NCBI GenBank assembly: GCA_040285855.1
Contig: JAUFOQ010000004.1
Span: 62,001 to 126,000 of the forward strand
Length of the DNA stretch: 64,000 bases
Source: Eukaryota sp. GEM-RC1
Taxonomy: Eukaryota
Direction of reading: 5' to 3'
Shown: piece after piece, positions 1 through 64,000 of the stretch
Position numbering within the stretch: the first letter of the stretch is position 1
Layout of the letters: each line of letters starts with the position of its first letter
Made by a program: the position numbers and the translations under genes
Notes under the pieces: generated by a model
Told to the model about the DNA's origin: nothing
What the model saw: the letters and a program-made list of their open reading frames with translations, nothing else
Databases searched by the model: none

Positions 1-893
1 TCTCGCAGTACTTTGCTGAATCTAAAGTTGGATCCAAACCTGAAGCTGTCATCGGATCTAATCTCGTACTTCAAGCACAGGCAAAACTTGGTGCCACTCT
101 TTGGAATGTAGAACTTTCCCCCAAGCTTTTTGGTCCCAATGGATCCTTCCCCACTTTGATTCTGGGTATGGATGTCTTCCATCAAAGAGACAAGGCTTCT
201 TGTTTGGCTCTTGTAGGAATGTTTGCGTTTAACAACAAACTATCTTGGTTCTCAAAAACTAAGGAGTTGCCCCCAAGACAGGAAATCTCTCAATTTGTTG
301 CTCCTTTGGTTGCTGAATGCCTCCAGCACTTCAAGGCTGTTAATGCTCCTAAACCCAGAACTGTTATGTTCTATAGAGATGGAGTTGGTGAACATCAATT
401 CAACTTGGTAAGAACTCAAGAGCTTGAACCCGTCAAGCAAACTATTAAGGCCAATTGCCCCGGAGCTTGTTTCGTCTTTAACATTGTCCAAAAGAGAATC
501 AACACTAAGTTCTTCTCTCCTGTTGCTAGAGATCTCAACATGATTGCTGGTACTGTCATCAACACTACTATTACCAGAGATCAGAAACTCTTCAGTCATG
601 ATTACTACATCCAATCTCATGAGACTAAAGTTGGAACTTCCACCCCAGTTCACATTGATGTTCTCTACAATGATCTTCCTCCTCAAGCAGGTATCAAACC
701 TTCGGACTTTTATGATGTGACTTATTCCTTGTCACATATGTACTACAACCAAGCTTCTGCCATCAAGGTTCCTTGTGTTTGTCATTATGCTCATTGTTTG
801 GCTTATTCTATGGGTGAACACTCCATCCCTACTGCCAGAACTCCTCTCATGCCTATTCCTAGAGCATTGTTTGACAAGCTTTTCTATATCTAG
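1..893 (+). CDS. Piwi/Argonaute family protein, C-terminal MID-PIWI part (5' end outside the window)
   Basis: Frame is open from position 3: QAQAKLGATLWNV...ILGMDVFH...RQEI...FYRDGVG...VQKRINTKFF...GTVIN...GTSTP...LSHMYYN...IKVPCVCHYAH...LFYI*. The DEDH slicer tetrad is present. Confidence 0.93.
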   Translation, partial: SQYFAESKVGSKPEAVIGSNLVLQAQAKLGATLWNVELSPKLFGPNGSFPTLILGMDVFHQRDKASCLALVGMFAFNNKLSWFSKTKELPPRQEISQFVAPLVAECLQHFKAVNAPKPRTVMFYRDGVGEHQFNLVRTQELEPVKQTIKANCPGACFVFNIVQKRINTKFFSPVARDLNMIAGTVINTTITRDQKLFSHDYYIQSHETKVGTSTPVHIDVLYNDLPPQAGIKPSDFYDVTYSLSHMYYNQASAIKVPCVCHYAHCLAYSMGEHSIPTARTPLMPIPRALFDKLFYI

Positions 894-1715
894 GATGAAT
901 GTACATTTTTTGTTTACAATAAACTGTGATTCCCATTTATCTTGATAATACTACATTGCATCTAGATACAACAACGATTAATCGGTAATCTTTGACATAA
1001 TTCAAACTAATCTAGATCATGATACTAGTACACGATTCGAAACAACACAACACCAAAAACATTGGTCGACATTAATTTCTTAAACAAATGTTCGGTGTTG
1101 TCAAATGCGCACCTTTTCCAAAAATGAAAGGCGTAAAAATTAGCGCATTTCTGTGCATGTTGATTTCGAACTTGAGACACGCCATAAATACAAATCTGTT
1201 TCGTCATACTGTACTGGTACAATGATCAAAATTTCGAGTACAGATCAACAACACTGTTAATGTATTTAGAGACTTATACAGACGGATACACAGAAAAAAT
1301 TCAAAAGACATCTCAAAAGTCAAATGCCCAAAATCACAAGATTCAAAATGCGCGCATTTGGCGGATTTCTCAAAATTGATAACACTGCAAATATTGCTAA
1401 TGTTAACGTACATGGGCAACCGTTAAATCAAAAGGGCGTTCTGGTGTCAATTGCCGTCTCTTAAATTACTGTTTTATATCCTATTTATTTTTGGTTGAGT
1501 ATGTTAACGTTTGCGTTGTTTCGTACAATGCCCAGATATTTTTATTCCATTTTAGGTATATTATTAAGACGTTGTTTAAGTAGTTTGTGAACTCTCTTAG
1601 TGAAAGAATACATGTGAAGCGAACCCTTTCCTATACATTGTTCTTGTATTATGACCATGACGATGTGTATTGATCTTTAAAACCTAGACACAGAAACTCA
1701 AATTGGTTCTTTTTG

Positions 1716-2351
1716 CAGTGTTGCGCCATAACCAAAAATAAATTTGCCATACGCGTATGGGCGTATGGACGTATGCTAGAATGGCAGAATGGCTGACAAT
1801 GGCCATCAAGCCATATCTAGCAGAATCTTTCCAACGCCACTTAACTTCATAATGTCTAAATACACTTCAGTTTGTCATCAAATTAGTAAAACAAGTATTC
1901 TCTGTAGAATCGTGTGAAAGAGTTTGAGTACGTACTCATTTATTCACAACAAACGACGAAACAGACTTTTTGTAGTTTATTCACTTTATAGAACAGATTT
2001 TTAAAAAAGTGAGACAAGAACAAAAACAGATCTATAATGGAACACACAAAGTACTGGTTTCTATACACATCAATGTAACTCAGATCAAAGACATCCAGCA
2101 ATGGAAGCAGAGATGGTATCCCGATGGTGATAATTTTTCCAATGAGATGGATGATGTGAAGGTTTGGTTTTCAATAAAGTATATTTATCTTCATAATTAT
2201 AAACGTGTCATAGAGTCTTTGCGTCGAAGAAGTTCAAATACAGATACATGTAGTCAAAATCCGTATGGCAAGAACCGAAAATGCCATACGCGTATGAACG
2301 TATGGACGTATGGGAGTCCATACGTGTATGGCAAACAATGGCGCAACACTG
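1716..2351. mobile_element. Non-autonomous hAT-type element (MITE), 636 bp
   Basis: Perfect 14-bp TIR CAGTGTTGCGCCAT (1716-1729) / ATGGCGCAACACTG (2338-2351). Perfect 8-bp TSD TCTTTTTG (1708-1715, 2352-2359). Subterminal CCATACGCGTATGG palindromes and CGTATGG repeats. Confidence 0.92.
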
Positions 2352-2401
2352 TCTTTTTGTTGTCATTCTGCTGTCACTTTACTACTAGTATTCACTTCTT
2401 G

Positions 2402-3759
2402 ATGCTAAACATCAATCTCATTTGTATTGTCTGCAATGAGGACTTCAACTTCCTTGAAAGAATTCCTCTTATTGTTTGCCCTGAAAACCACACTTTATGT
2501 AAGCAGTGTACAACTCAACTGTTAAAGACCCAGCACTGTCCCTCTTGTAGAAGTCAACTTATTCATGCGCCGAAGCCTAATCGCTATGTCATGGACCTCC
2601 TACATTCTGTTCGATCTGGAGAATGTCTCACTGAACTTCCTCTCTCTGAACTTGTCGTCAATCCCATACCCATCGGAGAAGGTTCATTTGCCACTATATT
2701 CGCAGGTATTTCGTCTCAATCATTGTAATCTTAGGAACTTGGTTTGGCCTTGACGTAGCCATAAAAGTCATCCGTTTTGTAAATGAAAAGAGTAAGCTGA
2801 AGTTGAAACGTGAGCTGACACGTTTATCAGTTCTCAATCATCCTGGCATCATCCGAGTCTTTGGTCTAACTTACTTCACTGGTGGTAAGTTGGCAATTGT
2901 CATGGAGAGAGCCTCTGAGAGCCTTCCTACTGGAACTTTTCTCAATTCAACTACGCTACGTTATGCTATTAGTGTCGTGAATGCTCTCCTTTTTCTCCAT
3001 TCAAGAGACATTGTCCATGGAGATATCAAACCAGCAAACATCCTTATTGTCAATGGTGTTGCTAAAGTGTCTGATTTTGGTGGTGCTAAATCTCTAATAG
3101 ATGTTCAATCAATGAATTCCACTCTTGAATTCTCTCCCAAGTATGGCGCTCCTGAACAGTTACAGAGTAGTGTTACTAAGGAATCAGACGTTTTTAGCTT
3201 AGGATTGTTACTGTATGAAATTCTGTGTGGCAAGGATCCGTTTGAAGGGAAAACAATGTATCAAATTCTCGGTAGCAAAACCACAAATCTTGAGTTGAAC
3301 TTTTCTTCTCATGTTCCAACTCCTCTTCAACAACTTATCCTTGGGTGTTTAAAACATGATCAGTGCGAACGACCGACTTTGGGAGAAATTCATGAATTAC
3401 TGCAAGATCTCATCAATCATCATTGCACTGAACCTGAACCAAGTAATCAATCACATCCACGTGATGAAAGTCATGTGAACTCTTCATTTGAGAGTGATAA
3501 TCATGAACGTTTGTTGTCTTTGCAATTAGATAAAGTTAGACGTGAATTGGTTGAAGCCCGAGAAAAATACGGTAGAGCACTAATGAGAAAGGAAAATTTA
3601 GAAGATTTAAAATTATCTCAGGAAAGTTATATTTCTTCCTTAAAAGTTAAATTGGAAAAATTTGAAGATCAAAACTCTATTTTACTAGAAAAACTTGATT
3701 CAAAGCAGGATATTATTACTCAATTAAGGGAAAACTTATTCAACAATATGTCTTGTTAA
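2402..3759 (+). CDS. RING finger + protein kinase (TKL-like) + coiled coil; join(2402..2705,2735..3759)
   Basis: RING CxxC...CPENHTLCKQC...CPSC. Kinase motifs GEGSFA, VAIK, HGDIKPAN, DFG, APE. Removing a 29-nt GT-AG intron joins the two ORFs in frame (443 codons). Confidence 0.88.
2706..2734 (+). other. 29-nt spliceosomal intron
   Basis: GTATTT...GTAATCTTAG; removal restores FAG|TWFGLDVAIK, which is colinear with the intronless paralog at 5047. Confidence 0.88.
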
Positions 3760-4470
3760 TCCTTTTCTCGAGTCATTTCTGATAAATACAAGTGTCTCTA
3801 TTAGGAGTGTTAATTACCATTAACAGAACTGGTCTTATTTTCTAAAGCTTTTTCAATCAACTCGTTCTCTGGACCCACAGAAACCAGATTGAAAGTGATT
3901 TCATATCAATCTAAGAAGTGTTTTGAGCCAATCATTTGATTGCTTGTACTTTTGATTACACTCTGGATGTCTTTTGAACTAAATTTGAATTTGTACATAC
4001 ACCAACTTGTAACTAATTTTCTGTGAACAAAAACATGGTTCAAATATTCACAGGTTGGATTTTTTCATAAAATATACCAGTACATTTGTCTATACTGTTA
4101 TAACACTAAGAAACAGTTGTTTATGCAGTTCATACAAACATACATACACACATAGATGTGGATAACCAAAACACCGCAGTATGTGTGATACAGTTCTATT
4201 AGTTCAGTCCACACGTTTTATGAACTCAGACTAAGTGATATTTTCATGGGTGGTTTCTATAACGGTTCTCTTTCTCAGTCAGTTGATAATCTTACCAGAA
4301 TCATTGTACTTTTTATATTGAAACCAAATTCTTGTTTGTTTCTTAAAAAAATACATTACAACTGATCTCTACAAATGTATTTTATACCCTCCATAGTCAT
4401 CAAATTCCAAGAAGCCACTTGTTCACGTTTCAGAATCTTTGACTGAGAAATTCCTGTATCAATATAGGAG

Positions 4471-4809
4471 ATGTTTTTGCGGACGCTTTGCAGAAGCTGA
4501 ATGAAAATCTTTATTCTAAGTTTTCATGTGTTCCATTTACAGTTTCAATTTTTGGTAATATTGGTCAAGCCGGTTTAAAGTTTTTCAGTGATTTTAGTCT
4601 TTTATGTCGTTCTAATGGCAATGTGTTTAATGGCGCTGTTTGGATTAATCGAATTATGTTCGCTCTTTATAGAAGCATTCCCAAATATTTATGTTCCATT
4701 TATTCGAAGTTGTATAGGGACAATTCTCGTGTTGATGTGGAGAATTTAACTTCTTTCATTTTCTGAATTAGTATCTATTAATTTAGTGTTGCAAATAAAC
4801 TCTTATTAT
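4471..4809 (+). mobile_element. 5'-truncated non-LTR retrotransposon fragment (RLE-clade C-terminus)
   Basis: Translation CVPFTVSIFGNIG...W.NRI.F is shared with four other copies. Flanked by the 12-bp direct repeat TCAATATAGGAG (4459-4470, 4810-4821). AATAAA lies near the 3' end. Confidence 0.8.
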
Positions 4810-5046
4810 TCAATATAGGAGTTGTAATACAGTCTAACCTCTTTAGACTTTCACCTTACGTGTTTTTTAAAATAAAAAAATAAAAAAAAATAGAATTAAA
4901 AAAAAATAGAATTATGTACAATGTGTTTAGATGAATTGACTGTGCAAATGGTGAGACTTGGCAAATTCGGAGGGTCTACAAAGGATGGAAATTTTCCATC
5001 ATCATCAACTAACTGCTACTAATAGCACCATAAAACCTTGTTTTCC

Positions 5047-6792
5047 ATGATCCCGACGAACATCACTTGTATTGTCTGTACAGAAGAATATGATCTGTTG
5101 CATCGAATGCCAGTCATAGTTTGTTCTGAAAACCATTCCTTCTGTAAGATGTGCGCATCCAATGTCACAACATGTCCTACTTGTCGATTACCTTGCCTTC
5201 CTGAATGTAAATCCAATATTGCCTTACATCATGTCGTTGAATCTATCCGATCTGGTGACTTACTCTCTGAAATTCCTCACCAGGAGTTATTTATTAATAC
5301 TGAAGTCATGGCATCAGGAACCACAGCTGATGTCTACTCTGGGACTTGGTATGGACTTGATGTCGCAATCAAAGTTCTAAGATTACCAGATGTCAAAGGC
5401 CGACGACGTCTCAAACGTGAGTTACTTAAACTCTCTGTCCTCAACCATCCTAGTATTATCAGAGTATTTGGAATGACCTACAGAGATGGAGGTCAATTAG
5501 GAATCGTCATGGAACGCGCTTCCCATTCTCTTAGAGTAGGAACTTCCCTGAATGCCACCACTCTTAGTCATGCAATTGGTATTGCAAATGCACTGGAATT
5601 TCTTCATTCAAGAGACATTGTACATGGAGATATCAAACCAGCAAATATCCTTATTGTCAATGGTGTTGCTAAAGTGTCTGATTTTGGTGGTGCTAAATCT
5701 CTTATGGAGGCCTCCTGTACTGCCACGTTCCATTACACTCCAAAGTACGCTTCGCCTGAAGTATTTGATACAGAGAAAGCTGTTCTTACCAAAGAATGTG
5801 ATGTATATAGTCTAGGTATGGTCTTGTATGAAATTCTTTGTGGTCGAATTGCTTATGATGGCCTCAGCTCAGCTCAAGTTTTTGGAGCTAAAATGAAAAA
5901 AACTCCCTTGGAATTTCCCTCAGATATTCCAGAATCTCTTCATTCCATCATTAATAGAAGTGTGTCCCCTGAACCAAAGAATCGCCCCACCCTTCAAGAA
6001 ATCAAACTAGTACTTAACAGTCTAGATGTTACTGGTGATGACTCATCGCAAGAAGTCCATGTAGCTGATCATGGTACCACTTCCAACGAGTTGATGGTAA
6101 AAAACACTCTCCTGAACAATGCCAATCAACAACACCGAACAGAGATACATAATTTAAACAATAAGCTCAAACTAGAAGAACAAACAAAGATGCAACTCTC
6201 AGACTCTCTTACCACAACTCAGAAACAAAACGAGCAGTTGTTACAAGAGTTGGATTCCTTGAAAGCTCAAGGTGCAGGACGTTCTCTTAACAGTCAGCTG
6301 ATGGATATCAGTTCCTTTTCTGATCGTCTCTCACGTTTACTATCATCAATCACTGTCGAATCCACTCCGATTCTTTTGGTTAGTGAACAAGGTGATACCT
6401 TCTCAAATGATGTTATTCCATTGAGAGTTAGCCATATTCTCGTCATTATAGAAACAACAAAGGGGACTCTGTTTGGGGGTTATTTTCCACAAGGCTTTGG
6501 TCGTTCAAAGTCAACTTCTGCAACCACGATGCTTTTCCACATTGGACCTCTTGATCCTAGGATTTTCCATGTAGTTAAAGCTGGGTCTCGACCAGGATTC
6601 TGCTTCCAAACAAAGAAAGATTCCTTCTCATTGTTTTCTCCGCGGTACGATGTGAGTGTTTTTGATGGGGGCAAGGGCTTTGAAAATCTTGGAACTGCTT
6701 ACGAGGGACAACCGGGGGATTTGGTTCCTGAAAAGAATTTAACATCAAGACGATTGAGTTTTATCGAGCTGAGATTTCGTGTTAAATTTTAA
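5047..6792 (+). CDS. RING finger + protein kinase + coiled coil + TLDc-like domain
   Basis: Paralog of 2402-3759. The C-terminal IIETTKGTLFGGY is TLDc-like. One extra A at 6731-6734 would give the typical TLDc ending EFNIKTIEFY with a stop at 6785. Confidence 0.87.
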   Translation: MIPTNITCIVCTEEYDLLHRMPVIVCSENHSFCKMCASNVTTCPTCRLPCLPECKSNIALHHVVESIRSGDLLSEIPHQELFINTEVMASGTTADVYSGTWYGLDVAIKVLRLPDVKGRRRLKRELLKLSVLNHPSIIRVFGMTYRDGGQLGIVMERASHSLRVGTSLNATTLSHAIGIANALEFLHSRDIVHGDIKPANILIVNGVAKVSDFGGAKSLMEASCTATFHYTPKYASPEVFDTEKAVLTKECDVYSLGMVLYEILCGRIAYDGLSSAQVFGAKMKKTPLEFPSDIPESLHSIINRSVSPEPKNRPTLQEIKLVLNSLDVTGDDSSQEVHVADHGTTSNELMVKNTLLNNANQQHRTEIHNLNNKLKLEEQTKMQLSDSLTTTQKQNEQLLQELDSLKAQGAGRSLNSQLMDISSFSDRLSRLLSSITVESTPILLVSEQGDTFSNDVIPLRVSHILVIIETTKGTLFGGYFPQGFGRSKSTSATTMLFHIGPLDPRIFHVVKAGSRPGFCFQTKKDSFSLFSPRYDVSVFDGGKGFENLGTAYEGQPGDLVPEKNLTSRRLSFIELRFRVKF

Positions 6793-7546
6793 ATATCTGT
6801 CTGTGTAGTACTGACGTTTTGTCTTGATCTATTTTTGTAATATATTTCTATAAACTATGATAAACCGTCTAGAGTTTTGTCATAAAGTAGAACTCTAGAA
6901 GAACATGCAACGATAATCATGATTTTTATACAATTTTTATCTAGTCATGAGCGCATTGTAGCAATAGATAAATAGTAAATTTACATCTACTTTTATAATG
7001 AAGGTTTCATTAACTAATTGCATTGGGTCCCTAGGCTTGGGAGCTTCTTTTTTTATTTCAGAGATCATGAATGACTTGTTAACACGAGACTTGTGGTGTG
7101 CAAAAACTTCGACTCCAGTATAGACTCAGGCGCAAACTCGTAGACCTATGCGAGACTCCGTGTTGGCTTTTGACCGTTTTGCACTACTCCAAAACAATTT
7201 GTGTTTTTGCACTTAAAGCTAGTTTTATCCATTTGGTCAATTGCACAAAGTTCTATTGTGCAAAAATTTTAGACTTTAATCGATAGTTGGAATAGACAGA
7301 TTCGTCTTCTTCTACTGAATCATGTTCCTTACACAACACAAACTACTAGTAGTAGTTTCTGAGGTGTTGTCATTGATTACAGTGTATCGATGTTTACCCA
7401 GGCTATTGTGACGTAGAACGTTAACAAAATGAGTAAGTTTTGCCTAAAACAATTCTACTTCATCTCTTTCTCCAGATACTCTTGCTACTAGCAATTCCAA
7501 ATCTCTCCCAACGTCTTTGGGTATATCATTACTAGTATTATACAAA

Positions 7547-8032
7547 GGGGTCGGGTAAATACACCACGTAAATACACCATCTCAAATTCTCTTTTATCCT
7601 ACATGGAGTTTATGATACATGGAGTTATACTCTACACAGTTGTACAAGTGGTACACCAAGTAAGTGATCTGATGGAGGTATTCAGTACACGTTCGTGGAC
7701 CTCCATTCAGTTATACTGAAGGGACTATTTAGAATGAAAAACGACCATCATTAGATGTTCTTCTTATGTAAGGGAAGACGTCATGCACATGTGATCATAT
7801 TGTTCTTAGTTTATTGAACAAGAACGCTCTTAGGCAGGAGGTATGACTCAAATAATTTCCGAACATTTTGTTAAACAAAGAGGAGTGTGATCAGATCATG
7901 CAACACAACGCTCTCGGAACTCATTTATAGGCCACATCGTTAGAACATCACTATTATGTTGACGAAGATAGGTACAAACAACATTGAAGTAAATGGTGGT
8001 GGTGTATTTACGTGGTGTATTTACCCGCCCCC
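7547..8032. mobile_element. Non-autonomous TIR element with GGGG ends and 8-bp TSD (MULE- or Merlin-like; superfamily uncertain)
   Basis: 33-bp TIR GGGG(T/G)CGGGTAAATACACCACGTAAATACACCA with 1 mismatch. TSD TATACAAA at 7539-7546 and 8033-8040. Confidence 0.88.
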
Positions 8033-8320
8033 TATACAAATTGTAAATATAAACTTTTAGTAAAAAACGAATAGAAAATACACAGAATACTGTATGTATT
8101 CTGTACTTCCCACATCTATGGTTTGAACAACATGTTTGAAAAGTCTGAAGTTGAACGGATTTAGTGACAAAGTTTAATCTCTACTTTTCATCTTTCAGAT
8201 CATCTTGATTGTACTCAGAAACGTGGTGACTTTGTTGTTCTGATTGTACTGGATTGTGCTATTACTAATCCTGCCAAATCTTCAGCTACATGTATTCCAG
8301 TGTCTGGAATTCTTCATGTA

Positions 8321-9364
8321 TACTCTAATTAACCAAATACTAGCCCTGCCCTATTACTAGCCCTTCCCCAATACTAGCCACGGAGGGTTAGGCTAGTAAA
8401 ATACCTAACACTAGCCCCCGTTTCTGAAGTACTTTAGTGGTTCTAGATTTATGTGCTTCTATTTTTACAGTTTTCTTTCTTGTATTGCTCATCACTTTTC
8501 AAGGATGGCTTTGAGTGGGCGTGTAATGAATGGATGAAAGGTCAACGAATTGTGTTCCCAAACAAAGTATCATATGATACATTTTTTTTAAGAATATGAT
8601 TTTATTCGAAAATAAAAAAAAGATGATCTAATACTCAATGTCATCAAAACAAGATTCCTTCGAATCGAACCTTGTTGAAGCTTTGTCTTCATAAAACAAA
8701 TATAATATGATACATTTGACAACGAATACGAACCAAATGACGTTTCGGATCAAGATACATCACGAAACTAATGATTTCATTGTCAATTTTGTTACACAAC
8801 CCAAAAAATGGTCGTATATCAGGGAGATTATTCTTGGACTGAGACTGATTTCTTTTTTTAAACAATTGATGAAGGGCTAAACAGACTTCATTACCCTGAG
8901 CTATTCAAAAACATACCAATGATCGTCATCATGCACTTCAAATATAATGTGTGACTCCTCAACTTATGGTAAGGTAAGTAAGCTTTCTCTCTTAATGTTT
9001 ATCAGGTGGAACATGGATATACTGTAGTCTATTACAACAGCTCTCAAATTTTAATTAATTCGCCGTTAAAAAACGTGTATTCTTGGCAAACTGAACTTAA
9101 TGAACTGCATAAGAAGTGTAACTGATAACTGTGTAGAACTAAAACCAATGAGACAAAGAAACATCTCTTTATTTACTGTATTTTCTATCAGTGAAATTCC
9201 ATGTAAGCAGTGGTTTGCGTGATCATAAAATACAATAGTTTACAAGAAGATGTTGATAAAATAATTACTAGCCCTTCCCTATTACTAACCTTCCCCTAAT
9301 ACAAGCCCAGGCGGGGTAGGGTAGTTACGGTTTTGCGCAGGCTATTATTAGGTAAATTAGAGTA
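8321..9364. mobile_element. TA-flanked TIR element (Tc1/mariner/pogo-type non-autonomous), copy 1
   Basis: TIR TACTCTAATTAACCAAATACTAGCC matches the reverse complement of 9340-9364 at 22/25. Subterminal CTAGCCC repeats. An inverted homologous copy lies at 35260-36368. Confidence 0.85.
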
Positions 9365-9457
9365 CTATCAATTGCAGTCCACTCAAGTACATGCAATCCT
9401 ATGTTTTTTTGAAATTGGAGTGTGACAAATCTTATTGATTGATGTCACCAATGTTCA

Positions 9458-10870
9458 ATGAGCGATGAATCTATCTACAGCTCCACTATCTTGATGCCTT
9501 TCAACCTTGAGACTCTTAAGCGAGGGTTTTTCAACAAAGATAGCTCCATTATCTCCACCCAATTCTTCCTTCTTCTTAAGGACAAATCGACTATTGTGAA
9601 CGATGAATGGACTGTGGAATCTCTGGATCATTCAGTTATACTTAACGACCAGAATGAAGATCATGTTGCTGAGCATCTTGCTCAGTGTGTTGTAACACTC
9701 ACACTTTTTCACGAACTTTCAAATATAAAGAGTTTAACAGCAAAAGAAGCTAAAGACTACTGGGATACTCTCTTGTCTTTTATGGATACAGTTCACATGT
9801 TTATTCATCTCCTGCATTACAGAATCATCTGGAAAATAGCCTATGATGCGGTTAGTTGGTACAAGACCCTATCATTGACACTTGCAGCAAGTTCTCAACC
9901 CCATAACAAAACTATATATGCATCGATCTCATTGAAAAGATTCACACAGTCCCTACAATCATTGATTCAACTTGAAGATGATTTCCCTGCCAGAAGATCA
10001 GTTGTTGTCATTAGCGCTTATTGTCATGTCTTGATGGAAGAGTATGATCAAGCTTCAACCTTGTTAGATCCGCTAACATCCTCGGTATTTCTAATCTCAG
10101 AAGATGATCCCGAGATTATTATACTGTGGTATTACACCTTTTCTTGGACTTGTATTCTACAAGGAAGGCACTTAGAAGCTGCAGAAATAATTCTCCAACC
10201 AATTAAGAAACTTATTGATTTGTCCACTCATTTTAAGTATACAGAAGCTCTGCAGTTAGGATCACTTCTGAATACTGCCATACTCCTTGCCTGCTTGTTC
10301 GAATCTAATGACAGATATGACTCACTGTTGATTCACTATTGTTACAGTCTAACTTCGTCCAAATCCATTGTTCTTAGAGATGAAAACCCCATCTTTAAGA
10401 GATACACTAGACTGTTATCGGGCCATGCATTGTTATATTCAAAGGAAAAACAAAGTTTGTATTTGAAAAGGATTGTTGATGAAACAGTGTTCCACTTCCT
10501 TCCTTGTTGTGTGTATGACTTGTTTGATACCACTACAGTTGACGGTGGTCTAATAGAGGTTAAACGAGAATTAATGGTTGCTCGAGTGGTGGAGGAGTGT
10601 GAGGAGGGGTTGACAATGAAGAGAATCAGTAGAGTTTCAAAGCTCTTGGCACCAGTACACGTAAAAGAAGTATCAAAATACGTTCAGATGAGTCAAAGTG
10701 ACGTACAGAAAGTGATATCAAATGTCAACATGTCAGAAAAACGTCACATGAAAAGATCCCCATTCAGTGTGTCTCTGGATGAGCGAGGAGTAATACGAAT
10801 TAGAGACTTAGGCCAGTTTAAGTCACTGCGAATGATGACTTCACATGAAATACTTCAACGTTACCCATAA
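9458..10870 (+). CDS. Hypothetical helical protein, possible C-terminal PCI/winged-helix domain
   Basis: 470-aa ATG ORF. RISRVSKLLAPVHVKEVSKYVQMSQSDVQKVI resembles a PCI-domain pattern (weak). Confidence 0.55.
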   Translation: MSDESIYSSTILMPFNLETLKRGFFNKDSSIISTQFFLLLKDKSTIVNDEWTVESLDHSVILNDQNEDHVAEHLAQCVVTLTLFHELSNIKSLTAKEAKDYWDTLLSFMDTVHMFIHLLHYRIIWKIAYDAVSWYKTLSLTLAASSQPHNKTIYASISLKRFTQSLQSLIQLEDDFPARRSVVVISAYCHVLMEEYDQASTLLDPLTSSVFLISEDDPEIIILWYYTFSWTCILQGRHLEAAEIILQPIKKLIDLSTHFKYTEALQLGSLLNTAILLACLFESNDRYDSLLIHYCYSLTSSKSIVLRDENPIFKRYTRLLSGHALLYSKEKQSLYLKRIVDETVFHFLPCCVYDLFDTTTVDGGLIEVKRELMVARVVEECEEGLTMKRISRVSKLLAPVHVKEVSKYVQMSQSDVQKVISNVNMSEKRHMKRSPFSVSLDERGVIRIRDLGQFKSLRMMTSHEILQRYP

Positions 10871-11079
10871 ATATTACTCATTCCTTAATTAAGATAGATC
10901 AAAGGAACCACCTACATGTAAGTATTAATGACGAATTGAATATGATCAAAGTAGGAAGAAGAAGTGATATAGACGTGTGTGTCTCAAAAAAACACGTCAT
11001 TTTTGAACTGATGGCATCTATTTATGACCCTCGTTCAATTTTCTAGACCACGTTTTCTGAAGCCCATTTTTCTCTACTG

Positions 11080-14000
11080 ATGTCGCAATCTCAACTGTCA
11101 TCACTGTTACCTACACCCAAGTCTGATGAAAAGGTTAATGTAACTATCAATGGCTGCTCTATGCCTGTTCCAGCAGAGTACACAGTCCTTGACGCCTGCC
11201 GTTTTGCTGGCCAATACGTTCCTACAATGTGTTATCATGGCGTTTGTAATCATTTGAGTGCTAATTGCAGCGTTTGAAGGCTCTTGGTCGCTGTGGTGTT
11301 TGTGCTGTTGAAGTTGATGGCAATACCTCTTATGCTTGCTGCGCTAAAATTGCTGATGGCAATAACATCATTACCAATTCTTCATCTGTTCGTTCTAAGC
11401 AGGCCGCTGCACTCAGAGCAATGAATGATCGTCAACGCTCCCGTCAAATTCCTCTTCTTGAAAGTACTAATGAGTTTGATGCAGCACTTCAATGGGCTTC
11501 AACTTCTATTAGCTCCAACAATGGCCCCATTGTCATTGATCCCAGCTCCTGTGTTGATTGTGGTCGCTGTGCTACTGCTTGCTGTGACATGCAAGACATG
11601 AATATTTTGGAAATAACTGCTAAGGACGGAGTTCGAGCCATTGGAGGTATGGATTTTGGAAAAACTTCGTGTATTAATTGTGGTCAATGTACTGCCTTCT
11701 GTCCTACTGGTGCCATCCATGAAGAATCTCACATTGAACGTATCAGAAAGGCCAAGTCCGAAGGTAAAATCATGGTCGTCCAAACTGCCCCTGCTCCTAG
11801 AGTTGCTCTTGATGAAGCTTTTGATCACTCCAAGCTCGATCTTTCTACTGATGCTCGTACCAGCCGCATGGTTGCTTCCCTCCGAGCTCTTGGTTTCGAG
11901 TACGTATTCGACACCCAGTTCACTGCTGATCTTACCATCATGGAAGAAGGAACTGAACTCATTCAACGTCTTACTAAGAAATGGGCTGGAGAACCAGTTG
12001 TTCTTCCTCAATTCACGTCTTGTTGTCCTGCTTGGCTTAACTATGTAGAACGTCGTGATCCTGAGATCATCCCTCATCTTTCTTCTGCTAAATCTCCAAT
12101 GATGATGCTTGGTGCTTTACTCAAGTCTTACTTCCCTGAAACTATATTGAAAACTGATCCCTCTAATATCTACTCTGTTGCTGTAATGCCTTGTACCGCT
12201 AAGAAACATGAAATCACTCGTGATGACTTTGCATCAGTTGACGCTGTCTTAACCACTAGAGAACTGGCCAAGTTTATTAAAGAAGAAGGAATTGACTTCT
12301 ACAATCTCCCTGCTGCTGACTTCGACAATCCTTTGGGTGAGTCAACAGGAGCTGGAGCTATCTTTGGTAACTCTGGAGGTGTCATGGAAGCTGCTCTTAG
12401 AACTGCTTTTGAAGTTGTCTCTGGTCAAACCCTTCCTAGTGTTGAACTCAATGCCGTAAGAGGATTCCAAGGAATTAGAGATGCTGTTGTTGAAATCCCA
12501 GTTGGTGATGAAGTCAAGAAGGTTTCTGTAGCCATTTGCTCTGGAATCAAGAATGCAAAAGCCATCTTAAAGGATCCTGAATTAAAGTACAAGTATGATT
12601 TCATTGAAGTCATGAGTTGTCCTGGTGGATGTATCTGTGGTGGAGGTCAAACTAAGAGCTTGAATCCTGAGATTGTCCCTGAAAGAACTGGCACAATGTA
12701 CGCTGTTGATGACAAGAAGACCCTTAGAAAGAGTCACGAGAACCCTTCAATCAAGAAGCTTTATGACGAGTACCTTGAGGAACCTTGCTCTCACAAGGCT
12801 CATCATCTTTTACATACTCACTATCATGATCGAACTGATATCTATTCTATTCCAGGTGCTGACGATGGGTGTAATGATGATGATCATCCTGAAGATGAAG
12901 ATGCTGTCAATGTTTACATTGTTTATGCCACTCAAACTGGTAACTCCAAGGCTGTTGCCACAACTTTAGCTGATGAAATCAAGACTAGAGGTGGTTTCGC
13001 AAAGATTGCCCAAGCTGACAAGATCTCTCTTGATGAAGTTGCCAAGAAGAAGTTGGTAGTCTTTATCACGTCAACCTTTGGACAAGGAGAATTAGTTGAT
13101 CAAGCCCTCCCTCTATGGGAAGCTTTAGACAATGCTTCTTCTGGTACTCTTTCCAATACCCAGTTTGCAGTCTTTGGTCTCGGATCCTCTGCTTATCCTC
13201 TCTTTTGTAAAGCAGCTGAAATGTTTGATGAAAGATTTGAGAATCTTGGTGGACAACGTGTCATTCCCCTCGGAACTGGTGATGAAAAGGACGCTGAAGG
13301 AATCTGGGGTGGGTTTGGAACTTTCTCTGAACAACTCTTTGATGAACTTGGTTTGGTTGGTGATGCTGTCCCAATGATCCCTGCTCCCAAGTATCACGTG
13401 TTGATTGCTGCTTCTGCCGCCAAGGGAATCCCTGCTCCTGGTTACAAGTATGCCAAGCTCACTGTTAACAAGATCATTACTCCTCCTCATAACGATCGTC
13501 TCTGTAGACAAATTGAGTTGGACTTGAGAGGAACTGGATTAGAGTATAAGACTGGATGGCATTGTGCTATTCTTCCAAGATCTTTGGAGAAGTCTACCAA
13601 CCGATTTATTAATGAAATCTTGAATTTGAACCCTGAAACTGTCATTTTAGTCAATCCTTCTGGTGATTCTCCTGTTCCCGGTGGTCTTGAACATCCCACT
13701 ACTTTGTTTGAAGTTTTCTCCCAGTACATTGACATCTCTGGCCGTACCACTAAGAACTTCTTGAAGGCTTTGATTCCTTTTGCTGAGGATGCTGATCAAC
13801 GTGCTAAGCTTGTCCATTTGGTGTCTAAGGAAGGATCTGAGTATCTAACCAAGCACTACATTTCAGAAGCTGTTACCTATCATGAAGTTTTAGAAGAGTT
13901 TGATTCCTGCAGACCATCTGTTGGTCATTTAATTAGTATGATTCCAGCAACCAAGCCTAGACTTTACTCTATTGCTAGTTCTCACAAGATGCATCCTGAA

Positions 14001-14612
14001 GCTATCCAACTTACCATTGGAAAAGTCTTTTGGACCACTGCCAAGGGAGTTACTCGTCAAGGACTTACTACCAATTGGCTTGACCATGCAAAGATTGATT
14101 CAAAGATTGCAATCTCTGTGCATTCCTCTCCATTGGTACCTCCAACTGATCTCTCAAAGCCTATCCTCATGTCCTGCATGGGATCTGGTTTTGCTCCTTT
14201 CAGAGGTTTCCTCCAAGATCGTGAAGTAGAAAGAGATGTTGAAGGTAATCAGACTGGAAAGATGTTGTTGTTCTTTGGTTGTAGAAGACCTGATGAAGAT
14301 TGGATTCATGAAGATGAAATGAAACAATGGGAAGAATCAGGTTTAACTGAATTATCTTTGGCTTTCTCCAGAGTTTCTGGTAAGAAAGTGTATATTACTC
14401 ATCGTGCTGCTGAACGTTTAGAAGATTTGTGGGAGCTTCTCGGTGTTCAAGGGGGTGGTTTCTACTACTGTGGTGGTATCGGTCCTGATCGTCAATTAAG
14501 AAACAGCATTCGCGAATCGTTTATTAGAATTGGAGGTTTGACTGAAAAGGCTGCTGACAAGAAGTTGGATAAGATGGAACATGATGGTTTGTTGGTTCTG
14601 GAAGCTTGGTAA
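11080..14612 (+). CDS. hydA: [FeFe]-hydrogenase fused to flavodoxin + FAD/NAD(P)H-binding (CysJ/CPR-like) domains; join(11080..11241,11271..14612), 1167 aa
   Basis: [2Fe-2S] PTMCYH..GRCGVC..C and two [4Fe-4S] motifs (CVDCGRCATAC, CINCGQCTAFCP). H-cluster motifs FTSCCPAW, MPCTAKKHE, EVMSCPGGCICGGGQ and small-subunit RKSHENP..LLHTHY. Flavodoxin YATQTGNS/STFGQGE, FAD-binding PRLYSIASS, NADPH-domain GSGFAPFRGF/LFFGCR/AFSR, and a terminal Trp. Confidence 0.95.
11242..11270 (+). other. 29-nt spliceosomal intron
   Basis: GTTTGT...CTAATTGCAG; removal restores CYHG|RLKALGRC. Confidence 0.9.
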
Positions 14613-15145
14613 GTCTTAATTGTAGTTTGTTTTATGAGAATTGTGTGTGTTTATTGTTATATGTTTTTATCGTGCATAAATAGAAATTTATTGTTTGATG
14701 TTATGTCTATTTCTACATTGATGATCAAAGCTTCAGATGCTATTAGTACAACATGATGGTAGAGAATTGGACACTATAGACTGGAGGATGTGATGCATAG
14801 AACTGTTACTGCAGCTTTGATTAGAAAAGAACGGTCAACCTCACAAAAGTCGAAAACCCATGCGATCAAACTCCTTTTTGAAATAGAAGCCATCTAAATC
14901 AATTTAATATTCTTTGTGGAAAAGATCCCTAACCAAGGTTGTGCAAATATCAAGAATCCTTCAAAAATCTATGATTCAGTAAGTAATTCAGTTAAAATAG
15001 GTCATAATGAAGTGAAACAATGTTTAAGATGAAGTAATAATGTGATAAAAGTACTGGACCATATTTGGATTCTGAAAACATCTATGATTTTGATTAACAA
15101 CATGTAACTTCGTGTGCTTCGCTGTTGTTCCCTGCTTAAAGAAAT

Positions 15146-16502
15146 TCACAGACTTTTATTTCCAAAAGACAATTCATTACACAAAGAAGCCAAAACCTCT
15201 ATGTTCCTAGCTAACAATCTCAAACTACTTGTCCACTTCAATGCCCTCTCCCCTTTAAACTTCTCTACATCTCCAGAGCTAGTAACTCCATAGCTTTTAA
15301 GTAACAATCCGAAAGAAGAAGAACCATGTTTTAACACTACATTGGTCTTTTCAATTATTATAGGATAAGGAAGTACAGGTTCAGTGGAAGAAGAAGTTAT
15401 CCAAGCAAAGTCTTGCATACCTTGATGGGAAGTCACACATTTATCAAACAAATCACAAATAATCATAGCCAATCCCATCAAACCTTCATCTAGAGTAGGT
15501 AGCTGTTTCCTAGCCTTTTTAAGAGACGCAGCAACTGAAGAAGAAGTTCTGGAACTGAATGGAGGTCCAAATAAAGGTAGGAAAGCACCGTCATCAGTTC
15601 TAAGAATAGAACTTTCCTTTCCTTGAGCAATTGGAGTAAAATTTTTAAATTTGTGTTGGATTACTTGACCGCAATTAGAAAGCAAGAGACACAAATCTCC
15701 AAAAGCAATGTTGGTTTCTTCCCAATTAACTGAAAGCAAAGGATTTGAAAGGGAATTATTAAAATTTTCCACTGGTAACTCTACACCTAAATGATTTGAA
15801 TTAATAACTGCCGCTGGTCTTTGCGTATCAAAAGAAAAAAGAAACTAAAAGAAATAGTGGATTTAAAGACTTTAAAAACTGAAACTGACTCTCTGTTGAT
15901 GAATGAGATAGTTGGTAAGATTCGAGGGAGGAAGAGGTTTGAGTAAGAGAGGAATGATGTTGAGAAGAGGAAAGGACAAGTGAACTTAACTCTGAGGACA
16001 GATCACGATATTGATTCTGTTTTGATTGAATCTCTTCTTTAAGTCTGTTTATCTCACAAAAGTAAGAGTATTGTTCAGCTTCTAGAAGTAGTTGTTGTTC
16101 GTGGAGGGAAGCGTAGAGTTGAGGAGAGGAGGAGCAGTCTTCACATGAGTAGACCTCGTTTAGACTAGAAAGAGTAGAGAGAGCAGCTTTGTATGCATTG
16201 AACTTGGTTGAGAGAAGATCTCGTTCTGTCTCTAGTGAGTGAATGGTGTTGGCTAAGCATAGAGTACAAAGAGGAAGTTGAGACTTGGTTAGAATGTCGT
16301 GGATCTGGGACTCAGTGAGGATGGTCTTTGGAGTAGCAACACCTCCAATGTTTACTAGTTCTTGTATCATTTGAGGTGGAACATTAGGAGAGGTGCTCTT
16401 AGAGAAAACATCAGAGAAGCAGAAATCGTCGATGGCAACCTCACAGTCATTAATGATGTTGATGTCTTTGAGACAGAGAGAGCAGGAAAATAGGATGGAC
16501 AT
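15146..16502 (-). CDS. ATG6: Beclin/Atg6/Vps30-like protein (one homopolymer frameshift at 15835-15840)
   Basis: N-terminal CxxC and PLCTLC, a coiled coil, then VINSNHLG...VNWEETNIAFGDLCLLL...LPYPI...KWTSSLRLL (BARA domain). Removing one base from the A6 run fuses the two ORFs. Confidence 0.8.
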
Positions 16503-16554
16503 TTCTTAATGAGTTAGAAAGTGGTCAATATATTCTACTGGTGCTAGAGTTTAT

Positions 16555-17190
16555 TATAAACGTAATAAATCAAACAACTAAAATTTGATGTCATTAAAAC
16601 AACACCCGTCGCTATCAAACCTTACAACAGCTTTGTCCTCATAAAAGGCACTCACTGCTAATAAAGCTTTGGAGATGATTAGGGGAACGGTTTTAAAAAC
16701 AGTAAAAACGATCCGATTCAACCATAACGTATGATCAAAACGTTTGTTCATCCTATTTTTTACGATTTTTCCGAAATCGTTTAAAAAATTCAATGCACTT
16801 TTCCTAAACGTCCGTAAATTGAAACGGCAAAGGGCATAATTCGTACTCAACATGTTTTACATGTTTTAAAGCCATCAATGGTTTTCTGTACTTATCCTGT
16901 TTGGCCTGTTCAGAAATGTCTAAAGGAGAAGTTTCAGACGAAGCGTTCTTTAAAGATGTCTTTTTACAAACATCCACTGACACTACATCAACAACAAACA
17001 ATTTGTCTGAAGAAGAAGGGACAACAACATCTGCTCTCCGTTTACCAAAAAATTGGTTCTGTTTTTCGACATTACATTCTACTATAGTAGAATTTTTTGA
17101 AATGGTGGTTTCATTTCTTACTACTAGTCCTCGATTCTTCAAAAATTGCAGACCTTTGTACAGAGGTCCATGCAAAAAAAATGTCACAGT
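16555..17190 (-). mobile_element. Non-LTR retrotransposon 3' fragment with restriction-like endonuclease (RLE) domain, frameshifted
   Basis: H...L...G.VV.NE...RRADVVV....FVVDV...KQDKY...LCP...W.NRI is the typical RLE motif order. A near-colinear copy lies at 61232-61741. Ends are approximate. Confidence 0.78.
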
Positions 17191-17527
17191 AAAATCTAAA
17201 CTTTAGTTGTTGGAAGAGTATTGCAATAATATTTGTTATGTATTTCATCTATTTACGTGAAAAACAGAAATTGTCTACCATTGTCAGCAATCAATAAAAG
17301 ATTCCAACACTTCTGTTAACCGCTAACAGGTAATTAAACTAGGAAATTTCATCACATATTTGATTACTTTGATTAGAGATGGAATATCGAAATGTAGTCA
17401 TTGAGAATATTGAGAACCAATAAAACAGTATGTAAAACCAGGAAAAGATAACACAATAACATAAATTCAACAACTGTGAATGAGTTATCAATTACAAATC
17501 TGAAAAGTATGTTCACAAAAGGATTAA

Positions 17528-18872
17528 TTATTTAAATTCAACAATTTGATATTCACTTCCTTTGTAGTAAGCCCAAATTCCAAACAAAACTCCACTTGGA
17601 ACTGTATTTGTTGCAGATTGTCCATTTAACTTGAAAGTAGCAGTGCTGTTCTTGATTTCAATCATGATCACGTCACCTTCATTCATTTCAGGAAGGGAGA
17701 AGGAGCCGCCACCACTACTGCCATGAGTAGTATAATAGATGCCGGAACTCTCAGCACCACGCTCAATAACTGGTCTAGTCCAAAATCCAATGTGTTCAGT
17801 ATTACTCATGTACTTTGTCCTTTTAATGGCAACTTTAAAGTCCTTTCGATCAAAGTCAATAACAACAAAGTTACACGGTGTCCATTTACTACAACAGTCA
17901 TTCAAAACCCTCTTATTTCCCTCAGAAACCACCATTCCAGATCCACTCTCAAGTCCTTATTATATTAAAACTGGAACTCTTGTTAAAACAAACTTCTGCC
18001 ACCACTTCCTCAGTTTGAATAGAAACATCAACACCATTAGAACTAAGACCTTGAAGTTCAGGAGAAACTAAAGAGAGAAGAAGTGGATTAAGTTTGTAGA
18101 AAGAAAACCTCATCAAAACAGATTCTAAATTTTTAAATTTCTGTAACGGTGCTAACAAACTTTCAGACCAAACACGTGGATGTAACAATTCAACATCAAA
18201 TCCAAACATTATCGTTTCCACGGCTTCTTCTTTCCATTCAGTTAGATCCTCTCTTAAAGATAGAACAAAAGCATTGACCAACCATAAAGTAACATCTTTT
18301 CTTTCTTTCCAGAGTCAATAATTAGATCAAAAGTTTCAGGTTTAAGACATAGAGGTTCGGCTTTTTCTATTTCTTTTACTGATTGAATAATAGCTGTGAT
18401 TGATGGTTTGACATCTTCTGAAGACGACGATTGTAGTTGTAGAAATACATCTAAATCAGATCGTTCTTGAGATTGGAATAGAATTGTCAACGTCCAATCA
18501 GCTTCACTTTGATGTTCTTTCATTAATGCCACACAGTGATCAACCAGCTCTTGAACTTTGGAAGTACCTAGCACAGTAGAAGAGTTGATAGCAGTTCTCA
18601 GAGGTTATAGTGACAGGGAATGAGTAGAGAATCTTTATAAAGGATTCAAAGATTGATGAGGAAACTTTGACGTTACTTAGATCGTATTGAGTGATGTCCT
18701 TGTCAGAAAACTCTTTACTGAAACAGTCCAGGAAGTAGTTAGAGTGTAGAGAGAGCACACATCGATGACAAGAGATGAGTAGGTCTTCGTGAATGAGGGT
18801 TTGATCAGCAAGGACTTCAGTTGTGAAGAGCTTTTGAAAGGATTCTGAGCCAACCAGTTGGTATTGGGTCAT
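17528..18872 (-). CDS. BTB/POZ domain protein with C-terminal beta-sandwich (SPRY-like?), broken into four ORFs
   Basis: ADQTL...ISCHRCVLSLHSNYF...FESFIKILYS...ITSEN.YQLFYCARYFQ|VQELVDHC is a BTB pattern. Three frame breaks; errors cannot be distinguished from pseudogenisation. Confidence 0.72.
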
Positions 18873-19201
18873 AGAAGTAGGAAAAACAAAAATTGCTTGT
18901 TTTCAAATATAAAATCGAATAGTTTGTCAAACATAATTCTACTGTTGATTTTATTTCGCGTGCTTACTACAGTAGTATTGTGTAACCAATTCAAATTCAG
19001 TTCTCACAGCATTAGACTTCCTTGGATTAGACCATCTGCAGGTCTATTCTTATTGATAAATACCAAAACCCAATATAAAGTGTTATTTCCTAAACAAAGA
19101 AGCTCTCAGAAATACAAACTGATTTAAATATTCGAAAAAACAGTTACATTTGATACACTAATTAAAAATACAAAAACTTACTATAACTCTAACCAAAACC
19201 A

Positions 19202-22200
19202 TCAACTTCTATTCTGCAACATTATTTTTAATTTACCCACATATGATTCCAAGGTGTTACACTTGGATTCCATCAATTGACACCGCTGTTGACTCCGTTC
19301 AAGTTGTTGTTTTACATTATCATGCTCAGCAGAGAGGACAGCAAGATCAGCAGAGGACGAAGGTTTAGAAGATTTTAAATTTTGTAAAGTTTTTTCTGAA
19401 AATTTTAATTGTTGCGAGAATCTGGTAATAGAATCTTGAAGTTGTTTGACTTCTGATTCGTGTCGACTAATCATTGATTCCCTTTCTTTAGAGGCAAGAT
19501 CTAGCAAGCTCTGAGTCTTTTTTAAATTTTCTTCTAAAGTTCTAATTTTCTGTTGACATTCATCAATTTGACTGTGACAATTAGACATTTGTTCCGTTAG
19601 AGAAAGATTTTCCCTTTCAACTAGCTCTTTTTCAACTCAAAATCTGCCACCAAAGCATTTTGTTCATCAACTTTCAATGCCAAAGAAGATTTCTCATCTT
19701 TTAAAATATTAATTTCTCGATCACTTTCTTCAATTTTCCTTTGCAAATCAATCAAACTTCTGGACTGATCAGCTTCAAAAGTATTCTTATCTGAAATCAC
19801 GCGACTCAGCTCTAAATCCTTAGATTCAATCACAGAATTTAATTTTTTAATAGTTTCCAAATGCTGAGTCAGTGCACTATTAAGTTCCTCCACTTCCTTT
19901 TCCAATACTCCCTTAGATTCCTGAAGTCTAGCAGTGGTAAGGCTATTCCTAGTTAGTTCTTCCCTAGCTTCATCAAGTTCTTCACGAAGTTGTTCGGTAG
20001 CAACAGAATGTTTAGCTTCAATAGAAGAAAGTTGTTGAGAAAGAATAGAATTATCTTCTTGCAGCTGTCTTCTTTGGGTTTGAACAATGTCTAATAATTC
20101 TTGATTCTTTTTAAGTTGAGATTGCAGGGAATCTAATTGACTTTGAAGGATTTCTTGAGAAATTCCTGATTTGTGAGTTGATGAGAGGTCATCAACGTCA
20201 GCAATCAATCTAGAATTGTGTGATTGGAGAGCACCGAGCTCTAGTTCTAAGTCTTTCTTGGAGGCAATCAATGTCTCGATCTCTGATTGAGAACTTGCCA
20301 GTTTCGCTTTTAGACTAGATACTTCAAGGTCAAGAGAAGTCCTCAAACTATCACGTTCCTTTTCCATTGAATTCAGTTGATTATTGCATCTTCTTAAGGA
20401 AGTTTCATTTTCTTCAATTTTTCGATGTAGAACTCGAATTTCTTCGTCTTTTTCCGAAAGGGAATTTTTCAAATTTTTAATTTCCTGAACATGATGATTT
20501 TGCTGATTTTTCAACTCACTTTGAAGCTTGGAAACTTGCCCATTAAGAGAGTCAATCCTATTTCGAAGGGAAAGTGAAGTTTGATTGATTGATCTCTTCT
20601 CTGAATTGGTACTTGATAGCAATGTATCGATTTGAGAGTTGAGATCCGAAATCTGATCGTTGAGTTCTTCAATTTTTGACCCTGACTGTGATTCAACACG
20701 TTCCTTCTCTTGATTCAAGTCACTCAATCTAGTTTCCAAATCAGAAATGATACCTTCATGTTTGACTTTTTCCTTATTGTAAAGAGTAATTGAAGCTTCC
20801 ATATCACGTTGCACTTCCGAAAGTTTACTCGACAATTGATTTTGATCGGTTAATAACTGGTTGCGATTGGATTTAAGATATTCAATCTGTTTCGTGAGTG
20901 ATTCCTTCTGACCTGATAAAATGGCAACTTCCTCTTCGAGAGAAGTGATTCTTGATTGATGGGCAATCAATTGGATTGATTTCTCTTCCTCATAATTATT
21001 TGACAAAAGTTCAATTTTTCACTGAGAGCAGAAGATTTCACCTCCAAAGCACGTTTCTGACTGTCAATCCGACTGCAATCAGCTTTTAAAACACGTATTT
21101 CATCCAAAAGTTGTGAGATTTCCGTTGTCTTCTTCGACATTCCATTCTCAAGCTGGTGTTTCTCTGATTCCAGCTGAACACATTGAGAAACGGAAGAAGA
21201 AAGTTGTGAAAAGAGACTTGACAATTGTTCATCAGTTTGGAGTTTGAATTCTTCTACAAATGACGTGAGAGTGGAGACGTCATTAGCACAATCACTTTGA
21301 TTGAAGAGCTCAGTGCGAATCTGATCAACAAAAGATTCAATTTGATGAACGAAATCAGTCTTTTCCTGATCAAGAGAATCGAGTTTTTCTTCCAATCCTA
21401 GCTTAATCAGTTTGAGCTCTTCAATTTCTGACCTGAGTTGATTGATTTCTAACCCTAAATCAGAAAATCTCGACTCTTGACTTTCATTTTCAGAAATTAT
21501 TTGATTTTTTAATTGTTCAATTTCCTCCGAATAATCAGCATGCAGAACTGAAATAGTATTGGTTTGAGTAGAAGTCAAATCTTGAAGTCTCGAGATTTCT
21601 TCATGACATTCATTTAAAAGACTATCCTTGTCAATCAAATCTTGGCAGAGTTTGGAAAGTTCTTGACATTTTTGATCTAGGTCAGATTCAACTGAGCTCT
21701 TCCTTTGAACAACTTCCTGTTTCAGCTGATCATATTCTTCAAGAGTATTTACATACTTACTATTGACAAGTTCTAATTCAGCGGTCAAATCTTCCTTTAA
21801 TTTTGAGCTAGAATGACGTGATTCAGACAGTTGAGATTCCAAATCAGCACAAGTATTTTCTAAAGTTTCGATCTTTTTAAATATATTTGATTTTTCATTG
21901 TACAACAAGTCAATTTGCTCCAGATAACCACGTTCCTTGTCATCAAATTCAGAAGAGGCATTTGCCAAATCATCAGATAGGTCATTAATCTTATTTTGAG
22001 CTGTTTCTAATTTTAGTAACAATTCTTCTTTACCTTGAGTGAGCTTTTCTGACGTGGATGATAGGGAAACTTCAAGAGTGGCAACTTCCATTTTGAGCTG
22101 ATCCACATTTTCTTCCAGACTTCTGTTGACTTCTTGCAATTCTGCACGTTCCACATCAAAATCATTTGATTTTTGAGCTATAGTTTCCTTCAGATCACGT

Positions 22201-24230
22201 ATTTCGGATTCAAATTCCCGAGTTTTCTTTTCCAATACAGAAATCTTCTGTTTGTAATTGTTTGATTCATGATTGAAATTCCTCTCCGAATCAGCCATTT
22301 CAAACCTTATTCGTTCAAGTTCAGCAGCATATTCAGCTTTAGACTTTTGTTCCTTTTCCACTTGTAATTTTAAATTATTAATTAATTCAATTTTTTCCTT
22401 TTGATTGTGAGAATTTTCCTTGTTTGAAGACTGTAAAAGGTCTGAAATTGATTGGAAAGCAGCTTCCGAATTCTCCAAAGCTGATTGAGATCGATTGAGC
22501 TCAGCTTCTAGATCCGAGATTCTTCTCGACAAAGCTTCTTTCTGACTGTCAAAAGAAGCAATCAACTCGTGATTCTGGTCTGTACACGTGGAATAATCTT
22601 CCTTCACGTCATCAAGTTCCTTTTCTAGTAATCTTTTCTCCTCTTCCAATTCTTCAACTTGTTCTTCTAGTAATTCTGCATGGTTGAGAGTCTCCGTAAG
22701 TCGTTCTGAGAGAGATGAAACTTCAAATTCTTTGGTAGATTTGATTTCTGACAGGGATTTCTGGCTTTCCTCGAGTGAAACTTCCAAATTATAAATCTTT
22801 TGGGATAAAATCTTTTTTAAATTGGTAAAGGACTGGTGGATAGCAAGTTTTTCTTTGTTTAAACTAGACAACGTATCGTTTAATTGAGAGTTTTCATCTA
22901 AATATTCCTGTAAATTCTTTTCTAATTGTGAGATTTCAGAATCCTTGGTTTCCCGAAGGTTAGCAATCAACTCCTTGAGTGAGGCAACTTCCTCCTGTAA
23001 ACGTGATTCTGATTGTTGGCTGGTGACGTGTACAAGATCAACTTCAGATTTGTACTGTTCAAATTGGAAAATTAAATCTTGATTTTCTGACTCGACTTGT
23101 TTCTTTGAGAATCGTTCAGAGTCAAGAGAATTCTCAAGACCGGAAATAGTTTGATTGAGCTCAACTTTTTCTTCGTTTAGTGAGTCGATTGTTGATTGAA
23201 GATCGTTGATTTGAGATGTATAAGACTGGCAATCATTATCTGATTGAAGTCGTAACCCTTGAATAGTTAGATTCAACTCCTTGATCTCTTCTTGCAACTG
23301 ATCACGTGTTCTAATTTCCTTTTCTAAATCATTGGTTAAATTTTCAATTTTTTGATCTGAATCAAGTTCTTTTTCTTCAAATTCCATAGACTGATGAGAA
23401 ACAAAAGCTTCCAAATCTGAAATTTTAGTCAATAACTGATGAATTCGATCAGATGACGAGGACTTCTCCCTTGAGGAAAACTCAAACTTCTTCTTAAAGT
23501 TCTCTCGTTCAGTTGCTAATTCAGTTCTTAAATTCTGACTTCTCTTGACTTCCAGTTCTAGTTTCTGATTGAGTTTCATGACCTCTTTACTTTTCATATC
23601 AATCTCACTTCGAAGTTCTGATGTCATTTGAGAAATCCCTTCATTCAACGACAGTTTCTCCCCATTAGCTGCTCTTAAATGTTCGTGAGCCTGTTGGAGT
23701 TCCTCTTGGAGAGATTCGATCTGTTTGTTGTAATCTTCAGCTGAATCATGAAGAGAGGATTGGAGGGAGGAGATTTGGGATGAAAGCTTCTGGTTTTCCA
23801 AAGTAAGATGCTTTTTAGTGGAAATTAAGGCCTCTAACTCAGTGGATATCATGTCTTTAGAAGAGCATTGTTGGTTGGAGAGTTGAGAGAGTTCAGCTTG
23901 GAGTTGGTGATTGAGAGATTTGAGTTCAGAGATCTCAACATCCTTGATAGAGTTTTGATGCTGTTGGTCTTGAAGGATGTCTTGCTTTTCTTGTTCAAGA
24001 AGTTCTATAATAGATGTGAGTTCTTCAATTTCCTCAATGTATCCAGATTCAACCAGGTTTGAAGGTGGAGCTGGTGGAGCAGTTTTGGGTGGATTCCAAG
24101 CAGGTGATTGGAGAGAAGAAGGACTTGATAACGGAGTTTGAGGGGAAGATTCATTAAGTATATGTGAGGGCTTCCGACCACGAGTGGCAAGACCCTCAAG
24201 TTGATCAGAAATGTCCCTCCATGAAGACAT
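19202..24230 (-). CDS. Giant coiled-coil protein (~1670 aa), two homopolymer frameshifts
   Basis: Continuous heptad-rich E/K/L/Q/S sequence. Adding one base to each T5 run (21015-21019 and 19628-19632) joins the three ORFs. Confidence 0.8.
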
Positions 24231-24691
24231 CTGATTTGTTGGTGCGAAAAGTCGGTTTTAGTCTTTTTCCAACAATTTTTCAGATCAAATTACACTCTTC
24301 TAACCGCAACAATATGGAGTCACAACAATAATTCCATGTATATACCTCATGATTGATTGTTTTAAGGACAATTTTACTGTTTTCTTCTATTAGATTTGAT
24401 TTTGATTTTATTTAAGTGGTTGTGCTAAATGTACAACACATGTCTTAAAGGCGCAACATCTATTAGTTTCTCTTTGAAGATCTATTAGTACCCAAAAGAA
24501 TTAGATTTAAAGATGAGAAAACGAAGACAAATTAGCTTGGAACTACTAGGATTAACAATCCACATCAAACAAAACTAAGTTGATGAATAGAAAACATCAT
24601 CATGTAGCTTAGAAGACAATTCTCAACGTCAGAACAATATCAGACTAACAATATCCAAGAAAAGCCAATCGCTAAAAAGCAAACAAGGACC

Positions 24692-24964
24692 TCACTGGTC
24701 GTCTTTTGTAATCTTTTCCAACACATGGTAAGGAGTTAAAGAAATCTGAGGAGCATTGGAAACAGGTACATGATGTATAACTCTAGAGAGGGTCGCATGT
24801 ACTTCATGAACGCAATTATTATAGTCCTTAACTGCTTCATCAATGTCAGGTGCATTGTCCGAATCAATAAGAGACAAAAGAGAACAAATCTTCGCTCCAG
24901 CAGCAAGAATTTGAGGTATCTTGCTCTCAGCAAGACTGATATCACTCAAATGGTTATCGATCAT
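24692..24964 (-). CDS. Small helical protein resembling Mediator subunit Med11
   Basis: LSDISLAESKIPQILAAGAKICSLL...YNNCVHEVHATLSRVI follows the Med11 two-helix pattern as I recall it; not verified by search. Confidence 0.45.
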   Translation of the reverse strand: MIDNHLSDISLAESKIPQILAAGAKICSLLSLIDSDNAPDIDEAVKDYNNCVHEVHATLSRVIHHVPVSNAPQISLTPYHVLEKITKDDQ

Positions 24965-25015
24965 TTTGTGTGGTTAAAAGTTGTCAAGACAAATTCTGTG
25001 CTACAGAAGTGGCGA

Positions 25016-26377
25016 ATGTACCTAGACCTTTCGTTCTTTGACGGCTTCAATTCCTTTTGGACTTATGCTGGCATCGGGGCTTTGTCTTTGACAATCATTC
25101 TTTTTGTTTTTGGATCTTGTTCTAGAGCATTTAGAGCCATCACGTTCTACTATATCAAAGTACTTCGATCCTCCTTTGTTATATCTTTCATGTGCTTATT
25201 GAAACCATTTACTAAAGGCTCCTCTCCAACTGACTTCGCTCAGAAATGGGTTAAGAAGCACCAGTATCCCAACCAAGATACTACCATTGAGACGTCTTCT
25301 GACTTTAGTGGTGGAATGCGCTCCAGTTTAGTCAAACTAACCATTAAAACTACAGATGAATCCAACCCTTCCCCTCAACACGTTGTTGTTAAGTACTTAC
25401 CCCATAAGTACAAGGCCATCCTCAGCTCATTGTTGCTTGACACCTCCAAGGAAGCCAAGTTCTACCAACACTTCCAACAGCAAGCTGCTTCTGTTATCCC
25501 CAATGTCTATTACTCTCATGCCAACATGTCAACAGGTGTCTACACCATCATCATGGAAGATCTCTCTGATTCCTTCCTCGTTGGAAAGATTTTAGGTAAC
25601 CAGTGCTGGGGTGAAGTTGACGTTCCCGCTGAGTTTGATTTCGATCATACTGAGCTCATCAATCACGTGTTTTTGACAATCGCTGACCTCCACTCTACTT
25701 TCTGGAACGACTCCTCCCTTTTCAAACACAAATTCCTTAAAAACACCGACCACTGCCAAGGAAAGGGTCGTAATCGGTTTGAGTTCGGTGTTTACTCAAT
25801 CAAATCTAAGTGGAATGCCATTTGTAAGGCAACTGCCAAGGGAACAATGACTTTCAAGTGGTCTCCTACTGTTGTTAAAGCCATTAACACTCTCTTTTCA
25901 AACTCTTCTTGGAAACAATACAGGTCTAGTCTCACCAAACAACCCTATACTCTTGTTCATCAAGACTTCCATCCTAATAACATGATGATTGATCGAAATA
26001 GGAAACTTTCCATTTTTGATTGGTCCGAGGCTGGTGTTGGTTGTCCTTTCAGTGATCTCTCTCAGTGGATGATCAGTCACGTGGATCCTGAATTAAGAAG
26101 AAGAATTGAGAGGACTGTTGTTCGTAATTATTATGATAAATTAGTCGAGAATGGTGTTGATGTTCCTTCTTTTGAACAGTGTTTCCAATATTACATTGTA
26201 GGAGGAATCGAAAGATGGTTGCAGATGTTGATCATTATGGGTCATTTTTATAGACTTGGAGGTTTACCAGAGTATGGCCTTCAGTTCTTTTATGATCAAG
26301 TTGAAGCTTTTGTTTCTGATCATTTCAATTCTTGTGACGAACTTGTGTTGATCAAGACAATGTACTGTTTGGAATAG
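25016..26377 (+). CDS. APH/ecdysteroid-kinase-like (choline kinase family) phosphotransferase with N-terminal TM helix
   Basis: VVVKY, EAKFY, IIMEDL, TLVHQDFHPNN, IFDWSEAGVG.P..DL. The likely start is ATG 25016, not the ORF-finder's 24770. Confidence 0.82.
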   Translation: MYLDLSFFDGFNSFWTYAGIGALSLTIILFVFGSCSRAFRAITFYYIKVLRSSFVISFMCLLKPFTKGSSPTDFAQKWVKKHQYPNQDTTIETSSDFSGGMRSSLVKLTIKTTDESNPSPQHVVVKYLPHKYKAILSSLLLDTSKEAKFYQHFQQQAASVIPNVYYSHANMSTGVYTIIMEDLSDSFLVGKILGNQCWGEVDVPAEFDFDHTELINHVFLTIADLHSTFWNDSSLFKHKFLKNTDHCQGKGRNRFEFGVYSIKSKWNAICKATAKGTMTFKWSPTVVKAINTLFSNSSWKQYRSSLTKQPYTLVHQDFHPNNMMIDRNRKLSIFDWSEAGVGCPFSDLSQWMISHVDPELRRRIERTVVRNYYDKLVENGVDVPSFEQCFQYYIVGGIERWLQMLIIMGHFYRLGGLPEYGLQFFYDQVEAFVSDHFNSCDELVLIKTMYCLE

Positions 26378-26777
26378 ATAGTTTTTTATTTATAAAATTT
26401 AATTAATCAGACATCACGCAATTCAAGTGTCCTAATTTGTTCAAAAAACGCCTTTAATTTTTAATTACAAATCGAGAAAATCATCATTATTAACAAAGGA
26501 GATACGAAAACCTCTACACCATCCCACATTCATGTCTCAATTCAAAGAGACGGTTTAATATTGAATCAAAATACCTAAGCAATGCTTTAAAGAAGAATTG
26601 ATGTTAAAATATCAGTTATTCTGTTCAATATCACTCAAACCGAACCATATCATAATGTCAAGATGTCACTGTAGACAACATCTATAAATAGTGTCTAGGA
26701 GTTAGAACCAGTTATTTATCCTAGTGCTAGTCTTTATTTACTACAGTGAATCTGTACATTGAATCTTTGAATTCACA

Positions 26778-27989
26778 ATGTCTTCTCCTCCTGATCATTC
26801 AGAAGATATTGAAGTAATTGAAGCTAACGATGCTGTTCAACTCTTTGGTAATCATAAAGATTCTGTCTTCACACTCTCTTGTGGTTCTGGAAGTCAATTC
26901 GGTGGTCTTGTCTGCTCTGGTGGGGCTGATGATCTTGCTTATGTTTGGGATATATACTCTGCTGTACCCCTATGTGAACTCTCTGGTTTCTCCGATTCTA
27001 TAGTCTCTACACACTTCTCTCATGATTCTTCTTTCCTTGCTGTAGCTTCTCTTGACGGTAGTGTTCGTGTTTGGAAAGTAGAAGATCTCATTGCTGCTGC
27101 TTCCAACTCTTCTGACACCATACCCAAACCTGATCCCATATGTCCTCTCAATGACTTTGGTGATGCCGTTCAATCTGTCCAATGGCATCCCAAAGGTAAC
27201 TTCCTTCTCTCTTCCTCTGGTGTTACTGCCTTCATGCATGCCATTCCACAAGGAACTTGCTCTAGAGTCTTCGTTGGTCAAGATGGTGACGTCACCTCGT
27301 TGACGTGGGCAAATGATGGTAAACTTATCATTGCTGGGTATGAATCTGGTGCTGTAGCTGTCTTTACCCCACGTGATGGCTCGTGTCTTTCTAGAGTTTC
27401 TCCAGCTCCTCCCCAAGATCGATCTTCTACTGGAATAATGTCACCCGTTACTTCCCTTGTATCTTCTTCTCAGTACAAGTTGGTTGTTGCTGGTGGAAGT
27501 GAAGGAGAAGTTTCTGTATTTAGAACACCGGAAATGAAGAGAATTGCTAATTATCAAATTCATTCTGATTCTATTGAGAGCATACACGTCATCAATCAAT
27601 CCTGGATTTTGACTGGCAGTACTGATGGGAAACTTGTCCTTTTTGATTTCCCTTTAACAACTTCTAGATTTGATTCTGATCTTGGTTGTGCTATTACTGG
27701 AGTCTCAATTCACTCTTTTAACGACATTGAGCAAGCATGTTTCTGTACTCTTGTGAATGGTAATGTTGAGGTAGTTGATATAAGGAATGGCTCAATTCTG
27801 TCGACGATTGAAGGTCATAATTCTCCCATTTTGACCCATTGTTTTGGTCCTGATAACCTTTTGATTGCTGGTGGTGACGATGGCACTGTGCTAGTGTTTG
27901 CTCCTGATGATATTGACGAACAAGAAGACGAAATGGAAGATGAAATTGATGAAGAGGTTGATGATGATGACATTGTTGAATTTGAATAA
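26778..27989 (+). CDS. WD40 repeat protein, Sqt1/AAMP-like
   Basis: HKDSVF...SGGADDLAYVWD...GFSDSI...FSHD..FLAVASLDGSVRVWK...WHPKGNFLL; acidic C-terminal tail. Confidence 0.8.
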   Translation: MSSPPDHSEDIEVIEANDAVQLFGNHKDSVFTLSCGSGSQFGGLVCSGGADDLAYVWDIYSAVPLCELSGFSDSIVSTHFSHDSSFLAVASLDGSVRVWKVEDLIAAASNSSDTIPKPDPICPLNDFGDAVQSVQWHPKGNFLLSSSGVTAFMHAIPQGTCSRVFVGQDGDVTSLTWANDGKLIIAGYESGAVAVFTPRDGSCLSRVSPAPPQDRSSTGIMSPVTSLVSSSQYKLVVAGGSEGEVSVFRTPEMKRIANYQIHSDSIESIHVINQSWILTGSTDGKLVLFDFPLTTSRFDSDLGCAITGVSIHSFNDIEQACFCTLVNGNVEVVDIRNGSILSTIEGHNSPILTHCFGPDNLLIAGGDDGTVLVFAPDDIDEQEDEMEDEIDEEVDDDDIVEFE

Positions 27990-28258
27990 CTCTGATTGGT
28001 GGAGTTTCTTAGTTTTTGGTTAGTTTTGATTGTTTACAGGTAAGTTTTGATTCGATTATTCTATTGTGTTAGTTTTTTCTTAGAAATTATTAGTTATTCT
28101 TTTTGGTGAGTGTGATTCTAAATATTTAAATTTGTTTTTACACATTACTTCAACTACATGTATTGGATTCAGCATATACTAGTAGTGTCGTTTGATTTGA
28201 GTCCGGAAGTAATGAACGAAGTTTAAGCCACAGATACGGATTAATGACTGCTTTCAAT

Positions 28259-28666
28259 CATACTTGGAAAATACAAATATGTACATGCAATTATTTGTAT
28301 TTTGTATATTTTAAAATTTATCGATGATGGGCATAAAAATTCTTATCAAAATTAATGCTATGAAACACTAGACACCGAAAATTCCTGGTCAAAAGTACCA
28401 CAGTTTTTATCCAACTTTGTGAAAATTGATTTAAAAAACTTAGGCATCGAACGGAACAAAGAACAAATCAAACGGTTATGCCAAATTGATAAGTTAAATC
28501 TGTTATTCTGAGACTTACAGATAGATCCAAAATCAGTTAGAAACTGAGATGCGATTTCACCAATACAATGGACTACCAAAAATAGAAATAGCAAATGGAT
28601 TTTGTATATTTTTGTATTTGTATTTGTATTTGTATTATTTTTAAGTAGGTGTATTTTCTAAGTATG
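28259..28666. mobile_element. Small hAT-type MITE carrying a nested retroelement fragment
   Basis: 16-bp TIR CATACTT(G/A)GAAAATAC. Flanks CTTTCAAT / TTTTCAAT match 7/8 as a TSD. Internal (TATTTG)n repeats. Confidence 0.7.
28313..28598 (-). mobile_element. 5'-truncated RLE-type non-LTR fragment nested in the MITE
   Basis: PFAISIFG / IGEIASQFLTDFG...WHNRLICSLFRSMPK. Flanked by the direct repeat ATTTTGTATATTTT (28299-28312, 28599-28612). Confidence 0.75.
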
Positions 28667-29421
28667 TTTTCAATAAAGTAGATCTATTTTAGTGTTGCAC
28701 ATTGTTATTGTTTGTAATATACCTACAATTCAATGCAACACGTGGTAACACTACAGATTTTTAAAATATGGAATCGTGTTTGCTATCTTTAAAGGTAGGA
28801 TGACTTCTGTTTTTATTCCGCTATTATCTCTTGGTAGACAATATGAGAATAAGGTAGGTGAGAATCTCCAGATTGGCAGTTTGGACTTTGAGGATATTCA
28901 TTATTCAATGTATGTACACTGTATCTAAGATCAAAAGTGCTACATGTACAGTAGATGTTGTTTCTCTTACAATCTTCACAAAGATTTCAAGTAATGATGT
29001 TGCAGATTCACCTACAGAACCGTACAGTGAAAATACAAATGATTATAACAAGTAATTCGAGTGTGAAACCGAATTCACTAATTTCAATGTAGCACAATAT
29101 TTTTCCATTTTGAATTTTTGACGGTTCTTCAAAATCCTTGGAAAACGATCAAATGTAGGACTAATTCATCCAAAAAGGGGTACAAAAGGTTGGAACACAA
29201 ATTTTGATTATGATTTTGCAATTACTAGTAATTCTTGTACTTGAGCGTCATACTTGGAATGCTTGAGCACTTTAACAGATTAAAAGAAGAATATAATTCT
29301 GTTACAAATATCGACCAATCAAAAAGAAATCATTTATCATTAATTGTACAAAGAAAAAATGTAGGAACACCCACTAATAGATACATCACAAAAAATAGCT
29401 ACACACAAAACAAAACCTAGA

Positions 29422-30600
29422 CTAATCCTCAATCTGTTTCCTATTAAACTTCATATGAGCTGATACCAACTCGTCCTGAACTAAAGCTGCCATTAATGAC
29501 AGCTCCCCAGCAAGTACAGCCGATGCCAAGACCATTGCCACTCGATCAACTCTATTGCAGTCAGAATCGTCACCAATCATTAATTTAATGTTCTGACTCT
29601 GAGCTTTAAGCTCCGTTCCTCCACCTACAACTCCCATTTCAACACTGGGCATTGTAACAGAGGCGTACAAGTTCCCATCGTCATCAACTTCCATTAAAGT
29701 CATACACTGGGAGGACTCTACAACTTGAGCAATGTCCTGGCCACAAGAAGCAAAGATTGCCGCAACAACGTTAGCGGCATGGGCATTGAAACCTCCAACA
29801 GAACCTGCAACAGCAGATCCAACGAGATTCTTAGCTATATTGAGGTCAACCATTTTCTTTGGAGTAGTCTTGAGAATTCTGTTGACCGTGTCTGCAGAAA
29901 GCACCGCTTCAGCAATGACTGACTTACCTCTACCTAGTACCCAATTAATAGAAGAGTGTTTCTTATCAGTGCAGACGTTCCCGCTAAGTGAAAGGCATTG
30001 AGCGGAAGGGTGGTGACGTAAGATGACGTCAACAATTGCTTTGCTGGCTTTTGATACCATGTTCATTCCCATTGCATCCCCAGTTGAGATTTTGATGCGA
30101 AGGAAAACGAATCGACCAGCCACGAATGGCTTCAGATCAATTAGTTTCGCATATCGAGAAGAAGAGGCTGTGGCTAGGGACAACACGGAGAACCCACTAG
30201 GGGTTAGCCAGGCCAAGAAGCGGTTGATGTCTGAGAGAGAAGGGAACTTGAGAAGAGGAGCTCTTGTCATTCCAGAATCTAAAACAGTGGCACTGGAACC
30301 ACCAGACTCAGAGATGGCTTTGATACCGCGCTGGACACTGGCAACTAAGCAACCTTCAGTTGTTGCAAGAGGGACAAATGAATTGAAGTTATTGACAACT
30401 AGTGGACCAGCGATACCTAAAGGAATAGGAACGTAGCCAACAACATTTTCACAGCATCTACCCTGTATGGCAGAATAGTCGAAATCAGAGTGTGGGATTT
30501 GGGAGACGTCGGAATAAGACACTGTTGAGCCGAGTAGTTGACGGCGTTCATCAACTTGTTCCTCAGGAGACTGATCTGAATGATTTATTGCGGAAAACAT
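29422..30600 (-). CDS. HMGR: HMG-CoA reductase (class I), catalytic domain only
   Basis: CCENVVGY, PLATTEGCLVAS, DAMGMNM, GNVCTDKK, GQDIAQVVESS, VGGGT, LAGELSL, AHMKFNR. Confidence 0.95.
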   Translation of the reverse strand: MFSAINHSDQSPEEQVDERRQLLGSTVSYSDVSQIPHSDFDYSAIQGRCCENVVGYVPIPLGIAGPLVVNNFNSFVPLATTEGCLVASVQRGIKAISESGGSSATVLDSGMTRAPLLKFPSLSDINRFLAWLTPSGFSVLSLATASSSRYAKLIDLKPFVAGRFVFLRIKISTGDAMGMNMVSKASKAIVDVILRHHPSAQCLSLSGNVCTDKKHSSINWVLGRGKSVIAEAVLSADTVNRILKTTPKKMVDLNIAKNLVGSAVAGSVGGFNAHAANVVAAIFASCGQDIAQVVESSQCMTLMEVDDDGNLYASVTMPSVEMGVVGGGTELKAQSQNIKLMIGDDSDCNRVDRVAMVLASAVLAGELSLMAALVQDELVSAHMKFNRKQIED

Positions 30601-30980
30601 CACAGGCAAGAGTTCTAAAAATACTTGTGGAGATGTAGATTATCCAATTGTCATTCAGTTCGTCACGTAATCAGTTTACTTTCAAATCACTTAGTCCCCT
30701 CTTAATGATGTTGTAGCAAAAAGCGGCGGCTAACATTATCATTGTTACAGTCTTGATGTTAACTACAACATAGATTATCAAAGAATCGTTTTTCTGCATA
30801 GCAATTCGAGACTAATTAGTATGTATTTCAGAATCAATTGACTTAGCATGTCATACAACCACATATTCGTTAATTTTCTATTTATTCAAAAAAATATTTT
30901 TGATCATGACTAGAAATAACATTTGGTATTGCAGTATATCCAACAAGAGCAACTGAGTAAAGACGAAGAGTGATAAGATA

Positions 30981-31443
30981 CTAATTTCTGGGTTTGGGCT
31001 TCTTTTCACGATAGAGGGCGTTGAGTGAAACACCAGCAACCTTGACAACCTTAAAACGGACTCCGGGAATATCACCAACAGCACGACCTCTACGACCGAA
31101 ACCAGTGACTAGGACTTCATCATTTTCATCAATGAAGTTTAAGCAACCATCGTTAGGAACGAAACAAGTGATCTTCTTACCATTCTTGATTAACTGAACA
31201 CGGACACACTTACGAATGGCAGAGTTAGGTTGCTTGGATTCGATACCGAGCTTTTCCAGAACGATACCCTTGGCCATAGCAGCACCACCGAAGGGGTTAG
31301 CCTTGAGAGAGGCGAGGAGATGAGTACGCTTGTAATCCTTATCGGCCCAGCGACCAACCTTTCTCATGTTGACATATTTACGAGCTGTGTTGATACCACG
31401 AGGTTTACTTGAATGAGCTTTAGATGGTGAGGACAAACCCCAT
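30981..31443 (-). CDS. RPS23: 40S ribosomal protein S23 (uS12); join(31439..31443,30981..31407)
   Basis: [40 protein letters not shown] 31-nt intron at 31408-31438 (GTTTGT...CTCATTCAAG) restores MGKPRG. Confidence 0.96.
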
Positions 31444-31790
31444 ATTTGACTTAGTGGAAGTAAAAGGAGGGTGTCTTCCCTAACTGAAATCCCTTCATCT
31501 TTTTCTTTTTCCTCAAGTTGTACTTCTTATACTTGATGGGAATGTCATTCTTGAACATCACATACGCGTGATCAGTCTTTTGCTGCTCAAATTATTGGCT
31601 TCTTTTCTTTGCAGAGATCATTTATATACAGTATTTTCCATTTCTCTTCTGATGGAACTGCTAGTTTGAAAGGTGTAACACAACAAATGATATATTTTTA
31701 TTGTGAACCATGCCGTTACTAGTCATTGCATGATAAACTCGGCCACGTTCAGATTTTGACTACATGTATTATGTGGAACAACGAACACTT

Positions 31791-32486
31791 TCAAAGAACG
31801 ACACAACAACAACCAGATGTTCTTTTTGTATACATATCTGTTCCAACTTCGGTATTTTTGAGATCAATAATGTGGAGAATGACCGGCACATCAGACTTTT
31901 GATTGTTAGATGGCGGACATAACTCAGACGCACCTAAAAAAGATTGGGCTGTTGTAAAATTGGAAATAGGATTTAGAGCACAGTTTGCGAAAGGAGTGGC
32001 TAACTCTTGTGTGAGACGGACAAAATAAGGATTTTGGCTTGTAGAAGTACTGCAAGAGTAGTGGAGGAACAATAGAATGGTCCATGATGCAACATCTAAA
32101 CTAACATCCTCAGATAAAACACCTGGTTCTGAAGAGAAAGTCTGTGACAAAATTTGATGTACATCAATCAGATGAAAAGATGAAAGACTGAAGAGATTAG
32201 AAAGAGTACTGCCTAACACAGTGATGGAAATAGTGTCAGAACCTTTAACTAAGCGTCGGAGTGACCGGGAAACACACTCGGAGTCATTACAAACTAAGCG
32301 CATTATCTCATCAGCATTGTCCTCTATCTCACAATCAGTGATTCCAAGGAAATTAACGAATTCGGACTCATTTAGTATCATATCGTTGAAGACATTATGA
32401 AGGCAAATCCGAAAATTGAATGACACAATTTGTTTGTGATAACACTGACAGCTGGCATTACGTGTATTTCCAATATCAATCCCCAA
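31791..32486 (-). CDS. Hypothetical protein with C-terminal CaaX-like motif (GCCCVVL); start uncertain
   Basis: 231-codon open frame ending in a prenylation/palmitoylation-type motif. Confidence 0.5.
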   Translation of the reverse strand: MGIDIGNTRNASCQCYHKQIVSFNFRICLHNVFNDMILNESEFVNFLGITDCEIEDNADEIMRLVCNDSECVSRSLRRLVKGSDTISITVLGSTLSNLFSLSSFHLIDVHQILSQTFSSEPGVLSEDVSLDVASWTILLFLHYSCSTSTSQNPYFVRLTQELATPFANCALNPISNFTTAQSFLGASELCPPSNNQKSDVPVILHIIDLKNTEVGTDMYTKRTSGCCCVVL

Positions 32487-32539
32487 ACTGTCTCTAATGC
32501 CATCTTACTACCTTTCTTTAATACATCATACAGACTTAC

Positions 32540-35029
32540 ATGGTTCTTGGAATCGACTTAGGTTCTAAACAATTTATTGTTTCTGCTGTCGGCCGAGGCG
32601 GTGTTGATGTTGTTCTTGACGGTTCAGCCCTTCGTACATCAGCGTATGAATGACTGTTCAATGCTCTTACTTCAGCAACATGATCGCTTTTTCTGATCGT
32701 GAGCGAGTTTGGGGTAACCCTGCTGCTACTCAAAGACGCTCTAATATAAAACGCACCGTTTGTGGTATTACTAGACTTTTGGGTCGTCGCACCACTGACG
32801 AAGGCTTTGAATATGAACGTTCTTTCCATCCTTACCCTCTTGTTGAAACTGACGATCACAAAGTTGCCGTTAAGATCAATTCTCGTGGAGAAACCCACAC
32901 CTACTTACCCGAAACTATCCTCGCCATGCATTTAAACCAAATCAAGAGAATGGCACATGATTCTGGTAAAAATACCACTGACGTTTGTGTTACTGTCCCT
33001 GTTTACTTCAATGACGAGCAACGCCATCTTGTCAAAGCTGCTTGTCAAATTGCCGGCCTCAACTGCCTCCGTGTCATGAGTGAAACTACCGCTGCTGCCC
33101 TCACTTACACCTTAAAGAAACATGAACAACTTCCCGAAGCCTCTGATAAAGAAGGAGCTCAGCACCTGGTCTTTGCTGACGTTGGTCATGCTGACACCCA
33201 AATGTGCCTTGTGAAGCTATCCAAGGGTTACTGCCAGATAGTATCCGTTGCATCTGACGAATTCCTTGGAGGAAGAGACTTTGATGCTTTGCTGATGAAG
33301 CACTTTGCTGAAGACTTCTTCAAAAAACTGGTCTCAATGTCTTTGAGAACCCTAAAGCAGTGCTCCGTCTTTCTACTGAAGCTGATCGTATCAAAAGATC
33401 CTCTCCGCAAATGCTGACGTGTCAGTACACATTGAAGCTTTAATGGAAGATACTGACTACAACTCCTCATTTAACAGAGCTGACCTCGAGGCCGTCTCCC
33501 AGCCTCTTCTCACTCGAATCCAATCTCTATGTGCTTCCCTCCTCCCCTCTGACTTCAACTCTACTATCAATGGAGTTGTTGGACTTGGAGGTGCTTCCCG
33601 TATCCCCAGTGTTGCTTCAATTCTAGCTACTTCCTTTGGTCACGAGTCTGTCCTTAGAACTCTCAATCCTGAGGAAGATATCTCCACTGGTGCTGCCTAT
33701 CAAGCGGCAATGCTCTCCCCAATGTTCAAGGTCCGTGACGTCACCGTGATTGACCTCGGAGTGCCTAAAACCATTACCTGTGAATATCCAACTGCCAGCG
33801 ATGAGCTCCATCGAGTTGATCTCTTCCCTGCTCATTGTCAAGTACCCTTAACTCGTAAGATTAACTTAGTCAGACGGCCAGAACCTTTTAATGTTGTGTT
33901 CTCTTATCCAGATCACCATGTTGCCACGTGGACAATTGGGGGATTCCCTGATCATTTGTCTAAGTCTGAGGACTATAAGATTAAATTACAGGCCAAAGTA
34001 TCAGGAGATTTGCTGCTTGAGCCAAGTAAAACTTATCTTTCTGAGACTGTCATGGTTGATGTTGAAGTTCCAGTTCAAGAAGAAAAGACAGAGACTCCTG
34101 CTGAGTCACCTGAAGCTGAAACTTCCCCTGAAATGCCTGAGAAGAAGCTAGATGCTGAGGAAGTCCCCACTCCAATGGAAGGAGAAGAACCAGAAACAAA
34201 CGTAGAAGAGACTACCAAGGAGAAACAACCAGAAAAGGTGGAAAAAAAGACCAAGATTGTTCAACAAAAGAAGGTGGTCCAACATCGTTTGATAGTTTCT
34301 CCTATTGCTGGTTTTGTTGTCCCTCAAGAAATAATTTCTAATGGAATTAAGTTTGAAGAGGAATTAATGAAGAAAGATTTAGAGTATATCGAGGCTACTG
34401 AAGCTAAGGTACAGTTGGAGTCCTTTGTTTATGGCGCAAGATCAGACCTTTCTACTTCTCTGTATGAGTTTATTGATAGAGGGGAAGCTGAAGTTCTTAC
34501 TTCTAAGCTTAATTCTTTGGAAGATTGGTTATATGATGATGGTTTTGACTGTCCAAAAACAGTTTACCAAGAGAAGCTTGCTCACATCAGAGCTCCAGTA
34601 GATCAAGCAAAGTTTAGGTTAGATGAATGGCACTCACGAACTCCTGCTCTCGAATCTCTCAAACATTCTATTGAGAAGTACACAGAACTTGTTGGTAAAA
34701 AGGACACTCTGGAAGAGTATAGTCATTTGGAAGCTTCAGATTGGAAAGGAATTGAAAAGGAAATTAAGTCTGCATCGAAATCTCTGTCAAAGTATATCTC
34801 GTCGCTTTCTTCCTTGTCAAAGTTACAGAATCCTCCAGTCTTATCAGCAGATGTTACTAAGAGAATGTCTGAATTTGAAACTGCAGTAGGGAAGATTCTA
34901 CACAAACCGAAACCAGAACCCAAGAAAGAAGAAGAGAAACCAGAGAAGGAGCCAGTTAAGACTGAAGAGAAGACAGAAGAGCCAATAGAGGAAGAATCGA
35001 AAATGGAGGGCGATGAACAGCAGAGTTAG
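32540..35029 (+). CDS. HSP110: Hsp110/Sse1 (Hsp70 superfamily); intron 32644-32675, two homopolymer frameshifts
   Basis: MVLGIDLG, VTVPVYF..EQR, GLNCLRVMSETTAAALTY, LGGRDFD, GGASRIP, acidic loop, LESFVY, EDWLYDDG. Extra A at 33322-33327 and at 33393-33396 restores KKTGLNV..RIKKILSAN. Confidence 0.92.
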
Positions 35030-35259
35030 TTTATAATTTGTTTATTGAATTTATTAAATATAGGATGTTTTGGATTTCTCTCTTTTAGTTTGTCGGAATA
35101 GACAATGGTCTCGACTAATCAGTCAACGTGTACAAAGTCAAATAGCGACTTGAAATCTGGATCCGTTCTTTGAATTTTTGACACAATTAACTAAATTTTT
35201 GGAATAACTACTAGTATACTCATTAGATTTTTGAAAGAAACACTACCTAGACTACTACA

Positions 35260-36368
35260 TACTCCAATTTACCTAATACTAGCCTGCGTCTTGGCTAGTA
35301 TTAGGGGAAGGCTAGTAATTTTTTCTCAATTTCAGTGATAGAAAGTACGGTAAATACAAAGATGTTTCTTTGTCTCATTGCTTTTAGTTCTACACAGTTA
35401 TCAGTTACACTTCTCGTTAGTGTTCATTCTGTTCAGTGTGCCAAGAGTACACGTTTTCAACGACGAAATTAAATTAAATTTGAGAGCTGTAATTTTAGAC
35501 TATATCCATGTCACTTGATAAACAACATTAAGAGAGAAACCTTGCTTACCTTACCATAAGTTGAGGAGTCACTAAATATTTTGCAAATTAATGATGACGA
35601 TCATTGGTATGTTTTTGAGTAACTCAGGGAAATGAAGTTTGTTTAGCGCTTCACCAATTCCGGTATCAGTCTCAGTACAAGATTAATCTTCCTGATATTT
35701 GACGACTAATTTTTGGGTCACGTAACAAAATTAACAAGTACATAATTAGTTTGTTTTATGTTGTAAATTAACGAAATACAAACAACTACATTGTACATGT
35801 AGTACTTAAAAGATATTAAATGATCCACATCTACTCTTGAACTACCACGATACAATTTGTCCAGAATACGATTCAAATACTTTGGGAAACTTCTATATAA
35901 GGAAAAAACAATGCGATTGCGCCAAAGAGACTGATTAAAATTTTTCCTATGGTCACGGCACAACTCTGAAAAGGCATCAAAGAAATTTTCAGCAGCAAAT
36001 CCAATATTACCAAGAATTGAAATAGCAAAAGGAATGAACTTAAAAGAAGAATATAAATAATGATATAATTAGTGTCTTAAAGATCTTGATCTGATACGTC
36101 ATTAGGTTCGTCTTCGTTCCCAAAGGTGTCATATGGTACTTTGTTTGGGATCACAATTCGTTGACCTTCCATCCATTCATTACACGCCCACTCAAAGCCA
36201 TCCTTGAAAAGTGATGAGCAATACAAGAAAGAAAACTGTAAAAATAGAAGCACTTAAATCTAGAACCACTAAAGTACTTCAAAAATGGGGGCTCGTATTC
36301 TGCATTTTACTATCCTACCCCGTCGTGACGAGTAATAGGGAAGGGCTAGGATTAGGTTAATTAGAGTA
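35260..36368. mobile_element. TA-flanked TIR element, copy 2 (inverted relative to 8321-9364)
   Basis: Ends TACTCCAATTTACCTAATACTAGCC ... TAGGTTAATTAGAGTA. Internal blocks match the reverse complement of copy 1, e.g. AAGGATGGCTTTGAGTGGGCGTGTAATGAATGGATG. Confidence 0.87.
35751..36064 (-). mobile_element. 5'-truncated RLE-type non-LTR fragment nested in the TIR element
   Basis: FIPFAISILGNIG...LWRNRIVFSLYRSFPKY. Absent from copy 1 of the host element. Flanked by ATAATTAGT (35742-35750, 36065-36073). Confidence 0.82.
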
Positions 36369-36560
36369 TTCCACATCTTAAATGCCACCAAGATTTAATT
36401 CTACATTACTGAAAGACTTACAAGTCCACATACTAGTATGCTCAACTTCCTTTGATGTGATGAATAACCAAAAGAACTCAAATTCAGAGCACAAAAAGAA
36501 GAAAGAAACAAAACGAAAACGAAATAAATTTAAAACTTCAAACAGCATATACAATTCTAT

Positions 36561-39500
36561 TTACAATAACTTGACTAAGAAGCAAACAAACAACACAATA
36601 AAAGTCCAGCTAAATCTAACTAATGAAAAACCACTAGAAACCGCTGGACATTGAGAGGGTCTGACAGCACAGGAATCACTACTTTTACACTTATAAGGTA
36701 AATGACCAGGACAAACTTCATCTAAATCTTCCTTTAAACTAAAGAAAAACATTCCTTCAGAATTAGCTTTTCCTTTAAGCATATCAGAACTACTATCAAA
36801 GGTCACGTCATCATCAATACAATAAGGAGAAGAAGTGCCATTCAAAGTAGCAAGGCAGTAATCATCAACATTATGAACCAACCCATTTGGTAACGTCATG
36901 CTGAGTTCAAAACTTCCAAATCTGTTATTTCTTGGTTGACCCTCAGCTACTTTAACCTCAATCACTGGAGATCTAATAAGATCAGTTGAGATTATTCCAG
37001 CTCTAATCTCACTATCTGGAGGTGTACATACAGAGATTGGAAGAGGTTCTAAAAAGGAAGAAACGAATAAACTTGTTCCTACAACTAAACGACCAAGCAG
37101 AACTTCCTCGTCGTATTCCGAAGTAATATCAGCTTCCAAAGTCTTTTTTTCATCTCTACTGTAGGTAACACAAAGACCTTTGACAGTATATGGAGCAACA
37201 GTATGACAATCCATGAAATCATCAACGCACTCACCATCAAAGCACTGGAACTGAGTCGTATGATTTTGGTAACAGCCTTTGATACAACCCTCTTGAGACC
37301 ACGAACACTCACCATTACCACAAAACACAGGAGCATTGAGGTCACAGCCATTAAGTTCCTCACAAGATTCTTTACACTGGCCGTCTGAACATAGCTCTTC
37401 TTCCTCATCACATTCAGTAGAAGAAGAAGCACAAGGAGCATCCATTGGCACACAAGTTCCATCAGAACAGCGTTTGTTTCTGTTAAATGGACAAGGTTGG
37501 AGAGTTGAGCATTCTTCAATTGAACGTCGACAAGCACCATCAGAGCATCTGATGTGTCCCTCACTGCAATCAACTGTAGACCAACAGTCGACAATATCTT
37601 TAGCACAACTACCATCATTACAATTAAAGGGAGTTTCACCTCGACACATTCCATATCCACCATCAAATCGTCCACCCCACCCGGGACCAAATCCATCAAT
37701 TTTGATTGGATCGGAAACGTTATCATAGGCTATATTCTCTATCCACCCATTCTCTCCGTACTCTACAAAACCTCCACTTCCACTTCTCCCCGCTCTTCTT
37801 CCATGTGAATACCTATACCCACCACTACCACCTCCTCTTGACCAATGTCCTCCGTTGCGATAACAGTCTGATAAGGAGGAAACACAAAGGTGACGGTGGC
37901 AGAGGATTGGGGAATGAGAAGGACAAGAGAAAGAGCCGCATTGGTCAGCATTGGAGACACATCGACCATTAGGGCAAATGACTCCATCACATGGATTGAT
38001 TGGTCGACACTCGTCATCAATCAAAACTGAATAATCATCACAAAGAGTACTTTCCTTATTATTACAGACAATATGCAGAGGACAATCATTTGATTCAGCC
38101 ACGCAGTTCCCATTCATACATAGAAAAGGAAGAGATGCATGAGTACATACAAGACCTTTTGAACAACCATCGTGTTTACTTGCACAACCATATGAACACT
38201 TGATTTGATCAGAAGTACAAACGAAATCACCTCGTGGACAATCAGTCGCGTCAGCAACACACTGACCGTCAACACATTTGATTGGGGTTTCTGCCATACA
38301 ACCATTTGACATCACACACTCACCTTCATCCGCAACACAAATCCCATCTGCACACCTTCTTGGCTTATCAACAGAACAACCATTACAAAGACGTGTATTA
38401 GAAACACATTGATCTAAAGAGGAAACACAAGATCCACCTGGACACTTAACCATATCAGGAGGACAAGAACTAGGATTAGGCGAATAGTAGCATTTGGAAT
38501 AGTCATCAACACAACGACCAGAAGAAGAGCACCAGTAGTAGCCAGGGGGACATCTAGAAGTGGGAGAAGTAGAGTTATCAAAGGGCTCTTCCCTGCAAAC
38601 GTGATCGTTCCATCTCTCAGGGAAATCACAAGGACAAGGATCGATTGCAGGACAAAGAAGAGGATTCTCAGCACACTTACCATTCTCACAAAGGAAGGGA
38701 AGAAGAGAGTGACAAGTTGGGTGAGGGTATTCGTCGGTTAGAGGAGGACAGTAAGAGGAATCAGCCACGCAGAAACCCCCAGGACACTTGATGGGAGCTC
38801 TAGAGTCAAGACAACGGTAAGGATTGGGACAGAAGGAGGGTTCAGAGACACAGATACCAGTTTCACAAAGGATAGGCTTTGAAGAAGGACAGCCATTGGG
38901 GAGAGGGCATTTAGAGAGATCTTCCAAGCAGAAACCATTAGATTCACAGCGGGAGGTACCATGAGGACAATCAGAGACTTCCTTACAGTCATCTCTGTTT
39001 AAAACACACTTCCCGTCATCACATCTAATAGGTCTCCATTGGTCACAAAAGGTACGTTGGTGAGGGCAAACTTCAACATCAACTCTACATTCAACAGTCA
39101 TTGTGGTATAGTCAGTCCCAAAGAAGGTGGTGGTGTTAGGGCATCGGAAAGAGGCATCTTCTGGACAGAGACAGTCCCAGTAGTCAGAGACACAAGAGAG
39201 ATCGGGACAGAGAAAAGGCTTAGAAGAGGAACAAGTAGGTTTTGGACAATGTTCCAGACATTCTGCACAGAGACCATTGTGAGGACATTGGACTGGGTGA
39301 GTACTGGGACAAGAGAGAGGAACACATTGGTCCTCAAGAAGAGCACATGAACCATCAGGACAGGGGGCGATAGCATAGGGATTGTCTAGTTCGCCACAAC
39401 AATCTCTGGGTGTATGTACGAACTTATCTTGATGAAAGCAGTAATACTCAGCATCAGAATCCGGACGTTTTGCTAATTCACACGATTCAGATGTGGGAAG

Positions 39501-39620
39501 ACATCGTTTAAGATCAGAGCAGAAAACTGGAAGCTCACTGGGGCATTTGAATTGTCCCCAAACACCACAAACAAGCAAACATAGTAGCAGGGTTGAGCAA
39601 AAGCGATGAAAGAGGCTCAT
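36561..39620 (-). CDS. Secreted/surface cysteine-rich repeat protein
   Basis: Signal peptide MSLFHRFCSTLLLCLLVCGVWG, many CPxxxPxxCx(D/N)GxC(V/A) repeats, a Gly-rich insert and a hydrophobic C-terminus (GPI- or TM-like). Confidence 0.85.
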   Translation of the reverse strand: MSLFHRFCSTLLLCLLVCGVWGQFKCPSELPVFCSDLKRCLPTSESCELAKRPDSDAEYYCFHQDKFVHTPRDCCGELDNPYAIAPCPDGSCALLEDQCVPLSCPSTHPVQCPHNGLCAECLEHCPKPTCSSSKPFLCPDLSCVSDYWDCLCPEDASFRCPNTTTFFGTDYTTMTVECRVDVEVCPHQRTFCDQWRPIRCDDGKCVLNRDDCKEVSDCPHGTSRCESNGFCLEDLSKCPLPNGCPSSKPILCETGICVSEPSFCPNPYRCLDSRAPIKCPGGFCVADSSYCPPLTDEYPHPTCHSLLPFLCENGKCAENPLLCPAIDPCPCDFPERWNDHVCREEPFDNSTSPTSRCPPGYYWCSSSGRCVDDYSKCYYSPNPSSCPPDMVKCPGGSCVSSLDQCVSNTRLCNGCSVDKPRRCADGICVADEGECVMSNGCMAETPIKCVDGQCVADATDCPRGDFVCTSDQIKCSYGCASKHDGCSKGLVCTHASLPFLCMNGNCVAESNDCPLHIVCNNKESTLCDDYSVLIDDECRPINPCDGVICPNGRCVSNADQCGSFSCPSHSPILCHRHLCVSSLSDCYRNGGHWSRGGGSGGYRYSHGRRAGRSGSGGFVEYGENGWIENIAYDNVSDPIKIDGFGPGWGGRFDGGYGMCRGETPFNCNDGSCAKDIVDCWSTVDCSEGHIRCSDGACRRSIEECSTLQPCPFNRNKRCSDGTCVPMDAPCASSSTECDEEEELCSDGQCKESCEELNGCDLNAPVFCGNGECSWSQEGCIKGCYQNHTTQFQCFDGECVDDFMDCHTVAPYTVKGLCVTYSRDEKKTLEADITSEYDEEVLLGRLVVGTSLFVSSFLEPLPISVCTPPDSEIRAGIISTDLIRSPVIEVKVAEGQPRNNRFGSFELSMTLPNGLVHNVDDYCLATLNGTSSPYCIDDDVTFDSSSDMLKGKANSEGMFFFSLKEDLDEVCPGHLPYKCKSSDSCAVRPSQCPAVSSGFSLVRFSWTFIVLFVCFLVKLL

Positions 39621-40107
39621 GGAAAAGAAAAATGTTGACAACATTCTAGTTCTTACTAGTACTACTAGTACATGTACTAGTATCATTATATTCTTAGTAT
39701 CATTACGTGTCATTGATCTTATAGGAGAATTGCCGTTGGCTTACCAGAACTGTATGTTGAGAACGTGTTTGATTGTCATCAACAGACCGTATATATGTCG
39801 TAATTCTTTGATGATGACGTTATACTTTCGCATTATCATTACAAAATAGTCTAATACATGTATCACAATTGCAACTGAATATGTTGGAAATCGATGTAGC
39901 CTTGACTTTGATCCAGACAAAATTGTGATGTTGTGTTCGTCCACTGGAAGGCTACAGAAGATGACTTCCAGCAGGACAACTACTGTCACTCCTCTAACTA
40001 CCTCCTTAAATTGCGTGAAATCGGTAACAATGAATTGCAACTCAAACCAATACATTAAATGTATTATGAATAAAGACAATAAACTGACCAAACTAAAGCT
40101 CTCCTTC

Positions 40108-42325
40108 TCATTCCCTTTCTCCTTCCGAATACTCTACAACGGGTACCAACTCCTCAACCATTGAATCCTCCTCAACATCTTTCAAAACGAACACAGGAAC
40201 AACTTTTCCAATAGTCATTAATATTCCCAAAAGAACGATTCCACAAATACCAATAGACAACCATGGATTAAGCCCCATCATAGTTGGTGTATAACCAAAC
40301 AAAATGACAACACCTCCCACTAACAAAGCATACGGCGTCTGGGTCTTGATATGCAGAAGTAGGTCACATCTTGCAGCCAACGAAGCTGGGGTAAGAAGTG
40401 AGAGAAAGTGCACACACCAATGATTGTAGTATCTCCCAAGATTGAAACGTGATTTCTACAGTTAGATATTTAAAATATTCATACCCGAAAACAGCCCCAC
40501 TAAGAACAGATGCTATCATCGCCTTAAGAACTCTTTCATCACCAGGGCTCGAAGCCACTGCAAGGGGAAGCACAAGGGGAATCAACAACGAAAGCGTACC
40601 CCATGCAGTACCTGTAGAAACAGCCACAATAGCAGAAGTAATAAAGACAGCAACAACCAACAAAAGACTAGGAAAACCCTCAGGAATCATAGATACAAGC
40701 CAAGAAGCTGTCCCAAGTACTCTTGCTGCTCCACCCAGACTCCAAGCAAGAAGGATGATCACAATTGAAGGGCATAGGGACTTGAAACCAGCCATGAAAG
40801 CATTCATCGATTGACCGAGCGTAGCAATCTTTTGAGAGACATTGAGAATGATGGACAAGATGACTCCAACAATTGCACCATTCAAAAGGGCATCAAATAC
40901 TTGAGCATTCCCAAATATTGAAGAAATTGAATAATCTAAGGAGTCCAGGAGAAGCTGTAATCTATCTACTTCAGCGGAAACGTCCCCTGAGTCAGCAATC
41001 TCAATCAAAATAGATAGCTCATCCTTCTGATCAGAAATAGACTCGTATCCACTGTATATCATGATTGAAATCACTGACAGAACAGTAACAATAATAGGCA
41101 GGAGTGCATTAACCGCTCTCAAAGGTTTATTAAGATTAGGCTTCATCTCTTTCTCCTCATGATCCTCAATAGTCTCCTTCGGTTCGTCCTCCTTGCTTCC
41201 TTCAGCTTTTTTTTTCCTCATCAGTTTTCTGTTGATCTTCATCTGACACAGCTAAAGACCCTCTGTACTTCATCTCTTCCACATACATTGGGCCGAAATC
41301 CCTTCGTGTTGCAATGTTTAACAATACAAATGCAATGGTAACAAGAGGATAGAAACTAAAAGGAATGGATTTAAGAAACAAAATGAAAGGATCGTAATCA
41401 AGATCTAGATTGATTACTTCAGCTCTAATCAACGACACTTGAAACCCAATCCACGACGTGATAATGGCAACACTCGAGATTGGAGCAGCTAAGGAATCTA
41501 GAAGAAAGGAAAGCTTTGCTGGGGATACTCGTAGTTTTTCAAGGACCGGTCTGATTGCAAGCCCAGTGAGAAGAACCTAGAATAAGAAATTTTAAAAATT
41601 TGACACACATTTGAAAACTCATCGATAAAGACCGTACAAACACAGCAACACAGCCCGATCATTCCTTTGGTAGAAGTCTTCGCGACTTTTGAAATTAACC
41701 TAGCTAAACCCATGCTTCCTCCTGAACGACTAACAACTCCGATAAGACCACCCAAAACAATGAAGAAAAGAATAAGTTTAGCATGACCTACATCAATGAG
41801 AGCATAGACCAAGTATTCGGTCATTGTTTTGAACAGAGCAGTGATTGGATTGAAGTTCCAAATGAAGAGGGAAGCAACAAAAAGGCCAATGAAAAGTGAA
41901 GGGATAACTTGCTTGGTAACTATCGCAGTGACAATGATGAGGATCTGTGGAAGAATGGTGAAGAATCCAGGGAGTGTGTTGATTTGAAATGAGTGGTATG
42001 AGTTTGGACAAGAGGTACATGATAAAGAAAGACGGTGACGGCCAAGAGAATCTAAGAGAATGTCTGAAATGGAACCAGATTGAATACGTTCATCAGTTAG
42101 AGTGACATTAACGTCAGAATAGACTCGATCGTCTAATGTTACAGCAAAGCGAACAATAGTGTCTTCAAAATCAGCGTAGTCAGAAGTTTTGAGAGCAAAC
42201 TTGAAGTGGATAGAGAAAGGAACATTGGATGTAGAGACCGGAGGAACAGAAACAGACTTAAACAATACATCATGTGAAGCTGCTACTTGTAACAAATAAA
42301 AGACTGCAAGAAGCAGCAGTTTCAT
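40108..42325 (-). CDS. NhaC-family Na+/H+ antiporter-like transporter with signal peptide and extracellular N-terminal domain
   Basis: LGGLIGVVSRSGG, FIDEFSN, RVSPAKLSFLLDSLAAP, STGTAWGT, GAVFGNHVSILGDTTI, HIKTQTPYA. Introns at 41577-41608, 40456-40484 and 40386-40417. One extra base in the T9 run at 41207-41215. Confidence 0.85.
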
Positions 42326-42885
42326 AGTCAACAAGAGGAAATAGTCCAATTCAAGTGTTGGGGTGGTTGGAAGTCAAGAGCCACGTCATTTTGATTCATC
42401 ACTTTAACCAAATTACTAATGTAATACTTTGACTGGAAAAAGGCTTTAGTGTGCAATGAAACATCAAAAGTACTGGTAATTGCTTCCAATCGGGACTGTT
42501 AGAACTCCTAAACTACATGCAACAAGTGTTGATTCAGTATTTCCATTGTTTCAACAAGTGTTTCCATTGTCTCAATGTGGTACTGGTTCACTCTCGCCTA
42601 CAGGTTTTTGGGGATTCGAATGTAAATTGATTTACTTCACACCAATATCGATAAGTGACATTAAATGTGCAAAAAAAACAACCAGCATTTTGCACCACCC
42701 CGTCAAATGTATTGGAATCGCAACAAGATGGCTTGTTTGAACATGATGAACATGTTCGAGCATTGGATGAATGGTAGTGATGAGAAAGTAGAGTATTTGT
42801 GTAGAAATTAGCCTTATTTTTGTTTGCCGGTGAAACCCCGCCATATTTGGTTAAGTCCACATAACTTGAATCATTTAAAACAGTT

Positions 42886-44156
42886 TTATTCTTCTACCAA
42901 TTCATTTTGCACTACAAACTTAAATCCATCAATATAACCAATATTCCAACGACTATCTTTGACTGAACCCTCATAAGGAACATAAACAGTGTGAACAAGA
43001 ACATTATCTTGGTATATCTTAACGTAGCATTGAGATCCAACAAGAGGCATCGGCTGTCTACCGCGTTGCTTAACATAAACAGGTGAATTCCGTGTGTCGT
43101 GATTAGTGATTGTGATTGATTGCCAGGCGTACTCTCTGTCAATTGCCCAAATACCTACAGTATCATCGACTTCACAGCGATACATTGGTTGAAGATGACA
43201 GACTTCACACACATTATAGAGGTTCATATAAACGATGGAATGTTTGATAGGCAATATCGGTCCATTGAAGAATCCAATTAACCAATCGCCACTTCTCTTC
43301 TTTAATTTTAGATCAACAACTAGTTCATTGGGAACTCTGATGCTGGTTGACAATGGCTGGTAGTAAACAGGATCAACAGAGATGGTGTATGTTCCAGGAA
43401 CAACTCCTTTAAAAGAGTAACGACCGTCACTTGAAGAAGTTGTTGTTTGAGTAGAGGTTTCACCATCTAATTTAATGGTAATGTTTCCAATAGGAAAAGA
43501 AGTGTTCAACTCCATGAGGCTTCCATTAACAGTGAAATTGGTGGGTGGCTTGGGGCCAGGACAATTGTAAGCATGGGTATCAAATAGAGGATCGGAGTAA
43601 TCGAAGTGGACAGGCTTCATACCATATATATCAACTTGCTGCAATAAGCAAACTAGAAAAACATACGACAACGTTATCAGCCCTGTGGAGGGTGAAACGC
43701 AAGAGATCATCATCACCAAAAGAATTGAAGTGAACAAACCATGAATGGGAGTAGTTCTGATAATCTGCTCTCCACAAAGAGACTGAAATGCCTCTGATCT
43801 CAGTCTCAAACAGAAAGCGAGCTTCCCTAGGAATTACAGATGGGAAGATGGGATTTACTGAAGGTTCTATATCACAATGATACGTTCCATGATCAGGTTT
43901 GATGATGTAAGATGATCTATCTGAATCCAAATAATGGAAAATCTGAATGACTAGGGTAATGTAAGTAAACATGAAACAAACCGTCTGACGATTCAGATCG
44001 AGCTCGCTGGTGGGGCAAATCTAGAAGGTATTTGAAGCTGTTCTTCCCAAAGTAGGGATCGGTTACGACCACAGTAGCAGACCAGGACAGAGGCAAACTG
44101 GGAAAACATGTGGTGACTGTTACGATAGTCAAGATCAGAGCAATAGCATGGAACAT
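42886..44156 (-). CDS. Secreted protein: ependymin/LolA-like N-domain (tentative) + carboxypeptidase-regulatory/CnaB-like beta-sandwich; copy 1
   Basis: Signal peptide; introns 43951-43981 (31 nt) and 43639-43666 (28 nt) join three ORFs. TTTSSSDGRYSFKGVVPGTYTISV motif. A paralog starts at 62831. Confidence 0.72.
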
Positions 44157-45608
44157 GTGCAACAATCAATTTTGAAACTCAGCCTACACTCCAAAAAATA
44201 CACAACTATGCTGTATAACAGAAACTAGGTCGTGTATAGTGGTTCTCTATCTTAATTGGGTAGTAAAGATTGGTGTAGTATGAAAGGATCTTACTGTAAC
44301 TTTTCGTGAATCTCTGATTCTTCTTTTCATAGTTTTGCAAAAGAAAGCGAGAAACTGGACTCAACAGATTTTTATTCGTCATGACCACTTCTGGCGTTCA
44401 GTTCGGCATCCTTCGGCTCCATCAGTGGTTCCATTAGAGACGGAACAATCTATAAGGACTCCGTCTTTGCCAAAATGCTCTCAGACTCAGGACTCATGGA
44501 ATAACATGGCTACGAAACCTATCTCCGCTATGAGAAAGAGAAACAGCATTATATTCCTTGATGTGACTCCACAGGAATCTTTTGACAGAATTAATTAAAC
44601 AAGAGAATTAAACGAGATTTTGAGTCCAGTGAGAGTATTTCCAGAGCCTCTAAGATGTATATCATGTGTTTGTCGAGTCATTCCAGTTATTTTTGAAGAT
44701 ATTGCTTGAATATAATCTTAATTTCAACAGCAGACGACAGCTTTTTATGATAAATAAACCAACAAACTATTGCTAAACACTAAATCATCAGCAAATAGCA
44801 ATAATCTCTCACATATCTGCTAAATGGATGGATGAGAGAAGAAGAGAACTAGTGTTAAGGGAGAGGGCGATATAAGAGCGAGAAAGGTCAAGGACGGACC
44901 TGAAAGCACCAATATAGGAAAGGGGAAAGGCTACAACTTCAAAACCAGCAGTTACAGACATCATCAGGGGAGATGTTCATAAGAAGGTCTTCCATTTCAA
45001 GACCATCAACAAGGGACAACTTTATAACACTGTCAAGGAGCTCCAGGGGTTTGTTCCATACAATGTAAACAGATGATGACGGATCTTTATTGTTTTGTGA
45101 AATAAAAGCTATGACTGACGTGCATCTACTGATGAGACTAGTGGGTTATCATTGTTTATCAAGCAGGAGAGAAAGGGTTTCAAGTACACAATGAGAAATC
45201 TGACATCATTCATGATGTTTTAGTGAACAAATAAGAGCTAGGAATGAAGATTCATGAATGTAAAGTAGGAGAGAAACGCCACGATGGAATCATCCCACAG
45301 AATCAAGGGGAGAAAGTCAGTCAGTCCCAAATTCCACTAGCAGGGATTGTATACTGTAGCTACCATATACAAAGAAGTTGCCACTAAGTCAAAGTTTGAA
45401 TTAAGATGATTAAGATGACCCATCGTAAATCTTATTCATTCATCTAGCGAGGCCATTGGGATCATACAAACAATTCTGAGAACAACCACCTCTAGTCTAC
45501 TGTACTTATTTACCAAAAGATTCTAATCATTGATGTAAAATATTTTTCTGAAAGTAACCTGTAGTTGAAATACAATAAAATCCACAATATTTCATAAATT
45601 TCTTGAAC

Positions 45609-47407
45609 ATGACTACCACGACCTCCACGGTCACGTGTTCACTTGCCAAGTTTTTTGACCCGCCAGCTCGGGCAGTGATGAACAGGCAATTTCGGTACCT
45701 TCGAGACGTTGCTGTTCATTCAACTTTACTGGCCCGGGTGTTTGTGCTCCAGCACCCCCACTTAGCACGCTGGTTGACTGACCAGCGTTTCTGGTACCAG
45801 TGCTTTGGGTTCGTTGCTCACTCTGAGCCGAAAGTAAACCGCCCCTTTGAGAACGACAATGGAGTGTACACTGCACTGCATCTGTCGTCGAGTCTTCCGC
45901 CAGTATCCATTTGGCCGTTCCCCCCTCTTGGCCGACACAAACCGACACGCTGGTGTTACTCACAACTCTTGAGTGATAGGTCACGACAGTTGTCTGAAGC
46001 TTTTCAACAACTGATGGCCGATGGTCCAGTCAGTTGGAAGCTGAACTTCTTCCGGACCGCTGCTGTATTCCTCGACTGCCCGACCCCCAAGGGATACGCT
46101 TCTGCTGTCGTACGTGGTGCTCAACCTGGAGCATCACTGCAGCAATGGTGGAATGCTCATCACCAGCAAACTCTGGCCACCTTTAATCACTTAGTCGGGG
46201 ATGTTGTCCTGTTCAATAATCTATTGACAGAACGGTCTGTTGCCCTCAATGAAACGAACACCTCATTTTTGTTCGCAGCTGGACTGAACCTGTTGTCTGC
46301 TCTTGAGGATGCTGCGCCAGATTGTATGCGCCGCCATGCTCTAGTTCCAATGGCCAGCTATGCTCCAGTGTTTGTATCATTCTCTCAGGAAGTGGAGAGA
46401 CACTTCACAGAGTTCAACTTCTCAAGGACTCTCAAAAGTAACCCACTGAAAACGTTTAGAAAACGCCCCCGTTTCCAGACTTACACCCTGGCCTCTGATG
46501 GTGTAAGTTTGAGGATAATTTTTCCACAAAGCCGAAAAAAACAAGGAACCGCCCTACCAAGGAGCAGTTTGAGTCAAGGAGGGCAAGTGGCTCCGAAGAC
46601 TTCAAGGTTAAGTCTCGAAAGAGAAAGTGTAACCTACAGAAGAAAGTGGCTCCGTCACGACGACGTGCGAGAACAGCTGATTTCGAACCTCCTCCTGATG
46701 AAGATTGGTTATGGTGTGCAATTGATCCCAACCACAGTAACCTATGTGGTTGGTCTATTGGAACCAACACTGACTATTTATTGGACTCTGGTATTACACT
46801 GGCACCAAAAGCCAAGGCTATCAATACTGTTATGTTTGGTGCTTTGAGCAACTCTACGTCGAACACCTATTCCGTTCAGAACATGTACCTGTATCTGCTC
46901 GAGATATCGACCACTATTGTTGATCAAAATATGAGTAAGAACAGTCTAGAACGGCGTTTATTAAATGGGAACAGGCCCAACCTACGGAGAAACAAGTTCG
47001 ATTTCTTCATAAGAAAACAGAAACGATTTGATTTATTTGCTCAAAATTTGAAAAATATGGCACAAGGAAGCCAAATCAGAGTTTGGTTTGGGACAGGAGG
47101 TGCTAGCCCATCTAGGCAGCAAGTGAAGTCTCCAAGAAAGGGATTCCTTCAATATCTCAAAAGATTCTTTCCCGTTATTATGGGCGATGAATACTTCACT
47201 TCCGCAAAAACTAACTGCTGTAAAGTGAGGCATCAGTTGATATATCATGAAGTAGATGGAATAAGAAGAGTGAATCACGCCATATTTCGATGTCCAACAT
47301 GTGCTCAGGTTTGGTCAAGAGATATTTCTGCCTCCAGAAATCAACTTGAGATCGCTATAGAGGGTTACTTATTTGGAACTAGGCCTGAAGCTTTCCAACG
47401 TACTTAA
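45609..47407 (+). CDS. Fanzor1-like (TnpB-family) RNA-guided endonuclease, ~599 aa if the single frameshift near 46519-46541 is corrected
   Basis: N-terminal VTCSLAKF...FWYQCF and SDGVSLRIIF. RuvC-I AIDPN, FGTGG, RuvC-II GDEYFTS, Zn-finger-like NCC...CPTC, RuvC-III WSRDISASRN, terminal RPEAFQR. The 5' half is visibly GC-richer than the host. Confidence 0.85.
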
Positions 47408-47575
47408 TTATCTATGTATTGGCCGATGAAATTCAAGTTACCTTGAATGGAGGCCGTAATGTGGTGCTTCGGCAGAAAAGGGATGTATATGAAGAAGCTT
47501 TCTTTGAAAGTGTAAAGTATGCATTTCTTGGAAAATCCACTGTACTGTACACGTCCAGATGTTTTAACTTTAACA
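47408..47575 (+). ncRNA. Candidate Fanzor omegaRNA scaffold (boundaries approximate)
   Basis: Dense stems directly after the stop: ATTCAAG-TTAC-CTTGAAT (47431-47448) within GGCC/GGCC, TGC-TTCG-GCA (47465-47474), and GGATGTATAT/GTACACGTCC (47481-47490/47547-47556) enclosing CTTTC-TTT-GAAAG and TTTC-TTG-GAAA. Confidence 0.55.
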
Positions 47576-47590
47576 TTTTTAATCTAAACA

Positions 47591-49781
47591 ATGAATCTAG
47601 GTGATATATCAGGCACAACAGACACTCATCTTTATGCTCAAGTCCCTCTAGTCAACAGCTCTGTCACTAAGACTGAAGCTACTGAACAGGTAGGTATCAT
47701 TCTGGAACAATACCTAATTCATGCTCGTAACCTCCTGTCCAAGTATAACCCACCCACAATGCAGGATTCCACTCTCGAACTCTATGCTGATCTTCTTTTG
47801 GATCATGTACGAAAAGAGATCATCACTGAACTGATAAACCAGGTCACAGTGCTCCACTCAGTATCTCCTTTGCTTTCTGTCTTCGAACCTACCATTAGAG
47901 GCTCAATCCCCAAATCCCCAACTTCTAACTTCCTTCTCTCCCTCACCCACCTCAACTCATTCTCAGTCACACAACCCCTTTCATTTCTTCCCATTCACTT
48001 TGGTCACTTGGCTGTCCTTACTTCTAAAGGAGATCGTCTTCTTCTTCATCAGGGAGAGATTGTATCAATGACTAAGGGGGGATCGAATTAGGGCTAAAAT
48101 TCCGTCAATTAAACCTATTCAAAAAAAGAAGTTATCTTCAAAAAAGAAAGTTTCCACATTGAGTCTTGATAAAAAATCAAAAAGTAGCACAGTGCCCGTC
48201 TTAATGCTGAGGAAAAATTTAAATATTAATGATATTTCATGGATAGAGGGAGAATTGAATGATTTTGTTTCTGTAATGGACGTTGTTTCTAAAATGTCCT
48301 CAGAATTTGGTGTTTTTAGAAAGTTTTTACCTTTTTCTACTAATTTAGCAGTGTTTTGTTACGCTCATTGCGTGTTTTTTTCAGATCACTTGTCTCTTTT
48401 GTCTTCCTTGAATTCAACAGATTTTTCTGAGTTTACTTCTAAATGTTGTCGATTGTTTCCACCGGAAAATTTAATTTTTCTAAACATTTCAGTTACAGAA
48501 CAAGTTCTTGATGGTATCAATCACACTTTGTTTTTGACCCTTTGCCAACATCACGTCACCACTGATCTCTTCATTGTAATCTATCACAAACAATCTCAGA
48601 AAGTCATCCTCAATCAACCTTTAACTGACCATTATGATCAATTAGTTGATTTTGACCCTCAATCATGGGAGCAATCAATTAGATTACCATCAATCGATGA
48701 TTTTTCCGTTTTTGACCTTGAGTTCCAACCACTAAAACAGCAAGTGTTGATCACTTTAATCAATACAGAGAAGGAACTAATGACTCGATTGTCTCTCAAC
48801 GTGTCTGATTACTATCAATCATTGGTATACCAGCCATTAAATTTTGAATCCATGAGTAAAGACTTCCTGAGCCTGCATTTAAAAAATAAGAATCGTAAAT
48901 TAAATCCTTTTTTATTCCCCTATTGCAGAAATGTTGGTCTCACCAAACACCATTTGTTGTTTCTTTCTTCTGAATCTTTAGTTAACGGGGATATTGTTAA
49001 CATTTATTTAATTGATGAGAATTCTCTCCTTTTGGTGATATATTCTTTAGTTAGAGAGAATATTCATTTTCTTGATTTACGAATTGATTTAGCAACGTCG
49101 TTTTATTCTTATCCATTTGTCAAACTTGTACCTGTTTTGCCAATATTTGAAATTCAAGGCGATTTTTTGATTGTCTTTCATTATTGGTTTCTCTATTTCG
49201 TTTGTCTGTCAAATTTAACTGTATTCCAAGTAGTTTCAATACTTGCTAATCCCCACATTGATAACCCTGAAATTTTAGAAACAGTTGATTATTTAAATAT
49301 TTCTCAGCCAAGTTTCCAACCTCCTTCAACGTCTATGCCCATCATCACTATATCCAAAGAGTTGTTGTTATACATTGCTGCTCATTCATATAACGAAGTT
49401 GTTTGTTTTAAAATTGATGTTAAAAACAAAGAAGAGAGTAAAAGAAGAGACCGGTCCAGGTTCAACTTTAGAACTAAATTCTTCAATCCATGTCATTTTA
49501 TTCATGGTAATCGACCAATTCCTGAAGTTCCAAAGACTAACCAACAACTACCTCTACCTCCCACGGACTTTCCACTTTCTAATACAGTTAACAGGTTCAA
49601 TGCTCACCCTCTCTTTATAACCTCAATTGTTAGAGAAATCACAGAGCAAGCAGAGGCGTTGGTGGACAAAAGACAGACACCAAGAAACACTGCTAGATCG
49701 AGATCAGAATTGGAGACGATTCTTTGTGAGGTCAACAGCAGACTTCCAGCAATTGCGTTAGACATTTTAAACAACGTTTAG
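47591..49781 (+). CDS. Hypothetical protein (one gene; frameshift in the G6 run at 48076-48081)
   Basis: Removing one G joins the 166-aa and 540-aa ORFs through an open linker. No family recognised. Confidence 0.6.
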
Positions 49782-50269
49782 TGTATATGGCTTGATATCT
49801 GGTCAATGAGCATATCCCTACTCTCCTGGTGCTCCTTCTCTGTATTCAGACCATCTCCCTTGACTATAGGAAGTAGTGAAATGTTATGGTCGTTGCACAG
49901 ACCCTTGATCTCTGCTGATGTTATCTGGCTCTCGTACCACCTATCCTTGTGAGAAAGGACAAGTAGAGCTGGTACATCGTTATGAATGGGCTGAAACTTC
50001 TCGAAAGCAGACCGTTGTGTGAGAGGTATATGGTAAATGACCAAATCAAAGGGGGTTGTGATGCTTTCTGCACTAACTGAGCCTCCCCATATGTTTGCAG
50101 GTAATTGTAAATCCTTGTGGGAATGGGAAAGGTTGGTGTGTACCATGTATGTATTGGGATAGGATTTCTGACTGGGAGGAAACACATTACAGAGTAAATC
50201 TAAAAGAGAACTAGACATTCCAACGATGAGGATGTTTGGGTTGCTGTTCTGTTCTAAAGGAAGAGACAT
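49778..50269 (-). CDS. Pseudo-GTPase resembling centromere protein M (CENP-M)
   Basis: MSLPL...NILIVG..SLLDLL...VH...LP...FDLVIYHIPLTQRSAF...LLVLS...I..LCNDHNISLL. This is a Ras-like layout without the P-loop GKS/T. Confidence 0.5.
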   Translation of the reverse strand: MSLPLEQNSNPNILIVGMSSSLLDLLCNVFPPSQKSYPNTYMVHTNLSHSHKDLQLPANIWGGSVSAESITTPFDLVIYHIPLTQRSAFEKFQPIHNDVPALLVLSHKDRWYESQITSAEIKGLCNDHNISLLPIVKGDGLNTEKEHQESRDMLIDQISSHIH

Positions 50270-50308
50270 TTGAAGAGCAAAAGTTTACAAATCCCCAATT
50301 CTTTTATG

Positions 50309-50990
50309 CAGTGTTTCGGAAATACGCGTACTTCAGCCTACATACGCCGTATTTGAACTTCTAAGTTAAGAACGTATTTTCCGTACTTATCGTACTTCTC
50401 TAACCCACCTACATTCTTATGCTCATCATCTCTGTTTCTTCATAGAATCCTGTTGTGCAATACGTTTCATCTGTTCTGAGTCGTTCATCCACCTCCATTT
50501 ACACTAGTTCTCCTAATACACTTCTTAGTTTGGTACTCAGGCGTTCTTTTCAAGCGACTTAGCACACTGTTAGTCAAGTGGAGTTTATTTCTCACGGTAC
50601 ACATAAAACTTTTGTAAACATCTGCTTTTATAACACCTCTTACTGAGGGAATTAGCTAACATTGGAATCAAACCTACTGATGCACCTCCTGACGTATGAA
50701 AGAAGGACTTGCTTAGCCGTTGAAGAACTCCTTCTTAAGACAAGTACAGTTCCACATCCTGATTTCTGTTGCAGACTTTGAACTGGTGTGTTTTTTTCAA
50801 GATTATGATAAAGTGTTTTATGAGTTCAATAAATGTTCATACAATATTGGTGTTGTTATGACCCCTTATCTTGAGAATAAAAGGGGTCAATCAATGCAGA
50901 TTAGACTTCAGAACAGGAACGTACGAGTACGTATTTACAAAGAAGTACGTACTTAACAAATTTGTACGTACACGAACTCCAAAAACACTG
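50309..50990. mobile_element. Non-autonomous hAT-type element, 682 bp
   Basis: Ends CAGTGTTTCGGA ... TCCAAAAACACTG. Perfect 8-bp TSD CTTTTATG (50301-50308, 50991-50998). CGTA/TACG-rich subtermini. Confidence 0.88.
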
Positions 50991-51045
50991 CTTTTATGTC
51001 GTCATTTTGTATATTTGTTTTGGGATAAATTTATTCACAAGTGTT

Positions 51046-51772
51046 CTACGGTTCTTTCTCTCCAGTAAACAATTCATGGGTATCCATGACTGGCATTTGT
51101 TCCCAGCCATCATGTCGCACTATGTAACATCTATTGAAACCACCACTATAGGAATCACGATGTACCGCATGAGTGATGGCTCTCCTGCCCAATTCCACTG
51201 CTTCTGCTTCAGTCATATCAAACTTGTACTCTGAATCCAGTATACCATAAGCATAAGTCGAACCAGAACCAACAGCGAACAAATTTCCTCTTATTCGCTG
51301 GCCTTCGGAGTCAACATAGAATAGACCTGGTCCAGAGTGATCAAAACCTGCAACCATGGTTCCCACAGATAGACCGTATCCCTTGTATTGGTATAACATG
51401 TTTGATAGCATTTTAGAAGCAGCACTTACTGTCACTCGCTCTCCGTGTTCAAGTTCCCAGAGACGACATCGTTGGGAAAGAACACGTTCCCAAAAGGCAC
51501 AATCAGCAGCACCACCAGCCATTGTTCCAAGGAGATATGGATTGATTTCTAAGACTTTTTGACAGATTGAGAACTGATGTAAGGACCTGGTATAAGATAT
51601 TGTGTTGCAGACAGAGCATACCCTGTGTGGATCGACTATCTACAGAAATACATACTCCTCCCTGAAAGACGAAACCAAGAGTAGTGGTACCATGTGAGTA
51701 ATCTAAGCCAGATCGTGGTTCTTTGAAGGTTGAAGGATCGAAAGAAGGACCAGTTGAAGAGATGGTTTGCAT
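51046..51772 (-). CDS. PSMB5: 20S proteasome subunit beta5; intron 51587-51621, homopolymer frameshift at 51556-51560
   Basis: [50 protein letters not shown]...[10 protein letters not shown]...RDSYSGG. Confidence 0.95.
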
Positions 51773-51809
51773 TGGAGGAAATGACTTGATCAAAATCTTT
51801 CTCTTCTCA

Positions 51810-52462
51810 ATGGACGTCTTTCAAGAAGTTAAAACTGGAACCACTGTTATGGGTGTACAATTCAAAGGGGGAGTAGTGCTTGGTGCTGACTCTCGTACTT
51901 CTATGGGCTCTTATGTCGCCAATCGTGTCTCAGATAAAATCTCTCCTGTATCAGACAAGATTATGATCTGCAGGTCAGGATCGGCTGCAGATACTCAAGC
52001 GATCTCTGACTATGTTCAGTACTTTCTCGAGAATTACTCAATGGAAACAGGACAACCTCCCAGTGTACATAACGCCGCTCACATGGCACGCAACATTTGC
52101 TATGAATACAAAGATCATCTATCTGCAGCTCTAATTGTTGGAGGTATGGACTCCACAGGACCCTCGCTTTACTCTATACCACTTGGTGGAGCTCTTGTGA
52201 AACAGCCAATAGCTATTGGAGGTTCAGGATCTTCCTTTATCTATGGATACGTGGACGCTAACTTCAGAGAAGACATGAGTGAGGAAGAAGCCATTGAGTT
52301 TGTGAAGAACTCTGTTTCTTTGGCAATGACCAGAGATGGAAGTAGTGGAGGTTTGTTTTATTTGTTTTATTCATTTTAGGTATAATAAGAATCGCTATTA
52401 TTACCAGTGATCGTACAGAACGGTTATTGTTTGCAGGTAGAGATGTCCCTAGATTTCAATAG
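51810..52462 (+). CDS. PSMB6: 20S proteasome subunit beta1; join(51810..52350,52380..52462)
   Basis: EVKTG|TTVMGVQFKGGVVLGADSRTSMGSYVANRVSDKI, CRSGSAADTQ, GGSGSSFIYG, RDGSSGG|IIR. 29-nt intron. Confidence 0.95.
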
Positions 52463-52535
52463 ATAAAAATTGTAGAGAAATTGAATTTTATATATATATG
52501 AGGTTATGTTGAAGACCACTGAAAGAAAAACAATG

Positions 52536-55500
52536 TCAACTTCTACCACTTCTTCTTGTGATTCCAATGTCATACAGAAGTGGTGGCTTTGAAATATTGT
52601 TTTGCCATGATTGAAACTCGTCATAGATTGCAGTTCGATAATTACAGTTTGATTCTCGAATAAAGCTCATCATGTTAGAAACAGCTTCCAAATCAGTTTT
52701 TCCATACGAAAGTCTAATTTTTAAATTTTCAATTGTTTTGGTCTTAAAACACTCCAACCCAGCATCGAGCATTAAGTTAACCAAGGAAATAATTAAATTG
52801 GAATGTTGTCTGACAGCTAGGTAACCTTTCACAATCAACGACACAAAGAGCTCAAACGTAGGTGAATCAACACGACCACCCATCAAATCAAACATTTCCC
52901 TAGATAATTTAAAAGGGGCTGTTTCAAATCTGAAATCCCCACCAGGAGAAACATCGAAAATAAAACCAAAATCAATATGAATAACATGGCCGTCTTTATC
53001 AAACATAATATTCCCATTATGTCGATCTTTAACTGCCAAAATAAACGTTACCAATGAGTAAGCCGCCATAGACTTTACAAACTCTAATTGAGCTGAAGCA
53101 AATCGTTCAGAAGATTTATCTCCAAATTGAGATTCAAACCAATCAATCAGACCTCCATCAGAATCACCTCCAATCTGATCGCGTGACTTGCTGTTAGCGA
53201 TGACTTCAATGACGCCATCATTAGTAGAAGTTGGAATTGTCAGATATGGAAGAAGGAAGAGGTCTAAACCGGTAGAAATTAATATTTGTTTCATTTGAAA
53301 TATTAATTGCAGAGCAAGAGAATCTTGTCGAACATCATCACTTGACTTGAAAATCCAAGAAACTTCTGATTTTTGAGCTGTTGTAAACGTCAACAGGATT
53401 GGTACCTTAGCATGTGACTTCAAACAAAGACATTTGTCCAAAACAATGCCCTTTGCTGAAACTCCATCGGGAAGAAGACCATTAATCGTCATTTGAGTTA
53501 ACTTCTGTCTTAAAACAGGCAATCTATCAGATTTAGCAACTTCTTTAAGTTCAAGAGACAGTAAAGTGAAGCTATCAATAAAAGACATCATAGTAGCAAC
53601 TGTAGCGAGAGTAGAAGAAGAAACTTGAGATAATATTGACTGTAATATGACGTCAGCATTTGATTGACCTTCAGTCGTGATTGCAGTTTGATTGGTTTGT
53701 TTTGACAGTCGAATGTTAGCACCACAAGAGCGGAGAAGGAAAGTTAAATTTAATAGAACTTGTTGGTTGTTTTGACAAATTGATCCAAATACAGTAGCAA
53801 AACTTGATTGAATTTCCGGAGGACAGAAATTTAAAATAAATTGAAATATTTGAGCAATATACGATATGACAACATCAGGTTGTTGATTTTTGAGGGCAAA
53901 TGAAAGATGATGTAGTACATCAAGAGCAAAATTTGGGAAATTTTGAAACTTTAAATAAATTTGTTTCAATGCACTCAAGGTAGAAATAAGCTGGGTGATG
54001 GAGAAATTCCTACAAACAAAGCTACACTGTCCAATCAATTCAATAATAACTGAATCATGTCGTAAATATTCAAAATTTTCCAAAATAAAAACTAAATACT
54101 CTGGTTCGACAACAAAAAGAGACGATGTAAACTCATAATTAGTCAAAAAGTCAACAAGATTCTTCTTAAAAAGCTCAGAATGACTTATTCGAATCAAGAA
54201 GAAAGGCATTGAAGCATTAACTGAAACCAAAACTTCTAATATTTTTAAAATATCTTTTGTAATCACAAATTCCTGGCCCTTCAACATCGCATGTTCATCC
54301 GCGCACTGCAACTTGAAATGATTCAACATAAGTTGCACGGCAATATTCATAGCAGAAGCCTTTGTGACGGGTAATGAAGACGAAGAGAGAGACTTTCGAT
54401 TAGAAGTAGTAGAGGTGGTATTACAAAGAGGGTCTTTGAAGAAGGAAAAAATAGTCTCGAGAGAGGAAATGCAGGAAGACACGTGCCAGGAAGGGAAAGA
54501 GTTGACGTTATATGATGTCATTGATTGAGCTAAATTGACTGTGATGAACTCAATCAATGCATCAAACGACAAGAAAAGCTCATGACTTGCCAGAATGTAG
54601 GACATGGATCCACACAACATAGCAAGGTATCTCAGGGAGAACTCAATATCAGAAGAAGTAAAGTCGGGGGCAACTGAAAGAATCAATTTTAATAGAAGCG
54701 TGACTTGATTGGTTTCGAAAAAGGAAGAATATTCCTTAAGACATGTATTTAAAAAATCCAGGAAAATTGTATGAACATTTAAATTGAAAGGAGGTGGAAG
54801 TGTAGCAACTGCTTGACGGGACATTTCTATCACAGGTTTAGGAACTTTTGGAAATTTAAAATACTTACAATTATTGATAAAAGACTGATATCCAACCAAT
54901 AAAGCGCAAAGTAAATCAGAGATCCGTTTAGAATTATATCTTAAAGTTTGTAAAGCAATATATCTAGTAAAAAGGTGAAATATATCGTCAGTGAGGACAA
55001 ACAAAAATTGAAAATTTCGATTGAATTACAATCAACCTCGACAGAAAAACACTTGGTTAACTTGGCAAAATCATCTGTAGAAAACAAAATACGACTTTGC
55101 CATGGAAAATTAGAAATTTCTCAATTAGATTGATTGATGAATATCCACTAGAAACCGATGGACACAAAATTTTCATAAATGTATTTAAAAAACTAATATT
55201 TCCCGTCATTGAAACTGGAAATGAAGGATTTTTAAATAAGTTGAAAACAGAAGGCGCCAAATTTGAAAATTTCGAAACAATTGTAAGTAATTTTTCAGAA
55301 AGAACAGGTGACAGGGGCAGATTGACTGTAGACCTTGTAGAATTAGCATTCCGAAACGGCAAATGAACAACTGATTGAGAAATAGAGATCGCTCTTTTTA
55401 ATTCTGAAAAAAGCGAAAAAATTGAATAATAAGACACACACCGGGAGCTGAACTTTGGCATCAGGGAAAGAAATCCGAGAACTTCAAGTGCGACGTTTGA

Positions 55501-57484
55501 TTTGAAATTGATTGCACTGGAAACGAGATCGATTAAAGAACAAAAGAGCTCAAATAGATCAGAAACAGGAAATAGGTCAAAATGAAACGTCATCAAACTA
55601 GCAGCTAGTAGACCACATAAAGAAGGAGAGAAATCTTGAACTAATTGGAAAAACCTATCAGAAGTAAAGAAAGATACGTTTTGAACAGATAGAAAGTTGA
55701 ATAGAATAACAAAAGAAGAAATCATGTCCAATTTTGAAATTGAAATTTTAGAATATTTGTCCCTTGATTGATTGGCTGTGGTTAAAGAGAACATATAATC
55801 AATAAAAGGCGAAGATACTGTAGATACATCACGATTACAAGTTGAAAACTGTGGAGTTGAAACTGATAATTCTTTGAGAAAATATATCAACAAATTTAAA
55901 GAATGTAGATCGTCATCACCAATATTGGAAATTGAAAGAAAGTAGAGCGACGACTGCAGATGAAAATCAGCCGAATTATGATTGATTGGACATGAGAATG
56001 ACTGTAGAGCAAACCAGAAATTAGCAAAACTTTTAAAATGATTGAGTACCATATCGGTCAAATAACGCCAAATATTAAAATACAAATTATGTAATTGTGC
56101 CACTTTCGATTTGAGTAAAGAATTAGTTAATATTACAATTACTGGAAGTAAAGACAATGATAAATTAATATTGTGATCAAAGCTCTTGTAGAATAAAGAC
56201 ATTGTTGTAGATAACAAGTACTGGCCCAACTCTAAATTTTGAAATTTTACGCAGCATGTTGCACTGTGGATCAAGATTATAGGTAGATAACAAAGAGATC
56301 CGGATGGGATGGATTTGAAGTCAAAATTTAAATTAATTAAAAAATCATCACAAACAGACAAATTTCCTGTTTTTAAGGAAATCATAGAAGTAAGAATTTC
56401 AAAAAAGAACTTCTTGTCCACAAAACTCAAAAAACACAATGAAATTAAATTTTTCCAAAATTTCAGACTAACTGCATTCACCTCAATTGATTGTGAATTA
56501 ATAGAGACAGTAAACCTGGAAAAAAGCAAAGAAAAACTTTTACTGATTATTGATTGAAGGTCAGAAGTAACTAATTGGAGGAATAAAGAAGAAGAGATCA
56601 ATATATCCATCAAATAGCCAATCAACTGTAGAGATTCGACTCTTTGAATTTTCTCAAATGAATACTGCACAATATCATGAATTGAACTATTGAATTTTTC
56701 AAAATACGGAGATTCTTCGGAATTATTTGAATAATCACGAATAAGAATATGAATTGTTTTCGTAAGATAATCCCAAAACTCAACAGAATGATCTGAAACA
56801 TCAATGATATTGAAGCATTTTTCAATGAACTTTGAAACTTCATTAAATAATTCAAAATGTTGGTGTGGTAAATCACAGCAACTGAACAAGTGACACACGT
56901 TGACCATCTGGTTGTTCGTCTCCAAAGAGAACAGAAAAGACAACAAGGCAGAGGCAGAGGTCGTATTCATTTGTCTAATTGAAGAGGGAAGAATTGAGGA
57001 GAGGGAATGTTTGACGTTAGAGGAAAAGGGACTGCGGTCAAAGAAGTTGAAGAAAACAGAAGAAAAGGAAGAAAAATGCTGAGGTGGAAAGAATTGCTGA
57101 CAAAAGAGAGACGTTGGAGATCAGAGAACAGAAAAGAACTGAAGAAGTGGATGATACATCAGAGATCAGTTGGAAATTAGCATCAAGATATTGAGGTGGT
57201 AAGAACTGTAGAGCAAGGGTCTGTACAAAGAGTTGTTCACTGTTGAGAAGTTGTGGGAGAATGTCTGGATCTGATAGAGCAAGATTGTGGAAGCATTTAG
57301 TGATGTAACATGGAACTTTCCAAGGTGAGTTAACAACAGTGTGTTGAAGAAGACTCAGGAAGGTTTTTCTTCGAGACAGAAAAGCATTAGAGTCCCTTAA
57401 ATGGCATAAATCTTGACGGAAAAGCTCAATAAGTCGAAGCCAGTAGAAGTCCATAACATTAACGAAATTATTCAGATTTATCAA
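52536..57484 (-). CDS. PI4KA: Phosphatidylinositol 4-kinase type III alpha (Stt4-like); N-terminal helical part split by frameshifts, start uncertain
   Basis: LKSHAKVP, IFKSSDDVRQDSLALQ, GVIEVI, SMAAYSLVTFILAVKDRHNGNIM, HIDFGF, FETAPFKL. The upstream ORFs 55057-56970 and 57038-57484 abut on the same strand. Confidence 0.8.
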
Positions 57485-57847
57485 TTCGAGATGTTGGCTT
57501 TCCCAGCGCTGTACAAAAATATTATTAAACTAAAACTAAGCATTGCTACTAAATGTAATATAACTTTTAAAAGATTGTTAAGTGCTGGTTTCAGTTTTAT
57601 CCAGTACATGAATCACTTTTAAAAGATTGTTTTTAACATGAAATGGAATCATGATTAGCGGAAACAAATGTTGAATAAGTACAAAAGAAGTAAATCAACC
57701 CATAAGCGACCACTAATGTGGATACTGTGCAAATCTTTAAGGAGAAGCAAAAGGACTGTCAACAAACACTGATAGATCAAAAGGATAAATATGAACATAT
57801 AGAATGAGATAACCCAACACAAGAAACAGAAAATCAACCCAGTATTG

Positions 57848-58150
57848 TTATCGAACCACAATGAACGGTCTTTCTGTAAAGACAATCTTTGTACGGACAA
57901 TACCTTCAACCAAAAGCTCTGATGTTTCAGGAGAATTAGATATGACTAGTCTCTTCTTGGGAAGGGTTTGGACCTTTCCTCGAAGTTTCAGCCCATCAAT
58001 GACTAAGATAGCAGTGTTGTCTTCGTTGATTGTCAGATTCCCAATGCGAACAGAATCTACTCTATCCAAATGAGTTTCTAACGTACCCTGCAGTTCAATG
58101 CCTATATACTCGGTAAGATTATCAAAGACTTTGAACTTTAGGATTTTCAT
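57848..58150 (-). CDS. CTF8: Ctf8 (Ctf18-RFC subunit)
   Basis: IELQGTLE...IGNL...LVIDGLKLRGKVQTLPK...IVRTKIVFTERP pattern, 100 aa. Confidence 0.75.
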   Translation of the reverse strand: MKILKFKVFDNLTEYIGIELQGTLETHLDRVDSVRIGNLTINEDNTAILVIDGLKLRGKVQTLPKKRLVISNSPETSELLVEGIVRTKIVFTERPFIVVR

Positions 58151-58220
58151 GGAGAGATACTAGTAGAAAATTGGTCTTCTTAAACACTGTTTTAATGAGC
58201 ATCAAACTGTATCAGCGCAT

Positions 58221-59059
58221 ATGAATGTTCTGAGTCTCATACATTCCCTTGAAGATAACCAATCTCAAGCTCAACTTATTATTGAACGCTATACTTCTTC
58301 TTCTCTTTTCGAGACCTCTTTCACTCTGCTTTACCTCCAGTCTTACTCAAAAATACTCCCAATAAGACATTCTTGAACAATCTGTCATCCGTCCTTTCCT
58401 CTTGTTGTCATCGTCTTCCGTCACCTCAACTACAGACCGTCCTCTCCTTCATTCGTAAACACCTGCCCCCAGAATCTCTTCGGTCAAATGCATCTGCTTC
58501 CTCTCTACAGCCTCTGTCTAGTCAGTGGCTCCCTATTTATACGACAATGTTTCAAAAGTATATTGTTGAAGATAGTAAAATGGAGGTAGAAAGATTGATT
58601 TGTATCTTAAAGGAAATCATTTCTGCAACAAACACTAAAGATTCAGACTCTTTTGGAATAGTTTATATTGATGCAACTTTGTATGAAGAATTACATCATC
58701 AACTGGTAACAGCAAAACAAAAAATCAAAATTTTAAAAAAAGTATCAAATTTTCTACTGTTAAAACCTTCTACAGTATCTCCTCTCGGTTACAGTAGTTT
58801 AATTTCTCTAATTACCGAACATTTGACTGAATTAGAGAGTTTGTTGGTGATTTGTTCTAAGTTCAAACCCAATCTATCAACTATTGGGGATGTTTCTTTT
58901 GATTTGTCTCTTCATGATGTTGAGTTTGAATCAGATTCTGGTGGTGACGTCATCACTGATGATATGATTGATGAGTGGTTCAATCAAAATGATGATGATT
59001 GCAATGAGCATAATGAAGAATTGATTAATGATATTTTAGATTGTCTTGAATTTGAGTGA
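58221..59059 (+). CDS. Hypothetical protein with acidic tail (frameshift at A5, 58349-58353)
   Basis: The ATG 58221 frame joins ORF 58373-59059 with one extra A. Confidence 0.55.
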
Positions 59060-59341
59060 TATCGAATTCAAGAGTAAAATTGTCATTTACAACTTACTTC
59101 TTTACTTATTCAAAAGAAGAATGTCTATCAATCAAAACTGATAGAACACCTACCAGTCCAATAAGTAGAATCATTTATCTAGTAGATTTGGAGAAAGATT
59201 TTTTAAAATTGAAAAGTATATGAAGCTGATGTTCATTCTACTCCTTTAACGTGACATTTCGAATGAGTACGTTTTTGAAGACAAAGTCTAGTTGAATGGT
59301 CGAAGTTAATTACATCTGCTCTTAATTAGACAGAAGCATAT

Positions 59342-60853
59342 CTAAAACACTTTTTTATAGTGATATAGATCAACTTTCATGTCAACACTGTCGCTGTATA
59401 AACTAATCAAATTTGATTGCTTCATAGATGGATATACACGTGCGGTTAACAGGCTTCGACCATTTGCAATTATCTCAACAATAGAATTATCAACAAAAAT
59501 GGAAAGAGACAACTCATTCATTTGTTGAGAGCTGAATAACAGAGGTACAGTAACAGTATCTTTTGAAACATTAGGAGAAAAAGAAGAATGTGTTAAAACT
59601 AACGACATTGCACCAGTTTTGAAGTCAAATTTTAATAAAGTCCGTTCTCTGTAATCAGGACTAGTAAAAAGAGAAATCATGATCCTTTCTTGAGTGAATT
59701 TTTTAAAATTTGAAATTTCAACTGATAATTCACATTTGTTTTCACATGTTTTGATCACTTGATGATGACCTTTATCAATCTGAATTGATTGGTGATTAGA
59801 TCGGAGTGTACTAGTAACAGACTCAGGAACAGCGTAACAAAAACTGTCAAAAAGCTTTGATTCTCTATAAACGACATACATTGATGAGCTTTTACACAAT
59901 GTTACAGCTCTAGGCAAGGTAAATAGTCCGGAAAAGTCTTCAGAATTCTCACGAAACTCACGTACCCATCCAATCAAAATCACGTCATCAGAATCCATCA
60001 CAAAGTTTCGAGTGGCATAAACTCCTGGATCGAAAAGAAATGACTGTGAAGGGACAAAATCAAAATCCTGATCGCTCATTGCTCCCATAATTATATAACT
60101 AGTATTAGGATTATCATGTTCAACAGAAATCAGCAGACCAAACGTGTCGTGAGTGTTTGGAAGTTTGAAGACAACAGGACATTCCCACGTAGAAAGGAGA
60201 TCAAAAGGAAACTGACCTTCATCCTTGATTACTATACCATCATATTGCCAGTCATAGACTCCAGCTGATTTGTTGTAATCACGTGATCTATACCGAATCA
60301 CAGCTCCTTTCTTGGTCTCTTTTATCCCAGTTCCCAGAATCATGACTAAAGAGTTATCAGGGGCCAGGAAGATCTGAGGATCTCGAAAGGCATCATTGAA
60401 TTGGGAAGGCTTGGCTGAGAAGGGAAGGATTGGGTTGGAGGAGGAGCGATGGAAGTACTGAAGTAGAGAATCATTAGAGACAGCAAGACATTGGGTTTGG
60501 GGTTGAGCTGCAGTATACCAAAAGTAAACGTCATCATGATCGTGAGGGAACTTGAAAGCACTTCCTGACCAACAACCCGCAGTTTCATAGGGATAGGAGG
60601 GTTCTAGTGCATTAGGTAAAGATTTCCAGTGAATTAGATCGTGAGAATATACATGAGCCCAATAAGGTGCACCCCAGGATGTGGATTTAGGATTGAATTG
60701 ATAGTAGAGATGGTACAAGCCCTTGAAATAGATAGTTCCAACAGGATCATTGATCCAAGTTCCATGGGGAGCGGAAAAGTGATAGACAGGTTTATGAAAG
60801 CAGTGTGCAACGGTGATTAACAGAACAACAAAAAGTAGATAAGTTGGATGCAT
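59342..60853 (-). CDS. GH32 beta-fructofuranosidase/invertase, secreted
   Basis: Signal peptide; WINDPVG, WSGSA, FRDP and WECP catalytic motifs; C-terminal IFVDNSIVEI..TARVYP. Confidence 0.93.
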   Translation of the reverse strand: MHPTYLLFVVLLITVAHCFHKPVYHFSAPHGTWINDPVGTIYFKGLYHLYYQFNPKSTSWGAPYWAHVYSHDLIHWKSLPNALEPSYPYETAGCWSGSAFKFPHDHDDVYFWYTAAQPQTQCLAVSNDSLLQYFHRSSSNPILPFSAKPSQFNDAFRDPQIFLAPDNSLVMILGTGIKETKKGAVIRYRSRDYNKSAGVYDWQYDGIVIKDEGQFPFDLLSTWECPVVFKLPNTHDTFGLLISVEHDNPNTSYIIMGAMSDQDFDFVPSQSFLFDPGVYATRNFVMDSDDVILIGWVREFRENSEDFSGLFTLPRAVTLCKSSSMYVVYRESKLFDSFCYAVPESVTSTLRSNHQSIQIDKGHHQVIKTCENKCELSVEISNFKKFTQERIMISLFTSPDYRERTLLKFDFKTGAMSLVLTHSSFSPNVSKDTVTVPLLFSSQQMNELSLSIFVDNSIVEIIANGRSLLTARVYPSMKQSNLISLYSDSVDMKVDLYHYKKVF

Positions 60854-60934
60854 TATATGTAGTTAACGATACCAGAAGTTAAAACGAAACCTAGTTACAG
60901 TAGTTAGTTTTTATCAGGGAAAGTAGCCACTTAG

Positions 60935-61055
60935 ACAACAATTAGTCTGAATCAGACTAATTATGAATGTCCAGTGAAATGGTACCAAACAATAATTAGT
61001 CTGATTCAGACTAACTAGTGATTCAGACTAATTATGAATTCAGATTAATTGTTGT
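60935..61055. repeat. Palindromic/foldback cluster of TAGTCTGA(A/T)TCAGACTA units
   Basis: Outer inverted repeat ACAACAATTAGTCTGAAT / ATTCAGATTAATTGTTGT (17/18) and internal palindromes. Confidence 0.8.
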
Positions 61056-61231
61056 GAAGAGTGTAGTATATCTCAAAAAATCAGAATGCAATATTTTGCA
61101 GAAATTGCAATAAGTAAAATAGTGTATTTCTAACCAATAGGTATCGCCACAGTTTGTAAGAACACAATCAATATTTATGAGCAAGAAATATTTAACTTTT
61201 TTAATACAAACGTTTTCTTCCATTACGTTTT

Positions 61232-61741
61232 TTTTAATAAAACTTAATACATTGTAAACGTAACAGACTAATCAACCAAAATTTGATGTCATTGAAACAA
61301 CACTCGTCACTATGAAATCTTACAACAGCTTTGTCCTCATAAAAGGAACTCACAGTTAATAAAGCTTTGGAGATGATTAGGGGAATTGTTTCAAAAATAG
61401 TAAAAACGATCCGATTCAATCATAACATATGATCAAAACGTTTGAAGATCCTATTTTTTCGATTTTTCCAAAATCATTTAAAGAATTCATCACATTTGTT
61501 CCTAAGCGGCCATAGATTGAAACAGCATAAGGGCATAATTCGTATTCAACATGTTTTACACGTTTTCGAGCCTTCAATGGTTGTTTGTACTTATCCTGTT
61601 TGGCTTGTTCAGAAATGTCTAAAGAGGAAGTTTCAGAGTAAGCACTCTTTAAGGGTGTCTTTTTAGAAACATCCACTGACACTACATCGACAACATACAA
61701 TTTGTCTGAAGAAGAAGGGACAACAACATCTGCTCTACGTT
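61232..61741 (-). mobile_element. 5'-truncated RLE-type non-LTR fragment (same family as 16555-17190)
   Basis: Colinear nucleotide match to 16580-17042. RADVVVPSSSDKLYVVDV...KQDKY...CPYAVSIYGRLG. T-run (poly-A on the element strand) at the 3' end. Confidence 0.82.
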
Positions 61742-62135
61742 AAATCAATACAATATTTATGTATTTATGAGGGGCAGTGCTTATATGCTGATTATATAAA
61801 ATTTGGTTAAGCCTTTTGGTACTCTAATTTTTAAGAAAACAAGCTTTTGATCATTACATTGAATCATTTTAATAATCAACAAAAAAACCAACTAATGGAC
61901 ACTAACTGAAATATCTCCAAATACACTCCTTCTGTCCTGCACCAAACAACTTCCCTAATATCGAATTACAAAGTATATACATTTAAAGAAACAGTGAAGG
62001 TACAATCAGTAAAATTAGATTTGATTCAGTTCATTCTGAAGCCCAGTACTTCTTGTTGGGGAATAGGAATAGATAGTCCATGTCTATGACCATGTCCATT
62101 CCTGTGTATAACAAATAAATCAGATGTATTCGTTC

Positions 62136-62768
62136 CATAGATCGAAATGCGAACGTGTTATTCAGTTGCCGCACGTATTCCGCACGTGCGCGTATGGAGT
62201 ACAGCAGAACACGTGCGAGAATACCGTATTCTTACATAAACACGTGTTGCATTTTTTTATCATATGGTTCATTACATTAGACATTACAGTGATGCTGTAA
62301 ATGAGTTTTATGATTACGAGAACAAACGTAGCTTTTTCAAAAAAAACAACCATCATGGCAAGAAATGGAGAAAATGTTCACCCAAATCTTTGTGAGAAAA
62401 AATGGCTCACGAGATGGTATTCTTCGTTCAGTACCAATCCAAATTGTAATTCAGCTGTCGATAGAAATTGGATTGTACACTGCATCATTAAAACCAAGAA
62501 ACGCAATAGGATGAAAGCTTCACTCCTGCATGATTTGGTATTTCTTTACGCCAATCAAAGACAGAAACACCAGAATCGCCTACCTTATTGAAGAGTGGTA
62601 GATTTGGTTTCATCAATAGTATCGCATAATATTAAATAGGTGATGGTTAACTGAAAAGAGTATTAAGAAGAAGAATACGCTGGAATACGGTAAAAAGAAG
62701 CCGCACGTATTCCGCACGTGCGCGTATGGAGTACGTTACCGAACGTGCCGTACGCATTTCGAACTATG
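62136..62768 (+). mobile_element. Internally deleted hAT transposon (633 bp) retaining transposase remnants
   Basis: TIR CATAG(A/T)TCGAAATGCG(A/T)ACG. Perfect 8-bp TSD ATTCGTTC (62128-62135, 62769-62776). ORF 62301-62591 has TRWYS and hATC-like SAVDRNW...TKKRNRM...DLVFLYAN. A subterminal block GCCGCACGTATTCCGCACGTGCGCGTATGGAGTAC is directly repeated. Confidence 0.92.
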
Positions 62769-62830
62769 ATTCGTTCTGAAGCAAATTGACTGCAAACGTG
62801 ATGGTTTTGCAAAATTGATTGTTTCACACG

Positions 62831-64000
62831 ATGTTCCTCTCCTTGGTCTGTTCTTGACTATCATAACAGTCACAACATGCTTTCCCCGTTTGCCTCTGTC
62901 CTGGTCTGCCACTGTGGTTGTAACTGATCCGTATTTCGGAGAGAGTAGTTTCAAGTACCTTCATGATTTGCCCCATGAACGAGCTCGTTCTGAATCGCTG
63001 TCCTCAGACAGTTTGTTTTATGTTTAATTACCTTTCCATAGTCATTCAGATTTTCCGTTACTCAGATTCAGATAGATCCTCATACATCATCAAACCTGTC
63101 CACGGAAAGGACCATTGTGTTGTAGCACCTGCAGTGAACCCGATCTTCCCATCTGTAATTCCGGATGAAGCTCGCTTTCTGTTCAAGACTGAGGTCACAG
63201 GCTTTCCAGTCTCTTTATGGAGAGCAGATTATCAGAACTACTCCCATTCATGGTTTGTTTACTTCAACTTATTCGGTGAGTATCAACTCATACGCTTCCT
63301 TCTCCACACAGATGTTAACGTCTTCGTATGTTTTTCCTCTTTAGCTTACCGCAGCAAGTTGATGTATACGATATGAAGCCTGTTCACTTCGATTACTCCG
63401 ATATTCTTTTTGATGCCCATGCTTACAATTGTCCTGGTCCCAAACCACCCACCAATTTCACTGTTACTGGAACCCTTTCGGATTTAAACACTTCTTTTCC
63501 TATTGGAAACATTACCATTAAATTAGATGGTAAAACCTCTACTCAAACAACAACTTCTTTAAGTGACGGTCGTTTCTCTTTTAAAGGAGTTGTTCCTGGA
63601 ACTCTACACCATTTCTGTTCATCCTGTCTACTACGAGCCATTGTCAACCAGGATCAAAGTTCCCAGTCAGTTAGTTGCTGACCTTAAATTAAAGAAGAGA
63701 AGTGGAGATTGGTTAATTGGATTCTTTAATGGACCAATATTGCCTGAAAAACATTCCAACCTGTACATGTATCTTTATGATATTTGTGAACTCTATTTTG
63801 CCAGCGTTTTGTATCAGTGTAAAGTTGGTGATACATTTGCGAAATATGCAGTTGCGAGAGACTACTCTTGGCAGTCAATCACAGTCACCAATCACGGCTT
63901 ATATCACGATAGGACATCACCTGTTTATGTTAAGCAATGGAAGAGACAGCCCGTCCCTTTTGTTGGATCTAAATGTTATGCCAAAATTTACAATGGTGAT
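62831..64000 (+). pseudogene. Paralog (copy 2) of the secreted protein at 42886-44156, frame-disrupted, runs off the window
   Basis: Colinear with copy 1 and has the same intron positions (63011-63041, 63326-63354). One-base frame breaks just after the ATG and near 63603. It could be an intact gene with assembly errors. Confidence 0.6.

Follow-up and report, generated by a model that had tools for sequence, protein, structure and literature searches.

The Fanzor1 enzymes of solved structure are the described systems that the locus considered here most closely resembles. SpuFz1 of Spizellomyces punctatus (PDB 8GKH and 9CEU-9CEZ) offers the best structural match, with GtFz1 of Guillardia theta and PpFz1 of Parasitella parasitica sharing the same two-lobed layout. 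A TDG-type motif in the WED domain has been described as a Fanzor feature and the placement of the RuvC-II Glu directly ahead of the zinc site as a Fanzor fingerprint (PMC10711439). According to PMC11423790, GtFz1 has an Asn at RuvC-III, where the present locus keeps an Asp, and PpFz1 contains a RuvC insertion of roughly 100 aa, for which the present protein is, judging by its length, too short. More distant are Fanzor2 (ApmFz2; 9B0L) and the TnpB of IS200/IS605 elements (8H1J), which share the RuvC and zinc/TNB domains and give far weaker matches. As to the elements that carry such genes, transposase-free Fanzor1 elements are described as common (PMC3627910; PMC10711439), and elements containing Fanzor1 only, some of these without terminal inverted repeats (TIRs), are known (PMC3627910).

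The locus lies on the + strand of the window, i.e., the whole 64-kb stretch of DNA. In the first frame, an ORF at positions 45609-46847 encodes 412 aa from its ATG, while the second frame, offset by -1 relative to the first, is open from stop to stop for 302 aa (46499-47407). Reading through both overlapping frames, with an X placed at the break, gives a single protein of 599 aa, as the initial annotation had proposed. The 5' part of the gene (45609-46520, first frame), encoding the helical REC region and WED strands, is identical in translation to residues 1-298 of the NCBI model P0019, and the 3' part (46523-47407) encodes a basic linker, RuvC, REC2, the zinc/TNB domain and the stop. Splicing of the locus at 46503-46531 reproduces that model (GEMRC1_008498) with no differences. 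The earlier description of the gene as GC-richer than its neighbours is true of the 5' half (45609-46502; 51.6%) but not of the 3' half (46532-47407), which at 42.2% is host-like, given values of 41.7-42.8% in four host ORFs. No second copy or end fragment of the gene was found elsewhere in the window.

All of the motifs previously named (SDG, AIDPN, DEYFTS, NCC, CPTC, RDISASRN and the RPEAFQRT terminus) were located. The SDG at 46494-46502 is the counterpart of the Fanzor1 TDG motif and aligns with the T/S-D/N-G of relatives in a 19-row alignment, in which the Gly is invariant. Likewise invariant in these 19 sequences are the three acidic residues of the presumed catalytic site, namely, the RuvC-I Asp of AIDPN (46724-46726), the RuvC-II Glu (47189-47191) and the RuvC-III Asp of RDISASRN (47321-47323), or D363, E518 and D562 in P0019 numbering. 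In the predicted model, D363 stands at the end of a strand (residues 358-364), E518 follows the strand preceding the zinc domain and D562 opens the last long helix (561-579), the same strand-loop-helix placement described for Fanzor (PMC11423790). The D-E-D triad can thus be considered intact, as first claimed, with its placement being that of a predicted model. As is typical of Fanzors, the conserved Glu directly precedes the zinc site, 9-10 residues ahead of the Cys pair. In IS200/IS605 TnpB, by contrast, about 50 residues separate the canonical Glu from the zinc finger, and a D-hydrophobic-G motif is found in place of D-P-N.

The candidate zinc-site residues (47216-47302) comprise four Cys, the first two being adjacent (NCC, 47213-47221), a His four residues on and a CxxC (CPTC, 47291-47302). 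This region matches PF07282 with an E-value of 1.6e-5 and a score of 25.4 bits, below the 26.3 cut-off. The first Cys pair, flagged early on as atypical, is really so. Yet it is a family trait and not decay: all listed Skoliomonas relatives have xxCC or xxCH, and several Fanzor1-like proteins of unrelated source also have xxCC.

Structure prediction was performed with AlphaFold2 on P0019, i.e., the spliced form, using an 85-row alignment, and yielded a model of mean pLDDT 88 and pTM 0.85; the 3' frame folded from its single sequence reached a pLDDT of only 36. When solved structures were compared with this model (Foldseek, VIA), the seven best matches were all Fanzor1, corresponding to SpuFz1, GtFz1 and PpFz1 (E 1e-13 to 5e-9; Z 17.4-19.1; rmsd 4.4-5.0; 456-512 residues aligned). 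SpuFz1 was matched over the whole length (Z 17.4-19.1; 503-506 residues; rmsd 4.7-4.9) despite 16-17% identity, and GtFz1 and PpFz1 over 456-512 residues (Z 17.8-18.7) at 12-13% identity. Cas12 proteins (Z no higher than 13.9), TnpB (Z 11.7) and Fanzor2 (E 3e-3; TM 0.23, against 9B0L) ranked below, and the serine recombinase that usually accompanies the compact TnpB-like fold in Fanzor2/IS607 elements was not found in the window. That the locus is instead a TnpB, a Fanzor2 or an unrelated RuvC protein was considered, given that solved Fanzors were not found by sequence search alone, that DPN replaces DPG and that a regular first CxxC is absent. Indeed, a sequence search of solved structures with the 3' frame returned no matches, and the sole match of the profile among them was LaTranC, limited to its zinc/RuvC-III stretch (E 0.006). 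Such a reading is nonetheless highly improbable and, as far as a predicted model permits, was refuted, in light of the full-length structural match to three Fanzor1 enzymes, far above Fanzor2 and TnpB, together with the Glu in the Fanzor position, the T/S-D/N-G motif and the 600-aa size. A chance pattern can be ruled out because 14 relatives were detected at E<=0.001 and because of the structural match to Fanzor1. As such, going by its predicted fold, the locus is a genuine member of Fanzor1, as initially proposed, from a host lineage so far unstudied.

In addition to its size, its D-E-D triad and the Glu before the zinc site, the locus shares with SpuFz1 a structured 3' flank whose first hairpin is 7 bp long, as judged by eye (in SpuFz1, a 7-bp SL1 is described in PMC11423790). 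It differs from SpuFz1 in its low identity, in the DPN motif, in having Cys-Cys and a His for the first CxxC and in a reading frame that is broken in the assembly. The RuvC-I motif keeps D-P but has Asn as its third residue, instead of the Gly of DPG, a form almost confined to Fanzors. DPN is also found in five relatives from outside Skoliomonas, and DPG in a second Skoliomonas subfamily, P0123 and P0126. Moreover, where other Fanzor1-like proteins present a basic helix following the RuvC-I strands, residues 389-412 of the locus are predicted to form a coil. For comparison with the pair of kinked helices that makes up REC2 in Fanzor1, helices are predicted here at residues 413-424, 436-444 and 447-475. 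Across the coil region, the median number of Lys and Arg residues is 3 in 23 Skoliomonas rows, as compared to 8.5 in 48 others. Judged from the aligned sequences and the predicted model, the DPN motif, the Cys-Cys with His and the Lys/Arg-poor coil are family traits, with the first two also being seen in some outside relatives.

The host, which had been taken to be an anaerobic protist, is just that, since GEM-RC1, together with TZLM1-RC and TZLM3-RCL, belongs to Skoliomonas, anaerobic metamonads of alkaline hypersaline lakes (PMC11316075). A search with the RuvC half retrieved 14 proteins at E<=0.001 among 968 candidates (best non-self match, 8e-65), all from these three genomes. In the search for other copies called for by the initial annotation, up to nine near-identical gene models on five contigs were found in GEM-RC1, a count that leaves out one cluster member of 56 aa, P0021, that bears no resemblance to the gene. 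Four GEM-RC1 models of equal length differ at 4-10 positions per 589 residues, and the copies are 98-99% alike. Related clusters have 17, 18, 24 and 28 members in TZLM1-RC and 10, 41, 14, 9 and 4 in TZLM3-RCL, although these are numbers of gene models, many of them fragments, and not of loci, with at most 15 being listed per cluster. Unbroken relatives of 592-663 aa, 35-49% identical to the protein, exist in both TZLM1-RC and TZLM3-RCL.

Among 1.84 billion representatives, 524 matched the profile at E<=0.001, and 150 of these were listed. Among the matches listed, those beyond Skoliomonas are proteins of 500-860 aa and fragments, and all 11 outside relatives whose clusters were checked come from metagenomes. 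Identity to such metagenomic Fanzor1-like proteins is about 15-22%. By protein-pattern scans, relatives were confirmed in none of 176 metagenome and none of 86 viral contig stretches, and shared-word searches for named relatives from outside Skoliomonas returned Skoliomonas only (21 of 21 and 13 of 13). In a quick 65-row tree, built without bootstrap and with its deep forks open, the 12 RuvC-bearing Skoliomonas rows form a branch of their own (SH-aLRT 91; 98 for the DPN subfamily) and lack a resolved sister group; both this tree and the 85-row folding alignment include the XPG nuclease P0250, which is not a Fanzor. Neighbours in language-model features were mostly Nucleocytoviricota clusters (score 0.98), and viral Fanzor1-like models reach a TM of about 0.6 against the model of the locus. 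Still, neither these giant-virus neighbours nor a tree with open deep forks indicates a viral donor.

Several other Skoliomonas Fanzor1 forms were seen along the way. In several models, a second subfamily, with DPG (a TZLM3-RCL cluster of 9; P0252, P0250, P0247, P0248 and P0123), follows an XPG/EXO1-type nuclease, to which it is fused in one model of 1323 aa, possibly reflecting a composite element carrying two nucleases. A motif ahead of the XPG/EXO1-type nuclease resembles a 2A ribosome-skipping peptide. In TZLM1-RC, one subfamily (P0002, P0023 and P0034) has an extra N-terminal Cys-x2-Cys-x4-His-x4-Cys knuckle ahead of the WED region, and P0011 is a truncated Fanzor1 modelled as a glutaminase fusion, which probably reflects either an artefact of the model or insertion next to a host gene.

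Previous mention of Fanzors in such hosts is scant. The PMC10711439 supplements tabulate one Fanzor HMM match, uncharacterised, in Carpediemonas membranifera, as well as three further metamonad pattern matches that, by eye, look unrelated, and the PMC10530073 supplements contain none of six metamonad names. In the open literature covered, no papers on metamonad Fanzors were found, although subscription papers and bioRxiv supplements could list others. Among the matches listed, Skoliomonas papers showed no Fanzor work in their titles or the start of their abstracts, and the listed entries of the Fanzor literature from 2024 and on frameshifting contained nothing on the Skoliomonas lineage or on recoding. 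The claim that the host lineage has no characterised Fanzor therefore stands in the sense of its being unstudied, but not in the sense of its being unrecorded, given the tabulated Carpediemonas membranifera match.

The possible activity of the gene, as raised in the initial annotation, depends, from what the sequences reveal, on a one-base break shared by all seven GEM-RC1 models that span the junction of the two frames. All seven are interrupted there: five use a 29-nt intron annotated by NCBI (46503-46531), one uses another junction and one continues in the first frame. More likely, the 29-nt segment encodes a conserved WED strand, as reading through gives up to 733 bits against the profile, compared to 702 for the spliced form. 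When scored by position of the break, the profile gave 733, 728 and 732 bits at 46518-46524, with the peak making the T5 run at 46519-46523 the best-fitting site of a -1 break, and 726-728 bits at an A7 run (46535-46541), an alternative site. As for other runs, protein models indicate that a T6 run at 45651 is in frame in all seven covering models and that a C6 run at 45920 fails in two of eight. Two other copies break at the C run and one apparently has a shorter A run, as deduced from protein. In the sister species, gene models present similar gaps in some copies and none in others.

Were the 29 nt a true intron, newly arisen within a coding strand, the product would be a 589-aa protein minus one WED strand, an inactive or altered Fanzor. 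The same junction is used in exactly that form by five NCBI models, the GTAAGT donor is perfect and 29-nt intron candidates occur in the host at 2706-2734, 63326-63354 and, by eye, 52351-52379, with a further candidate at 51579-51613 bringing the range to 29-35 nt. Nonetheless, such an intron is improbable. It would delete ten residues after the SDG, where 74 of 76 other rows keep at least ten, and splicing costs about 31 bits relative to the best read-through. Furthermore, in the model of the spliced form, pLDDT drops below 50 at residues 298-305, and from 214 to 324 no strand reaches a length of three residues. The acceptor is AAG, whereas the host candidates finish with TAG or CAG. A sixth GEM-RC1 model takes another junction, a seventh takes none, and comparable gaps in sister-species models are seen in only some copies.

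A little better than even is the chance that the break is an assembly error, reflecting loss of a base in the T run by nanopore sequencing. This is taken as the likeliest explanation because the nearby Hsp110 gene contains two one-base losses of its own. At 32650-35029, 13 kb away, this gene lacks one base at each of two A runs (near 33324 and 33395), a stretch of 73 nt corresponding to 25 residues of yeast Sse1. These losses speak for assembly errors left uncorrected. Also pointing to error are the location of the break in a homopolymer, the breaks at the C run and the apparently shorter A run of other copies, and the early nanopore data. The GEM-RC assembly is described as based on R9.4 nanopore reads, Albacore 2.1.3 and Canu and as Illumina-polished at 116x (PMC11316075). 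That polishing speaks against error, as do the interruption of seven of seven models, the GTAAGT donor and the host-type length of 29 nt. With all seven broken, far more than at the T6 and C6 runs of the gene, independent errors are inadequate and a context-specific error must be assumed.

Other genes of the window also appear split by -1 shifts when examined by eye, namely, those encoding a coiled-coil protein (19205-24257), a Na/H antiporter (40367-42373) and a PI4-kinase (52539-57529), all on the - strand and all shifted at short runs of A or T. At the junction in an ATG6-like gene, this -1 pattern does not, by eye, fit. Apparent split genes in the GEM-RC1 genome hence call for caution.

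Unlikely, albeit to be taken seriously, is a real inherited frameshift, in which the source element would have lost the base before multiplying, leaving truncated 412-aa proteins without RuvC as dead cargo moved in trans. The same site is broken in all seven spanning models of an Illumina-polished assembly, copies that are 98-99% alike require only one recent ancestor, and TnpB is reported to be dispensable for transposition (PMC3627910). Against such decay, the reading frame stays open for 295 codons past the break and the triad is intact in the six long models, a housekeeping gene of the same window has suffered a like one-base loss, and the break falls in a homopolymer.

Finally, programmed -1 ribosomal frameshifting could throttle production of the 599-aa nuclease. 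The A7 run (46535-46541) reads as a slippery heptamer, A AAA AAA, in register with the first frame, and 9 nt past the run, two crossed 5-bp stems (46551-46594) form a weak pseudoknot candidate, a pattern found, by criteria set after it was seen, in 18 of 2000 shuffles. The product would be exactly collinear with its relatives, and the break recurs in seven of seven models. Yet by these criteria, such stems occur at 248 of 9132 window positions (2.7%) and 70 of 1722 CDS positions (4.1%), and the sister-species relatives are in a single frame. Two copies (P0015 and P0017), moreover, carry a change that, by prediction, disrupts stem 1. Directly ahead of the A run, five residues also fit the relatives better in the second frame, which locates the base loss in the T run: among 9 matched rows, the second frame scored higher in 5 (one of them mis-matched), equal in 2 and lower in 2, with 3 rows unmatched. 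Programmed frameshifting is accordingly rated marginally below the intron, itself a poor prospect. Little likelihood is likewise accorded to the wider proposal of a genuine break in all GEM-RC1 copies, decoded by -1 frameshifting or a new intron, in a metamonad-specific compact Fanzor1 branch in which the basic REC2 helix has become a loop and the zinc site has been rebuilt. Returning to assembly error as the favored reading, the public gene models of the Skoliomonas Fanzor1 family are probably mis-spliced.

Downstream of the stop, positions 47418-47532 (115 nt, + strand) correspond to a candidate omegaRNA scaffold, with a predicted fold of -33.9 kcal/mol (z -3.2). None of 300 shuffles folded as low, the opposite strand reached -17.6 and three of 278 window tiles were as low. 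The fold comprises a 7-bp hairpin (47431-47448) enclosed by a stem of 4 bp, a small hairpin with UUCG and a long stem rich in G-U pairs (47478-47529). When the fold is extended, 47461-47476 pairs with 47540-47554, from which one may guess at a scaffold end near 47554. A Rfam scan gave only one weak snoRNA match (E 0.93), and a 26-nt pattern from the 3' flank had no matches in metagenome contigs. Elsewhere in the window, 115-nt tiles at 35191 and 63481 fold far below their shuffles (z -6.6 and -5.9).

The gene is likely carried in a transposon, insofar as this can be told from sequence. Since no inverted repeat of at least 8 bp was found between 45380-45608 and 47408-47600, it is the copy number that points to a transposon. 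Direct repeats across the flanks numbered five 8-mers (1.7 expected) and one 9-mer (45577/47532; 0.28 expected), and were too near chance to be taken as a target-site duplication (TSD). Position 47575, earlier offered as the element end, finds no support, as no ends were located. The reported absence of an adjacent transposase was borne out: no serine recombinase, TnpA or other transposase family was detected by Pfam among 109 open frames of the window, nor was a transposase found in 12 stop-through frames of 44105-45601. In this, the locus is like SfAV/SFav-1, MCi-2 and CMe-1A, in which Fanzor is the only gene, several copies exist and no transposase adjoins (PMC10711439; PMC3627910), but unlike SfAV-type elements, it presented none of their clear TIRs and TSDs. 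A stretch at 44340-44700, which by eye suggested a decayed DDE transposase, was rejected as such upon matching deoxynucleoside kinase (E 6e-4, under the cut-off). The interrupted frame at 44300-44700, with this weak kinase match, is probably an upstream host gene with short introns.

Taken together, it is somewhat probable that the locus represents one of several copies of a gene with a predicted Fanzor1 fold, likely the sole cargo of a non-autonomous DNA transposon, and that the break is an assembly error in a likely intact 599-aa gene. Directly supporting this are the Fanzor1-type motifs and predicted fold, the near-identical copies on five contigs, the unbroken relatives in sister species and the folding 3' flank. 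By analogy to characterised Fanzor1 enzymes (PMC11423790; PMC10711439; PMC13565253), the 3' end of the element would be transcribed into an omegaRNA, with the scaffold stopping at the element end and the last 14-15 nt, copied from flanking DNA, serving as guide. The Fanzor1 protein would recognise a TAM beside a sequence matching the guide, and the RuvC D-E-D site would cut the target. A transposase encoded elsewhere would excise the element in trans, leaving an empty site, which Fanzor1 would cut, such that repair from an occupied copy would restore the element.

The remainder of the window includes a Piwi domain of an Argonaute-family gene (3-893), a host RNA-silencing component that could act on Fanzor1 elements. 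At 11265-14612, a [FeFe]-hydrogenase, a flavodoxin and an FAD-binding reductase are fused in one frame of 1100 aa, and two related carboxypeptidase-regulatory-like genes of prealbumin fold (42886-43833, - strand; 63319-64000, + strand) are probably paralogues.

The general view of Fanzors is unchanged by the present locus, unless the break proves to be recoded. Still, few Fanzor1 enzymes have been tested, and the three Skoliomonas genomes, from anaerobes of soda lakes, hold a distinct branch that has expanded repeatedly. Its members measure about 600 aa, many of the copies are unbroken, the zinc site is of a variant form and the region that binds RNA and DNA is predicted to be altered. With so many recent copies, the ends, the TAM and the omegaRNA should be easy to define by DNA alignment. 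The Skoliomonas branch thus represents a ready source of new compact nucleases and a test of whether the basic helix after RuvC-I is dispensable.
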